From NCBI GenBank assembly GCA_900547995.1, contig URIY01000003.1, positions 1 through 54,492 on the forward strand: a stretch of 54,492 nucleotides of DNA, written 5' to 3'. How positions within the stretch are numbered: position 1 is the stretch's first letter; each line of letters begins with the position of its first letter. The position numbers and the translations under genes are program-made. The notes beneath the pieces were generated by a model. That model did no database searches. It was given only the letters and a program-made list of their open reading frames with translations, and was not told the DNA's origin. The stretch is from an uncultured Mycoplasmatota bacterium (lineage in GTDB: Bacteria > Bacillota_I > Bacilli_A > RF39 > UBA660). This document shows, one piece after another, positions 1-54,492 of the stretch.

Positions 1-2
1 TA

Positions 3-224
3 TGTAGTGATGAAGAAATTGAAAGATACTATGGATCAGATGAAGACTTAGAAAAATTAAGAATAAGTGGTGAAAAGATAAAAATAAAAGAAGCAAAAGA
101 AGAAGCAAAAGAAGAAAAAAGTATAGAGATTGCTAAAGCAATGTTAAAAGATACAGATAATTATGAACTAATTTCAAAATATACAGGTTTATCTATAAAG
201 GAAATCGAAGAATTAAAAAATTAA
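3..224 (+). CDS. Window-truncated C-terminal fragment, possibly of an Rpn/YhgA-like recombination-promoting nuclease (putative transposase-like) protein
   Basis: Frame 3 is open from the window edge to TAA at 222-224. The tail ...SIEIAKAMLKDTDNYELISKYTGLSIKEIEELKN resembles the C-terminal tail of Rpn/YhgA-type proteins. This is recalled from memory only. Confidence 0.3.
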   Translation, partial: CSDEEIERYYGSDEDLEKLRISGEKIKIKEAKEEAKEEKSIEIAKAMLKDTDNYELISKYTGLSIKEIEELKN

Positions 225-250
225 CTCCAATTTTATTGGGGTTTTCTTTT
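224..250 (+). terminator. Rho-independent terminator
   Basis: Hairpin ACTCCAAT-ttt-ATTGGGGT (one G-U pair) followed by TTTTCTTTT. Confidence 0.6.
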
Positions 251-281
251 GTTTATGATAGAATATATACAGGTGATAAAA

Positions 282-2873
282 ATGGAAAAGATTATACTTG
301 TAGATGGAAATAACCTTTTATTTAGAAGTTATTTTGCAACCGCTTATTCTGGAAATGTAATGAGAAATAGTAGTGGTTTTCCTACTAATGCTTTGTATGG
401 CTTTACAAATATGATAAATAAAATAGTTGCAGAAGAAAAACCTAAATATATATTAGTTGCCTTTGATAAAGGAAAAACATTCAGACATAATGAATATAGT
501 GAGTATAAAGGTGGTAGAAATGCCACACCTGAAGATTTAAAAATGCAAATGCCTCTTGCAAGAGAGTTATTAAATTACATGGGTATTAAATATTATGAAA
601 TTGATAATTATGAGGCTGATGATATCATAGGAACATTTAGTGAATATTGTAATAATGATGATAGATTTGATGGTACTATTATAAGTAGTGATAAAGATTT
701 GTTGCAGTTAATTAGTGATCATGTTAATATTAAACTTCTTAAAACTAAAGATTATATCAGATATGATAAAAATAGTTTTAAGGAAGCATATGGCATTGAT
801 CCAGTTAGGGTTATTGATTTAAAAGCCTTAATGGGTGATGCCTCAGATAATATACCTGGTGTTAAAGGTATAGGTGAAAAGACGGCCCTTAAGTTGTTAC
901 AACAATATGATAATCTCGATAATGTTTATGCTCATGTTGATGAATTAAGTGCCAAAACAAAAGAAAAATTACTTCAGGATAAAGATAATGCTTATCTAAG
1001 TTATCATCTTGCTACTATTGTTAAAGATGTACCTGTTGATATAAATATTGATGATTTATTAATTAAAGATAAAGATGTAGAAAATTTAAATAATATGTAT
1101 GAAAAATTAGAGTTTTATTCCCTTCTAAGAAAAAATATGATGGAGAAAAAAGTCATTAACAGTGAAATATCTTTCAAAGACTTAAAAAGTACAGATAGTT
1201 TATATCCTGATAGTGAAATTGCTCTTTCCATAGAAATGGTTGGTACTAATTATCATACTTCTCAAATATTAGGTTTTGGTATATATAGTGAACATAATAG
1301 TTATTTTTTATCTTTTGAAGAGTTTAAAAAAAATGCTTCTCTTTTAGATAATTTTAAAATAATTACATATGATTTAAAGAAAGTAATTAATGCTTTAAAA
1401 TGGCAAAATATTACTTTAAATAATATTATTTTTGATACCATGATTGCTGGTTATTTACTTGATTATAATGTTAAAGATGATGCCAGTGTTATGGCAAGTA
1501 TGTTTAATTATGAAATAAAGTCATTTGAAGAGGCTTATGGAAAGACTAAAATATCTTGTCCTACATATGATGTTTATAGTAATATATCTGTAAGTAAGGC
1601 TAAATTTATATATGAAACAAAAGATGATCTTATAAATAAATTAAAAGATGAACAATTATTAGATTTATACTACGATACTGAAATACCACTTGCTTATGTT
1701 CTTGCTGATATGGAATTTACTGGTGTAAATGTTGATAAAAATTGTTTATGTGAAATGGATAAGGATTTAAAGCAAAAAATATTAGATGTAACAAATCAAA
1801 TATATGAATATGCAGGTGGTGAGTTTAATATAAATTCTTCAGCACAACTTGCAAATGTCCTATTTGAAAGAATTGGACTTAATCATGGTAAAAAAAATCA
1901 AAGAGGTTTTTCTACTTCAATAGAGGTTTTGAATAAATTAAAAGGTACACATCCAATTATTGATTTGATAATTGAGCATAGATTACTTAATAAAATTGAA
2001 TCAACATATGTAATTGGGATTTTAAACTCTATTTTATCTGATAATAAAGTACATACCATTTATACTCAAACCTTAACACGTACTGGTCGCTTATCTTCTA
2101 TCGAACCGAATTTACAAAATATACCTGTTCGAAATGAATTTGGTAAATTAATAAGAAAGGCTTTTGTACCAAGTGAAAATTCTGTAATTTTAAGTGCTGA
2201 TTATTCGCAAATAGAACTTAGAATTTTATCACATATGGCAAATATTGAATCACTAGTTTCTGCCTTTAATAACAATATTGATATTCATACGAAAACGGCA
2301 AGTGATATTTTTCATATAAGTGAAGATGAGGTAACAAGTAATATGCGTAGAATTGCTAAGGCTGTCAATTTTGGAATTATTTATGGTATTAGTAGTTATG
2401 GACTTGCTGAAAATTTAGGAATTAGAGTTGCTGAAGCCAAAGAATTTATGGATAAATATAATGCAACATATCCTGGTATTATAGAATATATGGATAATGT
2501 TAAAAAAGAGGCTTATGAAAATGGATATGTAAAAACATTATTTAACAGAAAAAGAATTATACCAGAGTTACAAAGTAAAAATCATGCTGTTAGAGCAAGT
2601 GGAGAGAGAATGGCTTTAAATACTCCAATCCAAGGAACTAGCGCTGATATAATTAAAAAGGCTATGATTGAAGTATTTGATGCTTTTAAGAAAGAAAACT
2701 TAAAGAGTAAAATGATTTTACAAGTACATGATGAATTAGTTTTTGATTGCAGGCGTGATGAACTTGATAAAGTTATTGAAATAGTAACCAATATAATGGA
2801 AAATACATATAAATTAAATGTACCACTTAAAGTAGATGTAAATTATGGAGATAATTGGTATTTAGCAAAATAA
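282..2873 (+). CDS. polA: DNA polymerase I
   Basis: 5'-nuclease N-terminus (LVDGNNLLFRSYFA). Pol motifs A (DYSQIELRILSH), B (RRIAKAVNFGIIYG) and C (QVHDELVF). I prefer ATG 282 (MEKIILVDG) with AGGTGA at 271-276 over the TTG at 249 in the ORF track. Confidence 0.95.
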   Translation: MEKIILVDGNNLLFRSYFATAYSGNVMRNSSGFPTNALYGFTNMINKIVAEEKPKYILVAFDKGKTFRHNEYSEYKGGRNATPEDLKMQMPLARELLNYMGIKYYEIDNYEADDIIGTFSEYCNNDDRFDGTIISSDKDLLQLISDHVNIKLLKTKDYIRYDKNSFKEAYGIDPVRVIDLKALMGDASDNIPGVKGIGEKTALKLLQQYDNLDNVYAHVDELSAKTKEKLLQDKDNAYLSYHLATIVKDVPVDINIDDLLIKDKDVENLNNMYEKLEFYSLLRKNMMEKKVINSEISFKDLKSTDSLYPDSEIALSIEMVGTNYHTSQILGFGIYSEHNSYFLSFEEFKKNASLLDNFKIITYDLKKVINALKWQNITLNNIIFDTMIAGYLLDYNVKDDASVMASMFNYEIKSFEEAYGKTKISCPTYDVYSNISVSKAKFIYETKDDLINKLKDEQLLDLYYDTEIPLAYVLADMEFTGVNVDKNCLCEMDKDLKQKILDVTNQIYEYAGGEFNINSSAQLANVLFERIGLNHGKKNQRGFSTSIEVLNKLKGTHPIIDLIIEHRLLNKIESTYVIGILNSILSDNKVHTIYTQTLTRTGRLSSIEPNLQNIPVRNEFGKLIRKAFVPSENSVILSADYSQIELRILSHMANIESLVSAFNNNIDIHTKTASDIFHISEDEVTSNMRRIAKAVNFGIIYGISSYGLAENLGIRVAEAKEFMDKYNATYPGIIEYMDNVKKEAYENGYVKTLFNRKRIIPELQSKNHAVRASGERMALNTPIQGTSADIIKKAMIEVFDAFKKENLKSKMILQVHDELVFDCRRDELDKVIEIVTNIMENTYKLNVPLKVDVNYGDNWYLAK

Positions 2874-2887
2874 AGGAAGGGATTTAT

Positions 2888-3751
2888 GTGAGTGTAACAA
2901 TTATAATGTGGATTAGTTTTATAACTAACCTTTTTCTTTCTATAATTAAAATAGTTATTGGTTATATTTTTAACTCAGGGGCTTTAATTGCTGATGGGGT
3001 TCATTCATGTAGTGATTTAACTACAGATGTAATTGCCGTTGTTGGGGCAACTTTATCTAAAAAACCAGCCGATACTAAACATCCATATGGTCATGGTAAG
3101 ATAGAGTATTTAACTAGTTTAATTATAGGAATTGTTATTCTTTTCCTAGGATTATCTATTATAGGTAGTTCATTTAATAGAAAAATTGTTGTACCAAGTA
3201 TTGTTGTTGCTATAGTAACGGTTTTTACTATAGTTGCAAAATATATTTTATCTAGTTTTTTAATAAAAGAAGGAAAGATACAAAAAAATAATATTCTTAT
3301 ATCTAGTGGAAAAGAAAGTAGAACAGATGTAGTTAGTTCTATTGTTGTACTTATTTCATCTGTTGCCATGCAGTTTAGCAATAAAATAAACTTTTTAAAA
3401 TATGCAGATATTGTTGCAATGATTATAGTTGGTATTTTTATAGTTAGAGTAGGATTTTTGATTTTAAAAGAAAATATAAGTATTTTAATTGGTGAATGTG
3501 AAACGGATGAAGAAATAATTAATAGTTTAAAGGCAATTATTTTAGATTTTAAAAATATTAAAAAGATAGATAAAATTAATTTATTAAAATATGGTTCATA
3601 TTATGAACTTACTTGTGAAATATCTATAGATAGTAATTTAAGTTTTATAGATGCTCATAGTATTGTTCATGGGGTTGAGGATATAATAAGAAAAGATAAT
3701 GATAAAATAAAATATATAACAATACATGCCAATCCGAATGATAGTATTTAA
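2888..3751 (+). CDS. Cation diffusion facilitator (CDF) family metal efflux transporter
   Basis: Six predicted TM segments. ADGVHSCSDLTTD (HxxxD) in TM2, plus a C-terminal cytoplasmic domain. GTG at 2888 follows AAGGAAGG; the TTG at 2855 would overlap polA. Confidence 0.75.
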   Translation: MSVTIIMWISFITNLFLSIIKIVIGYIFNSGALIADGVHSCSDLTTDVIAVVGATLSKKPADTKHPYGHGKIEYLTSLIIGIVILFLGLSIIGSSFNRKIVVPSIVVAIVTVFTIVAKYILSSFLIKEGKIQKNNILISSGKESRTDVVSSIVVLISSVAMQFSNKINFLKYADIVAMIIVGIFIVRVGFLILKENISILIGECETDEEIINSLKAIILDFKNIKKIDKINLLKYGSYYELTCEISIDSNLSFIDAHSIVHGVEDIIRKDNDKIKYITIHANPNDSI

Positions 3752-3792
3752 TAATAAGTTACATTTATAATATTGTTTGTATAATAAAATTA

Positions 3793-3837
3793 AAAGAAAC
3801 CATTTGATTTGTTGAGCAAGTGGTTTCTTTATTATTG
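3793..3837 (+). terminator. Rho-independent terminator after the CDF gene
   Basis: AAAGAAACCA (3793-3802) pairs with TGGTTTCTTT (3821-3830). The loop is long (18 nt). A T-rich tail follows. Confidence 0.5.
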
Positions 3838-3903
3838 GGCAACTAATGGTATATAAAAATTCAAATGACTAATAAAATTCCATGTTTTATTATACTTGCA
3901 TTA

Positions 3904-3932
3904 TTGTATAATTTTTCTTGATTTAGTATAAT
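3904..3932 (+). promoter_or_regulatory. Putative sigma-A promoter for the PP-loop/murD operon
   Basis: TTGTAT (3904-3909), 17-nt spacer, TATAAT (3927-3932), about 20 nt upstream of the RBS GAGGGTGA. Confidence 0.3.
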
Positions 3933-3952
3933 ATTAAGAAGAGGGTGATTTT

Positions 3953-5323
3953 ATGACTGACAACTTTAGTAAATTTAAAGAATATAGAAATCTTTATCCT
4001 AATTTTATATACAAAAGTTTTGAAAAAATATATAGTGATGATGAATTAAAAATAATTTACCATTTTGAAATAGAAGGATTGAAAGAATTTAATCCAAGTA
4101 TTACTTTTAACAAAAATATCATTAGAGAAAATATAGATGAAGAATTTATGGATTATTTAGTTTTTCACGTTGGAATGGTAGAACTTGTTAGCTATTTTAA
4201 GTGTACTTGTAGTCCTAATGTTATTATTAAAGCTGGATATGTAGATGAAGAACAAATAAATTGGTTTAAGAAATTATATTATTATGGACTTGGAGAATTT
4301 TTCTATGTAAATGGTATTCATACATCTATAGATGATTTTATGAATATAACATGTTTATGTGAGAAAAAAGAATATAAAACAAGTTATAATGGCAGGGGTA
4401 ATTTAATACCTATTGGTGGTGGAAAAGATTCAGTTGTTAGTCTTGAATTATTAAAAGAATATCATGATATAAATAATCCCTTTATTATTAATCCAAAGGA
4501 TGTAACTTTGAGTTGTGCAAATGCTGCAGGATATAATAAAGAAAATATTGTTACTGTTAAAAGGGTAATTGATAAAAATTTAATAGAATTAAATAGTAAA
4601 GGTTTTTTAAATGGACACACACCGTTTAGTGCTTTAGTTGCTTTTTTATCATATTTGTCGGCATATTTATGTGGTAAGAAATATATTGTTTTATCTAATG
4701 AATCAAGTGCTAATGAATCAACAGTGGTTGGAACAAAAATAAATCATCAATATTCGAAAACATATGAATTTGAAAATGATTTTAATAATTATACAAAAAA
4801 ATATTTTAATATAGATATTAAATATTTTAGTTTATTAAGACCCCTTAGTGAATTTCAAATAGGAATGTTATTTTCACATTATGAGAAGTATCATCAAATC
4901 TTTAAAAGTTGTAATGTAGGATCTAAAGAAAATCCATGGAAATGGTGTTGTAATTGTCCTAAATGTTTATTTGTTTATATTATTTTAAGTCCTTTTCTTT
5001 ATAAAGAAAAACTTATAAATATATTTGGTGAAGATTTATTTGCCAAAGAAAGTTTACTTGAAACATATAAAGAATTAATTGGAGATGCAGCAACTAAACC
5101 TTTTGAATGTGTTGGAACAATTAATGAGGTAAGGTATGCATCAAGTGTAGTTATTAAGTCTTTAGAAAATCAACATGATAAATTACCATATTTACTTGAA
5201 TATTATAAAAATAATTATGAATTAGTTTTAGATGATAAAATATTAAAAAATTTTAATAATGAGAATAATTTAGATGATGATTTTGTTACTATTCTAAAAA
5301 AGGAGTTAGATAAGTATGTATAA
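3953..5323 (+). CDS. PP-loop (SGGxDS-like) ATP-pyrophosphatase-fold protein translationally coupled to murD; possible MurL-type UDP-MurNAc-L-Ala-L-Glu epimerase
   Basis: IPIGGGKDSVVSLELL is a PP-loop-like motif. A Cys cluster is present (SCNVGSKENPWKWCCNCPKC). The 3' end overlaps the murD start by 8 nt. The MurL assignment is inference from context and recalled family properties. Confidence 0.45.
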   Translation: MTDNFSKFKEYRNLYPNFIYKSFEKIYSDDELKIIYHFEIEGLKEFNPSITFNKNIIRENIDEEFMDYLVFHVGMVELVSYFKCTCSPNVIIKAGYVDEEQINWFKKLYYYGLGEFFYVNGIHTSIDDFMNITCLCEKKEYKTSYNGRGNLIPIGGGKDSVVSLELLKEYHDINNPFIINPKDVTLSCANAAGYNKENIVTVKRVIDKNLIELNSKGFLNGHTPFSALVAFLSYLSAYLCGKKYIVLSNESSANESTVVGTKINHQYSKTYEFENDFNNYTKKYFNIDIKYFSLLRPLSEFQIGMLFSHYEKYHQIFKSCNVGSKENPWKWCCNCPKCLFVYIILSPFLYKEKLINIFGEDLFAKESLLETYKELIGDAATKPFECVGTINEVRYASSVVIKSLENQHDKLPYLLEYYKNNYELVLDDKILKNFNNENNLDDDFVTILKKELDKYV

Positions 5324-6644
5324 AGAAATAATTGATTTTTTGGAAGATAAATATGTTGCGATTGTTGGATTTGGTAAAGAAGGTAAATCGACATATAAAT
5401 TTTTAAGAAAATATTTACCTAATCAAAGACTAGTAATTATTGATGGAAATAAAGATTTACTAGATAATAATGCTTATCTTAATAATGATAAAAATATTGA
5501 ATTAGTTTTGGGAGATAATTATTTAGATAATTTAGATAAATATGATGCTATTATTAAATCACCTGGTGTTAGATTTAAAGATATTGATATATCAAAATTT
5601 GAGGATAAAATAACATCACAACTTGGTTTAGTACTGGATTATTATAAAGATAATATTATTGGAATTACTGGTACTAAAGGTAAAAGTACGACAACTAGTT
5701 TGATTACTAAAATACTAAAAGATCAAGGAATAGATGCCTATTTACTTGGCAATATTGGTATACCAATATTTGATAATATTGATAAAATGAATGAAAAAAG
5801 TATGATGGTTATTGAAATGGCCGCCTTACAACTAGAATTTGTGAAAAATTCACCACATATTGGTATAGTATTAAATTTATTTGAAGAACATTTAGATTTC
5901 TTTAAGGATAAAAATGCTTACTTTTTAGCTAAAATGAATATGTTTAAATATCAAAATGAAAATGATTATGGTATTTATACTTCATCAAATGATACATTAG
6001 AGTCTTATGTTAATCAAAATAATTATAAATCACACCTAATAGATGTAAGAAAAGATTTAAAAATAGAAGATAATTATATTGTTAATAATAGTAAGAAATT
6101 ATATAATATATCTTCAGAAAGACATTTACTTGGTGACCATAATTTAAGTAATATTATGTTTGCACTTGAGGTAAGTAAAATACTTGATTTAGATATTTTA
6201 AAAGTGTCTAATTCTATAAATGAATTTAAACCTCTTGAACATAGAATGGAATATGTTGACACTATTAATGGAGTAAAGTATTATAATGATTCCATTGCTA
6301 CTATACCTGCCGCAACTATTAATTGTGTTAATGCTTTAAAAGATGTTGATACTATTATCTTTGGCGGAATGGATAGAGGGATAGATTATAGTGTTTTAAT
6401 AGAATTTTTTAATAATAGTGATATAAAAAACTTTATTTGTATGCCAGAAACGGGATATAAAATAGGTAAAGAAATAAAGGGAAAAAATGTTTATTTTATC
6501 GAAGATTTAAAAGATGCTGTGAAAAAGGCTAAAGAGGTAACCAAGAAGATATGTGTTATGTCACCTGCCGCTTCTAGTTATAATGCTTTTAAAAATTTTG
6601 AAGAAAAAGGAAGAGCATATAAAGCATACGTGAAGGAAAGTTAA
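5316..6644 (+). CDS. murD: UDP-N-acetylmuramoyl-L-alanine--glutamate ligase (MurD; possibly an L-Glu-adding MurD2 type)
   Basis: N-terminal Rossmann segment VAIVGFGKEGKS. Mur ligase P-loop GITGTKGKSTTTSLI. Length of 442 aa is typical of MurD. Confidence 0.85.
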   Translation: MYKEIIDFLEDKYVAIVGFGKEGKSTYKFLRKYLPNQRLVIIDGNKDLLDNNAYLNNDKNIELVLGDNYLDNLDKYDAIIKSPGVRFKDIDISKFEDKITSQLGLVLDYYKDNIIGITGTKGKSTTTSLITKILKDQGIDAYLLGNIGIPIFDNIDKMNEKSMMVIEMAALQLEFVKNSPHIGIVLNLFEEHLDFFKDKNAYFLAKMNMFKYQNENDYGIYTSSNDTLESYVNQNNYKSHLIDVRKDLKIEDNYIVNNSKKLYNISSERHLLGDHNLSNIMFALEVSKILDLDILKVSNSINEFKPLEHRMEYVDTINGVKYYNDSIATIPAATINCVNALKDVDTIIFGGMDRGIDYSVLIEFFNNSDIKNFICMPETGYKIGKEIKGKNVYFIEDLKDAVKKAKEVTKKICVMSPAASSYNAFKNFEEKGRAYKAYVKES

Positions 6645-6664
6645 ACGAGAAAGGAATTATTGTT

Positions 6665-7942
6665 ATGTTAGATATAAAATTTGTAAGAGAAAATAAAGAA
6701 ATAGTAAAAGAAAATATACGAAAAAAATTTCAAGATGAAAAATTGCCTCTTGTAGATGAGGTTATTGAATTAGATAAAAAAATAAGAGAATTAAAACAAG
6801 AAGGTGACAATTTAAGACAAGAAAGAAATAGTGTAAGTGATGCTATTGGATTATTAATGCGTGAGAAAAAAATAGATGAAGCAAATAGTAATAAAGAAAA
6901 AGTAGTAGAAATAAATAAAAAACTTGTTTCTATTGAAGAGGAAGAAAATAAATTATCAGAACAATTAAGAGAAAGAATGCTTGTTATTCCAAATATTATT
7001 GATCCATCTGTTCCTATTGGGAAGGATGATACTTTTAATGTCGAAATAGAAAAATTTGGTGAGCCAGTTGTTCCGAATTATGAAATACCATATAATGCTG
7101 ATATATGTGAGGCATTAAATGGTCTAGATAAGGAAAGTGCTGGTAGAACGAGTGGTAATGGTTTTTATTATTTAATGGGTGATATTGCTAGACTACATTC
7201 TGCGATGCTTTCATATGCTAGGGATTTTATGATAGATAAAGGATTTACTTACTGCGTTCCTCCATTTATGATTAGAAGTGATGTTGTAACAGGCGTTATG
7301 TCATTTGCTGAAATGGATGCTATGATGTATAAAATTGAAGGTGAAGATCTTTATTTAATTGGTACATCAGAACATTCTATGATAGGAAGATTTAAAGGGC
7401 AAACAGTTAAAGAAGAACAACTTCCTATAACCTTAACATCATATTCTCCTTGCTTTAGAAAAGAAGTTGGGGCACATGGTATCGAAGAGAGGGGCTTATA
7501 TAGAGTTCATCAATTTGAAAAACAAGAAATGGTAGTTTTATGTAAAATGGAAGATACAATGACTTGGTATAATAAAATGTGGCAGTTTACTGTTGAATTC
7601 TTTAGAAGTTTAGATGTTCCTGTTAGAACACTTGAATGTTGTAGTGGAGATTTAGCTGATTTAAAAGTAAAATCTTGTGATGTTGAGGCATGGAGCCCAA
7701 GACAACAAAAATATTTTGAAGTTGGTTCTTGTTCAACATTAGGCGATGCTCAGGCAAGAAGACTTGGTATTAAGGCTAAAGGACCAAATGGTAATTATTT
7801 AGTTGCAACTCTAAATAATACTGTTCTAGCAAGTCCAAGAGGTTTAATTGCTGTAATTGAAAACAATTATAATGAAGATGGTTCAATTAATATTCCAAAA
7901 GCATTAAGACCTTATATGGGTGGAAAAGAAATAATTAAATAG
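6665..7942 (+). CDS. serS: Serine--tRNA ligase
   Basis: N-terminal coiled-coil arm (MLDIKFVRENKEIVKENI...). Class II core motifs (FRKEVGAHG..., TLNNTVLASPRGLIAVIENN). Confidence 0.92.
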   Translation: MLDIKFVRENKEIVKENIRKKFQDEKLPLVDEVIELDKKIRELKQEGDNLRQERNSVSDAIGLLMREKKIDEANSNKEKVVEINKKLVSIEEEENKLSEQLRERMLVIPNIIDPSVPIGKDDTFNVEIEKFGEPVVPNYEIPYNADICEALNGLDKESAGRTSGNGFYYLMGDIARLHSAMLSYARDFMIDKGFTYCVPPFMIRSDVVTGVMSFAEMDAMMYKIEGEDLYLIGTSEHSMIGRFKGQTVKEEQLPITLTSYSPCFRKEVGAHGIEERGLYRVHQFEKQEMVVLCKMEDTMTWYNKMWQFTVEFFRSLDVPVRTLECCSGDLADLKVKSCDVEAWSPRQQKYFEVGSCSTLGDAQARRLGIKAKGPNGNYLVATLNNTVLASPRGLIAVIENNYNEDGSINIPKALRPYMGGKEIIK

Positions 7943-8167
7943 GTGATGAAAATGTTAGATAATGACAAAAAGAAAATAAGTAAAACATATACAGAAAGAG
8001 AAAATATAATGAATGAACTTGCTTCATCCATTAATCAAGAAAGTGTTTTTGATAAAGAAGATAATGAAAATAAAGTTTATGGTAATATTCCAAATAAAAA
8101 TGTAGTGCCTACTGAAAGTATAATAAAACCAAAAGTAAAAACTTATACAAAGAAAAAATTTAATTAG
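7943..8167 (+). CDS. Small lysine-rich hypothetical protein (74 aa)
   Basis: The ORF starts immediately after the serS stop, on the same strand. Composition is low-complexity and no family was recognised. Confidence 0.3.
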   Translation: MMKMLDNDKKKISKTYTERENIMNELASSINQESVFDKEDNENKVYGNIPNKNVVPTESIIKPKVKTYTKKKFN

Positions 8168-8191
8168 AAAAAATTTAAAAATGGAGTATGT

Positions 8192-8671
8192 ATGAAAGGT
8201 TATAAAGCGTTTAATAAAGATATGCTTGCTATGAACAATATAAAATTTGAAATAGGTAAGCAAATGCATATAGATGGGCCAATAAAAGCCGGACCAATAG
8301 ATGGTAATGGATTTCATTTTTGTACTAATTTTGAAGATACATTTAGATTTGTTTCATTTGAAAGTAATGTTCTTTTATGTGAAATAAAGGCATTTGGAAA
8401 GATTAGTCATGAGTACTGTGATGAATATAACAGTTATTATGGAATATATTCATGTAGTGATATAATTTTAGAAAGAATTATTCCAAGAGAAGAAATTATT
8501 ACTATGGCTAGTAAATTACCAGAATATCGTTTAGCACGCTTTATACAAACATATAAACTTAATAAAGAAGAGTTAGTAGAAATACGTAAAATAATATTAA
8601 ATAACTTAAATTTAAATAAGTATTTTGAATATTATCAATTAGATAATAAGAAAATTTTCAACATTAAGTAA
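8192..8671 (+). CDS. Conserved hypothetical protein (KAFNKDM...GFHFC type, DUF7666-like by recollection)
   Basis: GGAG RBS. The N-terminus MKGYKAFNKDM...GNGFHFC matches a pattern I recall from uncharacterised Firmicute and phage proteins. Confidence 0.5.
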   Translation: MKGYKAFNKDMLAMNNIKFEIGKQMHIDGPIKAGPIDGNGFHFCTNFEDTFRFVSFESNVLLCEIKAFGKISHEYCDEYNSYYGIYSCSDIILERIIPREEIITMASKLPEYRLARFIQTYKLNKEELVEIRKIILNNLNLNKYFEYYQLDNKKIFNIK

Positions 8672-8707
8672 AGGAATTCTAGTAATTATTAGAATTCCTT
8701 TATTTTT
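8671..8707 (+). terminator. Rho-independent terminator
   Basis: AAGGAATTCTA-gtaattat-TAGAATTCCTT followed by TATTTTT. Confidence 0.8.
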
Positions 8708-8713
8708 GGGGAT

Positions 8714-8743
8714 TTGACTAAATATATGTATTTATGATACAAT
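8714..8743 (+). promoter_or_regulatory. Putative sigma-A promoter (extended -10)
   Basis: TTGACT (8714-8719), 18-nt spacer, TGaTACAAT (-10 at 8738-8743). Confidence 0.45.
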
Positions 8744-8773
8744 TTATTTGTTTACTTAAGGAGTGAATAATAA

Positions 8774-9388
8774 ATGTCAAAAAAACAAATATGTATAATT
8801 ATTAGTTTTATACTTGTTGTGAGTGTAGGGATAGTTATATTTGGTAATTCCTATTTTAAGGAAGAAAGTAAGAACAATAGTAATTTAGTTACAGTAATAG
8901 AAAATAATAGTAATAATAAATTTTTATCAGCACATGATGTTGCTGTTGCTGATGCAGAAACTAGAATGACAATTGTATATGATGGTATGACTTTAGAGGA
9001 ACTTGCTGCTAAGTTAGATCGCTTTTTAGCTTCTGATTTAGCTGGTAAGGGTTATTTATATGCTTCACATTCATTAGAAATTGGAATAGATCCCTATTTA
9101 GCGGTTGCTATATCAATGCATGAAACAGGTTGTACATGGGGATGTAGTAGGTTAGTTAAAGAGTGTAATAATGTTGGTGGGCAAAAGGGAAGTCCAAGTT
9201 GTAATGGTGGTTCTTATAAGGCTTATGCAACATTAGATGAGGGCATTATAGGATTTTTAGATAATATCTATTATAATTATTATAGATTTGGTCTAACAAC
9301 TGCTGAAGCAATGAATCCTAAATATGCTGCCGATACAAATTGGTCAAAAAATGTAAATAAATATATAGAAAAAATTAGAAATATATAG
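8774..9388 (+). CDS. Membrane-anchored glucosaminidase-domain (LytD-like) peptidoglycan hydrolase
   Basis: N-terminal TM helix. The segment YLYASHSLEIGIDPYLAVAISMHETG resembles the mannosyl-glycoprotein endo-beta-N-acetylglucosaminidase domain. Confidence 0.5.
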   Translation: MSKKQICIIISFILVVSVGIVIFGNSYFKEESKNNSNLVTVIENNSNNKFLSAHDVAVADAETRMTIVYDGMTLEELAAKLDRFLASDLAGKGYLYASHSLEIGIDPYLAVAISMHETGCTWGCSRLVKECNNVGGQKGSPSCNGGSYKAYATLDEGIIGFLDNIYYNYYRFGLTTAEAMNPKYAADTNWSKNVNKYIEKIRNI

Positions 9389-9439
9389 TTAATAATTTTA
9401 TTATGTAGTATAATAAAAAAAGAAAAATAGGTGATATAT

Positions 9440-10495
9440 ATGTACAAAAATAAAATTAATTATCGATTTGTAAATATTATATTTGTATTATTGATTATAT
9501 ATTTACTTTATACTACATTTGGTTTATGGAATGGCATTGTTAGTACCATATTTAAAATCTTATTACCATTCATAATTGCTTTTACAATTGCATATGCTTT
9601 ATATCCTTTTGTATTAAAATTAATGGATAAAAAGATACCTAAAGGTGCCTCAATATTTATTGTGATTGCTGTTATAGTAATTTTTATGGTTTTAATAGTT
9701 TATTTAGTTATTCCGGTAATGATAAATCAATTAGTTGCTCTTGCAAACTGGCTTACAGAACTTGTTAAAAGTTTGTCAACAAAATATAATATTGATTTAA
9801 ATAATATTCAAAACTATGTAGGAGATTTAAAAACAATCGTAAATGGATTTGGTAAATCTATAAGTGATTTTTCAATGAATATTATAAATAAATCTATTAA
9901 TATAGCAACGCTTGGTATTATTTCTTTAATATCTGCCATATACTTTTTATCTAGTATGGGGAAAATAAGAAAAGGTTTTAAAAAATACCTTAAAAGAAAA
10001 AATATGCGTACATATAATTATGTAAAAAGAATAGATCATGAAGTTAGTCAATATTTTGTAGGACTTGAAAAATTTATGATTGTACAATTTTTTGAATATA
10101 CAATAGTATTTTTCTTAATTGGTCATCCATATTATTTATTACTTGGAACATTATGTTCTGTAACTACTGTTATTCCATATTTTGGTGGAATATTTAGTAA
10201 TATAATTGCTTGTGTTACAGCTTTCTTTGTATCAACAAAGTTATTTATTCTAACATTAATTGTTGCTTTTATCTTTCCAAATATTGATGGTTATGTCATT
10301 TCACCTAGAATATATGGTAAAACGAATAATGTACCAACTCTTCTTACAATTTTTGCAGCCTATGCAGGCGGTAAATTATTTGGCTTTATTGGAATCGTAA
10401 TTGCTCTTCCACTTACAATTGTATTACTTTCAACATATCGTTTTTATGAAGATGATATTAGTCAAAAAATAGAAGATGTAAAGAATAAGATATAA
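9440..10495 (+). CDS. AI-2E family transporter (UPF0118/PerM-like permease)
   Basis: About 8 TM helices with a central loop, and a C-terminal IALPLT motif typical of the family. ATG 9440 is 5 nt after AGGTGA; the ORF track starts at GTG 9431. Confidence 0.7.
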   Translation: MYKNKINYRFVNIIFVLLIIYLLYTTFGLWNGIVSTIFKILLPFIIAFTIAYALYPFVLKLMDKKIPKGASIFIVIAVIVIFMVLIVYLVIPVMINQLVALANWLTELVKSLSTKYNIDLNNIQNYVGDLKTIVNGFGKSISDFSMNIINKSINIATLGIISLISAIYFLSSMGKIRKGFKKYLKRKNMRTYNYVKRIDHEVSQYFVGLEKFMIVQFFEYTIVFFLIGHPYYLLLGTLCSVTTVIPYFGGIFSNIIACVTAFFVSTKLFILTLIVAFIFPNIDGYVISPRIYGKTNNVPTLLTIFAAYAGGKLFGFIGIVIALPLTIVLLSTYRFYEDDISQKIEDVKNKI

Positions 10496-10497
10496 TT

Positions 10498-10527
10498 AAC
10501 TAGGATAATAATTTACCTAGTTTTTTC
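10498..10527 (+). terminator. Rho-independent terminator
   Basis: AACTAGG-11 nt-CCTAGTT followed by TTTT. Confidence 0.6.
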
Positions 10528-10556
10528 TTGTTAAACATGTATTCATATGATATAAT
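10528..10556 (+). promoter_or_regulatory. Putative sigma-A promoter
   Basis: TTGTTA (10528-10533), 17-nt spacer, TGaTATAAT (-10 at 10551-10556). Confidence 0.4.
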
Positions 10557-10581
10557 TTTACTATGTATGTGGAGGCTTTTT

Positions 10582-11415
10582 ATGAAGGATGTTATATTAG
10601 ATACAGTAATAGATGGACTTAAATTATTACCATTTTTATTTATTGCTTTTATTATTATAGAGTTAATAGAGCATAAACTAAAAAATAAAGAAATAATTAT
10701 TAAAACAGGTAAGTTTGGACCTCTTGTTGGTAGTATGCTTGGAGCTATACCACAATGTGGTTTTAGTGTAACGGCTACTAATTTATATGCAACAAGAATA
10801 ATATCACTTGGAACACTTATATCTATTTATTTATCAACAAGTGATGAAATGGTGCCTATTTTAATAGGTGAGGGACGTGCTGATTTAGTACCAAAAGTAC
10901 TACTAATAAAAGTATTTATTGGAATGCTTTGTGGTTTTATTATTGATTTAATATTTAGAAGAAAAAGTAATAGCAACCATGAAATAAGTGATTTATGTGA
11001 AAAAGATCATTGTGACTGTAATCATAGTATTATTAAATCAGCAATTAAACATACTTTAAGTATTTTTATCTTTATTTTTATAGTTTCTTTTATATTAAAT
11101 CTTGGATTTGAGTATTTAGGAGAAGATACAATTTCTAAAATTTTCCTAAAAGATAGTTTCTTTAGCCCTTTTGTGGCCAGTCTAATCGGTCTTATTCCTA
11201 ATTGTGCATCTAGTGTTGCAATTACGACAGTTTACCCATCAGGAGCAATTACTTTTGGCTCTGCTATGGCAGGCCTTCTAACAAATAGTGGTGTTGCTTT
11301 AATGGTTTTATTTAAAATTAATCATAATATAAAAGAAAATATGAAAATATTATTATTAATTTATGGGATTGGTGTCATAAGTGGTATTGTTATTAACTTA
11401 TTAGGCATCATCTAG
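10582..11415 (+). CDS. Polytopic putative metal permease (ArsP_2 / putative manganese transporter-like)
   Basis: IPQCGFSVTATNLY and LIPNCASSVAIT are duplicated Cys-containing half-motifs. HCDCNH lies in the central loop. ATG 10582 follows GGAGG at 10571-10575. Confidence 0.5.
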   Translation: MKDVILDTVIDGLKLLPFLFIAFIIIELIEHKLKNKEIIIKTGKFGPLVGSMLGAIPQCGFSVTATNLYATRIISLGTLISIYLSTSDEMVPILIGEGRADLVPKVLLIKVFIGMLCGFIIDLIFRRKSNSNHEISDLCEKDHCDCNHSIIKSAIKHTLSIFIFIFIVSFILNLGFEYLGEDTISKIFLKDSFFSPFVASLIGLIPNCASSVAITTVYPSGAITFGSAMAGLLTNSGVALMVLFKINHNIKENMKILLLIYGIGVISGIVINLLGII

Positions 11416-11444
11416 TTGATTATTGCCATAATATGTAGTATAGT
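11416..11444 (+). promoter_or_regulatory. Putative sigma-A promoter
   Basis: TTGATT (11416-11421), 17-nt spacer, TATAGT (11439-11444). Confidence 0.35.
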
Positions 11445-11466
11445 ATATTTCTATGAGGGTGAATAA

Positions 11467-12150
11467 ATGAAATTATTAGTTAGTGACTATGATGGTACAC
11501 TGAAATCGGATGTAAAAAATTTAAAAATAAATATTAATGCAATAAAAAAATTTATGGATGAAGGTAATACTTTCTGTATAGCAACAGGTAGACCATATAA
11601 TTCAATTAAGGAAGAAATTGATTTTTATAATATTCCATATAATTATTTAATTTGTAATAATGGTCTTACTATTTTTGATGATAAAAATAATTTAATTTAT
11701 AGTCAAAAATTAAATGTTGAAGATGTTGTCTTTTTCTTAAAATATATGAAAGCAGATAGTGAAAATTATAGTTTATATAATGCTTATGGAGAAGTTGATA
11801 ATAGTGATATAATATATGCTAGTATAGATAATCTTAAACTATTAAGATTAAGATGGCTAAAAAGAGAAATAAAGTGTTGGTTTGATAATGTTTCTGTATA
11901 TGGTAATTTTAATAAACTATATTTAGAAAGTAAAACTAATAAGGCCATTGGTATTAAAAAATTATTGGAATTAGAAAAATTATCTTTTAAACATGCTGAT
12001 ATTCATACAGTTGGTGATTGTGCTAATGATATAGAAATGTTAAAAGAATTTAATGGTCATAAAGTATTGTTTTCATATCCTTGTTTATTTGGTAAAAATA
12101 TTAAAACATGTACGGAAGTACATAGTCTTGTTAAAAAAATAATGAGGTGA
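11467..12150 (+). CDS. HAD-superfamily (Cof-like, type IIB) phosphatase
   Basis: Motif I is SDYDGTL. Motif IV is GDCANDIEML. Confidence 0.75.
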   Translation: MKLLVSDYDGTLKSDVKNLKININAIKKFMDEGNTFCIATGRPYNSIKEEIDFYNIPYNYLICNNGLTIFDDKNNLIYSQKLNVEDVVFFLKYMKADSENYSLYNAYGEVDNSDIIYASIDNLKLLRLRWLKREIKCWFDNVSVYGNFNKLYLESKTNKAIGIKKLLELEKLSFKHADIHTVGDCANDIEMLKEFNGHKVLFSYPCLFGKNIKTCTEVHSLVKKIMR

Positions 12151-12154
12151 TGTT

Positions 12155-12979
12155 GTGCCTGAACTTCCGGAAGTCGAAACGGTAAAAGAGACGTTAAAAA
12201 GATTAGTAATTGGTAAAAAAATTATAGGGGTTACGGTAAATTATAGTAATATAATAGAATATCCAAATGTTCAATTATTTAAAAGAGAAATTATTAATCA
12301 AACTATTAATGATATTAAAAGAAGAGGCAAATGGTTATTATTTGACCTTGATAATTATTATCTTCTTAGTCATTTAAGAATGGAAGGAAGATATTTCTAT
12401 AAAAATAAAAATGATGAACATTTAAAGCATGAACATGTTATATTTAATTTTTCTGATGAAACAGAACTTCGATATTTAGATTCAAGAAAATTTGGTAAAA
12501 TGCATTTACTTGAAAAGAAAGATGCTTATAATCAAAAACCGCTTAATGAACTTGGTTTAGAACCTTGGGATGATAATCTTACAATATCATATTTGAAAGA
12601 AAAATATAAAAATAAAAAATTACCTATAAAAACAGTAATTTTAGATCAAAGTATTATTGTTGGAATTGGGAATATTTATGCAGATGAAATACTATTTTTG
12701 AGTAATATAAATCCTCTTAAAAAGGCTTCTTTATTAAATGATGATGAACTTCTTAATATTATTAAGTATACAAAAGAAATATTAGAAAAAGCTATATTAA
12801 ATGGTGGTACAACTATTAGAAGTTATGAATCAAGTGAGGGTGTACATGGAAAATTTCAACAAAGTTTACTTGTCCATAATAGAGAAAACGAAGATTGCCC
12901 AAATTGCAAAAATAAAATAATTAAAATTAAAGTTGGAGGAAGAGGTACATATTATTGCCCTAATTGTCAGAAACTTTAG
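12155..12979 (+). CDS. mutM: Formamidopyrimidine-DNA glycosylase
   Basis: N-terminus is (M)PELPEVETV. C-terminal zinc finger is CPNC...YYCPNCQ. GTG start. Confidence 0.92.
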   Translation: MPELPEVETVKETLKRLVIGKKIIGVTVNYSNIIEYPNVQLFKREIINQTINDIKRRGKWLLFDLDNYYLLSHLRMEGRYFYKNKNDEHLKHEHVIFNFSDETELRYLDSRKFGKMHLLEKKDAYNQKPLNELGLEPWDDNLTISYLKEKYKNKKLPIKTVILDQSIIVGIGNIYADEILFLSNINPLKKASLLNDDELLNIIKYTKEILEKAILNGGTTIRSYESSEGVHGKFQQSLLVHNRENEDCPNCKNKIIKIKVGGRGTYYCPNCQKL

Positions 12980-13454
12980 CCATTTCTGATATTATGGTAG
13001 CATCTTTATCAAACTCTTTAATAATACTAAGCACATGGTGCTTTTTTTTCCTTGAAACAGTTATTAATAGAATATCTTTCTCTTGATTATTTTTTTCTCC
13101 TCTAATTTTTGAAATATTATATCCTTTTCTTTCAAAAGTTTTATATAACATATTATCATTATTATCTGTTATGCAAGTAATTAAATTGTATCCCATTGCA
13201 AGCTTTTCTTCAATTAAACTACCAATATATGAACCAACTAGTGATCCAAAAGCAAAAAAAACAATTTTTAAAGGATCTTTTGTTATATTAGTTACAACAA
13301 CGCCTGTTACAAGAATCCATACTAAAGCAATACAAAATTGTAAAATAGCACCTAATATTTTTTTCCCACTCGCAACAACAATTAATCTTAGAGTAGCAAG
13401 CGCATTTTCTATAATTTTTGATATAAATATTAAAATATATGTAATGTAATTCAT
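12960..13454 (-). CDS. UPF0316 family membrane protein (YebE-like, DUF2179 C-terminal domain)
   Basis: Three N-terminal TM helices plus a soluble C-terminal domain, with the same architecture and similar motifs as B. subtilis YebE. The 3' end overlaps mutM by 20 nt. Confidence 0.6.
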   Translation of the reverse strand: MNYITYILIFISKIIENALATLRLIVVASGKKILGAILQFCIALVWILVTGVVVTNITKDPLKIVFFAFGSLVGSYIGSLIEEKLAMGYNLITCITDNNDNMLYKTFERKGYNISKIRGEKNNQEKDILLITVSRKKKHHVLSIIKEFDKDATIISEMAKVSDN

Positions 13455-13582
13455 ATTATCAGCCTTTCTATAAATATTTTACCTTTTTTTAAATTTTATA
13501 TACTTTTTGGCATATACTAAAAGTACTATATGTTGATTTAAATATAATAATGTAATATAATTATTTTGGGAGTTGAAAAAAT

Positions 13583-14230
13583 ATGGAATTAAATCGTGTA
13601 TATACGAAAGTATTTATGTGGATGTTTATAGGTTTACTTGTAACATTTTTAACTGGATATATTGTATCTATTAATGAAAATATGTTAATAAATATATTTG
13701 GAAAAAGTACATGGCTGTTTCTTTCTATTGTAGAGGTTATTTTAGTAATTGTTTTATCTGCTAGAATTAGAAAGATGAATGCTTTAACAGCTAAGATTAT
13801 GTTTATCATTTATTCTTTTGTTTCTGGCCTTACTTTTTCAGCAATATTTGTTACATATCAATTAGTATCAATTATATATGTTTTTGGTATAACTGCTGTT
13901 CTATTTGGAATATTTGCTGCAATTGGACATTTTACGAAGATTGATTTAAGTAAAATGGGAACATTTTTATTCATGGGTTTAATTGGAATTGTTATTTGTG
14001 GAATAATAGGAATATTTATTCAAAATGAAACTTTTGATTTAACAATGTGCATTATAGGCTTAATTATATTTACTTTATATGTTATGTATGATATGCATAA
14101 GGTAAAATATCTTTTAAACTGTTTTGATGATGAAGATAATTTAGCAATATGTATGGCATTAGAACTTTATTTGGATTTTATTAATATATTCTTAAGATTA
14201 TTACAATTATTTGGAAAGAGTAAGGATTAA
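13583..14230 (+). CDS. Bax inhibitor-1/YccA family membrane protein
   Basis: Seven TM segments. The N-terminus ...YTKVFMWMFIGLLVT and the charged C-terminal tail are typical of the BI-1 family. Confidence 0.75.
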   Translation: MELNRVYTKVFMWMFIGLLVTFLTGYIVSINENMLINIFGKSTWLFLSIVEVILVIVLSARIRKMNALTAKIMFIIYSFVSGLTFSAIFVTYQLVSIIYVFGITAVLFGIFAAIGHFTKIDLSKMGTFLFMGLIGIVICGIIGIFIQNETFDLTMCIIGLIIFTLYVMYDMHKVKYLLNCFDDEDNLAICMALELYLDFINIFLRLLQLFGKSKD

Positions 14231-14255
14231 ATACCTTACTTTTTAGGTATTTATT
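14229..14255 (+). terminator. Rho-independent terminator
   Basis: AAATACCT-8 nt-AGGTATTT. The T tail is short. Confidence 0.5.
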
Positions 14256-14282
14256 GACAAATATATGTGCATATGCTAATAT
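14254..14282 (+). promoter_or_regulatory. Putative sigma-A promoter
   Basis: TTGACA (14254-14259), 17-nt spacer, TAATAT (14277-14282). Confidence 0.5.
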
Positions 14283-14309
14283 ATTAAACCTGTAAAGGGG
14301 GGAAATATT

Positions 14310-14741
14310 ATGACAAAAGATAACATAGATATGGTAGCGTTTAGTGTTAAATATTGCAAAATCAAACAAAGTTTGAGCCCATATTCACGTAAAATGATAG
14401 ATACATTTATTAATTTCTTTGGTGAAAAGATAGAAAAAGAAAGTAACTTGTATAAAAAAGGCAAAGTATTATGTGATTTAGATTGTATGTTTAAGGGAAT
14501 AGATCATATAGAAAATGAAAAACTAAAGGCTGATTTAATAAAATTAAAAGAAATGATAAATAAAAATGATAACTATCTAGATTTATATATAAAACTTAAT
14601 TTAGCTCTAGGTATGTATCCAAATGACTTTTTCTTTAATTTAGCACTTGACTATTTCTATAGAGAAATTTATACAAAAGTTATGAATGATAACTTTATAG
14701 ATGAATATAAAGATGAAAATAAAAAGAAACACAGAAGATAG
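14310..14741 (+). CDS. Hypothetical protein (143 aa)
   Basis: Strong RBS (AAGGGGGG). Flanked by its own promoter and terminator. No family recognised. Confidence 0.55.
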   Translation: MTKDNIDMVAFSVKYCKIKQSLSPYSRKMIDTFINFFGEKIEKESNLYKKGKVLCDLDCMFKGIDHIENEKLKADLIKLKEMINKNDNYLDLYIKLNLALGMYPNDFFFNLALDYFYREIYTKVMNDNFIDEYKDENKKKHRR

Positions 14742-14763
14742 ATAATAATTTCTGTGTTTTTTT
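14727..14763 (+). terminator. Rho-independent terminator (stem overlaps the last codons)
   Basis: GAAACACAGAA-12 nt-TTCTGTGTTT followed by a T run. Confidence 0.8.
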
Positions 14764-14772
14764 AACAATTAA

Positions 14773-14801
14773 TTGACATGCGTACAAATGTATGGTAATA
14801 T
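14773..14801 (+). promoter_or_regulatory. Putative sigma-A promoter of the ruvA-tdk-ruvB-queA cluster
   Basis: TTGACA (14773-14778), 17-nt spacer, TAATAT (14796-14801). Confidence 0.5.
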
Positions 14802-14873
14802 TTATTTGTTAAGAAAAAATAAATAAAATACATTAGAATTTGTCTTATATGTTATAATAAAGTAGGTGAGAGT

Positions 14874-15431
14874 ATGTATGGTTATATGTATGGAATAATT
14901 ACTAAACAAGAAAGTAATTATATAATATTAGAAAATAATAAAATAGGTTATTTAATATATACAGCAAATCCTTATTCCTTTAATATGGGAGAGGAATATA
15001 AGGTATATTTATATCAGTATGTAAGAGAAGATGAAATTAGTTTATATGGCTTTAAAGAAGAGGAAGAAAAAGATTTATTTTTAAAATTAATAAATGTTAA
15101 AGGTTTAGGATGTAAGATGGCTTTACCAATGCTTGCAACGGGTTCTATATCTGGAATAATTGATGCAATAGAAAGGGAAAATATTCTGTATTTAAAGAAG
15201 TTTCCTAAAATTGGTGATAAAGTTGCTAGACAGATTATATTAGATTTGAAGGGCAAACTTGTAACAAGTGGTAATATAAATATTAATAATAATGCAAATG
15301 ATGAATTAAGTGAAGCATTAGTGTCACTTGGATATAAACCTATTGATATTAAGAAAATATTACCATCTATTAATAAAAATGATTCAATCGAAAAACAAAT
15401 AAAGGAAGCTCTAAAATTATTATTGAAGTAG
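14874..15431 (+). CDS. ruvA: Holliday junction branch migration complex subunit RuvA
   Basis: OB-fold N-terminus (YGIITKQESNYIILENN..GY). HhH region (INVKGLGCKMALPML, LKKFPKIGDKVARQIILDLKGK). Confidence 0.88.
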   Translation: MYGYMYGIITKQESNYIILENNKIGYLIYTANPYSFNMGEEYKVYLYQYVREDEISLYGFKEEEEKDLFLKLINVKGLGCKMALPMLATGSISGIIDAIERENILYLKKFPKIGDKVARQIILDLKGKLVTSGNININNNANDELSEALVSLGYKPIDIKKILPSINKNDSIEKQIKEALKLLLK

Positions 15432-15438
15432 GTGTTAT

Positions 15439-16047
15439 ATGGCTAAATTAAATTTTAAATATGCAACGATGAATTCGGGAAAAACTCTCGATTTAATAAG
15501 AACTGCACATAACTATGAAGAAAATGGCTATAATGTTCTTTTATTAAAACCAGCTGTAGATACTAAAGGAAAAACATATATTGAATCACGTGTTGGTTTA
15601 AAGAGACAAGTTGATTATTTAATAGAGAAAAACGATAATATAGTTGATAAATTATTGAGTAATCTTAAAGATATTACTTGTATTTTTGTAGATGAGGTGC
15701 AATTCTTGTCTGAAAAACAAATTGATGAGTTATTTTTGATAAGTAAAGTATTTGATATAGATGTTATATGTTATGGACTTAGACTTAATTTTATGATGGA
15801 GGCATTTGAAGGAAGCAAGAGACTTTTAGAAATTGCTGAAGAATTAGAAGAATTAAAAACAATATGTAAGTGTGGTAATATTGCAAGATATGTTGGAAGA
15901 AAAGTAAATGGTAATTATGTTTTGGAAGGTGATGAAATTATTATTGATGGTACTGATAATGTAGAATATATTCCGCTTTGTGGAGATTGTTATTTAAAAG
16001 ATGTAAAAAAAATAGATTATGTTAAAGTAAAAAGGTTGGTGAAATAG
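15439..16047 (+). CDS. tdk: Thymidine kinase
   Basis: P-loop is MNSGKT. Walker B is FVDEVQF. C-terminal zinc-binding cysteines are CKCG...CGDC. Confidence 0.9.
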   Translation: MAKLNFKYATMNSGKTLDLIRTAHNYEENGYNVLLLKPAVDTKGKTYIESRVGLKRQVDYLIEKNDNIVDKLLSNLKDITCIFVDEVQFLSEKQIDELFLISKVFDIDVICYGLRLNFMMEAFEGSKRLLEIAEELEELKTICKCGNIARYVGRKVNGNYVLEGDEIIIDGTDNVEYIPLCGDCYLKDVKKIDYVKVKRLVK

Positions 16048-17055
16048 ATGAATGATGATAGAATTGTTACTTCAAATGAACTTAAAGAAGATTCTTTTGA
16101 AAAAACAATTAGACCAATTACTTTAAATGATTATATTGGTCAAACAGAGATAAAAGAAACACTTGATGTTTATATAAAGGCAGCTAAAATGCGTGAAGAA
16201 GCCTTAGATCATGTTTTATTGTATGGTCCACCGGGACTTGGTAAAACTACTCTTTCATATATAATTGCAAATGAAATGGGGTCTAATATTAAAACAGCAA
16301 GTGGGCCTGCTATTGAAAAAAGTGGGGATTTAGCAGCCATTTTATCTACTTTAGAGCCTGGTGATGTATTATTTATTGATGAAATACATCGAATTCCAAG
16401 GTATATAGAGGAAATACTATATTCCGCCATGGAAGATTTTACACTTGATATTATGGTTGGTAGTGATGCTAGTAGTAGAAGTATTAAAATAGATCTGCCA
16501 CCTTTTACATTAGTTGGTGCTACGACAAGAGCTGGCGATTTGACTGGGCCACTTAGAGATAGATTTGGAATTATATTTAAGTTACAATTTTATAATGAAG
16601 AAGAGCTTAAACAAATTGTTGAAAGAACAAGTGAGGTACTTGGGGCTCCGATTGATAGTGATGCGGCAAGTGAACTTGCAAGAAGAAGTAGAGGCACACC
16701 TAGAATTGCTAATAGATTATTTAAAAGAATTAGGGATTTTGCCCTAGTTCTTGGAAGTGGTAATATTGATTTAGATATTACTAATATGGCTCTTGATAAA
16801 CTTAAAGTTGATAAACTTGGATTAGATAATACTGATTATAATTTATTAAAAGCCATTATTGAGAGGTTTAATGGTGGACCAGTAGGGATTGAGGCTATCG
16901 CATCTTCTATAGGTGAGGAACAAACAACAATTGAAGATGTATATGAACCATATCTTTTACAACAGGGATTACTAAAAAGAACGAGTAGAGGAAGAGTAGT
17001 AACAGAGAAGGCCTATAATCATTTAGGTATTCCTTTTAATGAAAAAAATGGTTAA
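16048..17055 (+). CDS. ruvB: Holliday junction branch migration DNA helicase RuvB
   Basis: Walker A is [13 protein letters not shown]. Walker B is [20 protein letters not shown] is present. Confidence 0.95.
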
Positions 17056-17106
17056 AATCTTATTAATATGATATAATAGTTAACATTGAGGAGTGTAGTG
17101 ACGTAT

Positions 17107-18132
17107 ATGAGAACAGAAGATTTTGATTTTGATTTACCAGAAGAATTAATTGCTCAAACACCTCTTGAGAAAAGAGATTCTTCTAAATTATTAGTATTAG
17201 ATAAGGAAACAGGTGAAATAGAGCATAAACATTTTACTGATATAATAGATTATTTAATTCCTGGTGATGTACTTGTCATTAATGATACTAAAGTTATACC
17301 AGCTAGATTACATGGAATAAAGGAAACAACAGGTGCACATATTGAAATTCTTATGCTTCATGAAAATGGAAATAATATATGGCAGTGCTTAGTAAAACCT
17401 GCAAAAAGGGTAAAAATAGGTGATGTTATATCATTTGGTGACGGATTATTAAAAATGGAATGTATAAATGTTGATGAAGAGGGGATTAGAGATTTTTCTC
17501 TTATCTATAATGGTATTTTATATGAAGTATTGGATAAGCTAGGAGAAATGCCACTTCCACCATATATACATGAAAAATTGAAAGATAAAAATAGATACCA
17601 AACAGTATATGCTAAGAATGATGGTAGTGCTGCTGCTCCAACAGCAGGGCTTCATTTTACGAGTGAATTATTAGATAAAATAAGCGATAAAGGGATAAAA
17701 ATAGTAAATGTAACATTGCATGTTGGTCTTGGCACATTTAGACCTGTAAATGTAGAGGATGTAACTAAACATAAAATGCATAGCGAATTTTATATGATGA
17801 GTGAGAATACTGCTAATGAATTAAATCTTGCTAAAAAAGAAGGAAGACGAATTATTAGTGTTGGTACAACATCAACAAGAGTTTTAGAAACAATTATGAA
17901 TTTATATGGTACATTTAAAAAATGTAGTGGTAATACAGAAATATTTATATATCCAGGTTATGAGTTTAAAGCTATAGATGCTTTAATTACAAATTTCCAC
18001 CTTCCAAAGTCAACCCTTGTTATGCTAGTTAGTGCCCTTGCAGGGAAAGAAAATATATTAAATGCTTATAATAAGGCCATAGAAAGTAAATATCGCTTTT
18101 TCTCATTTGGCGATAGTATGTTTATAAAATAA
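17107..18132 (+). CDS. queA: S-adenosylmethionine:tRNA ribosyltransferase-isomerase
   Basis: [21 protein letters not shown] and [10 protein letters not shown] are present. ATG 17107 gives the canonical N-terminus. GTG 17098 and the TTG 17086 in the track are alternatives. Confidence 0.9.
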
Positions 18133-19073
18133 TGATAGATTATAAAACATTAAATGATAATTTATTTGACTATTTGAATGGTGCAAAGTTGGAAGAACTT
18201 AAACTTATAAAATCATTAAATGATATTGTACTAAGAAACAAATTTAATCAGAAAATACTTGGATATAAAGAAAAAATGGATTTGGATCATACTGCTTCAC
18301 TTGCTTATACTTTTTTTAAATATTTAAGTGAAGATTATGCTTCTTATTTTGAAAAAAGATTAACTGATGGAACAATTAAATTTAGTAAAGATTATTTGAT
18401 TGGTCAGTCATATTATAATCATGAAAGTCAAAGAAGAGTTGTAGAAGTGCCAATTACTGGAACAATAGAAGATGCCTTTGTTATGGTTCATGAGGTTTTA
18501 CATGATATGAATTTGAAGCCAAACAGTAATACTGTAGATAGAATGTTATATACAGAAACAATATCTATGCTGGGTGAAATTTTATTTAAGGATTTTTTGT
18601 GTATATATAATTTACATGTGAAAGATGGCAAAAGAAATATCCATAATATGTTTGCATCAGTTAGTTCAATGACTGAAAGCAATGATTTTGATTTAAATTT
18701 AATAATGGAGTTTATTAAAAATGGATATGTTGATATGAATTTTTTAAACGATTTATGTTCTCATTATGATAGCGAAATAATTGAAGAAACAATTGATTCA
18801 TTAAAAAATAATTCATTACTACAACTAGAAATAAATCAAAGATATATTATAGGCTCACTATTATCTTGTTATATGCATGATAGGATTGAAAGTAATCCAA
18901 AATATTTATGTGAATTTATAGAAACTAATAGTATGATGACTAATAATTATTTTGAATCATTAATTAATTATTTAGATTTAGATATTATGGATGATAATGA
19001 ATATCTATTATTTACAGATAAATCTTTAAAAAAATTGGAAAAATGTTATAAAAATGAAATTAAAAATAGGTGA
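18132..19073 (+). CDS. Hypothetical HExxH zinc-metallopeptidase-like protein
   Basis: VMVHEVLHDMN contains HExxH. The start overlaps the queA stop (TAATGA). No confident family assignment. Confidence 0.45.
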   Translation: MIDYKTLNDNLFDYLNGAKLEELKLIKSLNDIVLRNKFNQKILGYKEKMDLDHTASLAYTFFKYLSEDYASYFEKRLTDGTIKFSKDYLIGQSYYNHESQRRVVEVPITGTIEDAFVMVHEVLHDMNLKPNSNTVDRMLYTETISMLGEILFKDFLCIYNLHVKDGKRNIHNMFASVSSMTESNDFDLNLIMEFIKNGYVDMNFLNDLCSHYDSEIIEETIDSLKNNSLLQLEINQRYIIGSLLSCYMHDRIESNPKYLCEFIETNSMMTNNYFESLINYLDLDIMDDNEYLLFTDKSLKKLEKCYKNEIKNR

Positions 19074-19076
19074 TTT

Positions 19077-19967
19077 ATGAATAAGATAATTGTTATTGTA
19101 GGACCAACTTGCACTGGAAAAACCAAACTTAGTATAGAACTTGCTAAAAAGTATAATGGTGAAATTATTAATGCCGATTCAACACAAATATATAAAGATA
19201 ATGATATTGCTACTGCTAAAGTTTCATTAGAAGAAATGGAAGGAATAAAGCATCATTTATTATCTATCAAGGATTTAAAAGAAGATTATACAGTGTTTGA
19301 TTATCAGAAGGATGCAAGAAACTGTATTAATAAAATTATTGATAAAGGCAAAATTCCTATTTTAGTAGGGGGAACAGGTTTATATATTAAATCTGTTCTT
19401 TACGATTATAAGTTTAATTTGGAAAATAATAAAAAAGAAACTTATGAACAATATAATAATGAGGAATTATATAAAAAATTACTTTCAATTGATCCTAAAA
19501 CGGAAATACACCCTAATAATCGAAAAAGAGTAGAAAGGGCACTTGATTATTATTTCGCTAATAATAAACCAATTAGTTCAAAAGAAAAAACAAATAAAAT
19601 TTTATATGATGCGATTATAATAGGTCTAACGACTGATAGGAATATTTTATATGAAAAAATAAATGAACGTGTTGATAAAATGTTAGAAAGTGGATTATTA
19701 GATGAGGCTCATAGAATATATGAATCGGGCATTAGAACTAAGGCAGTATTAACTCCAATTGGTTATAAAGAGCTTTTTCCTTATTTTGAAGGGAAAGAAA
19801 ATTTAGATAATGCTATTTTATTAATGAAGCAAAATAGTAGACATTATGCTAAAAGACAATATACATGGTTTTTACATCAAATGGATGTAAAATGGTTTAC
19901 AACTAATTATGATAATTTTAATCAAACTATAGATGATGTAGTTAATTATATTGCCGAGGTGATTTAA
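19077..19967 (+). CDS. miaA: tRNA dimethylallyltransferase
   Basis: P-loop is IVGPTCTGKTKLSIELA. NADSTQIYK and VGGTGLY are present. Confidence 0.92.
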   Translation: MNKIIVIVGPTCTGKTKLSIELAKKYNGEIINADSTQIYKDNDIATAKVSLEEMEGIKHHLLSIKDLKEDYTVFDYQKDARNCINKIIDKGKIPILVGGTGLYIKSVLYDYKFNLENNKKETYEQYNNEELYKKLLSIDPKTEIHPNNRKRVERALDYYFANNKPISSKEKTNKILYDAIIIGLTTDRNILYEKINERVDKMLESGLLDEAHRIYESGIRTKAVLTPIGYKELFPYFEGKENLDNAILLMKQNSRHYAKRQYTWFLHQMDVKWFTTNYDNFNQTIDDVVNYIAEVI

Positions 19968-19968
19968 T

Positions 19969-20973
19969 ATGTTTGATATGCATTACGATTTACTAACGAA
20001 GTTATATATGTGTTATAAAGATAATGATTTTACATTTATTGAGAATTGGGTAAAAAACTATAATTTCGATAATGTACGCGGATTAATTGCTAATTTTTGT
20101 TTTATGAGTATTGAAGAAATGCAAGCAGAATATCATAAAGATTATTATAATCCAAATGTTAGTGTTATAGAGATGTTTAAAATATGTATGGCTCTTCTTT
20201 ATAAATATATACCAAGTAATATAAAGGTTTTAACGTCTATTGAAGGTTGTGATTTTTTAGATAGTGAAGAGGATTTAGTTGTTTTAAAAGAATTGGGATT
20301 AAACTCTATATTACCTGTTTGGAATAATAAAAATAAATTTGGTTCTGGAAATAGAAGTGATGATGGATTAACTGAAATGGGTAAAAGACTAATTAGAAAA
20401 GCAATTGAACTTGGAATTAATATTGATTTGTCTCATGCAAATGAAAAAACATTTTTTGATTGTATAGATATCATTAAAGAATATCGAAAAAATGGTATAT
20501 ATCCTATTGTTTATGCCTCACATTCTAATGTAAGACAACTTTCTAATTTAGGTCGTAATCTAACTGATGAGCAAATAATAGCTCTTAAAAGTGTTGATGG
20601 ATTAATTGGTTTAATGAGTAATTGTAATTATGTTTTAAATGGCTCACTTTCTGAAAAAATTAAATTAATTGGTACATCTGATTATAATGGTTATAATGAT
20701 ACTTTGAAAAAAATGTATATAAATCATTTATTATATATTAAAAATTTACTAGGAAATATTGATAATATTGCTGTTAGTACTGATGATATGTCTTTTTGTA
20801 CATATGATGATGATTATAAATACACATCTATATTTGATTACAGTAATATAAATAATGAAATAAGATATTATTTACATAAATACTTTAATCAAGAAGAAGT
20901 AGAAAAAATAATGTATTTTAATGTAGAGAAAAAATTATTTAATCAACAAGATAAGGAAAAGAATTATGAATGA
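19969..20973 (+). CDS. Membrane-dipeptidase (peptidase M19) family protein
   Basis: FDMHYDLL (HxD), SIEG, DLSHANEK and YASHSN fit the pattern of M19 metal ligands. Confidence 0.6.
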   Translation: MFDMHYDLLTKLYMCYKDNDFTFIENWVKNYNFDNVRGLIANFCFMSIEEMQAEYHKDYYNPNVSVIEMFKICMALLYKYIPSNIKVLTSIEGCDFLDSEEDLVVLKELGLNSILPVWNNKNKFGSGNRSDDGLTEMGKRLIRKAIELGINIDLSHANEKTFFDCIDIIKEYRKNGIYPIVYASHSNVRQLSNLGRNLTDEQIIALKSVDGLIGLMSNCNYVLNGSLSEKIKLIGTSDYNGYNDTLKKMYINHLLYIKNLLGNIDNIAVSTDDMSFCTYDDDYKYTSIFDYSNINNEIRYYLHKYFNQEEVEKIMYFNVEKKLFNQQDKEKNYE

Positions 20974-22630
20974 TATTCTAAGTAAAAATATTGTGGCTAT
21001 CATTAAAGATATCAAAGAATCTAAGGAAAATGTAAAAGAAGAAACTGTTAGTATAATTAATAGAATCTTTTTTTCATACTCTAAAGCCAATTTAAAAGCT
21101 GATATAGTTTTAGTACTTGGTGGACTATCAGATATAAGAGCAATTGTTGGAACAAATTTATCTAAGAAAAATAATATTCCAATTATATTTTCTGGTGGTG
21201 TTTTTCATAGTAAATTTGGTGCAACAGAGGCCGAATATTATAAAAAGATAGGAATAGAACATGGTTTAAAAGATGATTTAATTTATATTGAAAATGATTC
21301 TACAAATACATATGAAAACTTTTTATATAGTTTAGATTTAATAAAAGAAATTATCCAAAAAGATATAATAAATATTTTTGTTGTTTCTAATTCTATTCAT
21401 TTACCTAGGGCCATATTAATTGGTAATGAAATTATAAATAAAAATAACTTTAATATGAAATTAATTCCGTATGCAAGCGATCAAAACGGTGAAAGTTGGA
21501 TGAAAAATAATAAAACTAGGGGATATATAATAAATGAATTAAATAAAATACTAACATATAATTACAAAAATAGTTTAAGTATAAAATTTAAAAGGTTTGA
21601 AAATGTTATGAATGAAATGGTAAAAGAAAAAGTATTTCCTGGTGCTACATATGCAGTATTAAATAAAGATTATAGTATGCTTGGGGTTTGTGGTAATAAG
21701 TCATTATACCCATTAGAGAAAAATACATTAAATACATTATATGATATGGCTTCTCTTACAAAAGTAATTGTTACTAATACTATTGTATTAAGGATGTTAC
21801 AAGCTGATCAAATTAATTTAAATGATAAAATTGGTAAGTATTTAAAGGAATATGATTATTTGGATATAACTATATATAATTTAGTTACACATAGTTCAGG
21901 ATTAAAATCGGGATTTAGTAGTTTAAAAATAAAATCAAAAGAAGAATTTATCTTAGCATTAAAAAATATAAAATTAGATTATACACCTGGAACAAAATGT
22001 ATTTATTCAGATATTGGTTTTGTCCTACTTGGAATGGTAATTGAAAAAATATATAATATGAAATTAGATGAAATTGTTGATATAGAAGTATTTAAACCTT
22101 TATCGATGAAAAGAGCAACTTTTTATCCTAATGTAAAGAATTGTGCTCCAACAGAACAAACAATTGATAGGGGATTAATTCGTGGCATTGTTCATGATGA
22201 AACGGCCTTTTATAGTGGAAGGATACTTGGTCATGCAGGACTTTTTTGTGATATAAATGATGTTTGCAAATTTGTCAAAATGATTTTAAATGATGGTATG
22301 GTTTCAAATAAAGTTTATTTAGAAAAGAAATACATAGATATGCTTTTTCACCCCGAGGTCTTAGATGTTGATGGTGTTAAAAGAAGTATTGGATGGGTAG
22401 TTGGAAAAGTAAATTCAACAGGTAATAGTGTTAGTGAAAATACTATATCACATAATGGGTTTACAGGTACAAGCATAGTTATAGATAGAGATAATAAAAT
22501 AGGAATTATTGTTTTATCAAATAGAGTTCATCCAACTAGAGAAAATAATTTACTTTTATCAAGAAGAAAAGAAATTATTGGTAGCATTTACAATAAAATA
22601 TACATAGAAAAAGATACTAATTTGAACTAG
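20966..22630 (+). CDS. Fusion protein: N-terminal DUF218 (YdcF/ElyC-like) domain plus C-terminal serine hydrolase (class C beta-lactamase/PBP4*-like) domain
   Basis: The N-terminal half has DIVLVLGG...IFSGG...NDSTNTYEN. The C-terminal half has the SxxK motif (MASLTK), YSD and HNGFTG. Confidence 0.7.
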   Translation: MNDILSKNIVAIIKDIKESKENVKEETVSIINRIFFSYSKANLKADIVLVLGGLSDIRAIVGTNLSKKNNIPIIFSGGVFHSKFGATEAEYYKKIGIEHGLKDDLIYIENDSTNTYENFLYSLDLIKEIIQKDIINIFVVSNSIHLPRAILIGNEIINKNNFNMKLIPYASDQNGESWMKNNKTRGYIINELNKILTYNYKNSLSIKFKRFENVMNEMVKEKVFPGATYAVLNKDYSMLGVCGNKSLYPLEKNTLNTLYDMASLTKVIVTNTIVLRMLQADQINLNDKIGKYLKEYDYLDITIYNLVTHSSGLKSGFSSLKIKSKEEFILALKNIKLDYTPGTKCIYSDIGFVLLGMVIEKIYNMKLDEIVDIEVFKPLSMKRATFYPNVKNCAPTEQTIDRGLIRGIVHDETAFYSGRILGHAGLFCDINDVCKFVKMILNDGMVSNKVYLEKKYIDMLFHPEVLDVDGVKRSIGWVVGKVNSTGNSVSENTISHNGFTGTSIVIDRDNKIGIIVLSNRVHPTRENNLLLSRRKEIIGSIYNKIYIEKDTNLN

Positions 22631-22639
22631 TATCTTTTT
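22608..22639. repeat. Copy 1 of a perfect 32-nt direct repeat that is itself a bidirectional terminator hairpin
   Basis: AAAAAGATACTAATTTGAACTAGTATCTTTTT, with AAAGATACTA pairing to TAGTATCTTT. It contains the stop codon of the 554-aa gene. Identical to 24416-24447. Confidence 0.9.
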
Positions 22640-22721
22640 GTAAAATTTTGTCAATAAATATAATAATATTTAAAAATTAAAATATATTTTGCTATAATAA
22701 ACTTAAGAAAGTAGGATAAAT

Positions 22722-24308
22722 ATGAAAGAATATAATGGAGAAGCATTCTTGAATAAAATATATAAGGATTTACATATGTCGGACGTTGTAATGCGTACAG
22801 CAAATTCTAGTGATAATCCTAGTCAAAAAATAAATAAATATATGGGAAGACTAGAAAAAATGCATAGTAATAAAAATGAAAATATTAAAAAAAATATAAT
22901 GAATTTATATCATGAAAAATATGTAATAAAAGAAGAAAATTTAACTGGATATGGTAATAAACAAACAGAAAAAATTAGGAAACAAATAATAGATGCTCAA
23001 ATAAAAACATTAGATATGTGGATAAATTATTTAATAGATGAGAATGCAAAATATCCAATGTGGGCTAAATATTGGGCATTTCGAGGTATGTTAAAAATAG
23101 GAGCATATGATGAAGCAACAGATACATATAAGAAAAGAAGCGAAAAAACAGCAGCTCCATTTGTAGAGGCAAACCCAGAAGTAATAGCACAATGTATAGA
23201 TTTAACAGTAAAACAAGTAAATAAAAAATTGGATGAAATAAATGTTGGAGAAGAAGGATTAAAACGATTAGTAGAGTCAGGGTCATTTCAAAAATTATAT
23301 CTAACTTTATTGAAAAAACAAAAGAAAATTCAATATCTAAAAAGTGGATTTGAAGGTAAATGGATAAAATATAATTATTGTAGTATGGAAGATGCCATAA
23401 AATTATATAATTCTTTACAGGGATATGGTACTAATTGGTGCACAGCAGGAAGTAAACAGACAGCAATAGACCAGGTATGTGGAGGAACTGGTTATCCAGG
23501 AGGCGATTTCTATGTATATTATACATTAGATGAAAGTAATGAATATAGAATACCAAGAATTGCTATTAGAATGAATGGGACAACAAAAATAGATGAGATA
23601 AGAGGAGTAGTAGATGCGTCACAAAATTTAGAAGATGGAATGGAACGTATAGTAGAAGATAAGCTTAATACTTTTAATTTTTTACCATGCAATGATAGAG
23701 AAGAATATATTGGTGCGGTTAATGATTGTAAAATGTTAACAAACTTAAATAGAAAGACGTCAAATAAAGAAGAATTAACATATGAAGAATATATTTTTCT
23801 ATATGAGGTAGAAAGAAATATAAGAGGCTTTGGATGGGAAAGAGACCCAAGAATAGAAAAAATAAGAAGTATAAATATAATTAAAGATAAGCATATTGCA
23901 ATTAAAATTTTATCAATAGATGGTATGTCATTACAATATGTGAATGAAGAATTACAAAATAATTTTGAAATAGTAAAACTAGCAGTAAGTCAAAACGGTA
24001 TGTCATTACAATATGCGAGTGAAGAATTACAAAATAATGTAGAAATAGCAAAATTAGCGGTAAGTCAAAATGGTTATGCATTACAATATGCGAGTGAAGA
24101 ATTACGAAATAATTCTGAAATAGTAAAACTGGCAGTAAGTCAAAAAGGCAATGCATTACAATATGTCGGCCCAAAATTGCAAAATAATGTAGAAATAGCA
24201 AAATTAGCAGTAAGCCAAAATAGACATGCATTATTATATGTCAATCTGGAATTACGAAATTATTTTCATTGTCAAATCAAATGTAATAGTAAATTAAATA
24301 AATCATAA
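22722..24308 (+). CDS. Hypothetical protein with C-terminal DUF4116-type 25-aa repeats
   Basis: The C-terminus carries four full units (GMSLQYVNEELQNNFEIVKLAVSQN-like) plus one partial unit. The N-terminal ~390 aa were not recognised. Confidence 0.7.
   Translation: MKEYNGEAFLNKIYKDLHMSDVVMRTANSSDNPSQKINKYMGRLEKMHSNKNENIKKNIMNLYHEKYVIKEENLTGYGNKQTEKIRKQIIDAQIKTLDMWINYLIDENAKYPMWAKYWAFRGMLKIGAYDEATDTYKKRSEKTAAPFVEANPEVIAQCIDLTVKQVNKKLDEINVGEEGLKRLVESGSFQKLYLTLLKKQKKIQYLKSGFEGKWIKYNYCSMEDAIKLYNSLQGYGTNWCTAGSKQTAIDQVCGGTGYPGGDFYVYYTLDESNEYRIPRIAIRMNGTTKIDEIRGVVDASQNLEDGMERIVEDKLNTFNFLPCNDREEYIGAVNDCKMLTNLNRKTSNKEELTYEEYIFLYEVERNIRGFGWERDPRIEKIRSINIIKDKHIAIKILSIDGMSLQYVNEELQNNFEIVKLAVSQNGMSLQYASEELQNNVEIAKLAVSQNGYALQYASEELRNNSEIVKLAVSQKGNALQYVGPKLQNNVEIAKLAVSQNRHALLYVNLELRNYFHCQIKCNSKLNKS
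23922..24266 (+). repeat. Tandem 75-nt coding repeats (4 full units plus 1 partial)
   Basis: Units start at 23922, 23997, 24072, 24147 and 24222 and show high nucleotide similarity. Confidence 0.9.
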
Positions 24309-24415
24309 CATACAGATTTACCATTTTATTAACGTCTCTATTAAATTATAAAAATAATCCAAAAAGAATAAGAAATGGAAAATGAAACAAGAGAGAGGTA
24401 ATAGTAACATATATT

Positions 24416-24447
24416 AAAAAGATACTAATTTGAACTAGTATCTTTTT
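24416..24447. repeat. Copy 2 of the 32-nt direct repeat / bidirectional terminator hairpin
   Basis: Identical 32-mer. It contains the stop codon and last codons of the RNase J gene on the minus strand. Confidence 0.9.
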
Positions 24448-26116
24448 TTCTCTTTATATCCATTATAACGGGTAAAATAATAGGTTTGCGACCTGTTTGT
24501 TCATATATGTAACTAGATAATTGTGTAATTATTTCAGCTTTAATATCACTAAATCCAACATTACTATTTAATTTAGATAAAATAGCACTCTTGCTTATTT
24601 CTTCTAATTTTTTTAGTAATGCTTCATTTTCATTAACAAGAACAAAACCTCTTGTTGTAATATTTGGATTTGTTAATAATTGTTTATTAGCAATATCAAT
24701 ATTTGTTATAACAACAACAATACCATCACTAGCCATTATTTTTCTATCTTTAATAACAGCACCACCAACATCACCAATTCTGTTTCCATCAACATAAATA
24801 TCGTTTGCTATGACAGATTCTCCTCTAGTAACAACACCTTTATTTATATTAAGAACATCACCATTTCCTAAAACAAAAGTATTTTCTTTTGGAATTCCAC
24901 AGTCAATTGCTACATCAGCATGACTTTTTAGCATCCTATATTCACCATGGAATGGCATAAAATATTTTGGTTTAATTAAGTGTATCATTAGTTTTAATTC
25001 TTCTTTATTACCATGTCCTGATGTATGAATATCAGATAAAGATGTATTTGTATAAACTTCAACACCTTTTAGGTATAATTTGTTAATAGTTCTAGAGATA
25101 CTAAGTGCATTACCTGGTATGGCAGATGATGAGAAGATAACAACATCATCTTGTTGCAACTTAATTTGTTTATGACTTCCGTTTGCAATTCTTGTTAAAG
25201 CAGCAAGTGGTTCCCCTTGACTACCTGTACACAAAATACATACCTCGTTTGGTTTAAGTGATTTAGATTCTTCAGGTGTAATAAATATTTCCTTATTCTT
25301 AATATATCCACCCTCAATTGAAATCTCAATATTTGTTTCCATACTTCTACCGAATGTTACTATTTTGCGGTTATTTCTTTTACACGTATCAACAATATGT
25401 TTTAATCTATATATATTTGACGCAAATGTAGCAATAATAATTCGGCCCTTATGTTTTGTAAATATTTCTGATAATGCTTCATCAACTCTAGATTCACTTG
25501 CAGACATTCCTTCATTTAATGCATTTGTACTATCACTTAAAAGTAGTGTAACACCACGGCTTCCAATTTCAGCCATTTTATGTAAATTAGCCATTGGACC
25601 AATAGGTGTAAAGTCAAATTTAAAGTCTCCTGTTGTTACAACAATACCATCAGGTGTTGTTATACATATACCATGTGAATCAGGTATAGAGTGTGTTGTT
25701 CTAAAAAATTCAACCTGTATATTTTTAAATTTAACTTTTGTTTTTTCCGTATAAATCATTAAGTTTTTATATTTAATGCCTCTCTCTTCAAGTTTCTTTC
25801 TAATTAGTCCAACTGCTTGATTAGGTGCATAAATATAAGGAATATTAACCGTTTGCAATAAAAAAGGTATACCACCAATATGGTCTTCATGACCATGTGT
25901 TATAAAAAGTGCTTTAATTTTCTTTTCATTTTGTTTTAAAAATGTAAAATCTGGGATAACATAATCAATACCCATTAATTCACCAGCAGGAAAAGTAATT
26001 CCTACATCCGTTATAATTATTTCATCTCCATGCATTACGCAATACATGTTTTTTCCAACTTCACCAAGTCCACCTAGGGCAAAAACCTTAGTTCCGTTGT
26101 TTTTACTAAAATTCAT
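24425..26116 (-). CDS. rnj: Ribonuclease J
   Basis: Metallo-beta-lactamase motif ITHGHEDHIGG. Beta-CASP and C-terminal domains are present. ATG at 26116 (MNFSKNNGTKVFALGGLGEVGKNMY) follows AAAGGAG; the ORF track start at 26158 is upstream. Confidence 0.92.
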   Translation of the reverse strand: MNFSKNNGTKVFALGGLGEVGKNMYCVMHGDEIIITDVGITFPAGELMGIDYVIPDFTFLKQNEKKIKALFITHGHEDHIGGIPFLLQTVNIPYIYAPNQAVGLIRKKLEERGIKYKNLMIYTEKTKVKFKNIQVEFFRTTHSIPDSHGICITTPDGIVVTTGDFKFDFTPIGPMANLHKMAEIGSRGVTLLLSDSTNALNEGMSASESRVDEALSEIFTKHKGRIIIATFASNIYRLKHIVDTCKRNNRKIVTFGRSMETNIEISIEGGYIKNKEIFITPEESKSLKPNEVCILCTGSQGEPLAALTRIANGSHKQIKLQQDDVVIFSSSAIPGNALSISRTINKLYLKGVEVYTNTSLSDIHTSGHGNKEELKLMIHLIKPKYFMPFHGEYRMLKSHADVAIDCGIPKENTFVLGNGDVLNINKGVVTRGESVIANDIYVDGNRIGDVGGAVIKDRKIMASDGIVVVITNIDIANKQLLTNPNITTRGFVLVNENEALLKKLEEISKSAILSKLNSNVGFSDIKAEIITQLSSYIYEQTGRKPIILPVIMDIKRKKDTSSN

Positions 26117-26216
26117 AAAAACTCCTTTCTTTTCATAGTTGATACGTAACTTAATCATTATAACTTTTTTTTGTGATTTTGTCTAGATATGTTATAATGA
26201 ATTTGGTGAAAAATAT

Positions 26217-27959
26217 ATGATTAGTATTGACAAAATATTAAAACTGGAAAATATAAATAATTATATTCTATCATTAAATACAAATGAAAGAGTAGTTATT
26301 TTAAAGAATGACATGGTTAGAGATTATTATTTAGAGGACTATAATAATTCAAAATTCAAAAAGCTTATATTAGATTTACCTAATGATGAAATATTAGAGT
26401 TTATTGATGATGAAATGATAAATAAAATTTTAAGTAATGATAATTGTAAAAAAATAATGTATGAAATTCTTTATAATGTTTCATCAAAATTTACTAATAT
26501 AATATTTCAAAATGAAAAAATGATAGAAAGAATAGTAAATGATGATGAGTTACACACATACATTTTACATTTACGTGGTAATATTACAGAAAAACTATTT
26601 AATTATATTATCAAAATAGATAAAATAAGTGTTTTAGAGTATTTAAATCCTACTGATTTCAATAGACTTTTGGAAAGAGAAGACATAAAGAATAAAATAA
26701 AAATAATTGTTAGTGATGAATTATTAAAAAAAATACCTTCAACAGCCTTAAGTAAATTATTATTTGATTCATATTTTAGATCAAAACTTTCAAAAATGAA
26801 AATAGATGATATATACTTTAAGATAAAAAAGGGTTTAATACTTCCCAATTTTTATATGTATGATGAGGATTTTATTTTCAAATTTATAAATATTACCAAT
26901 ATACCTATGAGAAGAATTTATATCAAAGCATTAATGAATAATAATTACTCTTTATATGAAATTATAAATAATAGATTAAAAGAAACATATGATAATAATA
27001 TTTTTAATGAATTAATTAATGAATATAATATGGTTACAAGAGCAAGTGATGATGAAGAGTTAAAAAGTAAAATTTGGTTACTATATTCAGATAAATGTTT
27101 ACAATTATTAATTGATAGATATTTTGAAGACTTTGATGGAAATGTTTTAACAAATATATGTACTATTTTAAATTTTAATAAAACAAATAATGTTATTTCA
27201 CCAGAAAGGTTAAAATATTATAATTTAATAATGAATTTTGATAAATATGATATTAATACTATGATAAAAATATATAAAATAATGCCTAAAGATATTGGAA
27301 CATGGTTATATGAAGATTTTAGAAAATGTCAAAATGTATCTTATGATCTTATAAATAAAGAAACTGTGGATATATCTAAACTAAAGGAAGAAAAAGTAGA
27401 TGGTATTTCAATATATGAATTAAATGGTGAAGAGTTTGTTCTGCTTGTTAATACATTAATTTATAGAAGAAGTGAAGATGACATCAAATGGGGTAATGAT
27501 AGAAGTAAAACATTGTCATTAACTCTAATTGGAAATGAAAGTTTAGGTACTTATAGGGAGCAAGATGAATATCTAATTGTTGGATTTAAAAATATTAATA
27601 TTAATGATATTATGCATGTATATCATAGTGATTCCTTTTCATCTTATGAGGATTCAACCAATAGGGTAAATGAAATATATACACCACATGAATTACTATC
27701 TAATACAAAAGGATATAATGAAATACTTGTTTCACAAGATGAAACGAAGAACACTCTATTAAAACCTGATTATGTAGTCTGTTATAATAAAGTTCTTGAA
27801 GAAGATATTAAGAGTGCTAAAAAATTAGGAAATATTCCTATTATTCTTATCAATACTAAATATTATTCTATGAAATATTCAGGGATAGAATATGAAGAAA
27901 ATAATTATGTAAGAGATATAGAGGACTTGTATTCATATGAATATAAAAAGGTAAAATAA
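26217..27959 (+). CDS. Hypothetical protein (580 aa), no recognisable domain
   Basis: Long ORF with a GGTGA RBS, divergent from rnj. Rich in N, K and I. No motif identified. Confidence 0.6.
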   Translation: MISIDKILKLENINNYILSLNTNERVVILKNDMVRDYYLEDYNNSKFKKLILDLPNDEILEFIDDEMINKILSNDNCKKIMYEILYNVSSKFTNIIFQNEKMIERIVNDDELHTYILHLRGNITEKLFNYIIKIDKISVLEYLNPTDFNRLLEREDIKNKIKIIVSDELLKKIPSTALSKLLFDSYFRSKLSKMKIDDIYFKIKKGLILPNFYMYDEDFIFKFINITNIPMRRIYIKALMNNNYSLYEIINNRLKETYDNNIFNELINEYNMVTRASDDEELKSKIWLLYSDKCLQLLIDRYFEDFDGNVLTNICTILNFNKTNNVISPERLKYYNLIMNFDKYDINTMIKIYKIMPKDIGTWLYEDFRKCQNVSYDLINKETVDISKLKEEKVDGISIYELNGEEFVLLVNTLIYRRSEDDIKWGNDRSKTLSLTLIGNESLGTYREQDEYLIVGFKNININDIMHVYHSDSFSSYEDSTNRVNEIYTPHELLSNTKGYNEILVSQDETKNTLLKPDYVVCYNKVLEEDIKSAKKLGNIPIILINTKYYSMKYSGIEYEENNYVRDIEDLYSYEYKKVK

Positions 27960-28007
27960 ACTAGTAATTTTAATGAAATTAGTGTAAAATGATAGATAGG
28001 TGATAGT

Positions 28008-29000
28008 ATGGGATTATTTGACAAATTTAAAAACATCTTTACTAAAGAAAAAAAAGATATAGAAGAGATTAATAATTATGAAAAAGGTCTTGAAAAAACA
28101 AGAGAAAACTTTTCATCTAAATTAAGTGTTCTTAGTAAAAAACATAAAAAACTAGATGATTCATATTTTGAAGATTTAGAAGAAATAATGATAGAAGCTG
28201 ATATTGGCGTTAATACCGTTATTAAAATGATTGAAAAATTAAGAAAACGCGTTAAAGATGAAAATATTATTGATATAGATGATTTAAAAGAAATCATAGT
28301 TGATGAAATGTTTATTATATATGTAAATAATCAAGTAATTTCAAATAAAATTAATTATTCAAAAAATGAAAACCCAACCGTTATTTTATTTGTTGGTGTA
28401 AATGGTGTTGGTAAAACGACATCTATTGGTAAAATGGCATATAAATTAAAAAATGAGGGCAAAAAAGTTTTACTAGTTGCAGGTGATACTTTTAGAGCAG
28501 GCGCTATTGAACAAATAATTGATTGGGGAGAACAAACTGATTGCCCAGTTATTTATAAAGAAAATGCCGATCCAGCAAGTGTTGTATTTGAAGGAATAAC
28601 AAAAGCAAAAAATGAGGAATATGATGTTGTTCTTGTCGATACAGCAGGAAGACTTCAAAATAAAGTTAATTTGATGAAGGAACTTGAAAAAATAAACAAA
28701 GTAATTAGTAATATTATACCTGAAGCACCTCATGAGACTCTTTTAGTTATTGATGCGACTACAGGGCAAAATGGAATTAGTCAAGCCAAAAGTTTTAAAG
28801 AAATTACTAATATTACAGGAATCGTTTTAACCAAATTAGATGGTACGGCTAAAGGTGGAATTGTTCTTGCTATAAAAGATAGTGTTGATATACCTGTTAA
28901 GTATGTAGGTCTTGGTGAAAAATATAATGATTTTAGTGTATTTGATATAGAAAAATATATATATGGATTATTTAAGGATATGGTGAAAAATGAAGAATAA
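28008..29000 (+). CDS. ftsY: Signal recognition particle receptor FtsY
   Basis: SRP GTPase motifs GVNGVGKTTSIGK, DTAGRLQNK and TKLDGTAKGG. Confidence 0.95.
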   Translation: MGLFDKFKNIFTKEKKDIEEINNYEKGLEKTRENFSSKLSVLSKKHKKLDDSYFEDLEEIMIEADIGVNTVIKMIEKLRKRVKDENIIDIDDLKEIIVDEMFIIYVNNQVISNKINYSKNENPTVILFVGVNGVGKTTSIGKMAYKLKNEGKKVLLVAGDTFRAGAIEQIIDWGEQTDCPVIYKENADPASVVFEGITKAKNEEYDVVLVDTAGRLQNKVNLMKELEKINKVISNIIPEAPHETLLVIDATTGQNGISQAKSFKEITNITGIVLTKLDGTAKGGIVLAIKDSVDIPVKYVGLGEKYNDFSVFDIEKYIYGLFKDMVKNEE

Positions 29001-29256
29001 TAAAAAAGAAATTACTAATGTTTTCTTAATAGCTCAATTAATATTATCAATATTTGCTGTTGTATTTCTAATTATTTCTATTTTTGAACCTAGTTTTTAC
29101 TATGCAGTAGAAGTAATTTTAGCCCTTACATTGTTTGTTATGGCTTATAATAATAAAACATTATATAAAAGAAAATATATGACAATTATCTATGGATTAT
29201 TTGGGTTATTCTTATTTGTAAGTGGTCTTATTGGTGTTATAAATGGAAGAGTATAA
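28990..29256 (+). CDS. Small membrane protein (88 aa, ~3 TM helices)
   Basis: GGTGA RBS. Overlaps the ftsY 3' end by 11 nt and the ylxM start by 14 nt. Strongly hydrophobic. Confidence 0.45.
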   Translation: MKNNKKEITNVFLIAQLILSIFAVVFLIISIFEPSFYYAVEVILALTLFVMAYNNKTLYKRKYMTIIYGLFGLFLFVSGLIGVINGRV

Positions 29257-29545
29257 TTTATATATTATTTCATTATATGATATATATAACAGTCTTTTAA
29301 CAGATAAGCAAAAACTATATTTTGAAGATTATTACTTTAATAATTTAAGTTTATCAGAAATGAGTGAAAACTATGAAGTTAGTAGAAATGCTATACATAA
29401 ACAAATAAAAGAAGTAAATAGTAAATTAGAAGATTTTGAATTAAAACTTAAAATAAAAGAAAAGAATATAAAATTAAAAGAATTAATTAATAAAATAGAT
29501 GATTCTAAGTTAAGATTAGAATTAGAAAAAATAATTGAAGAATAA
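29243..29545 (+). CDS. ylxM: YlxM/p13-like putative DNA-binding protein (UPF0122), SRP operon member
   Basis: LTDKQKLYFEDYYFNNLSLSEMSENYEVSRNAIHKQIKE is the sigma-70 region-4-like HTH typical of YlxM. Confidence 0.85.
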   Translation: MEEYNLYIISLYDIYNSLLTDKQKLYFEDYYFNNLSLSEMSENYEVSRNAIHKQIKEVNSKLEDFELKLKIKEKNIKLKELINKIDDSKLRLELEKIIEE

Positions 29546-29560
29546 AAGGGAGTTAATAAT

Positions 29561-31312
29561 ATGTTTGGTAAAATAGTTTATATGAATAATAATGTAGCCC
29601 ATATAAAATTAACAAGTGGTATGGATGCTGCATCTAATTTAATGAATATGCATGTTGTTTTTGAAGATCAAGATAGTAAATTTGTTGCTGAAGTTGAAGA
29701 TGTAAGTGAGGATTTGATTAAAGTTATTTTTTTAGGTGAATTTGTAAATAATCGTTTTGTTGGAGGTATTATTCGTAAACCACCACTTACATCTAGTTTA
29801 AGATTAATAAATGAGAGTGAACTTGACCTAATATTAAGTGATAATGAAAATGGCTTTCAAATTGGTATTTCACCACTTTATAATAATCATCCAATTACTG
29901 CAAGTATAAATTCTTTATTTGGTCATCATATGGCTGTATTTGGAAATACTGGTAGTGGTAAATCTTGTTCTTTTGCCAGCATACTACAAAGTATTTTTAA
30001 AGCACCTAATATGCTTCCATATAATGCCAATTTTTTAGTTTTTGATACATATGGGGAATATCGTTATGCTTTTAGGGATTTAAACAAATATAATCCTAAT
30101 TTAAATTTTAAAGTATATACAACTAATAAAAAAGATGGATGTGAATTACTTAGAATACCATTATGGCTTTTAAATGTTGACGATATGGCATTACTTCTTG
30201 GAGCGACAGAACATTCACAATTAACTATCATTGAGAGAATGTTAAAAATTGTATCTATTTTTTCACAATCTGATGAGAAATCAGAAGATTATAAAAATCA
30301 TTTACTTGCTAAAGCCATAATGTCTGTTTTATATTCTAATCAACCAGCAGCTGCTAAAAGAAACGATATTTTTTCTTTGGTATCAACTTGTACAACTAGT
30401 AAGTTTAATCTTGAAGCACCAGTTCCAGGTCTTGGATATGTAAGAAAATTTAGAGAATGTTTTTTAATTAATAGAGAAGGTGGCTTTTCTGAAAGTAATA
30501 TTTTAACTGAATATGTTAGTAGTTTTATAAAAGATGACTTAGATAAATATGATCCTGAAACAACTAATTTTTATACACTTGAAGATTTGGAAAAGGCCCT
30601 TGATTATACGCTTATTTCAGAAGGATTACTTCAAAATGAAAAGGCTTATAGTTCAGCTATTACTCTAAAAGTTAAGTTACATTCTATTGTAATTGGAGAA
30701 TATGCAGATTATTTTAAATATGATAAATATATAAACTTAGATAGTTATGTTGCTAGTCTTGTTAATTGTAATGGAAGAAAAGCTCAAATTGTTGATTTTA
30801 ATTTGGAAGATGTTGATGATTGGTTTGGAAGAGTTATTACTAAAATATATTCACATATGGTATTTGATTTTGTAAAAAAACTTCCTAATCGTGCTTCAAT
30901 ACCCTTTCATATCTTCTTAGAGGAAGCTCATAGGTATGTTCGTAATGATAATGACGCTAATTTAATTGGATATAATATTTTTGAAAGGATTGCTAAAGAG
31001 GGAAGAAAATTTGGTATTATTTTAAGTTTAATATCTCAAAGACCTGTTGAAATATCTGAAACAGTTGTTTCTCAGTGTTCAAACTTTTTAATATTTAGAA
31101 TTAACCATCCAAGGGATATTGATTATATCAAAAGAATGCTTCCAAATATTAATGCTGAAATTGTTGAAAAACCAAAGAGTTTTCATCCAGGAGTATGTGT
31201 AGCTTTTGGTAGTGCTTTTAAAGTACCAGCCATAGTTAAAATACCAATGCCAAATCCAGCACCAGGTAGTTCAAACTGTGATGTATTTGCAAGATGGAAT
31301 GTAAAAAAATAA
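29561..31312 (+). CDS. HerA/DUF87-type (FtsK-HerA superfamily) P-loop ATPase
   Basis: N-terminal HAS-barrel-like segment (MFGKIVYMNNNVAHIKL...HVVFED...FVAEVEDVSEDLIKVIFLGEF). Walker A is GNTGSGKS (29942-29965). Walker B is HIFLEEAH (30908-30931). ISQRP...QCSNFLIFRINHPRD follows. GGGAG RBS. Confidence 0.8.
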   Translation: MFGKIVYMNNNVAHIKLTSGMDAASNLMNMHVVFEDQDSKFVAEVEDVSEDLIKVIFLGEFVNNRFVGGIIRKPPLTSSLRLINESELDLILSDNENGFQIGISPLYNNHPITASINSLFGHHMAVFGNTGSGKSCSFASILQSIFKAPNMLPYNANFLVFDTYGEYRYAFRDLNKYNPNLNFKVYTTNKKDGCELLRIPLWLLNVDDMALLLGATEHSQLTIIERMLKIVSIFSQSDEKSEDYKNHLLAKAIMSVLYSNQPAAAKRNDIFSLVSTCTTSKFNLEAPVPGLGYVRKFRECFLINREGGFSESNILTEYVSSFIKDDLDKYDPETTNFYTLEDLEKALDYTLISEGLLQNEKAYSSAITLKVKLHSIVIGEYADYFKYDKYINLDSYVASLVNCNGRKAQIVDFNLEDVDDWFGRVITKIYSHMVFDFVKKLPNRASIPFHIFLEEAHRYVRNDNDANLIGYNIFERIAKEGRKFGIILSLISQRPVEISETVVSQCSNFLIFRINHPRDIDYIKRMLPNINAEIVEKPKSFHPGVCVAFGSAFKVPAIVKIPMPNPAPGSSNCDVFARWNVKK

Positions 31313-31328
31313 ACAAAAGAGGTGAAGT

Positions 31329-31721
31329 ATGAATATTTCATATGATGATATTAAAACCTATATAAGTAATTGTGATGATATTGAAAAATCAGCTCTTGCT
31401 ATAAAATTTTATAATATAAGTAAAAATTATAAAGATAAAAAAGAAAAAATTAATTTAATAAATATTAAGTCTGCTATTAATCGTATTTCTGAAGTTTATG
31501 AAAAGGAAAAGCAGAAATCAACATATCTTAGAGCAAATTATATTTTCATGAAAAATTTATACAATAATTTTCAAATTGATGATACAGAAAAAATAGATAC
31601 TTTATTATTAATGATTACTATCATGGAAGGATTATTAGACTTAAAGATTAGTTTCCAAGGCTATACAAAAAAGTATTTAGAAGGTATTATAAATAAAAAT
31701 GGAAAGATGAAAAGACTATGA
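31329..31721 (+). CDS. Hypothetical protein (130 aa), second gene of the HerA-like operon
   Basis: AGAGGTGA RBS 16 nt after the ATPase stop. Predicted helical. No family recognised. Confidence 0.6.
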   Translation: MNISYDDIKTYISNCDDIEKSALAIKFYNISKNYKDKKEKINLINIKSAINRISEVYEKEKQKSTYLRANYIFMKNLYNNFQIDDTEKIDTLLLMITIMEGLLDLKISFQGYTKKYLEGIINKNGKMKRL

Positions 31722-33640
31722 ATAGATGGGAATTATTGAGACAAAGTATACAAGAACTAATTCAAAAATATGAGTTAAAACTTTATGATCTTGAAAGTTC
31801 AATTGATGATTGTGAAAAAATAAAATCTTTTCTTGATAGTTATAGTAAACAAAATTATGATATAAATTCTTTACTAAATATATCAAAAAACTCAGTCTTT
31901 AGTGATGAAGTAAAAAATTTAATTGAATTAATAAAGACGGAAATTGTTATTAAAAATTATGCCTTTTTAGAAAAACAATATGATGAGAAACATGCTGAAA
32001 TAGAGAAAAATATTCAAAAACTTCGCTCAAAATATCAACAAACAAATATAAATAATTCAAGGAATAATACATATAAGGAAGAATATGATTTTTATACTAA
32101 AATATACTCAATAATAGGTAATACTGGATTAACAGAAGTATGTTCTTTAGAAGCTCTTGATTTTTTAATTGATAATGTTGAAATGTTAAATATTGATGAT
32201 AAAGAAAAAGAACTTCTAGTACTTGAATTATCACAATCAAATGTTTCTTTAATGAAACAAAATATCGATACAGAGATTAAAAGGAATAATACAATAAAAG
32301 GATATACTAAGGTAATAGAAACTGAAGACAAGAATAGTAATATTACGGATATTGATTATAAATCATACATAGATAATGCAAAGAAAATAATTGAAGCAAA
32401 ACAAAATCTAAATAGTGAAGAAGTTAAACTTATACAATCTCAATTAAAAAAATGTAAGAGTTTTGAAGAAAGAAAAAAACTTTATAGTTCTACTAGTGAT
32501 TTTGATGTTTGTAAATTTGTAATTAGTTGGGATTTAGAAAATAATATTTTAAATAGTTTAAATAATGATAATTATCAGTTATTAATATCTATAATAGATT
32601 ATTATAATGAAATTTGTGAAAGAGAAAGATTAATAAATGAAGTTAATGGTAAAAGTATTTATCAATTACTTGAAGAAAATCACTTTTCTAGGGAATTAGA
32701 TCTTTTTCAAAAAAGTGAAGAAATGTCTAAATTATATAATGATTTTGTAGCCAATAGTTATAGATATGTTATAAATGATGATGAATTAGGTTTAGATAAA
32801 ATTCAAATAATATGTAAAAATTTAAATGATGATATTGGAGTCTTTAAAGTGGCTGTTAAATCTTATTTTGAAAATAATAAAAAAGATATTGAAGAATTTA
32901 ATTTTGGATGTAATTGTTTATTAGAAAAATATAATATGGCTATTGAATACGCTGATACACTAAAGGGTATAATGTCTCAAGACATCTCTAATAATGAAAA
33001 TCAAATACATGACAATACAGAGGATAATTTATTAAACAAAGATAATAAATCCATTTTAATTTTTATTTCAAGTGATGATAATGAAGTTTCGACAATGGAG
33101 AAAAACCTATTTGAAGATAAAGATAGAAGATATGAAAGTTTTGATGCCGTTAAAGACGGTTTAAATAAACTTATGAAAACAGGTGAAATGACAGCCGATG
33201 ACCACAGAGCAAAAACGGACAATTATTCGATAGAGTTTGTTAAAAAGTATCGATTAAAAGGATATAAATGTGGAAATTATCGTATAATTACAACAAGAAG
33301 AAATACTTGTATGGGACAAGTTTTAAAAGATTTTCCTGAAAATGTTTTTGTAAATCTTATTTTTTCAGCAGGTTATGGCGATTGTGGTGGCAGTCAAAAA
33401 GAGGCCGTATTTGATGCTGGATATAAGGAATGTTATGATAATAGAGGTAAAGTTGATGAAATTTTAGAATTAATTAATACTAAGTGGAATGAATTAACTG
33501 ATGATACTGAAAAACAACAAAAACTTACAAGATTAAAAGAAATAATGCATAATAGTCAAAAAATGTATGATCATTTCTTAAATACTAGTAAAGAAATAAA
33601 TGATAGTAGAAGGGGGCATAATTATGAAGGAATTAATTAA
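31718..33640 (+). CDS. Large coiled-coil protein (640 aa) with a possible C-terminal RelE/ParE-like domain
   Basis: The start overlaps the upstream stop (ATGA). About 440 aa of heptad-like, K/E/N-rich sequence. The C-terminal segment ILIFISS...FVKKYRLKGYKCGNYRIITTRR...VFVNLIFSAGYG resembles the RelE/ParE beta-sheet signature. Confidence 0.6.
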   Translation: MNRWELLRQSIQELIQKYELKLYDLESSIDDCEKIKSFLDSYSKQNYDINSLLNISKNSVFSDEVKNLIELIKTEIVIKNYAFLEKQYDEKHAEIEKNIQKLRSKYQQTNINNSRNNTYKEEYDFYTKIYSIIGNTGLTEVCSLEALDFLIDNVEMLNIDDKEKELLVLELSQSNVSLMKQNIDTEIKRNNTIKGYTKVIETEDKNSNITDIDYKSYIDNAKKIIEAKQNLNSEEVKLIQSQLKKCKSFEERKKLYSSTSDFDVCKFVISWDLENNILNSLNNDNYQLLISIIDYYNEICERERLINEVNGKSIYQLLEENHFSRELDLFQKSEEMSKLYNDFVANSYRYVINDDELGLDKIQIICKNLNDDIGVFKVAVKSYFENNKKDIEEFNFGCNCLLEKYNMAIEYADTLKGIMSQDISNNENQIHDNTEDNLLNKDNKSILIFISSDDNEVSTMEKNLFEDKDRRYESFDAVKDGLNKLMKTGEMTADDHRAKTDNYSIEFVKKYRLKGYKCGNYRIITTRRNTCMGQVLKDFPENVFVNLIFSAGYGDCGGSQKEAVFDAGYKECYDNRGKVDEILELINTKWNELTDDTEKQQKLTRLKEIMHNSQKMYDHFLNTSKEINDSRRGHNYEGIN

Positions 33641-35411
33641 TATAATTGAGAAGAAGATTGCTAAATATAATAAACAAATTATATTAAATGAAAATAATAC
33701 TGAAATTTTTTCTTCGATAATAAAAGAATTTAATGATTCATATTTGCCTTCTATAACTATGGAAGAAGCAAATGAAATTAGAAAAAATATGGATTTAACA
33801 ATTGACGAAAGTAACTTGCTTGCTCTTTTACAAAGTATTACCGATGAAAATAGAAATATTATTCTATCTTTGGGTTTGGATAGTAATCAGAAAGATATTA
33901 TAGAACAGTTTAAAAAGAAGATTAATGAACTTGCTATGAAATATAGTAAAGCAAGTATTGATGACATATATACAAATCTTAAAATATATAAAAATTTATT
34001 ATCAAAACTAAATAATAATGATATTAATTTAATTACAGAATTAGATGTAATTTATAGATTAATGGAAGAAAATAATTTTGAATATAGGCAAATTATTGAT
34101 ATATTAAGAAAAGTAAATGGTATGAATAGTAGAATATATGCAAATTATGCCAATAATGACAAAAGTGATATTAATTTATCACAAGAAGATGATATTTGTG
34201 AAGATAATTTAATCTCATACAACAATGATAGAGAAAAAATAATTAGTTTATTTAAAAAATATAATATTGATTTTATGAATTTTGATGAAAATTTACAAAA
34301 TAATATATTGAATTTAGGTAATTATGATGAAATGAATAAAATATTATCTTGTGTATTAAATCATAATGATTTACTAGGTTTTTTAAATTTAAAAGAATAT
34401 GAACAAATTTTATATAGAACTTTATTGTTTTCATCAGAAGAAAAAATTAATGAGGTTATAGAGAGTGCATTAAAAAATAATGTATCTCAAATATTTAAAA
34501 TATATCCAACTATTCTTTATCCAACTATTAAAGATAAAAGTATAAGAACTAAGAGGAATATAGGTGGTTTTCCACATAAATCCTTTGAAAAAACAGGGGC
34601 ACTAAATTATTATTTAGAGAATGTAAAAATATTAGAAGGAATTGGATATCCTATTGATTTAGCATTTAAAAAATGTTCGTCATTTTTTATTCAAAATTCT
34701 AAAAAAGTAAGAGAGAATCTGGCTTATCTTAAGATGTACAACATTTCTATTTATAATGAAGATGGTAGTTTTAAAAGTTTCCTTTCTACCTTAAAAAGTG
34801 ATAATTTAATTGATAATATTGATATATCAATTGAAAATGGTACATATGAATATTGTAAACAAAATCTTTCTAGATTAGGATGGGATATTATTCCTTATAG
34901 AGTAAAATGTAATGAAAAATTAAAAAGAAATCATGATTTGAGAGCTATTGATAACCCATTTATAATATTCAAAAATAAAACAGAAAAACTTGCACTAAAA
35001 TTACCGTTTTATCAAACAAATTCTGAGATTTTTGGAAAAACTAAGGAAGATGTTTTTGCACTATATGATGCCATAAATCATGGTAGTGATGAGACAATTA
35101 TTTATGATGAATTAGTTAGACTAGGAAATATTGATAATATATCTACGATTGCTTTAGATGATGAATATATAATGTATTTAGAAAATAATTATAAAGAAAA
35201 TGAATATATGTATAACATAAATGGTGTAATTGTATCAAGATACAAAGTTCTTAGATATTACTCATCATTAATTAAACAAGATGATATAAATCCGTCAGAA
35301 GATTTAATAATGTATGTAGTTACACTTAATAGTATGCTTGATCAAGAAGAGTTAAATAATGTATATCAAAATATTCATAAAATAACTGAAAAGAGGTTAC
35401 AAATGGCATGA
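33624..35411 (+). CDS. Helical-repeat protein (~595 aa), fourth gene of the HerA-like operon
   Basis: ATG 33624 follows AGAAGGGGG and overlaps the upstream gene by 17 nt. It carries repeated ~35-40-aa helical units (e.g. LNYYLENVKILEGIGYPIDLAF...). Confidence 0.6.
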   Translation: MKELINIIEKKIAKYNKQIILNENNTEIFSSIIKEFNDSYLPSITMEEANEIRKNMDLTIDESNLLALLQSITDENRNIILSLGLDSNQKDIIEQFKKKINELAMKYSKASIDDIYTNLKIYKNLLSKLNNNDINLITELDVIYRLMEENNFEYRQIIDILRKVNGMNSRIYANYANNDKSDINLSQEDDICEDNLISYNNDREKIISLFKKYNIDFMNFDENLQNNILNLGNYDEMNKILSCVLNHNDLLGFLNLKEYEQILYRTLLFSSEEKINEVIESALKNNVSQIFKIYPTILYPTIKDKSIRTKRNIGGFPHKSFEKTGALNYYLENVKILEGIGYPIDLAFKKCSSFFIQNSKKVRENLAYLKMYNISIYNEDGSFKSFLSTLKSDNLIDNIDISIENGTYEYCKQNLSRLGWDIIPYRVKCNEKLKRNHDLRAIDNPFIIFKNKTEKLALKLPFYQTNSEIFGKTKEDVFALYDAINHGSDETIIYDELVRLGNIDNISTIALDDEYIMYLENNYKENEYMYNINGVIVSRYKVLRYYSSLIKQDDINPSEDLIMYVVTLNSMLDQEELNNVYQNIHKITEKRLQMA

Positions 35412-35701
35412 TAGATAATATTGATAAAATAAACATTAATAATGAAGTAAAAGAGAAAATGGTAAATAATCTATCTAATGATATTTTGATTAGCCTTTCA
35501 CTTAATTATATACTTGTTAATCAAAATATAGCATATTTAGAAAGTATAGGTATTAAAAATATTGATTTATTATTATTAAATAGAGAATACCTATTTCTAA
35601 ATGATACTAATTATATAAAAGAAAGTATAGGAAGATTTAATCTATCATCATTTGTGCAATTAATTAATGATGATTATACTATTATTGATGAAGCATTTTA
35701 A
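35408..35701 (+). CDS. Small helical protein (97 aa) resembling one repeat module of the upstream gene
   Basis: ATGA overlap with the upstream stop. LNYILVNQNIAYLESIGIKNIDLL parallels LNYYLENVKILEGIGYPIDLA in the 595-aa protein. Confidence 0.5.
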   Translation: MIDNIDKININNEVKEKMVNNLSNDILISLSLNYILVNQNIAYLESIGIKNIDLLLLNREYLFLNDTNYIKESIGRFNLSSFVQLINDDYTIIDEAF

Positions 35702-35702
35702 T

Positions 35703-35750
35703 AAAAAGGAAAAGATGTTTGCTTGAAATATAGCCTTTTTCTTTTTTTTA
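35703..35750 (+). terminator. Weak candidate terminator after the five-gene operon
   Basis: AAAAGG...CCTTTT has a short stem and a ~24-nt loop, followed by TCTTTTTTTT. Read-through into ffh is plausible. Confidence 0.25.
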
Positions 35751-35775
35751 TTATATAATTATCTTGGTGATAAAA

Positions 35776-37083
35776 ATGTTTGAAAGTTTAAGCGATAGAT
35801 TACAAAATGCTATAAATAAGATAAGAGGATATGGAAAAATAACAGAAGAGAATATTAATGATATAACAAGAGAATTAAGACTAGCGTTACTTGAAGCAGA
35901 TGTAAATTATAAAGTAGTTAAAGAGTTTATTGCAACTGTAAAGGAAAAAGCGTTAGGTGAAGAAGTAACTAAGAGCTTAAAACCAAGTGAAATGTTTATT
36001 AAAATTGTAAAAGATGAACTAGTAGAATTACTTGGTGGTGAAAAACAAGATTTATATACAAGTGGGAAACCGTCTATACTTATGTTAGTTGGTTTGCAGG
36101 GTAGTGGAAAAACAACAACTATTGGTAAACTTGCAAGATTGCTTAGAAAAAAGTATGCCAAAAAGCCTTTACTTGTTGCTTGTGATGTATATAGACCAGC
36201 AGCCATTGAACAATTAAAACAAATTGGTAAGGAATTAAATATCCCTGTATATGATGAAGGTAAAGGAAATCCTGTTACTATATCTAATAATGCTATCGGG
36301 TATGCTAAAGAAAATGGCTTTGATTATGTATTAATTGATACAGCAGGTAGATTACATATTGATGAAGATTTAATGGTAGAACTTCAAAATATAAATGAAA
36401 CTGTACATCCAAATGAAATAATTTTAGTTATTGATAGTATGACAGGTCAAGATGCTATAAATGTTATTGAAGGATTTAATAGTGCCTTAAAATTAACTGG
36501 AGCAATCCTTACAAAATTAGATGGTGATACAAGAGGTGGTGTTGCACTTTCCGTTAGACATTTAACGAATGTACCAATTAAGTTTATTGGTGTTAGTGAA
36601 AAAATGGATGGACTTGAAGAATTTTATCCAGATCGTATGGCAACAAGAATTCTTGGTATGGGAGACTTGATGTCTATGATTGAAAAGGCTGAAGATGTTA
36701 TAGACAAAGACGAAGCCATGAAAGCCGCTAAAAGATTAAATTCTGGGAAATTTGATTTAGAGGACTTTTTAGGTCAATTAAAACAAATAAAAAAAATGGG
36801 ACCACTTGAAAATCTAATAAAATTAATACCAGGGGCATCTAAGATGGGATTAAATAAAGTACAAATTAATCCTAAAGATATGGCACATATAGAAGCTATT
36901 ATTTTATCTATGACACCTGAAGAGAGAAAACATCCTGAAATATTAAAAGCAAGTCGTAAGCAAAGAATTGCTAAGGGATGTGGCAGAAGTGTTGAAGAAG
37001 TTAATCGACTATTAAAACAATTTGAACAAATGAAAGAAATGATGAAAAGATTAAAAAATGGTAATTTAAAAATGCCATTTTAA
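35776..37083 (+). CDS. ffh: Signal recognition particle protein Ffh
   Basis: MFESLSDRLQ N-terminus. GLQGSGKTTT, DTAGRLH and TKLDGDTRGG are present. Met-rich M domain. ATG 35776 follows GGTGA; the track starts at TTG 35764. Confidence 0.95.
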   Translation: MFESLSDRLQNAINKIRGYGKITEENINDITRELRLALLEADVNYKVVKEFIATVKEKALGEEVTKSLKPSEMFIKIVKDELVELLGGEKQDLYTSGKPSILMLVGLQGSGKTTTIGKLARLLRKKYAKKPLLVACDVYRPAAIEQLKQIGKELNIPVYDEGKGNPVTISNNAIGYAKENGFDYVLIDTAGRLHIDEDLMVELQNINETVHPNEIILVIDSMTGQDAINVIEGFNSALKLTGAILTKLDGDTRGGVALSVRHLTNVPIKFIGVSEKMDGLEEFYPDRMATRILGMGDLMSMIEKAEDVIDKDEAMKAAKRLNSGKFDLEDFLGQLKQIKKMGPLENLIKLIPGASKMGLNKVQINPKDMAHIEAIILSMTPEERKHPEILKASRKQRIAKGCGRSVEEVNRLLKQFEQMKEMMKRLKNGNLKMPF

Positions 37084-37147
37084 GGCTAATAACATGTTCA
37101 ATTATATTTATACCTCATATGATAAATGTAGATAAGGGGGAATAAAT

Positions 37148-37414
37148 ATGTTCGGCAGAAATTGTTGTCAAAAACAACCACAAATGATGGGATGTTGTCA
37201 AAGACAACCACAAATGGAACAATGTGTAATGGAACCAACTATTACAAAATGTGTAGAAAAGGAGTTCTATCATGAAGTTCCACATGTTTGCCCAATACAT
37301 ACACACGTTATAAATCGTCATATCTATAATCATAGTTATACTCCACAATATACATGTTCTGAAGAAACACAAGTAAATAATATAGACAATGGTCCATGTT
37401 GTAAATTTGTATAA
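37148..37414 (+). CDS. CotD-family (inner spore coat protein D-like) Cys/His-rich protein
   Basis: EVPHVCPIHTHVINRHIYNHSYTPQY matches the CotD signature as I recall it. The N-terminus has a CCQ[KR]QPQM duplication. RBS is AAGGGGGA. Confidence 0.6.
   Translation: MFGRNCCQKQPQMMGCCQRQPQMEQCVMEPTITKCVEKEFYHEVPHVCPIHTHVINRHIYNHSYTPQYTCSEETQVNNIDNGPCCKFV
37163..37216 (+). repeat. Two 24-nt near-identical units (30-nt period) inside the CotD-like gene
   Basis: TGTTGTCAAAAACAACCACAAATG (37163-37186) and TGTTGTCAAAGACAACCACAAATG (37193-37216) differ by 1 nt. Confidence 0.9.
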
Positions 37415-37423
37415 AAACTTTAT

Positions 37424-37456
37424 AAAAAGATGATAGACGTTTATCTATCATTTTTT
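37424..37456 (+). terminator. Rho-independent terminator after the CotD-like gene; copy A of an imperfect repeat
   Basis: AAAAAG-ATGATAGA-cgttta-TCTATCAT-TTTTT. Confidence 0.75.
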
Positions 37457-37494
37457 GTATTAAATAATAAAATAAAATGAAAAAACAAAAGTAA

Positions 37495-37523
37495 TTGACA
37501 ATTGTATATACAATGTATATACT
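37495..37523 (+). promoter_or_regulatory. Sigma-A promoter of the mazEF-like operon with an embedded palindromic operator
   Basis: TTGACA (37495-37500), 17-nt spacer, TATACT (37518-37523). The perfect 14-nt palindrome ATTGTATATACAAT (37501-37514) fills the spacer. Confidence 0.6.
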
Positions 37524-37546
37524 TATAAATGAATGGAGATGATTAA

Positions 37547-37789
37547 ATGGAAGCAAGAATTCAAAAATGGGGGAATTCAGATGGAATAAGAATTCCTAGT
37601 AGTATTTTAAAATCCTTAAATATAAAAACTAATGATATATTAAATATAGAGAAACAAGATGATAAAATAATTATTAGTATTCCTAAAAAGAAAAAAATAT
37701 CACTTGCTGATAGATTTAAATCATATAAGGGAAAAAATTTGGCTAAAGATTTTGTTTGGGATGAAAGTGTAGGAAAAGAAATATGGTAA
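37547..37789 (+). CDS. mazE: AbrB/MazE/SpoVT-family antitoxin
   Basis: IQKWGNSDGIRIPSSILKSLNIKTNDIL is a swapped-hairpin AbrB-type domain. It lies directly upstream of, and overlaps by 7 nt, a MazF/PemK-like toxin gene. Confidence 0.8.
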   Translation: MEARIQKWGNSDGIRIPSSILKSLNIKTNDILNIEKQDDKIIISIPKKKKISLADRFKSYKGKNLAKDFVWDESVGKEIW

Positions 37790-38124
37790 AAAGATATACT
37801 CCTAAACAAGGAGATGTTGTTTTATTAGATTTTAATCCAACTAAGGGTCATGAACAATGTGGTTTTAGACCAGCAGTTGTTATTAGTAATAATGTTTTTA
37901 ATGAAAATACTAAAATGGTTATGGTATGCCCCATTTCATCTAATAATAAGAATTTTCCAACACATTATCATTTTGAAGATACTAAAAAAATATATGGTTC
38001 TGTTTTATGTGAACATATAAGAAGTATAGATTATGAAATAAGAAACTTAACTTTTGTGGAAAAATTAAGTGAAAATGATTTAATCAGCATAATTACTTTA
38101 TTAAATGCTTGTATAGAAGATTGA
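37783..38124 (+). CDS. mazF: MazF/PemK-family type II toxin endoribonuclease
   Basis: YTPKQGDVVLLDFNPTKGHEQCGFRPAVVIS...VCPISS...CEHIRSID is the canonical MazF/PemK pattern. Confidence 0.85.
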   Translation: MVKRYTPKQGDVVLLDFNPTKGHEQCGFRPAVVISNNVFNENTKMVMVCPISSNNKNFPTHYHFEDTKKIYGSVLCEHIRSIDYEIRNLTFVEKLSENDLISIITLLNACIED

Positions 38125-38153
38125 TTTCATAATTATGTGATGAATATATCAAT

Positions 38154-38183
38154 TAAAAAGTGATAGAGGTTATCTATCATTTT
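38154..38183. terminator. Bidirectional terminator hairpin; copy B of the imperfect repeat
   Basis: AAAAAG-TGATAGA-ggtta-TCTATCA-TTTTT. It contains the stop codon of the minus-strand VanY-like gene. Confidence 0.7.
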
Positions 38184-38820
38184 TATATTCTTCTAAAGTT
38201 ATATCTTTTTCATATATTTCTGTAGCAATATCAATTCCAATATACCTATAATGCCATGGCTCATACTTAAAACCAGTAATTTTTTCTTTCCCTTTAGGAT
38301 ATCTTAAAATAAAACCATATTTATGTGCATTTTCTTTCATCCAATTAAATTCTATTGAATCTTCAAAATCATCATAAGAATCATTTGAACCAGCAACATC
38401 GACAGCAAGGCCCGTTTGATGTTCAGAATGTCCAGCCCTAGCAGAACACATATCAGCATATTTTTTTCCTTTTTCTTTTACATAATAATTGTATAAATTA
38501 TCTTGATAATCATAATCCCTATATGTAGATGTAGCCACTATTCTGTATCCTTCTTTTTTAGCATCCTTAGATAATTTTTCAAACATTTCTTTAGCTTCTT
38601 TTCTTAGATATTTATTTTCATATGCATAATTTATATCAATTAGTTCTAAATCGGTTGGTACATAATTTTTATCTAATTTGTTATTTTTATTGACTAATAT
38701 ATCTAAATTTGCAGGATTTTTAACCATTTTTATATTTTTATAGAAATGATTTTTTTTATGAAAAGGGCTTATTAATATAATAGATAAAATAGTACCAATC
38801 CATAGTTTACGTTTTTTCAT
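38170..38820 (-). CDS. VanY/M15B-family D-alanyl-D-alanine carboxypeptidase (paralogue 1)
   Basis: N-terminal signal/anchor. SEHQTGLAVD, YGFILRYPKGKE and EPWHYRY are the zinc ligands and signature of VanY-type peptidases. Confidence 0.85.
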   Translation of the reverse strand: MKKRKLWIGTILSIILISPFHKKNHFYKNIKMVKNPANLDILVNKNNKLDKNYVPTDLELIDINYAYENKYLRKEAKEMFEKLSKDAKKEGYRIVATSTYRDYDYQDNLYNYYVKEKGKKYADMCSARAGHSEHQTGLAVDVAGSNDSYDDFEDSIEFNWMKENAHKYGFILRYPKGKEKITGFKYEPWHYRYIGIDIATEIYEKDITLEEYKNDR

Positions 38821-38863
38821 TTTATCACCATTTAATTATATGAAAAAAATAGAATATTTAATT

Positions 38864-39805
38864 CTATTTTACAAAATAAGTATAATATTCATCAAAAGTA
38901 ATATCTAAATCATGTATTTTTTGAGCAACTTCAGTACCAACATATCTATAATGCCAAGATTCATAATCATATCCTGTAATGGCTTCTTTGCCTTTAGGAT
39001 ATCTTAAAATAAAACCATATTTATATGCATTTTGTTGTAACCATTTAAATTCCTTTGTTTCTTCAAAACTTTTATCCTTTGTTTCATCATATGATGTAAG
39101 ATCAATAGCAAGCCCAGTTTGATGTTCCGAAAAGCCAGGCCTTGCTGCAATCTTATCAGCCTCATCTTTTCCATGAAGGTCATAGAATTCTTGATATGTA
39201 TCATCTTGATCTTCATAGTCACGATAAGCAGAATTAATAATGAGAGTAATGTCATCTTTTTGTGCACTATTAAACATATCAATAAAGGCATCATAAGCAT
39301 CTTCTCTTAATTGTGCATTTCCATAACAATACCAATTTTTAACATCAACAATATTTTGAGGTTTATAATCTTTTGATAAATAATTATATTTATTTACAAG
39401 CATAAGTAAATCATCATCAATATTAGTTTCACTTGTATTTGTATAATGATCATAATCACCATTTACATTAACGATAGCGACAATATCTTTAGTACTAACA
39501 TCTTTATGTTCTTTTTGATAAGATATATATCTATCAATATTATCTGTAATAAGATATTTTTCTTTAAATAAAGCTAATAAAAATTCATTGTAATCAATAC
39601 TCATAATTTTCTTTTTATAGATTTTATCTAGTTTTAATATTTCAATAATTTGTTTTTTATTATATCCAATTTCTTTTAATTTGTATTCATCACTATTTAA
39701 ATATATTATTTTTTTTACCCCAACAATAATTAAAATAAGTAACAAAATAACTATTATTAATTTAATTAGTGGTCCCTTTTTAATTTTTCTTCTTTTTATT
39801 TTCAT
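38864..39805 (-). CDS. VanY/M15B-family D-alanyl-D-alanine carboxypeptidase (paralogue 2) with an extended N-terminal region
   Basis: SEHQTGLAIDL, YGFILRYPKGKE and ESWHYRYVG are present. ATG at 39805 (MKIKRRKIKKG, TM anchor) follows GGTGA; the track start at 39880 is upstream. Confidence 0.85.
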   Translation of the reverse strand: MKIKRRKIKKGPLIKLIIVILLLILIIVGVKKIIYLNSDEYKLKEIGYNKKQIIEILKLDKIYKKKIMSIDYNEFLLALFKEKYLITDNIDRYISYQKEHKDVSTKDIVAIVNVNGDYDHYTNTSETNIDDDLLMLVNKYNYLSKDYKPQNIVDVKNWYCYGNAQLREDAYDAFIDMFNSAQKDDITLIINSAYRDYEDQDDTYQEFYDLHGKDEADKIAARPGFSEHQTGLAIDLTSYDETKDKSFEETKEFKWLQQNAYKYGFILRYPKGKEAITGYDYESWHYRYVGTEVAQKIHDLDITFDEYYTYFVK

Positions 39806-39967
39806 TAGTATCACCATTATAATTATAATGGTTTTTTGATAAAAAGACAATTTGTTTTTATAACTTAAACAATTTAACATAATTTAAAAGGGTTTTAAAA
39901 ATTTATGTCGTAATATAAATTATGAGGTGGAAAAAGTAAAGTTTTATTTAGTTTAGGGGGAATATAA

Positions 39968-42900
39968 ATGAAAGGATTTTATAAAATTTTATTATTAGTA
40001 ATTTCAACTATTGTTTCTATAATAGGAATTGGAAGAATATCAGCAGCAGAACTTACAACATCATTTTCTGGATATTATTGGGATAGAAAAAGTGATGATT
40101 ATCATGGTTCTGGTTCATTTAGATATTATTATTTAGATGGGATTGATTCATATTGTTTAGATCCAAGTACACATGAAGGAGGACCACTAACATTAGGTGA
40201 TTGGAATAGTACAGGTATATCAGATTCTATTAAAGAAAAAGTTTTATTAATTGCTTATTATGGATATAATTATCAAGGTCATCAAACACTTGAATATAGG
40301 GCTGCTACGCAAGCAATGATATGGGAAACTGTAAAGGGCGGTAATACAAAAGTAACTTTTTTCACTCAAAGGTTTGGTGAAGGCAATGAACTTGATATTT
40401 CAAAAGAAAAAGGGGAAATAGAAAGATTAATATCTAATCATAAAGTTAAACCAAGTTTTGATTCTAAAGAATTTAGTGCACTAGTTGGAGAACAATTAGT
40501 ACTAAATGATAGTAATGGCGTACTTAGTAATTATAATATCAGTATTAATGAGGCAACATTTTACAAAAAAGACAATAAATTATATATAACACCTTATGTT
40601 GCAGGTAAATTACAAGTAAAATTAAAGAAAAAAGAAGCTTATATTTCAAGTTATAAAATATTTGTAAGTGATGTATATCAAGATCAAATAATACCGGGTA
40701 TTATAGATAACATTGAGGGTAACTTTATTATAAATTCCGAATATGGTAAGGTTAATATTCAAAAAAAGGATTCTGAAATAGGTATTAAACAAGGAGAAGC
40801 AACATTAGGTGGTGCGAAGTATGGTATATATAGACGTGATAATGATATTCTTATGGGAACTATTACAACAGATGAAAATGGTTATGTTGAAAGTGAAAGT
40901 ATTTTATCATATGGAAATTATTATTTAAAAGAGTTAAAAAGTTCAATGGGTTATAAATTAGATAGTAATAAATATTATTTTGATATAAATAGTAATAGTA
41001 AAAATGTTCATGTTGATGTATTTGAAGAAATCATAAAAGGAAAAATAAAAATAACAAAGCAAGATAGTGAAACAAACACATGTAAACCATTAGGAGAAGG
41101 GATTTTAAGTGGAGCAAAATATCAAATAGTAGATATAAATAATAATGTAGTTGATACTATTACCATAAATGATGATTGCACTAGTACTTCTAAAGAATTA
41201 CCATATGGAAAATATAAAGTAAAAGAAATAGAGGCATCTAAAGGATATAAAATAGATAACAATATATATGATGTTTCTATAGATAGTGATAATTTAGAAA
41301 TTAATGTTACATCTAGAGAAGAAATAATAAAAGGAAGAATAAAAATAACAAAACAGGATAGTGAAACAAACACATGTAAACCATTAGGAGAAGGAATTTT
41401 AAGTGGAGCAAAATATCAAATAGTAGATATAAATAATAATGTAGTTGATACTATTACCATAAATGATGATTGCACTAGTACTTCTAAAGAATTACCATAT
41501 GGAAAATATAAAGTAAAAGAAATAGAGGCATCTAAAGGATATAAAATAGATAACAATATATATGATGTTTCTATAGATAGTGATAATTTAGAAATTAATG
41601 TTACATCTAGAGAGGAAATCATAAAGGGAAAAATAAAAATAATAAAGCAAGATAGTGAAACAAACACATGCAAACCATTAGGAGAAGGAATTTTAAGTGG
41701 AGCAAAATATCAAATAATAGATATAAATAATAATGCAGTTGACACTATTATCATAAATAATGATTGCACTGGTACTTCTAAAGAATTATCATATGGAAAA
41801 TATAAAGTAAAAGAAATAGAAGCATCTAAAGGATATAAAATAGATAACAATATATATGATGTTTTTATAGATAGTGATAATTTAGAAATTAATGTCACAT
41901 CAAAAGAAGATATAATCAAAAATCGTATAAGTATATTAAAACAATATGATTATGTTGAAGGAAATTCTATGTTTGTTAATGCTGAAGCAAATATTATATT
42001 TGAAATATATGATAGTAATAACTTTAAGTATGATACTATTATTACTGATAAAAATGGCTATGCTTTAGTTGATTTACCTTATGGAACATGGAAATTTCAT
42101 CAAAAAAATGTTGTAAATGGATATCAAAAGATACATGATTTTTATGTTAATGTAGATGACAATAGCCCACTTAAGCATTATTATAATATTCTTAATAATA
42201 AAATAGCTGCTTATTTAAAGCTAGTTAAGAAAGATTCAACAACAGGTAATGTAATTAAATTGTCAGGTACAAAATTTAAAATATTAAATATGGATACAAA
42301 TGAGTATGTTTCACAGTACGTTGGTGGTAAGTTATTAGATACATTTGAAACAGATGAAAATGGTATAATGACAACATATTTAAAGTTAGAAGCAGGTAAT
42401 TATAAAGTAAAAGAAATAGAAGCACCAAAAGGTTATTTATTAAATGATGAAGGTGTAATCTTTTCAGTTAATGATAATACAGAATTTGAATATACATCAT
42501 ATGGAACATTTGTTACTGTAGAGTACATGAATGATCCGGTAATGGGGCAACTAGAAATTAAAAAGTATGGTGAGATTTTTAAGATAAAAGATGATAATTA
42601 CTCTTTTGATAAAATACCACTATCATCTGTTAAATTTAATATATATGCAAGTGAGGATATAATATCTCCAGATGGAACAACTATTTATTATAGAAAAGGA
42701 ACGCGAGTAGACAGATTAACAACAAATGAAGATGGGTATGTAATTAGTAAAAAGTTACCACTTGGGAAGTATTATTTAGTTGAAACAAAAACAAATAGTA
42801 ATTATATTCTTAATAAAGAAAAATATTATTTTGAATTAAAAGAAACAGATGCAACTACACCTATTGTTTTAGAATGTTATGAGGCAATAAATTATTTAAG

Positions 42901-43555
42901 AAATGGTAATCTTGAAATAATAAAGAAAGATGCAGATAATAGGAAAGTTGTACCTAATACCAAAATAGAAATTTATACGGAAAATGATGAATTAATTTAT
43001 ACAGGCATGACAAATGAAGATGGAAAAATTATTTTAAATAAGTTACCAATAGGAAAATATTATATTATTGAAACTGTTGCAAGTGATGGTTACAGGATTA
43101 ATAGTGAAAAAGTATATTTTGAAATAAAAAGAAATAATCAAAATGTTAAAGTAACTTTAAAAAATGAAAAGATTAAATCTAAAGTTATAATTCATAAGGT
43201 TGATGAGAGTAATAATTCATTAAATGGTGTTCATATAAATATATATGATGAAAATGATAAAATAATTTATAAAGGTGTTACTGATAAAGATGGAAATATT
43301 GAAGTAGAACTTAGTTATGGAAAATATTATTATAAAGAGATAAGTACGATAGATGGATACATTATTAATGATGAAAAGGTATATTTTAATATTACTAATG
43401 ATAATGAAACATTAGAATTTAATCTTGTTAATATAAAGAAAGAAATAGAGGTACCAAATACAGGCACAAATAAACAAAATCTTTTATTACCAAACCTTTT
43501 AATTATATTGGGAATTTTATTAAATATATATGGCAAAAAGAAAATATTTATGTAG
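39968..43555 (+). CDS. Cell-wall-anchored adhesin: N-terminal thioester domain, about nine SpaA/CnaB-like (prealbumin-fold) domains, and a VPNTG sorting signal
   Basis: Signal peptide present. YCLDP (Cys63, 40154-40156) and ATQAMIWE (Gln115, 40310-40312) match the Cys-Gln thioester domain signature. G(A/T)K(Y/F)xI...GxYxxKE(I)xAPxGY modules recur. The C-terminus is VPNTG, a hydrophobic helix and KKK. Confidence 0.8.
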   Translation: MKGFYKILLLVISTIVSIIGIGRISAAELTTSFSGYYWDRKSDDYHGSGSFRYYYLDGIDSYCLDPSTHEGGPLTLGDWNSTGISDSIKEKVLLIAYYGYNYQGHQTLEYRAATQAMIWETVKGGNTKVTFFTQRFGEGNELDISKEKGEIERLISNHKVKPSFDSKEFSALVGEQLVLNDSNGVLSNYNISINEATFYKKDNKLYITPYVAGKLQVKLKKKEAYISSYKIFVSDVYQDQIIPGIIDNIEGNFIINSEYGKVNIQKKDSEIGIKQGEATLGGAKYGIYRRDNDILMGTITTDENGYVESESILSYGNYYLKELKSSMGYKLDSNKYYFDINSNSKNVHVDVFEEIIKGKIKITKQDSETNTCKPLGEGILSGAKYQIVDINNNVVDTITINDDCTSTSKELPYGKYKVKEIEASKGYKIDNNIYDVSIDSDNLEINVTSREEIIKGRIKITKQDSETNTCKPLGEGILSGAKYQIVDINNNVVDTITINDDCTSTSKELPYGKYKVKEIEASKGYKIDNNIYDVSIDSDNLEINVTSREEIIKGKIKIIKQDSETNTCKPLGEGILSGAKYQIIDINNNAVDTIIINNDCTGTSKELSYGKYKVKEIEASKGYKIDNNIYDVFIDSDNLEINVTSKEDIIKNRISILKQYDYVEGNSMFVNAEANIIFEIYDSNNFKYDTIITDKNGYALVDLPYGTWKFHQKNVVNGYQKIHDFYVNVDDNSPLKHYYNILNNKIAAYLKLVKKDSTTGNVIKLSGTKFKILNMDTNEYVSQYVGGKLLDTFETDENGIMTTYLKLEAGNYKVKEIEAPKGYLLNDEGVIFSVNDNTEFEYTSYGTFVTVEYMNDPVMGQLEIKKYGEIFKIKDDNYSFDKIPLSSVKFNIYASEDIISPDGTTIYYRKGTRVDRLTTNEDGYVISKKLPLGKYYLVETKTNSNYILNKEKYYFELKETDATTPIVLECYEAINYLRNGNLEIIKKDADNRKVVPNTKIEIYTENDELIYTGMTNEDGKIILNKLPIGKYYIIETVASDGYRINSEKVYFEIKRNNQNVKVTLKNEKIKSKVIIHKVDESNNSLNGVHINIYDENDKIIYKGVTDKDGNIEVELSYGKYYYKEISTIDGYIINDEKVYFNITNDNETLEFNLVNIKKEIEVPNTGTNKQNLLLPNLLIILGILLNIYGKKKIFM
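41024..41905 (+). repeat. Three tandem 294-nt (98-aa) repeats inside the adhesin gene
   Basis: Units are 41024-41317, 41318-41611 and 41612-41905. Units 1 and 2 differ by 1 aa (a handful of nt). Unit 3 differs at 9 aa. Confidence 0.95.
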
Positions 43556-44162
43556 TTTTATTTTAATAATTATAGGTTTGTTATTAATTGGTTATGGGTT
43601 TATGAAGCATTGTCATTTTTATAAAGATAAAAATAATTATATAAATGAAAGCAAAAAAGAAATTATAAAATATTATGATGATACAAGTATAAAAGATGAT
43701 ATAACTGATAATACTGATAAATTTATAGAGATAAATGATACAAATGATAATGTTAACAATGTGTTTGCTGTTATAAGTATTCCTAAAATTAATTTAGAAA
43801 AAAGTCTTTATAATATTGATAGTACTGAAAATAATGTCAAATATAATGTAGAAATATTAAAAGGTTCAACAATGCCTAATGAATTTTATAGTCATCTTTT
43901 TCTTGCATCCCATTCAGGGTCTAATTATAATGCTTATTTTAATAATTTATCTAAATTAGAGTTAAATGATGAAATATATCTTCTATTTAATGGGGTTAAA
44001 TATACTTATGAAGTAAATAGTATATTTGAGGTAGAAAAGGATGGAAAGCTAGAAATAAATGATACAAATAATGTAAAAATGCTTACATTAATAACTTGTC
44101 ATATTGGTACTAATAAACAAATTGTAGTAAACAGTTATTTAATTAATGAAGAAATATATTAA
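43530..44162 (+). CDS. Sortase-family transpeptidase
   Basis: N-terminal TM anchor. LASHSG (His) and TLITCH (TLxTC Cys motif). Overlaps the adhesin 3' end by 26 nt. Confidence 0.75.
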   Translation: MAKRKYLCSFILIIIGLLLIGYGFMKHCHFYKDKNNYINESKKEIIKYYDDTSIKDDITDNTDKFIEINDTNDNVNNVFAVISIPKINLEKSLYNIDSTENNVKYNVEILKGSTMPNEFYSHLFLASHSGSNYNAYFNNLSKLELNDEIYLLFNGVKYTYEVNSIFEVEKDGKLEINDTNNVKMLTLITCHIGTNKQIVVNSYLINEEIY

Positions 44163-44214
44163 TAAATATACATAAATAGACAAATATTTCATAAATTCTA
44201 ATAGAGGTGAAATA

Positions 44215-45366
44215 ATGAAAAAATTTCTATTAGTATTAATTGCTGTTGTGCTGTTATTGCCTATGAAATTTATTAATGCTGAAGAATTAAATTTGGCTAC
44301 AAATGCCAAGAGTGCTATTTTAATAGAGGCAAGTACTGGTGAGATAATATTTGAAAAAAATTCACATGAGAGATTAGTACCAGCCTCTATGACTAAAATG
44401 ATGTCGATGTTGCTTATAATTGAAAGTATAGAAAAGGGTATCATTAGTTGGGATGAAATGGTAACGGTGTCAGAAAATGCTTCTAGTATGGGTGGAAGTC
44501 AAATATTACTTGAAACAAATGAAAAAATGAGTGTCAGTGATTTATTTAAAGGTATTGCTGTTGCTAGTGGAAATGATGCTGTAGTTGCAATGGCTGAAAA
44601 AATTGCTGGTACTGAAGATGCTTTCGTTAATATGATGAATAACAGGGCTAAAGAATTAGGTTTAAAAGATACTAATTTTAAAAATCCTCATGGTCTTGAT
44701 ACAGCTAATCATTATTCTAGTGCTTATGATATGGCAATGATTGCCAAAGAACTTGTAAAACATGAAGAAGTTTTTAAATACACATCTATATATGAAGATT
44801 ATTTAAGACAAAATACGGATAAAGAAATTTGGCTTGTTAATACCAATAAACTTGTTCGATTTTATGATGGCGTTGATGGACTTAAAACTGGTTATACAGC
44901 AGGAGCAGGTTATTGCTTAACTGCAACAGCTAAGAAAAATGGTATGCGTATTATTGCTGTTGCGATGGGAGAGCCTGATAGTAAAACGAGAAATGCTGAA
45001 ATTACATCTATGCTTGATTATGCTTTTGCCCAGTATGAAATAGAAACAGTATTATCAACTGACAGTGTTCTTGGAAAAAGAAAAGTTGAAAAGGGAAAAG
45101 ATGAATATGTTACAATTGTACCTACTAAGAATATAAATTTACTTTATAAAAAAACAGATGATCGAAAAAATGTTACATATGATGTAAAAATAGATTCTTT
45201 AAAAGCTCCTATAAAAAAGGGCGATATTGTAGGCAAAGTTGAAATAAAAGATGGTAATAATATCTTAAATACAATTGATGTTACTGTAAATAATGATGTA
45301 AAAAAAGCCAATGTTTTTGAATTATATTTACGTAATTTAAAAAATATTTTTAATGGAAATATATAA
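44215..45366 (+). CDS. dacA: D-alanyl-D-alanine carboxypeptidase (PBP5/DacA-type, peptidase S11)
   Basis: Signal peptide present. SxxK (PASMTK), SxN (SGND) and KTG (LKTGYT) motifs. C-terminal PBP5 beta domain. Confidence 0.88.
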   Translation: MKKFLLVLIAVVLLLPMKFINAEELNLATNAKSAILIEASTGEIIFEKNSHERLVPASMTKMMSMLLIIESIEKGIISWDEMVTVSENASSMGGSQILLETNEKMSVSDLFKGIAVASGNDAVVAMAEKIAGTEDAFVNMMNNRAKELGLKDTNFKNPHGLDTANHYSSAYDMAMIAKELVKHEEVFKYTSIYEDYLRQNTDKEIWLVNTNKLVRFYDGVDGLKTGYTAGAGYCLTATAKKNGMRIIAVAMGEPDSKTRNAEITSMLDYAFAQYEIETVLSTDSVLGKRKVEKGKDEYVTIVPTKNINLLYKKTDDRKNVTYDVKIDSLKAPIKKGDIVGKVEIKDGNNILNTIDVTVNNDVKKANVFELYLRNLKNIFNGNI

Positions 45367-45370
45367 AGAT

Positions 45371-45420
45371 AATTATAACTATTGGAAATTTCATATTTCT
45401 TGAATAGTTATAATTTTTTT
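45371..45420 (+). terminator. Rho-independent terminator
   Basis: 13-bp stem AATTATAACTATT / AATAGTTATAATT (45371-45383 and 45403-45415) followed by TTTTTTT. Confidence 0.75.
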
Positions 45421-45446
45421 GTTATAATTTGTCTTAGATAAGAAGA

Positions 45447-47177
45447 GTGGTATATGTGAAAAATATTATTAATTTTATTAAGAAGAATAAATATATTTTT
45501 TTATTAATACTTTTGTACTCTTTTTTCTTTATTCAAATGCAACTAATACAGTTTTATGGGGATGACTATCAAGTTTTATATCCTCTACATGGTAGTAGAA
45601 ATTTTATGGATATACTTAATTATTGTCTTGATAAAATGAATTTTTTTTGGTATGAATGGTCTGGAAGAATAGTAGGACATTTTACAGTATCCTTTGGTTT
45701 ATCAATGTTTGGAATACAGTTTTTTCGTATTATTAATCCTTTAATGGTCTTTTTAATGTCTTTTCTATGTTTAAAAATATTAAAGTTAAAACATAACTTT
45801 TCTTTTCCAAAATATTTGTTTTATTTATCTCTCCTTATTATCTCTTGTAATATATATATTTCTAGGGAATCATTATACTGGGCATATGCGGGTATTCTTT
45901 ATATATGGGGTTTTAATTTAACATTATTTGTTGTTTATTTTGTTTACAAGTATTATTTGAAAGATGAAAAAATACCTTTAATTTTAAAAATAATATTATC
46001 AATTTTTTGTCTTTTACAATCATTTATTCTTGAAACAATTAGTTTTATTAATATTTCTTTTCTATTATTAATAATTATTTTTAGTGTAAAAAAGAAAAAG
46101 AATTGCCAATTTATTATTTTTCTATTATTAATATCAATTCTTAGTTTTCTAATTTCAGCCCTTGCTCCTGGTAATATACCAAGAACTATTCCATTAAAAG
46201 AAGAGTTACAAGGTTTTAGTTTATTACAAATTATACTTGGAAAAACACATGGCTTTTTTACCATGATTTTTCATCCTAGTATTTATGGTTTTTATATGAG
46301 CATATTTTTAATACTTATTTGTAAAAAATATTTAAAAATAACAGATAAAAAGTTTTATTCTAAAATCCCTATCTTTTTTGTAATAGCATATTTTATATTG
46401 GTATTTATTTATAAAGCATTAGGTATAAATATCTTATTATTCTTTAATACAAGAAATATTGATGTTTTACAGTTTGCTAGTTATAATCCATTTTATTTAA
46501 TATTAATAGATTTATATTATATATTTTTAATTGGTAATGTGTTTTATATGATATTTAAAACAGCGTTTAAGAAAAATAAGTTTTTATTCTTTTCTATCGT
46601 TATAACATTTATAAGTTCTATTATACCTATAATATGTATTAGATATATTGGTACAAGATATTATTTACCCTTTTTTCTTAATATTCTTATATTTAGTTTA
46701 ATGATGTATTTTAATTTGGAAAGAAAAGAATTTAACTTTGCAGATATTATTTGCTTAATTGTTGTATCTTTTTCTAGTTATATTATGATTACAATATTAT
46801 TTGCCTTTATTTTAACAACTATTCTTTTTAAACATAAAAATAATTATTATAATTTAAGTTCTAAATTTATTACTATGTGTATATTAATATCTCTAGTTAT
46901 TAATATGGGGCTTACATTTAATGGTTATATGTATAATAGCCAAATATATAAAGAAAATGATGAAAAATTATCTACAGAATTAAGTGATAGTAATAGCGTT
47001 ATTATACTTAAAGAGGTACCATATAAATATGGATTGTATTCATGGCATTCAAATGTCCTTGATTTTAATAATTATCATATATATTACGGCTTTTACTTAA
47101 ATGAATTTTATAGTAATTACTATGGTATTAGTATGGAACAGGTACGTATATTAGGCATAAATGGTAATTATTACTAA
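45447..47177 (+). CDS. Large polytopic membrane protein (576 aa), possibly a GT-C-like/DUF6056-like glycosyl- or polymer-transferase
   Basis: More than 10 predicted TM helices. The first loop contains FYGDDYQ...WSGRIVGH. The family assignment is tentative and the start codon is uncertain (GTG 45447 or 45456). Confidence 0.55.
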   Translation: MVYVKNIINFIKKNKYIFLLILLYSFFFIQMQLIQFYGDDYQVLYPLHGSRNFMDILNYCLDKMNFFWYEWSGRIVGHFTVSFGLSMFGIQFFRIINPLMVFLMSFLCLKILKLKHNFSFPKYLFYLSLLIISCNIYISRESLYWAYAGILYIWGFNLTLFVVYFVYKYYLKDEKIPLILKIILSIFCLLQSFILETISFINISFLLLIIIFSVKKKKNCQFIIFLLLISILSFLISALAPGNIPRTIPLKEELQGFSLLQIILGKTHGFFTMIFHPSIYGFYMSIFLILICKKYLKITDKKFYSKIPIFFVIAYFILVFIYKALGINILLFFNTRNIDVLQFASYNPFYLILIDLYYIFLIGNVFYMIFKTAFKKNKFLFFSIVITFISSIIPIICIRYIGTRYYLPFFLNILIFSLMMYFNLERKEFNFADIICLIVVSFSSYIMITILFAFILTTILFKHKNNYYNLSSKFITMCILISLVINMGLTFNGYMYNSQIYKENDEKLSTELSDSNSVIILKEVPYKYGLYSWHSNVLDFNNYHIYYGFYLNEFYSNYYGISMEQVRILGINGNYY

Positions 47178-47187
47178 GGAGGTATAA

Positions 47188-48882
47188 ATGAAAAAATATG
47201 TTATCAGTACAATAATTTTAAGTATTATCTTTATTCTTCTTTTACTTGGATCATATTTATTTAATGATGACAAGATAAAAAATAATGTTACTAAGGGATT
47301 GGATAATTATAATTTTTTAGATAATGAAAAATATGGTAATAGGATTGATAATTATACAGATATGATTATTCTTAATGTTATAACATATAATTCTAATAAT
47401 TCCTCTTTAAAAAGAGCGTTTGGCAATGAATATGGTATTTTATATGTAGATAAGTATGGTGATAAAGAAATATATTGGAATCAATATGAAAATTTAAGAA
47501 GTTCTTTGACAAATACAAATGATGATTCTCTTTTTTATGGTAGATATTGGCATGGGTATCAAACAATACTAAGACCATTATTATCTATATTTACATATGA
47601 ACAATCATTAATTTTTCTATCTATTATTGGATATATACTTATAATTTTATCTTGTATATTAGTTTATCTAAAACTTGGATTAAAAGTATTAATTGCGTAT
47701 ATTTTAAGTTTAATATCACTTAATATATATGTAATTAGTACGTGCTACCAATATTTCTTTTCAATGATTTTAATGATTATATTTAATATTGTCATATTGT
47801 TTAAATATAAAAAGGGTAGTAATTATTGTTTCTATTTCTATCTATTTGGTGCAATTTCAGCATATTTACTATACTTTAGTTTTCCACTTATAACGATAAG
47901 TTTTCCACTATTAATTCTTTTATTATTAAAATATAAAGATGGGGATATTCAAAAGTATAAAGAAAATATTGTTTTAGTTTTTAAATGCTCTTTATTTTGG
48001 CTTATAGGTTATATTTTATTTTATATATTAAAATGGATATTTAGTACAATATTTGTTTCTACTAATTTTATAGAAGATGCACTTTTATCTGTTAATCAAA
48101 GATTAGGTATTGTTTTTTCTTTTAAATATTTAGATGTTTTAAAACTTAACTTAGTAGAATTTTTTAACCATAAATTTAATATTCTTTTCTTAATTATTTC
48201 TATTGTTTTAATTATCATTAATTTAAGAAAAAATACATTAAATAAATTAAAAATTATTTCTCCTATTTTTCTTATTGGTATGATGCCATTTGTATGGATG
48301 TTTATTTGTAATAATCATAGTGCTGTTCATTATTGGATGATATCTAGAATATTATCTATTACAATATTTTCTTTTATGATAATTGGTATTGTATTATTGG
48401 AAAATAGAAAATGTAATAATATTGAAAAACTAAACTTAAATGATTATTATCTTCCATTATCAACTATATTGTTTATCCTTTTATATAAAGTTAGTTTTAT
48501 CTTTATCATCCTTGATGTAATTTTAATTATCATTTTAAAACCAAACAAAAATGTAAAGTATTTTGAATTAATATTAATTATAATAAGTTGTTTTATTTTT
48601 AGTAATAAGATTATAAATAAAAGGCAATTTCAAAATAAAGATTTTTATGTGAATGTTTATAATGAACTTTATCATAAAGTAAAATATTATGGATATGATT
48701 ATATAAAGAATAATACGATAAATGAAGAGGAAAAGATAGATATTAGAGATTTAATTACAGATATAAATCCTGATAGTGTTTTCTTACTTAGTTGTGATGG
48801 TTATGCGATTATAGATAATAATGATGTAACGCCTTATATAAACTGTAATAATGTTGCGGTAACTGATGGATATCAAAAATAA
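47188..48882 (+). CDS. Large polytopic membrane protein (564 aa), function unknown
   Basis: AAGGAGG RBS. More than 10 TM helices. An extracytoplasmic first loop (...GRYWHGYQT...) and a soluble C-terminal tail. Confidence 0.6.
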   Translation: MKKYVISTIILSIIFILLLLGSYLFNDDKIKNNVTKGLDNYNFLDNEKYGNRIDNYTDMIILNVITYNSNNSSLKRAFGNEYGILYVDKYGDKEIYWNQYENLRSSLTNTNDDSLFYGRYWHGYQTILRPLLSIFTYEQSLIFLSIIGYILIILSCILVYLKLGLKVLIAYILSLISLNIYVISTCYQYFFSMILMIIFNIVILFKYKKGSNYCFYFYLFGAISAYLLYFSFPLITISFPLLILLLLKYKDGDIQKYKENIVLVFKCSLFWLIGYILFYILKWIFSTIFVSTNFIEDALLSVNQRLGIVFSFKYLDVLKLNLVEFFNHKFNILFLIISIVLIIINLRKNTLNKLKIISPIFLIGMMPFVWMFICNNHSAVHYWMISRILSITIFSFMIIGIVLLENRKCNNIEKLNLNDYYLPLSTILFILLYKVSFIFIILDVILIIILKPNKNVKYFELILIIISCFIFSNKIINKRQFQNKDFYVNVYNELYHKVKYYGYDYIKNNTINEEEKIDIRDLITDINPDSVFLLSCDGYAIIDNNDVTPYINCNNVAVTDGYQK

Positions 48883-48940
48883 AAAAAAGATTATATAATT
48901 ATTTATCGAAATAAGTGGTATAATTATGATAGGTGAGAGT

Positions 48941-50050
48941 ATGTCAAGAAAGAAAAAGAAAAAAATAATTAGATTTGATCGATTAATAGTACTTGTATTA
49001 TTTATTTGTTTGGTTATGTATGGTGCTTATTATGTAATATTTTCATTTGGTAAAGGATTAAATAATAATAAAAATAAAAATGAATTATCTAAATTAGGCT
49101 TTAATGATGTAGAAATATCTAATATAGAAAAAGACTTATCAAAAGAAAAAATAGATATGTTAGTATCTATAAATGATAAAGATATTATTAGTGCTTTTAT
49201 AAATAGTGATGATTTTGATAGTGATATGCTTGATAGTTATATAAATTTTTATAATAAAAATAAAGATGTATCACCAAACAATATTATAAAAGTAGTTAAT
49301 AATAATATTGATACCATTAGTGACTTTGTATATGATGATATCATTATTAATTTAATTGATGAAAAATATTTTATTAAAGATAATACCGTAAGATATATTA
49401 ATTATTATCATGATAATAATTCTTTATCATCTTCTGATATTGTTACTAATGTAAATAGTAATCTTGATTATGATTTTTATACTAATACTAAATCGGCTGA
49501 TTTATCAAAGGGTAACCTTATTTTAGTTAACAAATTTTATTCTTTGGATAAAGATTATGAACCTGAAGATTTAGTTAAAATAGAATCTGATTATACATCA
49601 TGGGGTGGATATTTAAAAAGTGATGCTTATGAAGCCTTTAAAAAAATGGTAGATGCTGCATATGAAGATGATATTACATTATATTCTGTATCACCATATA
49701 GAAGTTACCAAACACAAAATGGATTATATGAAGGATATGCTAGTCGTGATGGCTATACAAAAGCAGATACTTATTCAGCAAGACCAGGGTATTCTGAGCA
49801 TCAAACAGGACTTGCAGTAGATATAAATTCAACGGATGATTCATTTGCTTATACAAAAGAGGCTAAATGGTTATTTAAAAATGCATATAAATATGGTTTC
49901 ATTTTAAGATATCCAGAAGGTAAGGAATATATTACAGGATATCAATATGAACCATGGCATTATCGCTATGTTGGTAAGGAAATTGCTAAAGAAATATATG
50001 ATTTAGATATTACGTATGAAGAATATTATGCATATTATATTGCTAAATAA
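48941..50050 (+). CDS. VanY/M15B-family D-alanyl-D-alanine carboxypeptidase (paralogue 3) with an extended N-terminal region
   Basis: SEHQTGLAVDIN, YGFILRYPEGKE and EPWHYRYVG are present. ATG 48941 (MSRKKKKK, TM) follows AGGTGAGAG. Confidence 0.85.
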   Translation: MSRKKKKKIIRFDRLIVLVLFICLVMYGAYYVIFSFGKGLNNNKNKNELSKLGFNDVEISNIEKDLSKEKIDMLVSINDKDIISAFINSDDFDSDMLDSYINFYNKNKDVSPNNIIKVVNNNIDTISDFVYDDIIINLIDEKYFIKDNTVRYINYYHDNNSLSSSDIVTNVNSNLDYDFYTNTKSADLSKGNLILVNKFYSLDKDYEPEDLVKIESDYTSWGGYLKSDAYEAFKKMVDAAYEDDITLYSVSPYRSYQTQNGLYEGYASRDGYTKADTYSARPGYSEHQTGLAVDINSTDDSFAYTKEAKWLFKNAYKYGFILRYPEGKEYITGYQYEPWHYRYVGKEIAKEIYDLDITYEEYYAYYIAK

Positions 50051-50053
50051 AAT

Positions 50054-50078
50054 AAACTACTTTTTAAAGTAGTTTTCT
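50054..50078. terminator. Bidirectional terminator hairpin between the convergent VanY-3 and SspI-like genes
   Basis: AAACTACTTT / AAAGTAGTTT inverted repeat followed by T residues. It contains the last codons of the minus-strand gene. Confidence 0.6.
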
Positions 50079-50266
50079 AATGTATTTAAAATATACTCTT
50101 GGTTTTCTTCATCACTTTTTTTCCACAGTATTTCAAAAAAAACACCTAATCCAGGTAAAGTAATTTCCTCGTTATCTTCAATTGATGAACTAATAGATGC
50201 TTTTATTTCATCTTTTTTAGCATCATTAAAATTATTAATAATATTTTTTCTAATATCAATATTCAT
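50057..50266 (-). CDS. sspI: Small acid-soluble spore protein SspI family
   Basis: MNIDIRKNIINN...ITLPGLGVFFEILW...LNTLE parallels B. subtilis SspI (...KMLPGLGVLFEVIW...LKTLE) as I recall it. Confidence 0.65.
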   Translation of the reverse strand: MNIDIRKNIINNFNDAKKDEIKASISSSIEDNEEITLPGLGVFFEILWKKSDEENQEYILNTLENYFKK

Positions 50267-50286
50267 AAATATCTTCCTTTCTTTAA

Positions 50287-50315
50287 TATAATGTATAATT
50301 TATATAATTTTATAC
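50287..50315 (-). promoter_or_regulatory. Forespore sigma-G/sigma-F-type promoter upstream of the sspI-like gene
   Basis: On the minus strand: GTATA (50315-50311), 17-nt spacer, CATTATA (50293-50287). This fits GHATR-N17/18-CATnnTA. The RBS AAAGGAAG lies downstream. Confidence 0.4.
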
Positions 50316-50361
50316 AATTTACAAATGACAATAATTTAGATATAATGATAAAGGTGATGAT

Positions 50362-52512
50362 ATGAACAGTGATATAGTTAAACAAATAGGAATTGAATTA
50401 AATTTAGATGAAAAAAAGATTATAAATGTTTTATCTTTATTAGAAGAAGGTAATACTATACCATTTATTGCTAGATATCGAAAAGAAGCAACTGGTAATA
50501 TGGATGAAGATAATATAAAAAGAATAAATGAATATTATGAATATCAGGTTAATCTTTTAAAAAGAAAAGAAGATGTTATTAGATTAATTGATGAAAAAGG
50601 TCTAATGACAGATGAATTAAAAGAAAAAATATTAGGTGCAAGTAAACTAGTTGAGGTTGAAGATTTATATAGACCATATAAGGAAAAGAAAAAAACAAAA
50701 GCAACGGATGCGATTAATAATGGATTAGAACCACTTGCTAAACAGATTATGTCCTTTCCATTAAATGGCTCATTTGATGAACTTGCAAAAAAGTATATAA
50801 ATGATAACGTAAAAACGACTTTAGATGCCGTTAGTGGTGCTAAATATATTATTGCAGAGTGGATAAGTGATAATGCATATTATCGTAAATGGATAAGAAC
50901 TTACATTTATCGTAATGGTAATATATCTTCTTCTATTAAAAAAACAGCTAATGATGAGGCTAAAACATATGAAATGTATTATAATTATACAGAACCTTTA
51001 AAAACGGTAAAACCACATAGAGTTCTTGCTTTAAATAGAGGAGAAAAGGAAAAAATATTAACGGTAAATATTGATATAGATGAAGAAAAAATAATTAATT
51101 ATTTAAAAGAAAAAATAATTAAGAATGATAAATCTTTTGTATGTGATGAGGTCATTGATTCAATAAAAGATAGTTATAAAAGATTAATTTTTCCATCCAT
51201 TGAAAGAGAAATAAGAAGTGATTTATCTGAGAAAGCTGATGAAGTTGCTATTGACAATTTTGGTAAAAATTTAGAGTCTTTACTTTTACAACCGCCGATT
51301 AGAGAAAAACAAGTTCTTGCTTTTGATCCAGGATTTGTAAATGGGTGTAAACTGGCTGTAATTGATAAGACTGGTAAATATTTAACTTCTACTATTATAA
51401 AGCCATTTTGTAATAATGATAAATATTTGGAACAAAGTAAGGCTATTTTACTTGATTTAATAAAGAAATATAATATTGATATTATTGCTATAGGAAATGG
51501 TACGGCATCAAGAGAAAGTGAAAAATTGTGTGCTGATTTAATAAAAGAAAATAATCTAAGTTGTAAATATGTAATTGTTTCGGAAGCAGGAGCATCAATA
51601 TATAGTACAGAAAAGGTGGCTAGTGATGAATTTCCTAATCTTTCTCCTAATGAAAGAAGTGCAGTTAGTATTGGAAGAAGACTTCAAGATCCTCTTGCTG
51701 AACTTGTTAAAATTCCACCTGATGGTATAGGTGTTGGTTTGTATCAACATGATGTTTCACAGAGTAGGTTAAAAGAAAGTTTGGATTTTGTAGTGTCTAA
51801 AGTTGTAAATAGTGTAGGTGTTAATATTAATACTGCTTCACCATCATTACTTAAATATGTATCAGGTATTAATAAGAAAAATATTGATAAAATCATAGAT
51901 TATCGTGAAGAAAATGGTAAAATAAATTCACGAGATGAGATTAAGAAAAAGAAATTACTTGGTGATAAGGCATATGAACAAGCAATAGGCTTTCTTAGAA
52001 TTACAGATGGTAATAATATTTTAGATAGCACTGGTATTCATCCTGAGAGTTATAGTGTTGCAACCAATTTATTAAAAGAACTAAATGTTAGTTTAGATGA
52101 TGTTGGATCACAAAAGATGATAGATGCTTTAGATAACATTGATATAAATAAATATGTTAGTATTTTAGGCACAGATATTTATACTTTAGAAGATGTCATC
52201 AATTCCTTAAAAAGACCTAATAGAGATCCAAGAGATGAAATGCCTCAACCAATTTTAAAAAGTGATGTCTTAGATATAAAAGATTTAAAAGTAGGAATGA
52301 AACTTCAAGGTACTGTAAGAAATGTTGTTGATTTTGGTGCTTTTATTGATATAGGGTTACATAATGATGGCCTTGCTCACATTTCAAAACTAAGTAATAG
52401 TTATATTAAACACCCTAGTGATGTTGTAAATGTTGGGGATATTGTTGATTGTTATGTAGATGAAATTTATTTAGATAAAGAAAAAGTATCTTTAAGTTTA
52501 ATAAAAAAATAG
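50362..52512 (+). CDS. tex: Tex-family RNA-binding transcription accessory protein
   Basis: Tex N-terminal HTH (IPFIARYRKE), a YqgF/RuvC-like region, HhH motifs and a C-terminal S1 domain (GTVRNVVDFGAFIDIG...HIS). Confidence 0.9.
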   Translation: MNSDIVKQIGIELNLDEKKIINVLSLLEEGNTIPFIARYRKEATGNMDEDNIKRINEYYEYQVNLLKRKEDVIRLIDEKGLMTDELKEKILGASKLVEVEDLYRPYKEKKKTKATDAINNGLEPLAKQIMSFPLNGSFDELAKKYINDNVKTTLDAVSGAKYIIAEWISDNAYYRKWIRTYIYRNGNISSSIKKTANDEAKTYEMYYNYTEPLKTVKPHRVLALNRGEKEKILTVNIDIDEEKIINYLKEKIIKNDKSFVCDEVIDSIKDSYKRLIFPSIEREIRSDLSEKADEVAIDNFGKNLESLLLQPPIREKQVLAFDPGFVNGCKLAVIDKTGKYLTSTIIKPFCNNDKYLEQSKAILLDLIKKYNIDIIAIGNGTASRESEKLCADLIKENNLSCKYVIVSEAGASIYSTEKVASDEFPNLSPNERSAVSIGRRLQDPLAELVKIPPDGIGVGLYQHDVSQSRLKESLDFVVSKVVNSVGVNINTASPSLLKYVSGINKKNIDKIIDYREENGKINSRDEIKKKKLLGDKAYEQAIGFLRITDGNNILDSTGIHPESYSVATNLLKELNVSLDDVGSQKMIDALDNIDINKYVSILGTDIYTLEDVINSLKRPNRDPRDEMPQPILKSDVLDIKDLKVGMKLQGTVRNVVDFGAFIDIGLHNDGLAHISKLSNSYIKHPSDVVNVGDIVDCYVDEIYLDKEKVSLSLIKK

Positions 52513-52540
52513 CTATTAGAGTTCACTAATAGCTTTTTTA
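52503..52540. terminator. Bidirectional terminator between tex and ldh
   Basis: AGCTATTAG / CTAATAGCT hairpin flanked by an A run and a T run. It overlaps both stop codons. Confidence 0.7.
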
Positions 52541-53421
52541 ATTATATCTGCTGATTTTTGTAGTTTACTTTTTTCTTCATCTGTGAGTGGTAATTTTATA
52601 TTTCTAACAATACCATTTCTATTTAAAATAGCTGGTTTACCAATAAAGATATTATTATCTTTATCATATGTAGAAACTGTTATAATACTATTTTCATCTC
52701 CTAAGATAGCATTTGTAATTCTTGTTAAACACATACCAATTCCATAATATGTTGCTCCCTTGCGATTAATAATTTCATATGCTGCATCTCTAACATTTAC
52801 ATATATGTTATCAAGTTCATCTTGACTTAAATAATCAGTAATTTTTTCTACACCTACATTGGCAAGACTCCAAGGAATAAATTCTGAGTCACCGTGTTCA
52901 CCAATAACGTAGGCATGAATATTTTTGGGATTAACATTCAATTTTTCACTTAGCATATATCTTAATCTAGATGTATCCAAACTTGTACCAGATCCTATTA
53001 CTTGATTTACTGGTAAACCAGAGTATTTCCAAGTTATATATGTCATAATATCAAGAGGATTAGTAGCAACTAAGAAAATTCCATTAAATCCTGTTTTCAT
53101 TATCTTACTAATAATATCTTTAAATATAACGCTATTTTTATGAATTAAATCCATTCTTGTTTCACCAGGATTTTGATTAGCACCAGCTGCAATACAAATA
53201 ATACTTGCATCTGTGCAATCTTCGTAGTTACCTGCTTTTATAGTAAGTTTAGAAGGGCCAAATGGTAAACAGTGGTTTAAATCCATTACTTCTCCTTCAA
53301 CTTTTTTCATATTTAAATCAATTAAAACAAGTTCTTGAATATTTGTTTTTTGATTAACTATGCAATAAGCATAACTCATACCGACATTTCCACATCCTAT
53401 TATAACAACTTTATTTTTCAT
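52516..53421 (-). CDS. ldh: L-lactate dehydrogenase (or a closely related L-2-hydroxyacid dehydrogenase)
   Basis: NAD-binding VVIIGCGNVG...LIDL. Catalytic region GEHGDSE. AGGAGG RBS. At 301 aa it is slightly short for Ldh. Confidence 0.8.
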   Translation of the reverse strand: MKNKVVIIGCGNVGMSYAYCIVNQKTNIQELVLIDLNMKKVEGEVMDLNHCLPFGPSKLTIKAGNYEDCTDASIICIAAGANQNPGETRMDLIHKNSVIFKDIISKIMKTGFNGIFLVATNPLDIMTYITWKYSGLPVNQVIGSGTSLDTSRLRYMLSEKLNVNPKNIHAYVIGEHGDSEFIPWSLANVGVEKITDYLSQDELDNIYVNVRDAAYEIINRKGATYYGIGMCLTRITNAILGDENSIITVSTYDKDNNIFIGKPAILNRNGIVRNIKLPLTDEEKSKLQKSADIIKKAISEL

Positions 53422-53479
53422 TAATATAACCTCCTATAATAAGAATACAATAATTATTTGTATGTTTCAAGATAAAAAC

Positions 53480-53503
53480 GAAAAAACACCATAAAGGTGT
53501 TTA
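53480..53503 (-). terminator. Terminator downstream of tRNA-Lys
   Basis: On the minus strand: AAACACC-tttat-GGTGTTT followed by TTTT. Confidence 0.65.
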
Positions 53504-53512
53504 GTTTCTAAA

Positions 53513-53588
53513 TGGTGTCCTCTTGGGGGCTCGAACCCCAGACCCACTGATTAAGAGTCAGTTGCTCTACCAACTGAGCTAAGAAGAC
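53513..53588 (-). tRNA. tRNA-Lys (anticodon CUU), CCA encoded
   Basis: The reverse complement GTCTTCTTAGCTCAGTTGGTAGAGCAACTGACTCTTAATCAGTGGGTCTGGGGTTCGAGCCCCCAAGAGGACACCA folds as a cloverleaf. The anticodon arm is ACTGA-CTCTTAA-TCAGT and the T-loop is GGTTCGAGCCC. Confidence 0.9.
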
Positions 53589-53605
53589 ATTAAATCAACA
53601 AAAAC

Positions 53606-53633
53606 ATTATAACACATATTCTATAAAATTCAA
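53606..53633 (-). promoter_or_regulatory. Putative sigma-A promoter for tRNA-Lys
   Basis: On the minus strand: TTGAAT (53633-53628), 16-nt spacer, TGtTATAAT (-10 at 53611-53606). Confidence 0.4.
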
Positions 53634-53640
53634 ATAAAAA

Positions 53641-53680
53641 GTATAAAAAAAAGAAAAAAAGTATAAAAAAAAGAAAAAAA
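53641..53680. repeat. Two perfect tandem 20-nt A-rich units
   Basis: GTATAAAAAAAAGAAAAAAA occurs twice (53641-53660 and 53661-53680), followed by a partial GAAAAAAAGTGTA. Confidence 0.9.
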
Positions 53681-53798
53681 GAAAAAAAGTGTAACTATTC
53701 AGACTTATAAAATCAAAAGAGTGTAAAAGTGGTATAAAAAATACTGCTTTTTTGTTTGAATTATGAGATACTAATAATGTTAAAGGATAGTGATTTAA

Positions 53799-54492
53799 AT
53801 GCGTAAAGGTATTACAAATGATATGTTTAAACAATTAGAAGAGATATCTATCAAGCTAGATAAATCTTTAAATGAGATTAACGAGCAATCACTAATCATA
53901 TACGAACTTAGATTAGAAATAAAAAGATACGAAGAAGAATCAAAAAAAGATAAAGAACTTATAAAAAAATTGATTGAAGAAAATGAAAAGTTAAAAAATC
54001 ACAATAATAAAAATAGTAATAATTCTAGTAAACCAACTTCAACTAATACTGTTACACCTAAGAAAAAAACAGGTGCCAATTTATATAACTATCGCGTTAA
54101 AACTGGTAATAGTAAAGGCGGTCAATACAATCACCAAGGATATAATTTAAGAAAAAAGACGCCGAAAAATTAATTGAAGAAAATAAAATAGAGGTAAGAG
54201 AAATTACTCATATAATAAAAGGTGATTCTAAGAAAAACATTAGTAAAGTATAGATATGAATTAGAAATTAAACCATATATTGAAAGACATGTATTTAAAT
54301 ACGAAGAAAATTTACCAAAGGAATTTTATACAGACGTAACATATGGCAATAGTATAAAAGCTTTATCAATACATTTAGGTTGTTATAATATAATTGCTTA
54401 TAATAGATTAAGTGATTTCTTTAGTGTGATATCAAATAATATATTAAATATTTCTAATGACACACTCGTAAATTTTGTTAAGGTTTTTGGAA
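53799..54492 (+). pseudogene. IS66-family transposase, frameshifted and window-truncated
   Basis: N-terminal leucine-zipper-like region, then NSSKPTS...GGQYNHQGYNL (compare IS66 NSSKPPS...GGQPGHxG). The reading frame shifts at the A run 54152-57 and returns near 54243. It then continues ...YGNSIKALSIHLGCYNIIAYNRLSDFF...ISNDTLVNF to the window edge. Confidence 0.65.

Follow-up and report, generated by a model that had tools for sequence, protein, structure and literature searches.

A fast-evolving four-gene cassette and an old resident HerA gene as apparently unrelated neighbours between ylxM and ffh in an uncultured Mycoplasmatota bacterium

The closest described relatives of the locus analysed here are the SIR2-HerA and DUF4297-HerA anti-phage systems and the archaeal HerA-NurA pair, in which the HerA-family ATPase has an adjacent SIR2, DUF4297/Cap4-like or NurA partner. 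The initial annotation of our window (the whole stretch of 54,492 nucleotides that was analysed) described a five-gene operon between ylxM and ffh, and proposed that it is a defence system built on a HerA motor. Our comparisons divide this operon in another way. We give a probability of roughly 0.55 to our reading as a whole, in which it consists of two unrelated neighbours—an old resident HerA gene and a fast-evolving cassette of the other four genes, for which we tentatively propose a conflict role.

The layout itself had been correctly described. Five open reading frames of 583, 130, 640, 595 and 97 amino acids (g1 to g5) occupy positions 29561–35701 of the plus strand. On the left, ylxM (29243–29545) matches Pfam UPF0122 at 5.9e-25 and its stop codon lies 15 nt before the start of g1, and on the right ffh directly follows g5, its true start being the ATG at 35776; the TTG at 35764 falls inside the ribosome-binding site. 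The genes are packed as annotated, with a 16-nt gap between g1 (29561–31312) and g2 (31329–31721), an ATGA overlap of g2 with g3 (31718–33640), a 17-nt overlap of g3 with g4 (33624–35411), and another ATGA overlap of g4 with g5 (35408–35701). The g4 frame opens at 33600 (603 aa), while the start called in the related contigs is 33624 (595 aa), which has GGAGG upstream.

The assignment of g1 to the HerA family is confirmed by several independent matches. The protein matches Pfam DUF87 at 1.4e-20 and the PADLOC HerA model PDLC04102 at 2.4e-108, HerA models being the best-scoring ones in PADLOC, and it aligns with solved HerA structures at 2e-42 to 4e-28, including the Sulfolobus enzyme and the chains from anti-phage systems, which score best. 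It shares the architecture and motifs of the systems named above: a HAS-barrel-like N-terminus, a Walker A motif at G128–S135 (29942–29965) and the Walker B motif HIFLEEAH at residues 450–457 (30908–30931). Among 73 HerA orthologues, 129 of the 583 positions reach a conservation of at least 98%, and K134, E454 and E455 are kept in at least 98% of the sequences. Between the window and strain L081, HerA has a dN of 0 and a dS of 0.04, and its dN/dS values of 0–0.04 indicate very strong purifying selection.

How is this HerA gene distributed? Uncultured gut Bacilli carry orthologues with 49–89% identity in at least 79 species-level genomes. The gene directly follows ylxM in 53 of these, in the order ftsY, small membrane-protein gene, ylxM, HerA, while a second sub-clade keeps it in a different housekeeping context. 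HerA is directly followed by ffh in ten species; elsewhere, a mixed set of housekeeping or envelope genes lies downstream. No conserved neighbour of HerA emerged from the 79 orthologous loci, and neither these loci nor the window have an adjacent SIR2, DUF4297/Cap4-like or NurA partner. From this sequence record, HerA is evidently a single gene of ancient origin that has been passed on vertically as a resident of the ftsY–(membrane protein)–ylxM–HerA–ffh locus, and the kind of clade-wide, core-like gene that argues against a defence insertion. It appears to be an active motor ATPase of the hexameric type that has no fixed partner and most likely serves in housekeeping nucleic-acid translocation or repair. 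It differs from the anti-phage HerA proteins, which belong to defence islands, in being a clade-wide orphan in a housekeeping context.

The four genes behind it have a different history. Homologues of g2–g5 are absent from all 79 related HerA loci, and in the two closest cassette-free sister species (L001 and L035), the order is ylxM, HerA, terminator, ffh. The comparison of the ylxM–ffh locus thus supports an insertion for g2–g5 (31329–35701) and contradicts one for HerA. The cassette, 4.4 kb long, fits into the space that separates the stop codon of HerA from the promoter of ffh. At its left junction (31313–31328), compared with L001 and L035, the 16 nt AGAGGTGA contain only a ribosome-binding site; the HerA hairpin terminator of these sister species is missing, the cassette stands in its place, and a search of the g1–g2 interval gave no terminator-like site. 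The right junction (35702–35775) retains the promoter-like −10 box TATAAT of ffh at about 35754–35759 and a ribosome-binding site GGTGAT, both common to L001 and L035. The cassette probably landed in the ancestor of the window species and one sister lineage, deleting the HerA terminator as it did so, and it is probably transcribed here by read-through from the ftsY–ylxM–HerA operon. The tight g1–g2 spacing would then mark the landing place of the cassette, implying no common origin. In the vicinity, a mazEF pair 1.8 kb downstream shows that toxin-antitoxin modules are present in the same genome, and a CotD-like gene also lies within a few kb of the cassette.

Other gut Bacillota carry copies of g2–g5, in identical order and overlapping, at no fewer than three further chromosomal sites. 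In L089, L090, L101 and L102, the cassette lies between an HD-domain gene and rpsL; in L097 and L103–L113 (Clostridium sp. CAG:433 type), it is flanked by genes for a ZIP-type transporter and, on the minus strand, a membrane protein, and ger genes follow at a greater distance downstream; and in L093, it lies a short way ahead of spoVIF and spoIVA. Two further copies (L091 and L092) are on short contigs. As judged from the genes next to the cassette, HerA adjoins none of these other copies. In L097, the copy is equipped with a TGnTATAAT promoter-like sequence of its own, judged by eye to resemble vegetative sigma-A promoters with extended −10 boxes rather than sporulation promoters, and with hairpin-plus-T-run terminators on both sides.

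These distributions bear directly on the initial proposal that all five genes form a single defence system and that the motor HerA acts with g2–g5 as sensor and effector, in the manner of SIR2-HerA and DUF4297-HerA. It is consistent with the 16-nt, terminator-free g1/g2 gap and the probable single transcript, with the HerA models and anti-phage chains that lead the matches of g1, and with partners that have no known family and evolve fast. The probable co-transcription in the window genome also counts against full independence of the cassette from HerA. However, HerA occupies the same locus without g2–g5 in more than 70 species, the four-gene unit recurs at other loci with HerA never adjacent, and partner alleles have been swapped while the HerA protein stayed invariant. 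Neither Pfam nor PADLOC detects a SIR2, DUF4297 or NurA domain, and g1 scores only 165 and 155 bits against the NCBIfam anti-phage HerA equivalogs, far under their cut-offs of 850 and 800. The distribution already largely refutes the five-gene reading; a single HerA-driven insertion is not borne out, and the proposed joint system is highly improbable, as a HerA-driven defence system in general is unlikely. Conversely, it is very likely that HerA is a resident and that the cassette is autonomous.

Next, we consider the cassette proteins. We regard g2–g5 as real genes because the four persist together at 20–35% protein identity with dN/dS below 1. All four products are soluble, helical, low-complexity and mostly acidic, and searches of Pfam, NCBIfam, PADLOC, PHROGs and PDB sequences gave no match for any of them. 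The profile searches agree with the earlier observation that the partners carry no recognisable SIR2, DUF4297, NurA, PLD or HNH domain, and no enzymatic, nuclease, NTPase or sensor domain is recognisable in the cassette. L089, L092, L093 and L097 each have a homologue of the small g2 protein, 146–153 aa long, at the corresponding place in the cassette (phmmer, up to 1.8e-18), and g2 has the conserved C-terminal motif I-T-x-L/M-E-C/G-L-L-x-L-x-I/V-S/T-F-P. The acidic, all-helical g4 protein has a homologue in L089 at 4e-60, which in turn matches the L097 copy at 1e-107, and strongly conserves the C-terminal motif N-G-V-I-I/V-S-R-x-K-V-L-R-Y-Y; its AF2 model (pLDDT 43) is unusable, the models of g3 and g4 both being too poor where it mattered. 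The acidic, helical g5 protein is the best conserved of the four, and homologues of 97–99 aa end every complete copy. It shows a weak hhalign similarity to g4 residues 322–370 (E = 0.0035), and one g5-family member has a weak match to the Pfam mTERF helical-repeat family (E = 0.0069, below threshold). In contrast to mTERF proteins, g4 has no detectable repeat array, and both g4 and g5 carry a net acidic charge, an uncommon property among the nucleic-acid-binding proteins of this family.

The g3 protein is acidic, and its family comprises 37 representatives with full-length homology, mostly of 620–720 aa, and 30 members searched against Pfam and PADLOC gave no match. Its N-terminal and middle parts are long, helical, variable and mosaic (the AF2 model is helical over residues 1–420), and its C-terminal domain (aa 435–631; 33020–33610) is the most conserved part among the alleles, with F449, F507, R522, G554, K561 and L585 near-invariant across the family. 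This domain is a candidate effector part. If it were a divergent RelE/ParE-type RNase, the cassette could be a toxin-antitoxin-like addiction module, inhibited by the small g2 protein or by the N-terminal part of g3 itself. An hhalign comparison of a 27-sequence domain profile with E. coli RelE aligned 83 columns over residues 12–94 (P = 0.0039), pairing the R-I-F-Y strand of g3 with R-L-V-Y of RelE. The AF2 order beta-alpha-alpha-beta-beta is compatible, in a domain modelled at pLDDT below 50. In addition, a small upstream gene (g2) overlaps g3, and the mazEF pair indicates that such modules occur in this genome. However, a P value of 0.004 is weak given five comparisons, of which those with YoeB, YafQ, ParE and HigB gave nothing; the Pfam and PDB profile searches returned no RelE-family match; the domain, of about 190 aa, is embedded in a 640-aa protein; and a simple scheme leaves no place for g4 and g5. 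We consider this alternative quite unlikely.

The evolutionary rates set the cassette apart. The dN/dS is 0.27–0.42 for g2–g4, as compared to 0–0.07 for HerA, ffh and ftsY, and the four genes are accessory and fast evolving; gene-wide values remain below 1 and give no sign of positive selection. Between the window and L081, a strain of the same species, a sharply bounded divergence island (31540–35140), which begins in the second half of g2 and takes in g3 and most of g4, shows a sliding nucleotide identity of 74–92%, as compared to 97–100% in the flanks. The dS is 0.23–0.38 within the island and 0.04–0.14 in the flanking genes, a 4–9 times excess. In the L085 and L083 alleles, which belong to a sister lineage, dS equals that of the flanks, and this comparison shows fast protein evolution but not older alleles. 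Among CAG:433 strains, hardly any differences occur in g2, g4, g5 or the flanks, while g3 differs by 43 non-synonymous and 30 synonymous changes arranged in blocks. By these alignments, g3 is a mosaic recombination hotspot in two independent lineages. Alleles are nevertheless near-identical in most sampled strains, and some copies are frameshifted.

Could the cassette simply encode a lineage-specific structural or housekeeping complex of coiled-coil proteins—cytoskeletal, nucleoid-associated or spore-associated—whose fast evolution reflects low constraint and ordinary homologous recombination? The four helical proteins without a catalytic motif and the dN/dS below 1 would fit, as would the sporulation or germination genes within a few kb at three sites (the CotD-like gene, spoVIF with spoIVA, and ger). 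Every copy is chromosomal and single, with housekeeping flanks and without mobile-element genes, except for an IS1595-like gene beside the cassette in L089 that is missing from L090; no integrase accompanies the partners, as previously noted. Within the window species, the cassette seems fixed (10 of the 10 contexts listed for the exact HerA protein, plus L080, L081, L084 and L086). On the other hand, the cassette is patchy across genera and absent from sister species with the same locus, and its insertion sites differ between genera. The synonymous excess and block mosaicism centre on g3 beside identical genes, frameshifted copies exist, and the L097 promoter does not look sporulation-specific. 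A structural role thus seems rather doubtful, though less so than an addiction module built on RelE.

We tentatively favour, at somewhat under even odds, a self-contained, HerA-independent conflict or immunity-like module, which would either give immunity to phages and other mobile elements or be of the addiction type. The raised dN/dS, the dS island, the g3 mosaicism, the patchy distribution and the frameshifted copies speak for conflict; the lack of any known domain, the housekeeping flanks at every site with no defence island, the lack of any phage, plasmid or viral-contig link, the fixation in the species and the near-identical alleles speak against it. A conflict or defence role of g2–g5 by themselves is thus possible but unproven. 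That the cassette proteins act together is likely: with start and stop codons that overlap, the four are presumably produced in constant ratios and assemble into a single complex. In such a complex, the variable, recombination-shuffled helical part of g3 may be the recognition surface, its C-terminal alpha/beta domain with the invariant Arg and Lys may be the output or effector part, and g2, g4 and g5 may be scaffold or regulatory partners. If the cassette is a conflict module, it is of a kind not catalogued so far.

Immunity proteins with a hypervariable recognition part are exemplified by the CapRel-type fused toxin-antitoxins. The g3 protein matches none of these fused sensor-effector proteins in sequence or structure, and differs from them in its three obligatory partner genes and in its fixed presence within the species. 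It resembles them in its organisation: g3, too, has a conserved domain at one end and a variable region that recombination shuffles between strains.

The window is very AT-rich (G+C ~25%). In it, ftsY (28008-29000) lies upstream of a gene for an 88-aa membrane protein and of ylxM (29243-29545), after which five same-strand ORFs precede ffh, whose start is the ATG at 35776. The initial annotation described these five ORFs correctly: their sizes match the ORFs that we read from the window, and the spacing is also as described, with gaps of 15 and 16 nt, two ATGA overlaps and one overlap of 17 nt. The first ORF (g1, 29561-31312) encodes a HerA ATPase. The other four, g2 (31329-31721), g3 (31718-33640), g4 (33624-35411) and g5 (35408-35701), are hereafter called the "cassette"; the start of g4 is most likely at 33624 (595 aa), on the basis of gene calls in related contigs. 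It is well supported that the locus combines a resident, orphan HerA with an autonomous four-gene cassette, set in a junction whose content is a hotspot of variation throughout the clade.

How is HerA distributed among the relatives? With one genome scanned per species, 79 loci were found to encode HerA at 49-89% identity, all of them from gut MAGs labelled "Bacilli", "Tenericutes" or "Mollicutes". ylxM lies directly upstream of HerA in 53 of the 79 loci, and before ylxM come ftsY and, usually, a small membrane-protein gene. A second HerA sub-clade, at 49-53% identity, occupies a different, also conserved housekeeping neighbourhood, with alaS-like, mscL and pyrimidine-nucleoside phosphorylase genes upstream and, by eye, ThiF-like, PFOR, nicotinamidase, XerD and RarA-like genes downstream. 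On the 3′ side of HerA no gene is conserved. ffh comes directly in ten species, and GlpQ-like, lactate dehydrogenase, carboxypeptidase, pseudopilin, giant surface-protein or rlmN/PP2C/kinase genes are found elsewhere; by eye, the first genes in this position look heterogeneous and of housekeeping or envelope type. Across these loci the HerA-ffh junction is a gene-content hotspot, which holds from nothing up to several kb of unrelated genes.

HerA itself hardly varies. Between strains its dN is 0 and its dS 0.02-0.04, and against the sister lineage its dN/dS is 0.04. Among 73 full-length orthologues, conservation reaches at least 98% at 129 of the 583 positions, K134, E454 and E455 among them, and the Walker motifs are invariant. 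In the sequence collection, 167 indexed blocks contain the exact HerA protein. The distribution and conservation across the clade lead us to conclude that a single event at the base of the clade brought HerA into the ylxM-ffh junction, where its present behaviour is that of a core gene. The initial annotation had named core-like presence at this locus across the clade as an observation that would speak against its defence proposal, and this is what we found for g1. If HerA serves housekeeping in these uncultured gut Bacilli, the orphan could reveal a non-defence role of bacterial HerA motors.

No homologue of g2-g5 was detected by tblastn or phmmer in any of the 79 HerA loci. In the two nearest sister species that lack the cassette, with HerA 87-89% identical, the HerA stop is followed by a hairpin terminator, a TATAAT box and ffh. 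In the window, 16 nt with a ribosome-binding site and then g2-g5 stand where the sister species have the HerA terminator, and after g5 the promoter-like box and the ribosome-binding site of ffh are kept. A promoter scan of the window returned promoter-like sites at chance level (75 found vs 73 expected). The cassette of L097, a Clostridium sp. CAG:433 locus, comes with an extended -10 promoter-like sequence of its own and is bounded on both sides by hairpin-plus-T-run terminators. The cassette is the real insertion and an autonomous unit.

The cassette has at least four insertion sites, all flanked by housekeeping genes, and its presence across genera is patchy. It lies between an HD-domain gene and rpsL in L089, L090, L101 and L102, and upstream of spoVIF and spoIVA in L093. 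In L097 and L103-L113 (all CAG:433) its two neighbours are a ZIP-type transporter gene and a membrane-protein gene on the minus strand, and ger genes follow further downstream. HerA adjoins the cassette only in the window lineage. The initial annotation, from gene neighbourhood alone, had joined all five genes into a single HerA defence module; since HerA is clade-wide without g2-g5, and the cassette occurs elsewhere without an adjoining HerA, a HerA-driven five-gene system is very improbable despite the tight packing. The comparison of the ylxM-ffh locus across relatives shows g2-g5 to be patchy, and HerA to be resident rather than accessory. The ATPase and its apparent partners proved unrelated, which is a caution against guilt-by-association annotation of defence genes.

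Mobile elements were considered as the source of the cassette. Phage and plasmid records and IMG/VR contigs contained no match to it, and on these negative searches a mobile-element origin was dropped. Searches for repeats, for a diversity-generating template and for flanking target-site duplications gave AT-rich chance matches only. An IS1595/ISXO2-like transposase ORF lies just upstream of the cassette in L089 (6834-7880, minus strand); it is absent from the otherwise collinear L090, and is the sole mobile-element gene near any cassette.

Downstream of ffh, the window encodes a Cys-/Gln-rich 88-aa protein (37148-37414) with a weak likeness to the spore coat protein CotD (20.8 bits, cut-off 22), and this gene carries a near-perfect 24-nt tandem duplication (37163-37186 and 37193-37216). 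Together with the spoVIF, spoIVA and ger genes near other cassettes, it suggests that the cassette hosts are spore formers. A mazE/mazF (PemK) pair follows (37547-38124, 460 nt after ffh), the place of which is taken in strain L116 (15837-17270) by Peptidase_MA_2 and Fic genes.

What is the extent of the cassette family? Word-indexed homologue searches with g3 and g4 returned the same narrow lineage only. An exhaustive HMMER search with the C-terminal domain of g3 (residues 435-631) yielded 37 representatives; most measure 620-720 aa and carry the domain C-terminally, and homology among the representatives extends over their full length. The complete copies of the cassette all hold four tightly packed or overlapping genes, of 130-153, 633-722, 592-616 and 97-99 aa, each a homologue of its counterpart in g2-g5 (4e-60 for g4 and 5e-18 for g5 in L089, for instance, and up to 1.8e-18 for g2 in L097). 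Exact CAG:433 cassette proteins are present on hundreds of contigs; CDD29635, CDD29637 and CDD29638 among them are annotated as "unknown". In L103 and L110 g3, and in L093 g4 (2695-4476), is split by a frameshift into two ORFs; such copies are pseudogenes or else reflect errors of assembly. Very common human-gut bacteria carry, in this cassette, a well-defined family of four genes for which the protein-family libraries have no detectable relative.

Within the window species, the exact HerA protein led to 10 contexts, and the cassette is present in all of them as well as in the strains L080, L081, L084 and L086; it appears to be fixed. Its sequence is far from uniform. Between the window and L081, the flanks are 97-100% identical at the nucleotide level, and identity falls to 74-92% at ~31540-35140, with sharp edges. 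The dS values of g2, g3 and g4 are 0.23, 0.38 and 0.36, with dN/dS of 0.31, 0.40 and 0.27, as compared to a dS of 0.04-0.14 and a dN/dS of 0-0.07 for HerA, ffh, ftsY and ylxM. The higher dS of g2-g4 indicates alleles older than their surroundings; these alleles came in by recombination. In a sample of 14 contigs from the species and close relatives, g2-g4 differ pairwise by 6.6-8.1% of nucleotides on average and the neighbours by 1.1-3.1%, and one allele class is common to most strains. The 52-60% alleles of L083 and L085 were ruled out as intraspecific: L085 and L083 belong to a sister lineage, with HerA 95.9% identical at a dS of 0.72. In that lineage the cassette dS equals the flank dS, and the cassette dN/dS is 0.42, compared with 0.04 for HerA.

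In the CAG:433 loci the variation is centred on one gene. Between L109 and L097, the scanned genes on both sides are identical except for the ZIP gene, and g2, g4 and g5 are identical or nearly so, while in g3 the two differ by 43 non-synonymous and 30 synonymous changes. The blocks of g3 differences vary by strain pair, lying only in residues 480-680 for L106 and only in residues 40-440 for L109. Along the protein, the C-terminal domain is the most conserved part and residues ~320-440 are the most variable. The divergent island in the window lineage and the block-wise differences in CAG:433 mark g3 as a hotspot of mosaic recombination in both lineages, which are independent of each other.

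Other genes around the locus also vary. The 474-aa ftsY allele of L080 (1468-2892) is only 82% identical to the window ftsY, next to neighbours at 92-100%, which suggests that ftsY is also subject to mosaic recombination. Upstream of ftsY, a 580-aa ORF (26217-27959) encodes a helical protein with no family match; its syntenic gene in the sister species is only 31-36% identical, as compared to 81-83% for ftsY, and it is another very fast-evolving helical protein of the locus. Between the homologue of this ORF and ftsY, some strains of the same species (L084, 1545-6122; L119-L123, ~1290-6280) carry an extra four-gene insert that is absent from the window, with NrtR-like winged-helix and Ham1p-like genes and genes for 701-aa and 356-aa proteins without a Pfam match. 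Further upstream, a 528-aa ORF (22722-24308) occupies the position of a DUF4116 gene (Pfam match on the L115 and L117 genes), which is present in L115 and L117 and absent in L114 and L116.

Next, we consider the cassette proteins. None of the four has a transmembrane segment, and g3, g4 and g5 are net acidic. g2-g5 have no recognisable family: Pfam, NCBIfam, PADLOC and PHROGs gave no match. Pfam likewise matched none of 30 g3-family and 6 g4-family members, nor, above threshold, any of 5 g5-family members. The PADLOC check proposed for the region found no significant defence-system component in g2-g5; in PADLOC-DB 2.0.0 the sole listing is HEC-02B for g5 (E = 0.013), and 0 of 30 g3-family members match. 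PDB sequence and profile searches with g3, its C-terminal domain, g4 and g5 gave chance-level matches only, and a match to S. aureus SElX (7.8e-4) was set aside as compositional. No paralogy was found among g2-g5, the 580-aa ORF and HerA.

The AlphaFold2 model of g3 (4 sequences, pLDDT 64) is helical over residues 1-420, with values up to ~93 within residues 210-420, and retrieved nothing at E <= 0.001 from PDB or BFVD with Foldseek. For the C-terminal domain the model is unreliable (pLDDT <50), with a predicted beta-alpha-alpha-beta-beta order, and the g4 model (7 sequences, pLDDT 43) is unusable. In hhalign the C-terminal profile aligns weakly with nearly the whole of E. coli RelE (P = 0.0039), in the part where the model is unreliable; four other members of the RelE/ParE superfamily gave no match to this domain, Pfam and PDB profiles gave none, and jackhmmer found no RelE relatives in the fetched loci. 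The sequence methods used place the cassette in none of the catalogued families or systems, and the structure models were unusable where needed.

What does the cassette do? The gene set is constant, with overlapping codons; its presence across genera is patchy, at several insertion sites; the proteins evolve fast; and recombination is centred on one large protein with a conserved terminal domain. A conflict module fits these features best, and is the function that we tentatively propose. Against it stand the lack of a known domain in any cassette protein, the housekeeping flanks at every site, the fixation within the species, the dN/dS below 1, and the lack of phage, plasmid or viral-contig matches. 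The first four of these points also speak for a lineage-specific structural role, which we regard as somewhat less likely than a conflict role. We propose, at a probability of about 0.35, that g2-g5 may encode an immunity or conflict system of four proteins, as yet uncatalogued, in spore-forming Bacillota of the gut and that, separately, the clade-wide orphan HerA in the signal-recognition-particle operon may be a new bacterial housekeeping use of the HerA motor. In the proposed conflict system, g3 would be a recombination-diversified sensor bearing a new effector domain. If the cassette is an immune or addiction module, it would represent a new type from a poorly explored, uncultured part of the gut microbiota. 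This widespread four-gene family, with its diversifying member, lends itself to structure prediction and phage challenge.

How do these proteins compare with known systems? The proposed cassette system would share no domain with known defence systems. The mTERF repeat family differs from g4 and g5 in that neither shows an above-threshold match or a repeat array: one of five g5 members matches the Pfam family below threshold (E = 0.0069), 0 of 6 g4 members match, and no significant internal repeats were detected; g5 weakly resembles residues 322-370 of g4. The assignment of g1 to the HerA family holds. It matches Pfam DUF87 (1.4e-20; 74.8 bits, cut-off 23.2), the PADLOC HerA model (2.4e-108, spanning residues 47-581) and the solved HerA chains of the SIR2-HerA and DUF4297-HerA systems and of Sulfolobus. 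The RecA-like DUF87 domain is accompanied by the Walker A and Walker B motifs, both where they had been placed initially, and by a putative N-terminal barrel. Against the NCBIfam anti-phage HerA equivalogs, in contrast, it scores 165 and 155 bits (cut-offs 850 and 800). Pfam and PADLOC identified no SIR2 in g2-g5 or the scanned upstream neighbours, and no DUF4297/Cap4-like or other nuclease in g2-g5; NurA has no match among the scanned window genes and was not recognised among the HerA neighbours of both sub-clades (by eye, some profile-scanned), and no NurA, SIR2 or DUF4297 partner was seen downstream of HerA in related loci. The window HerA adds a new member to a known family, and its setting, core-like and partner-less, is unusual.
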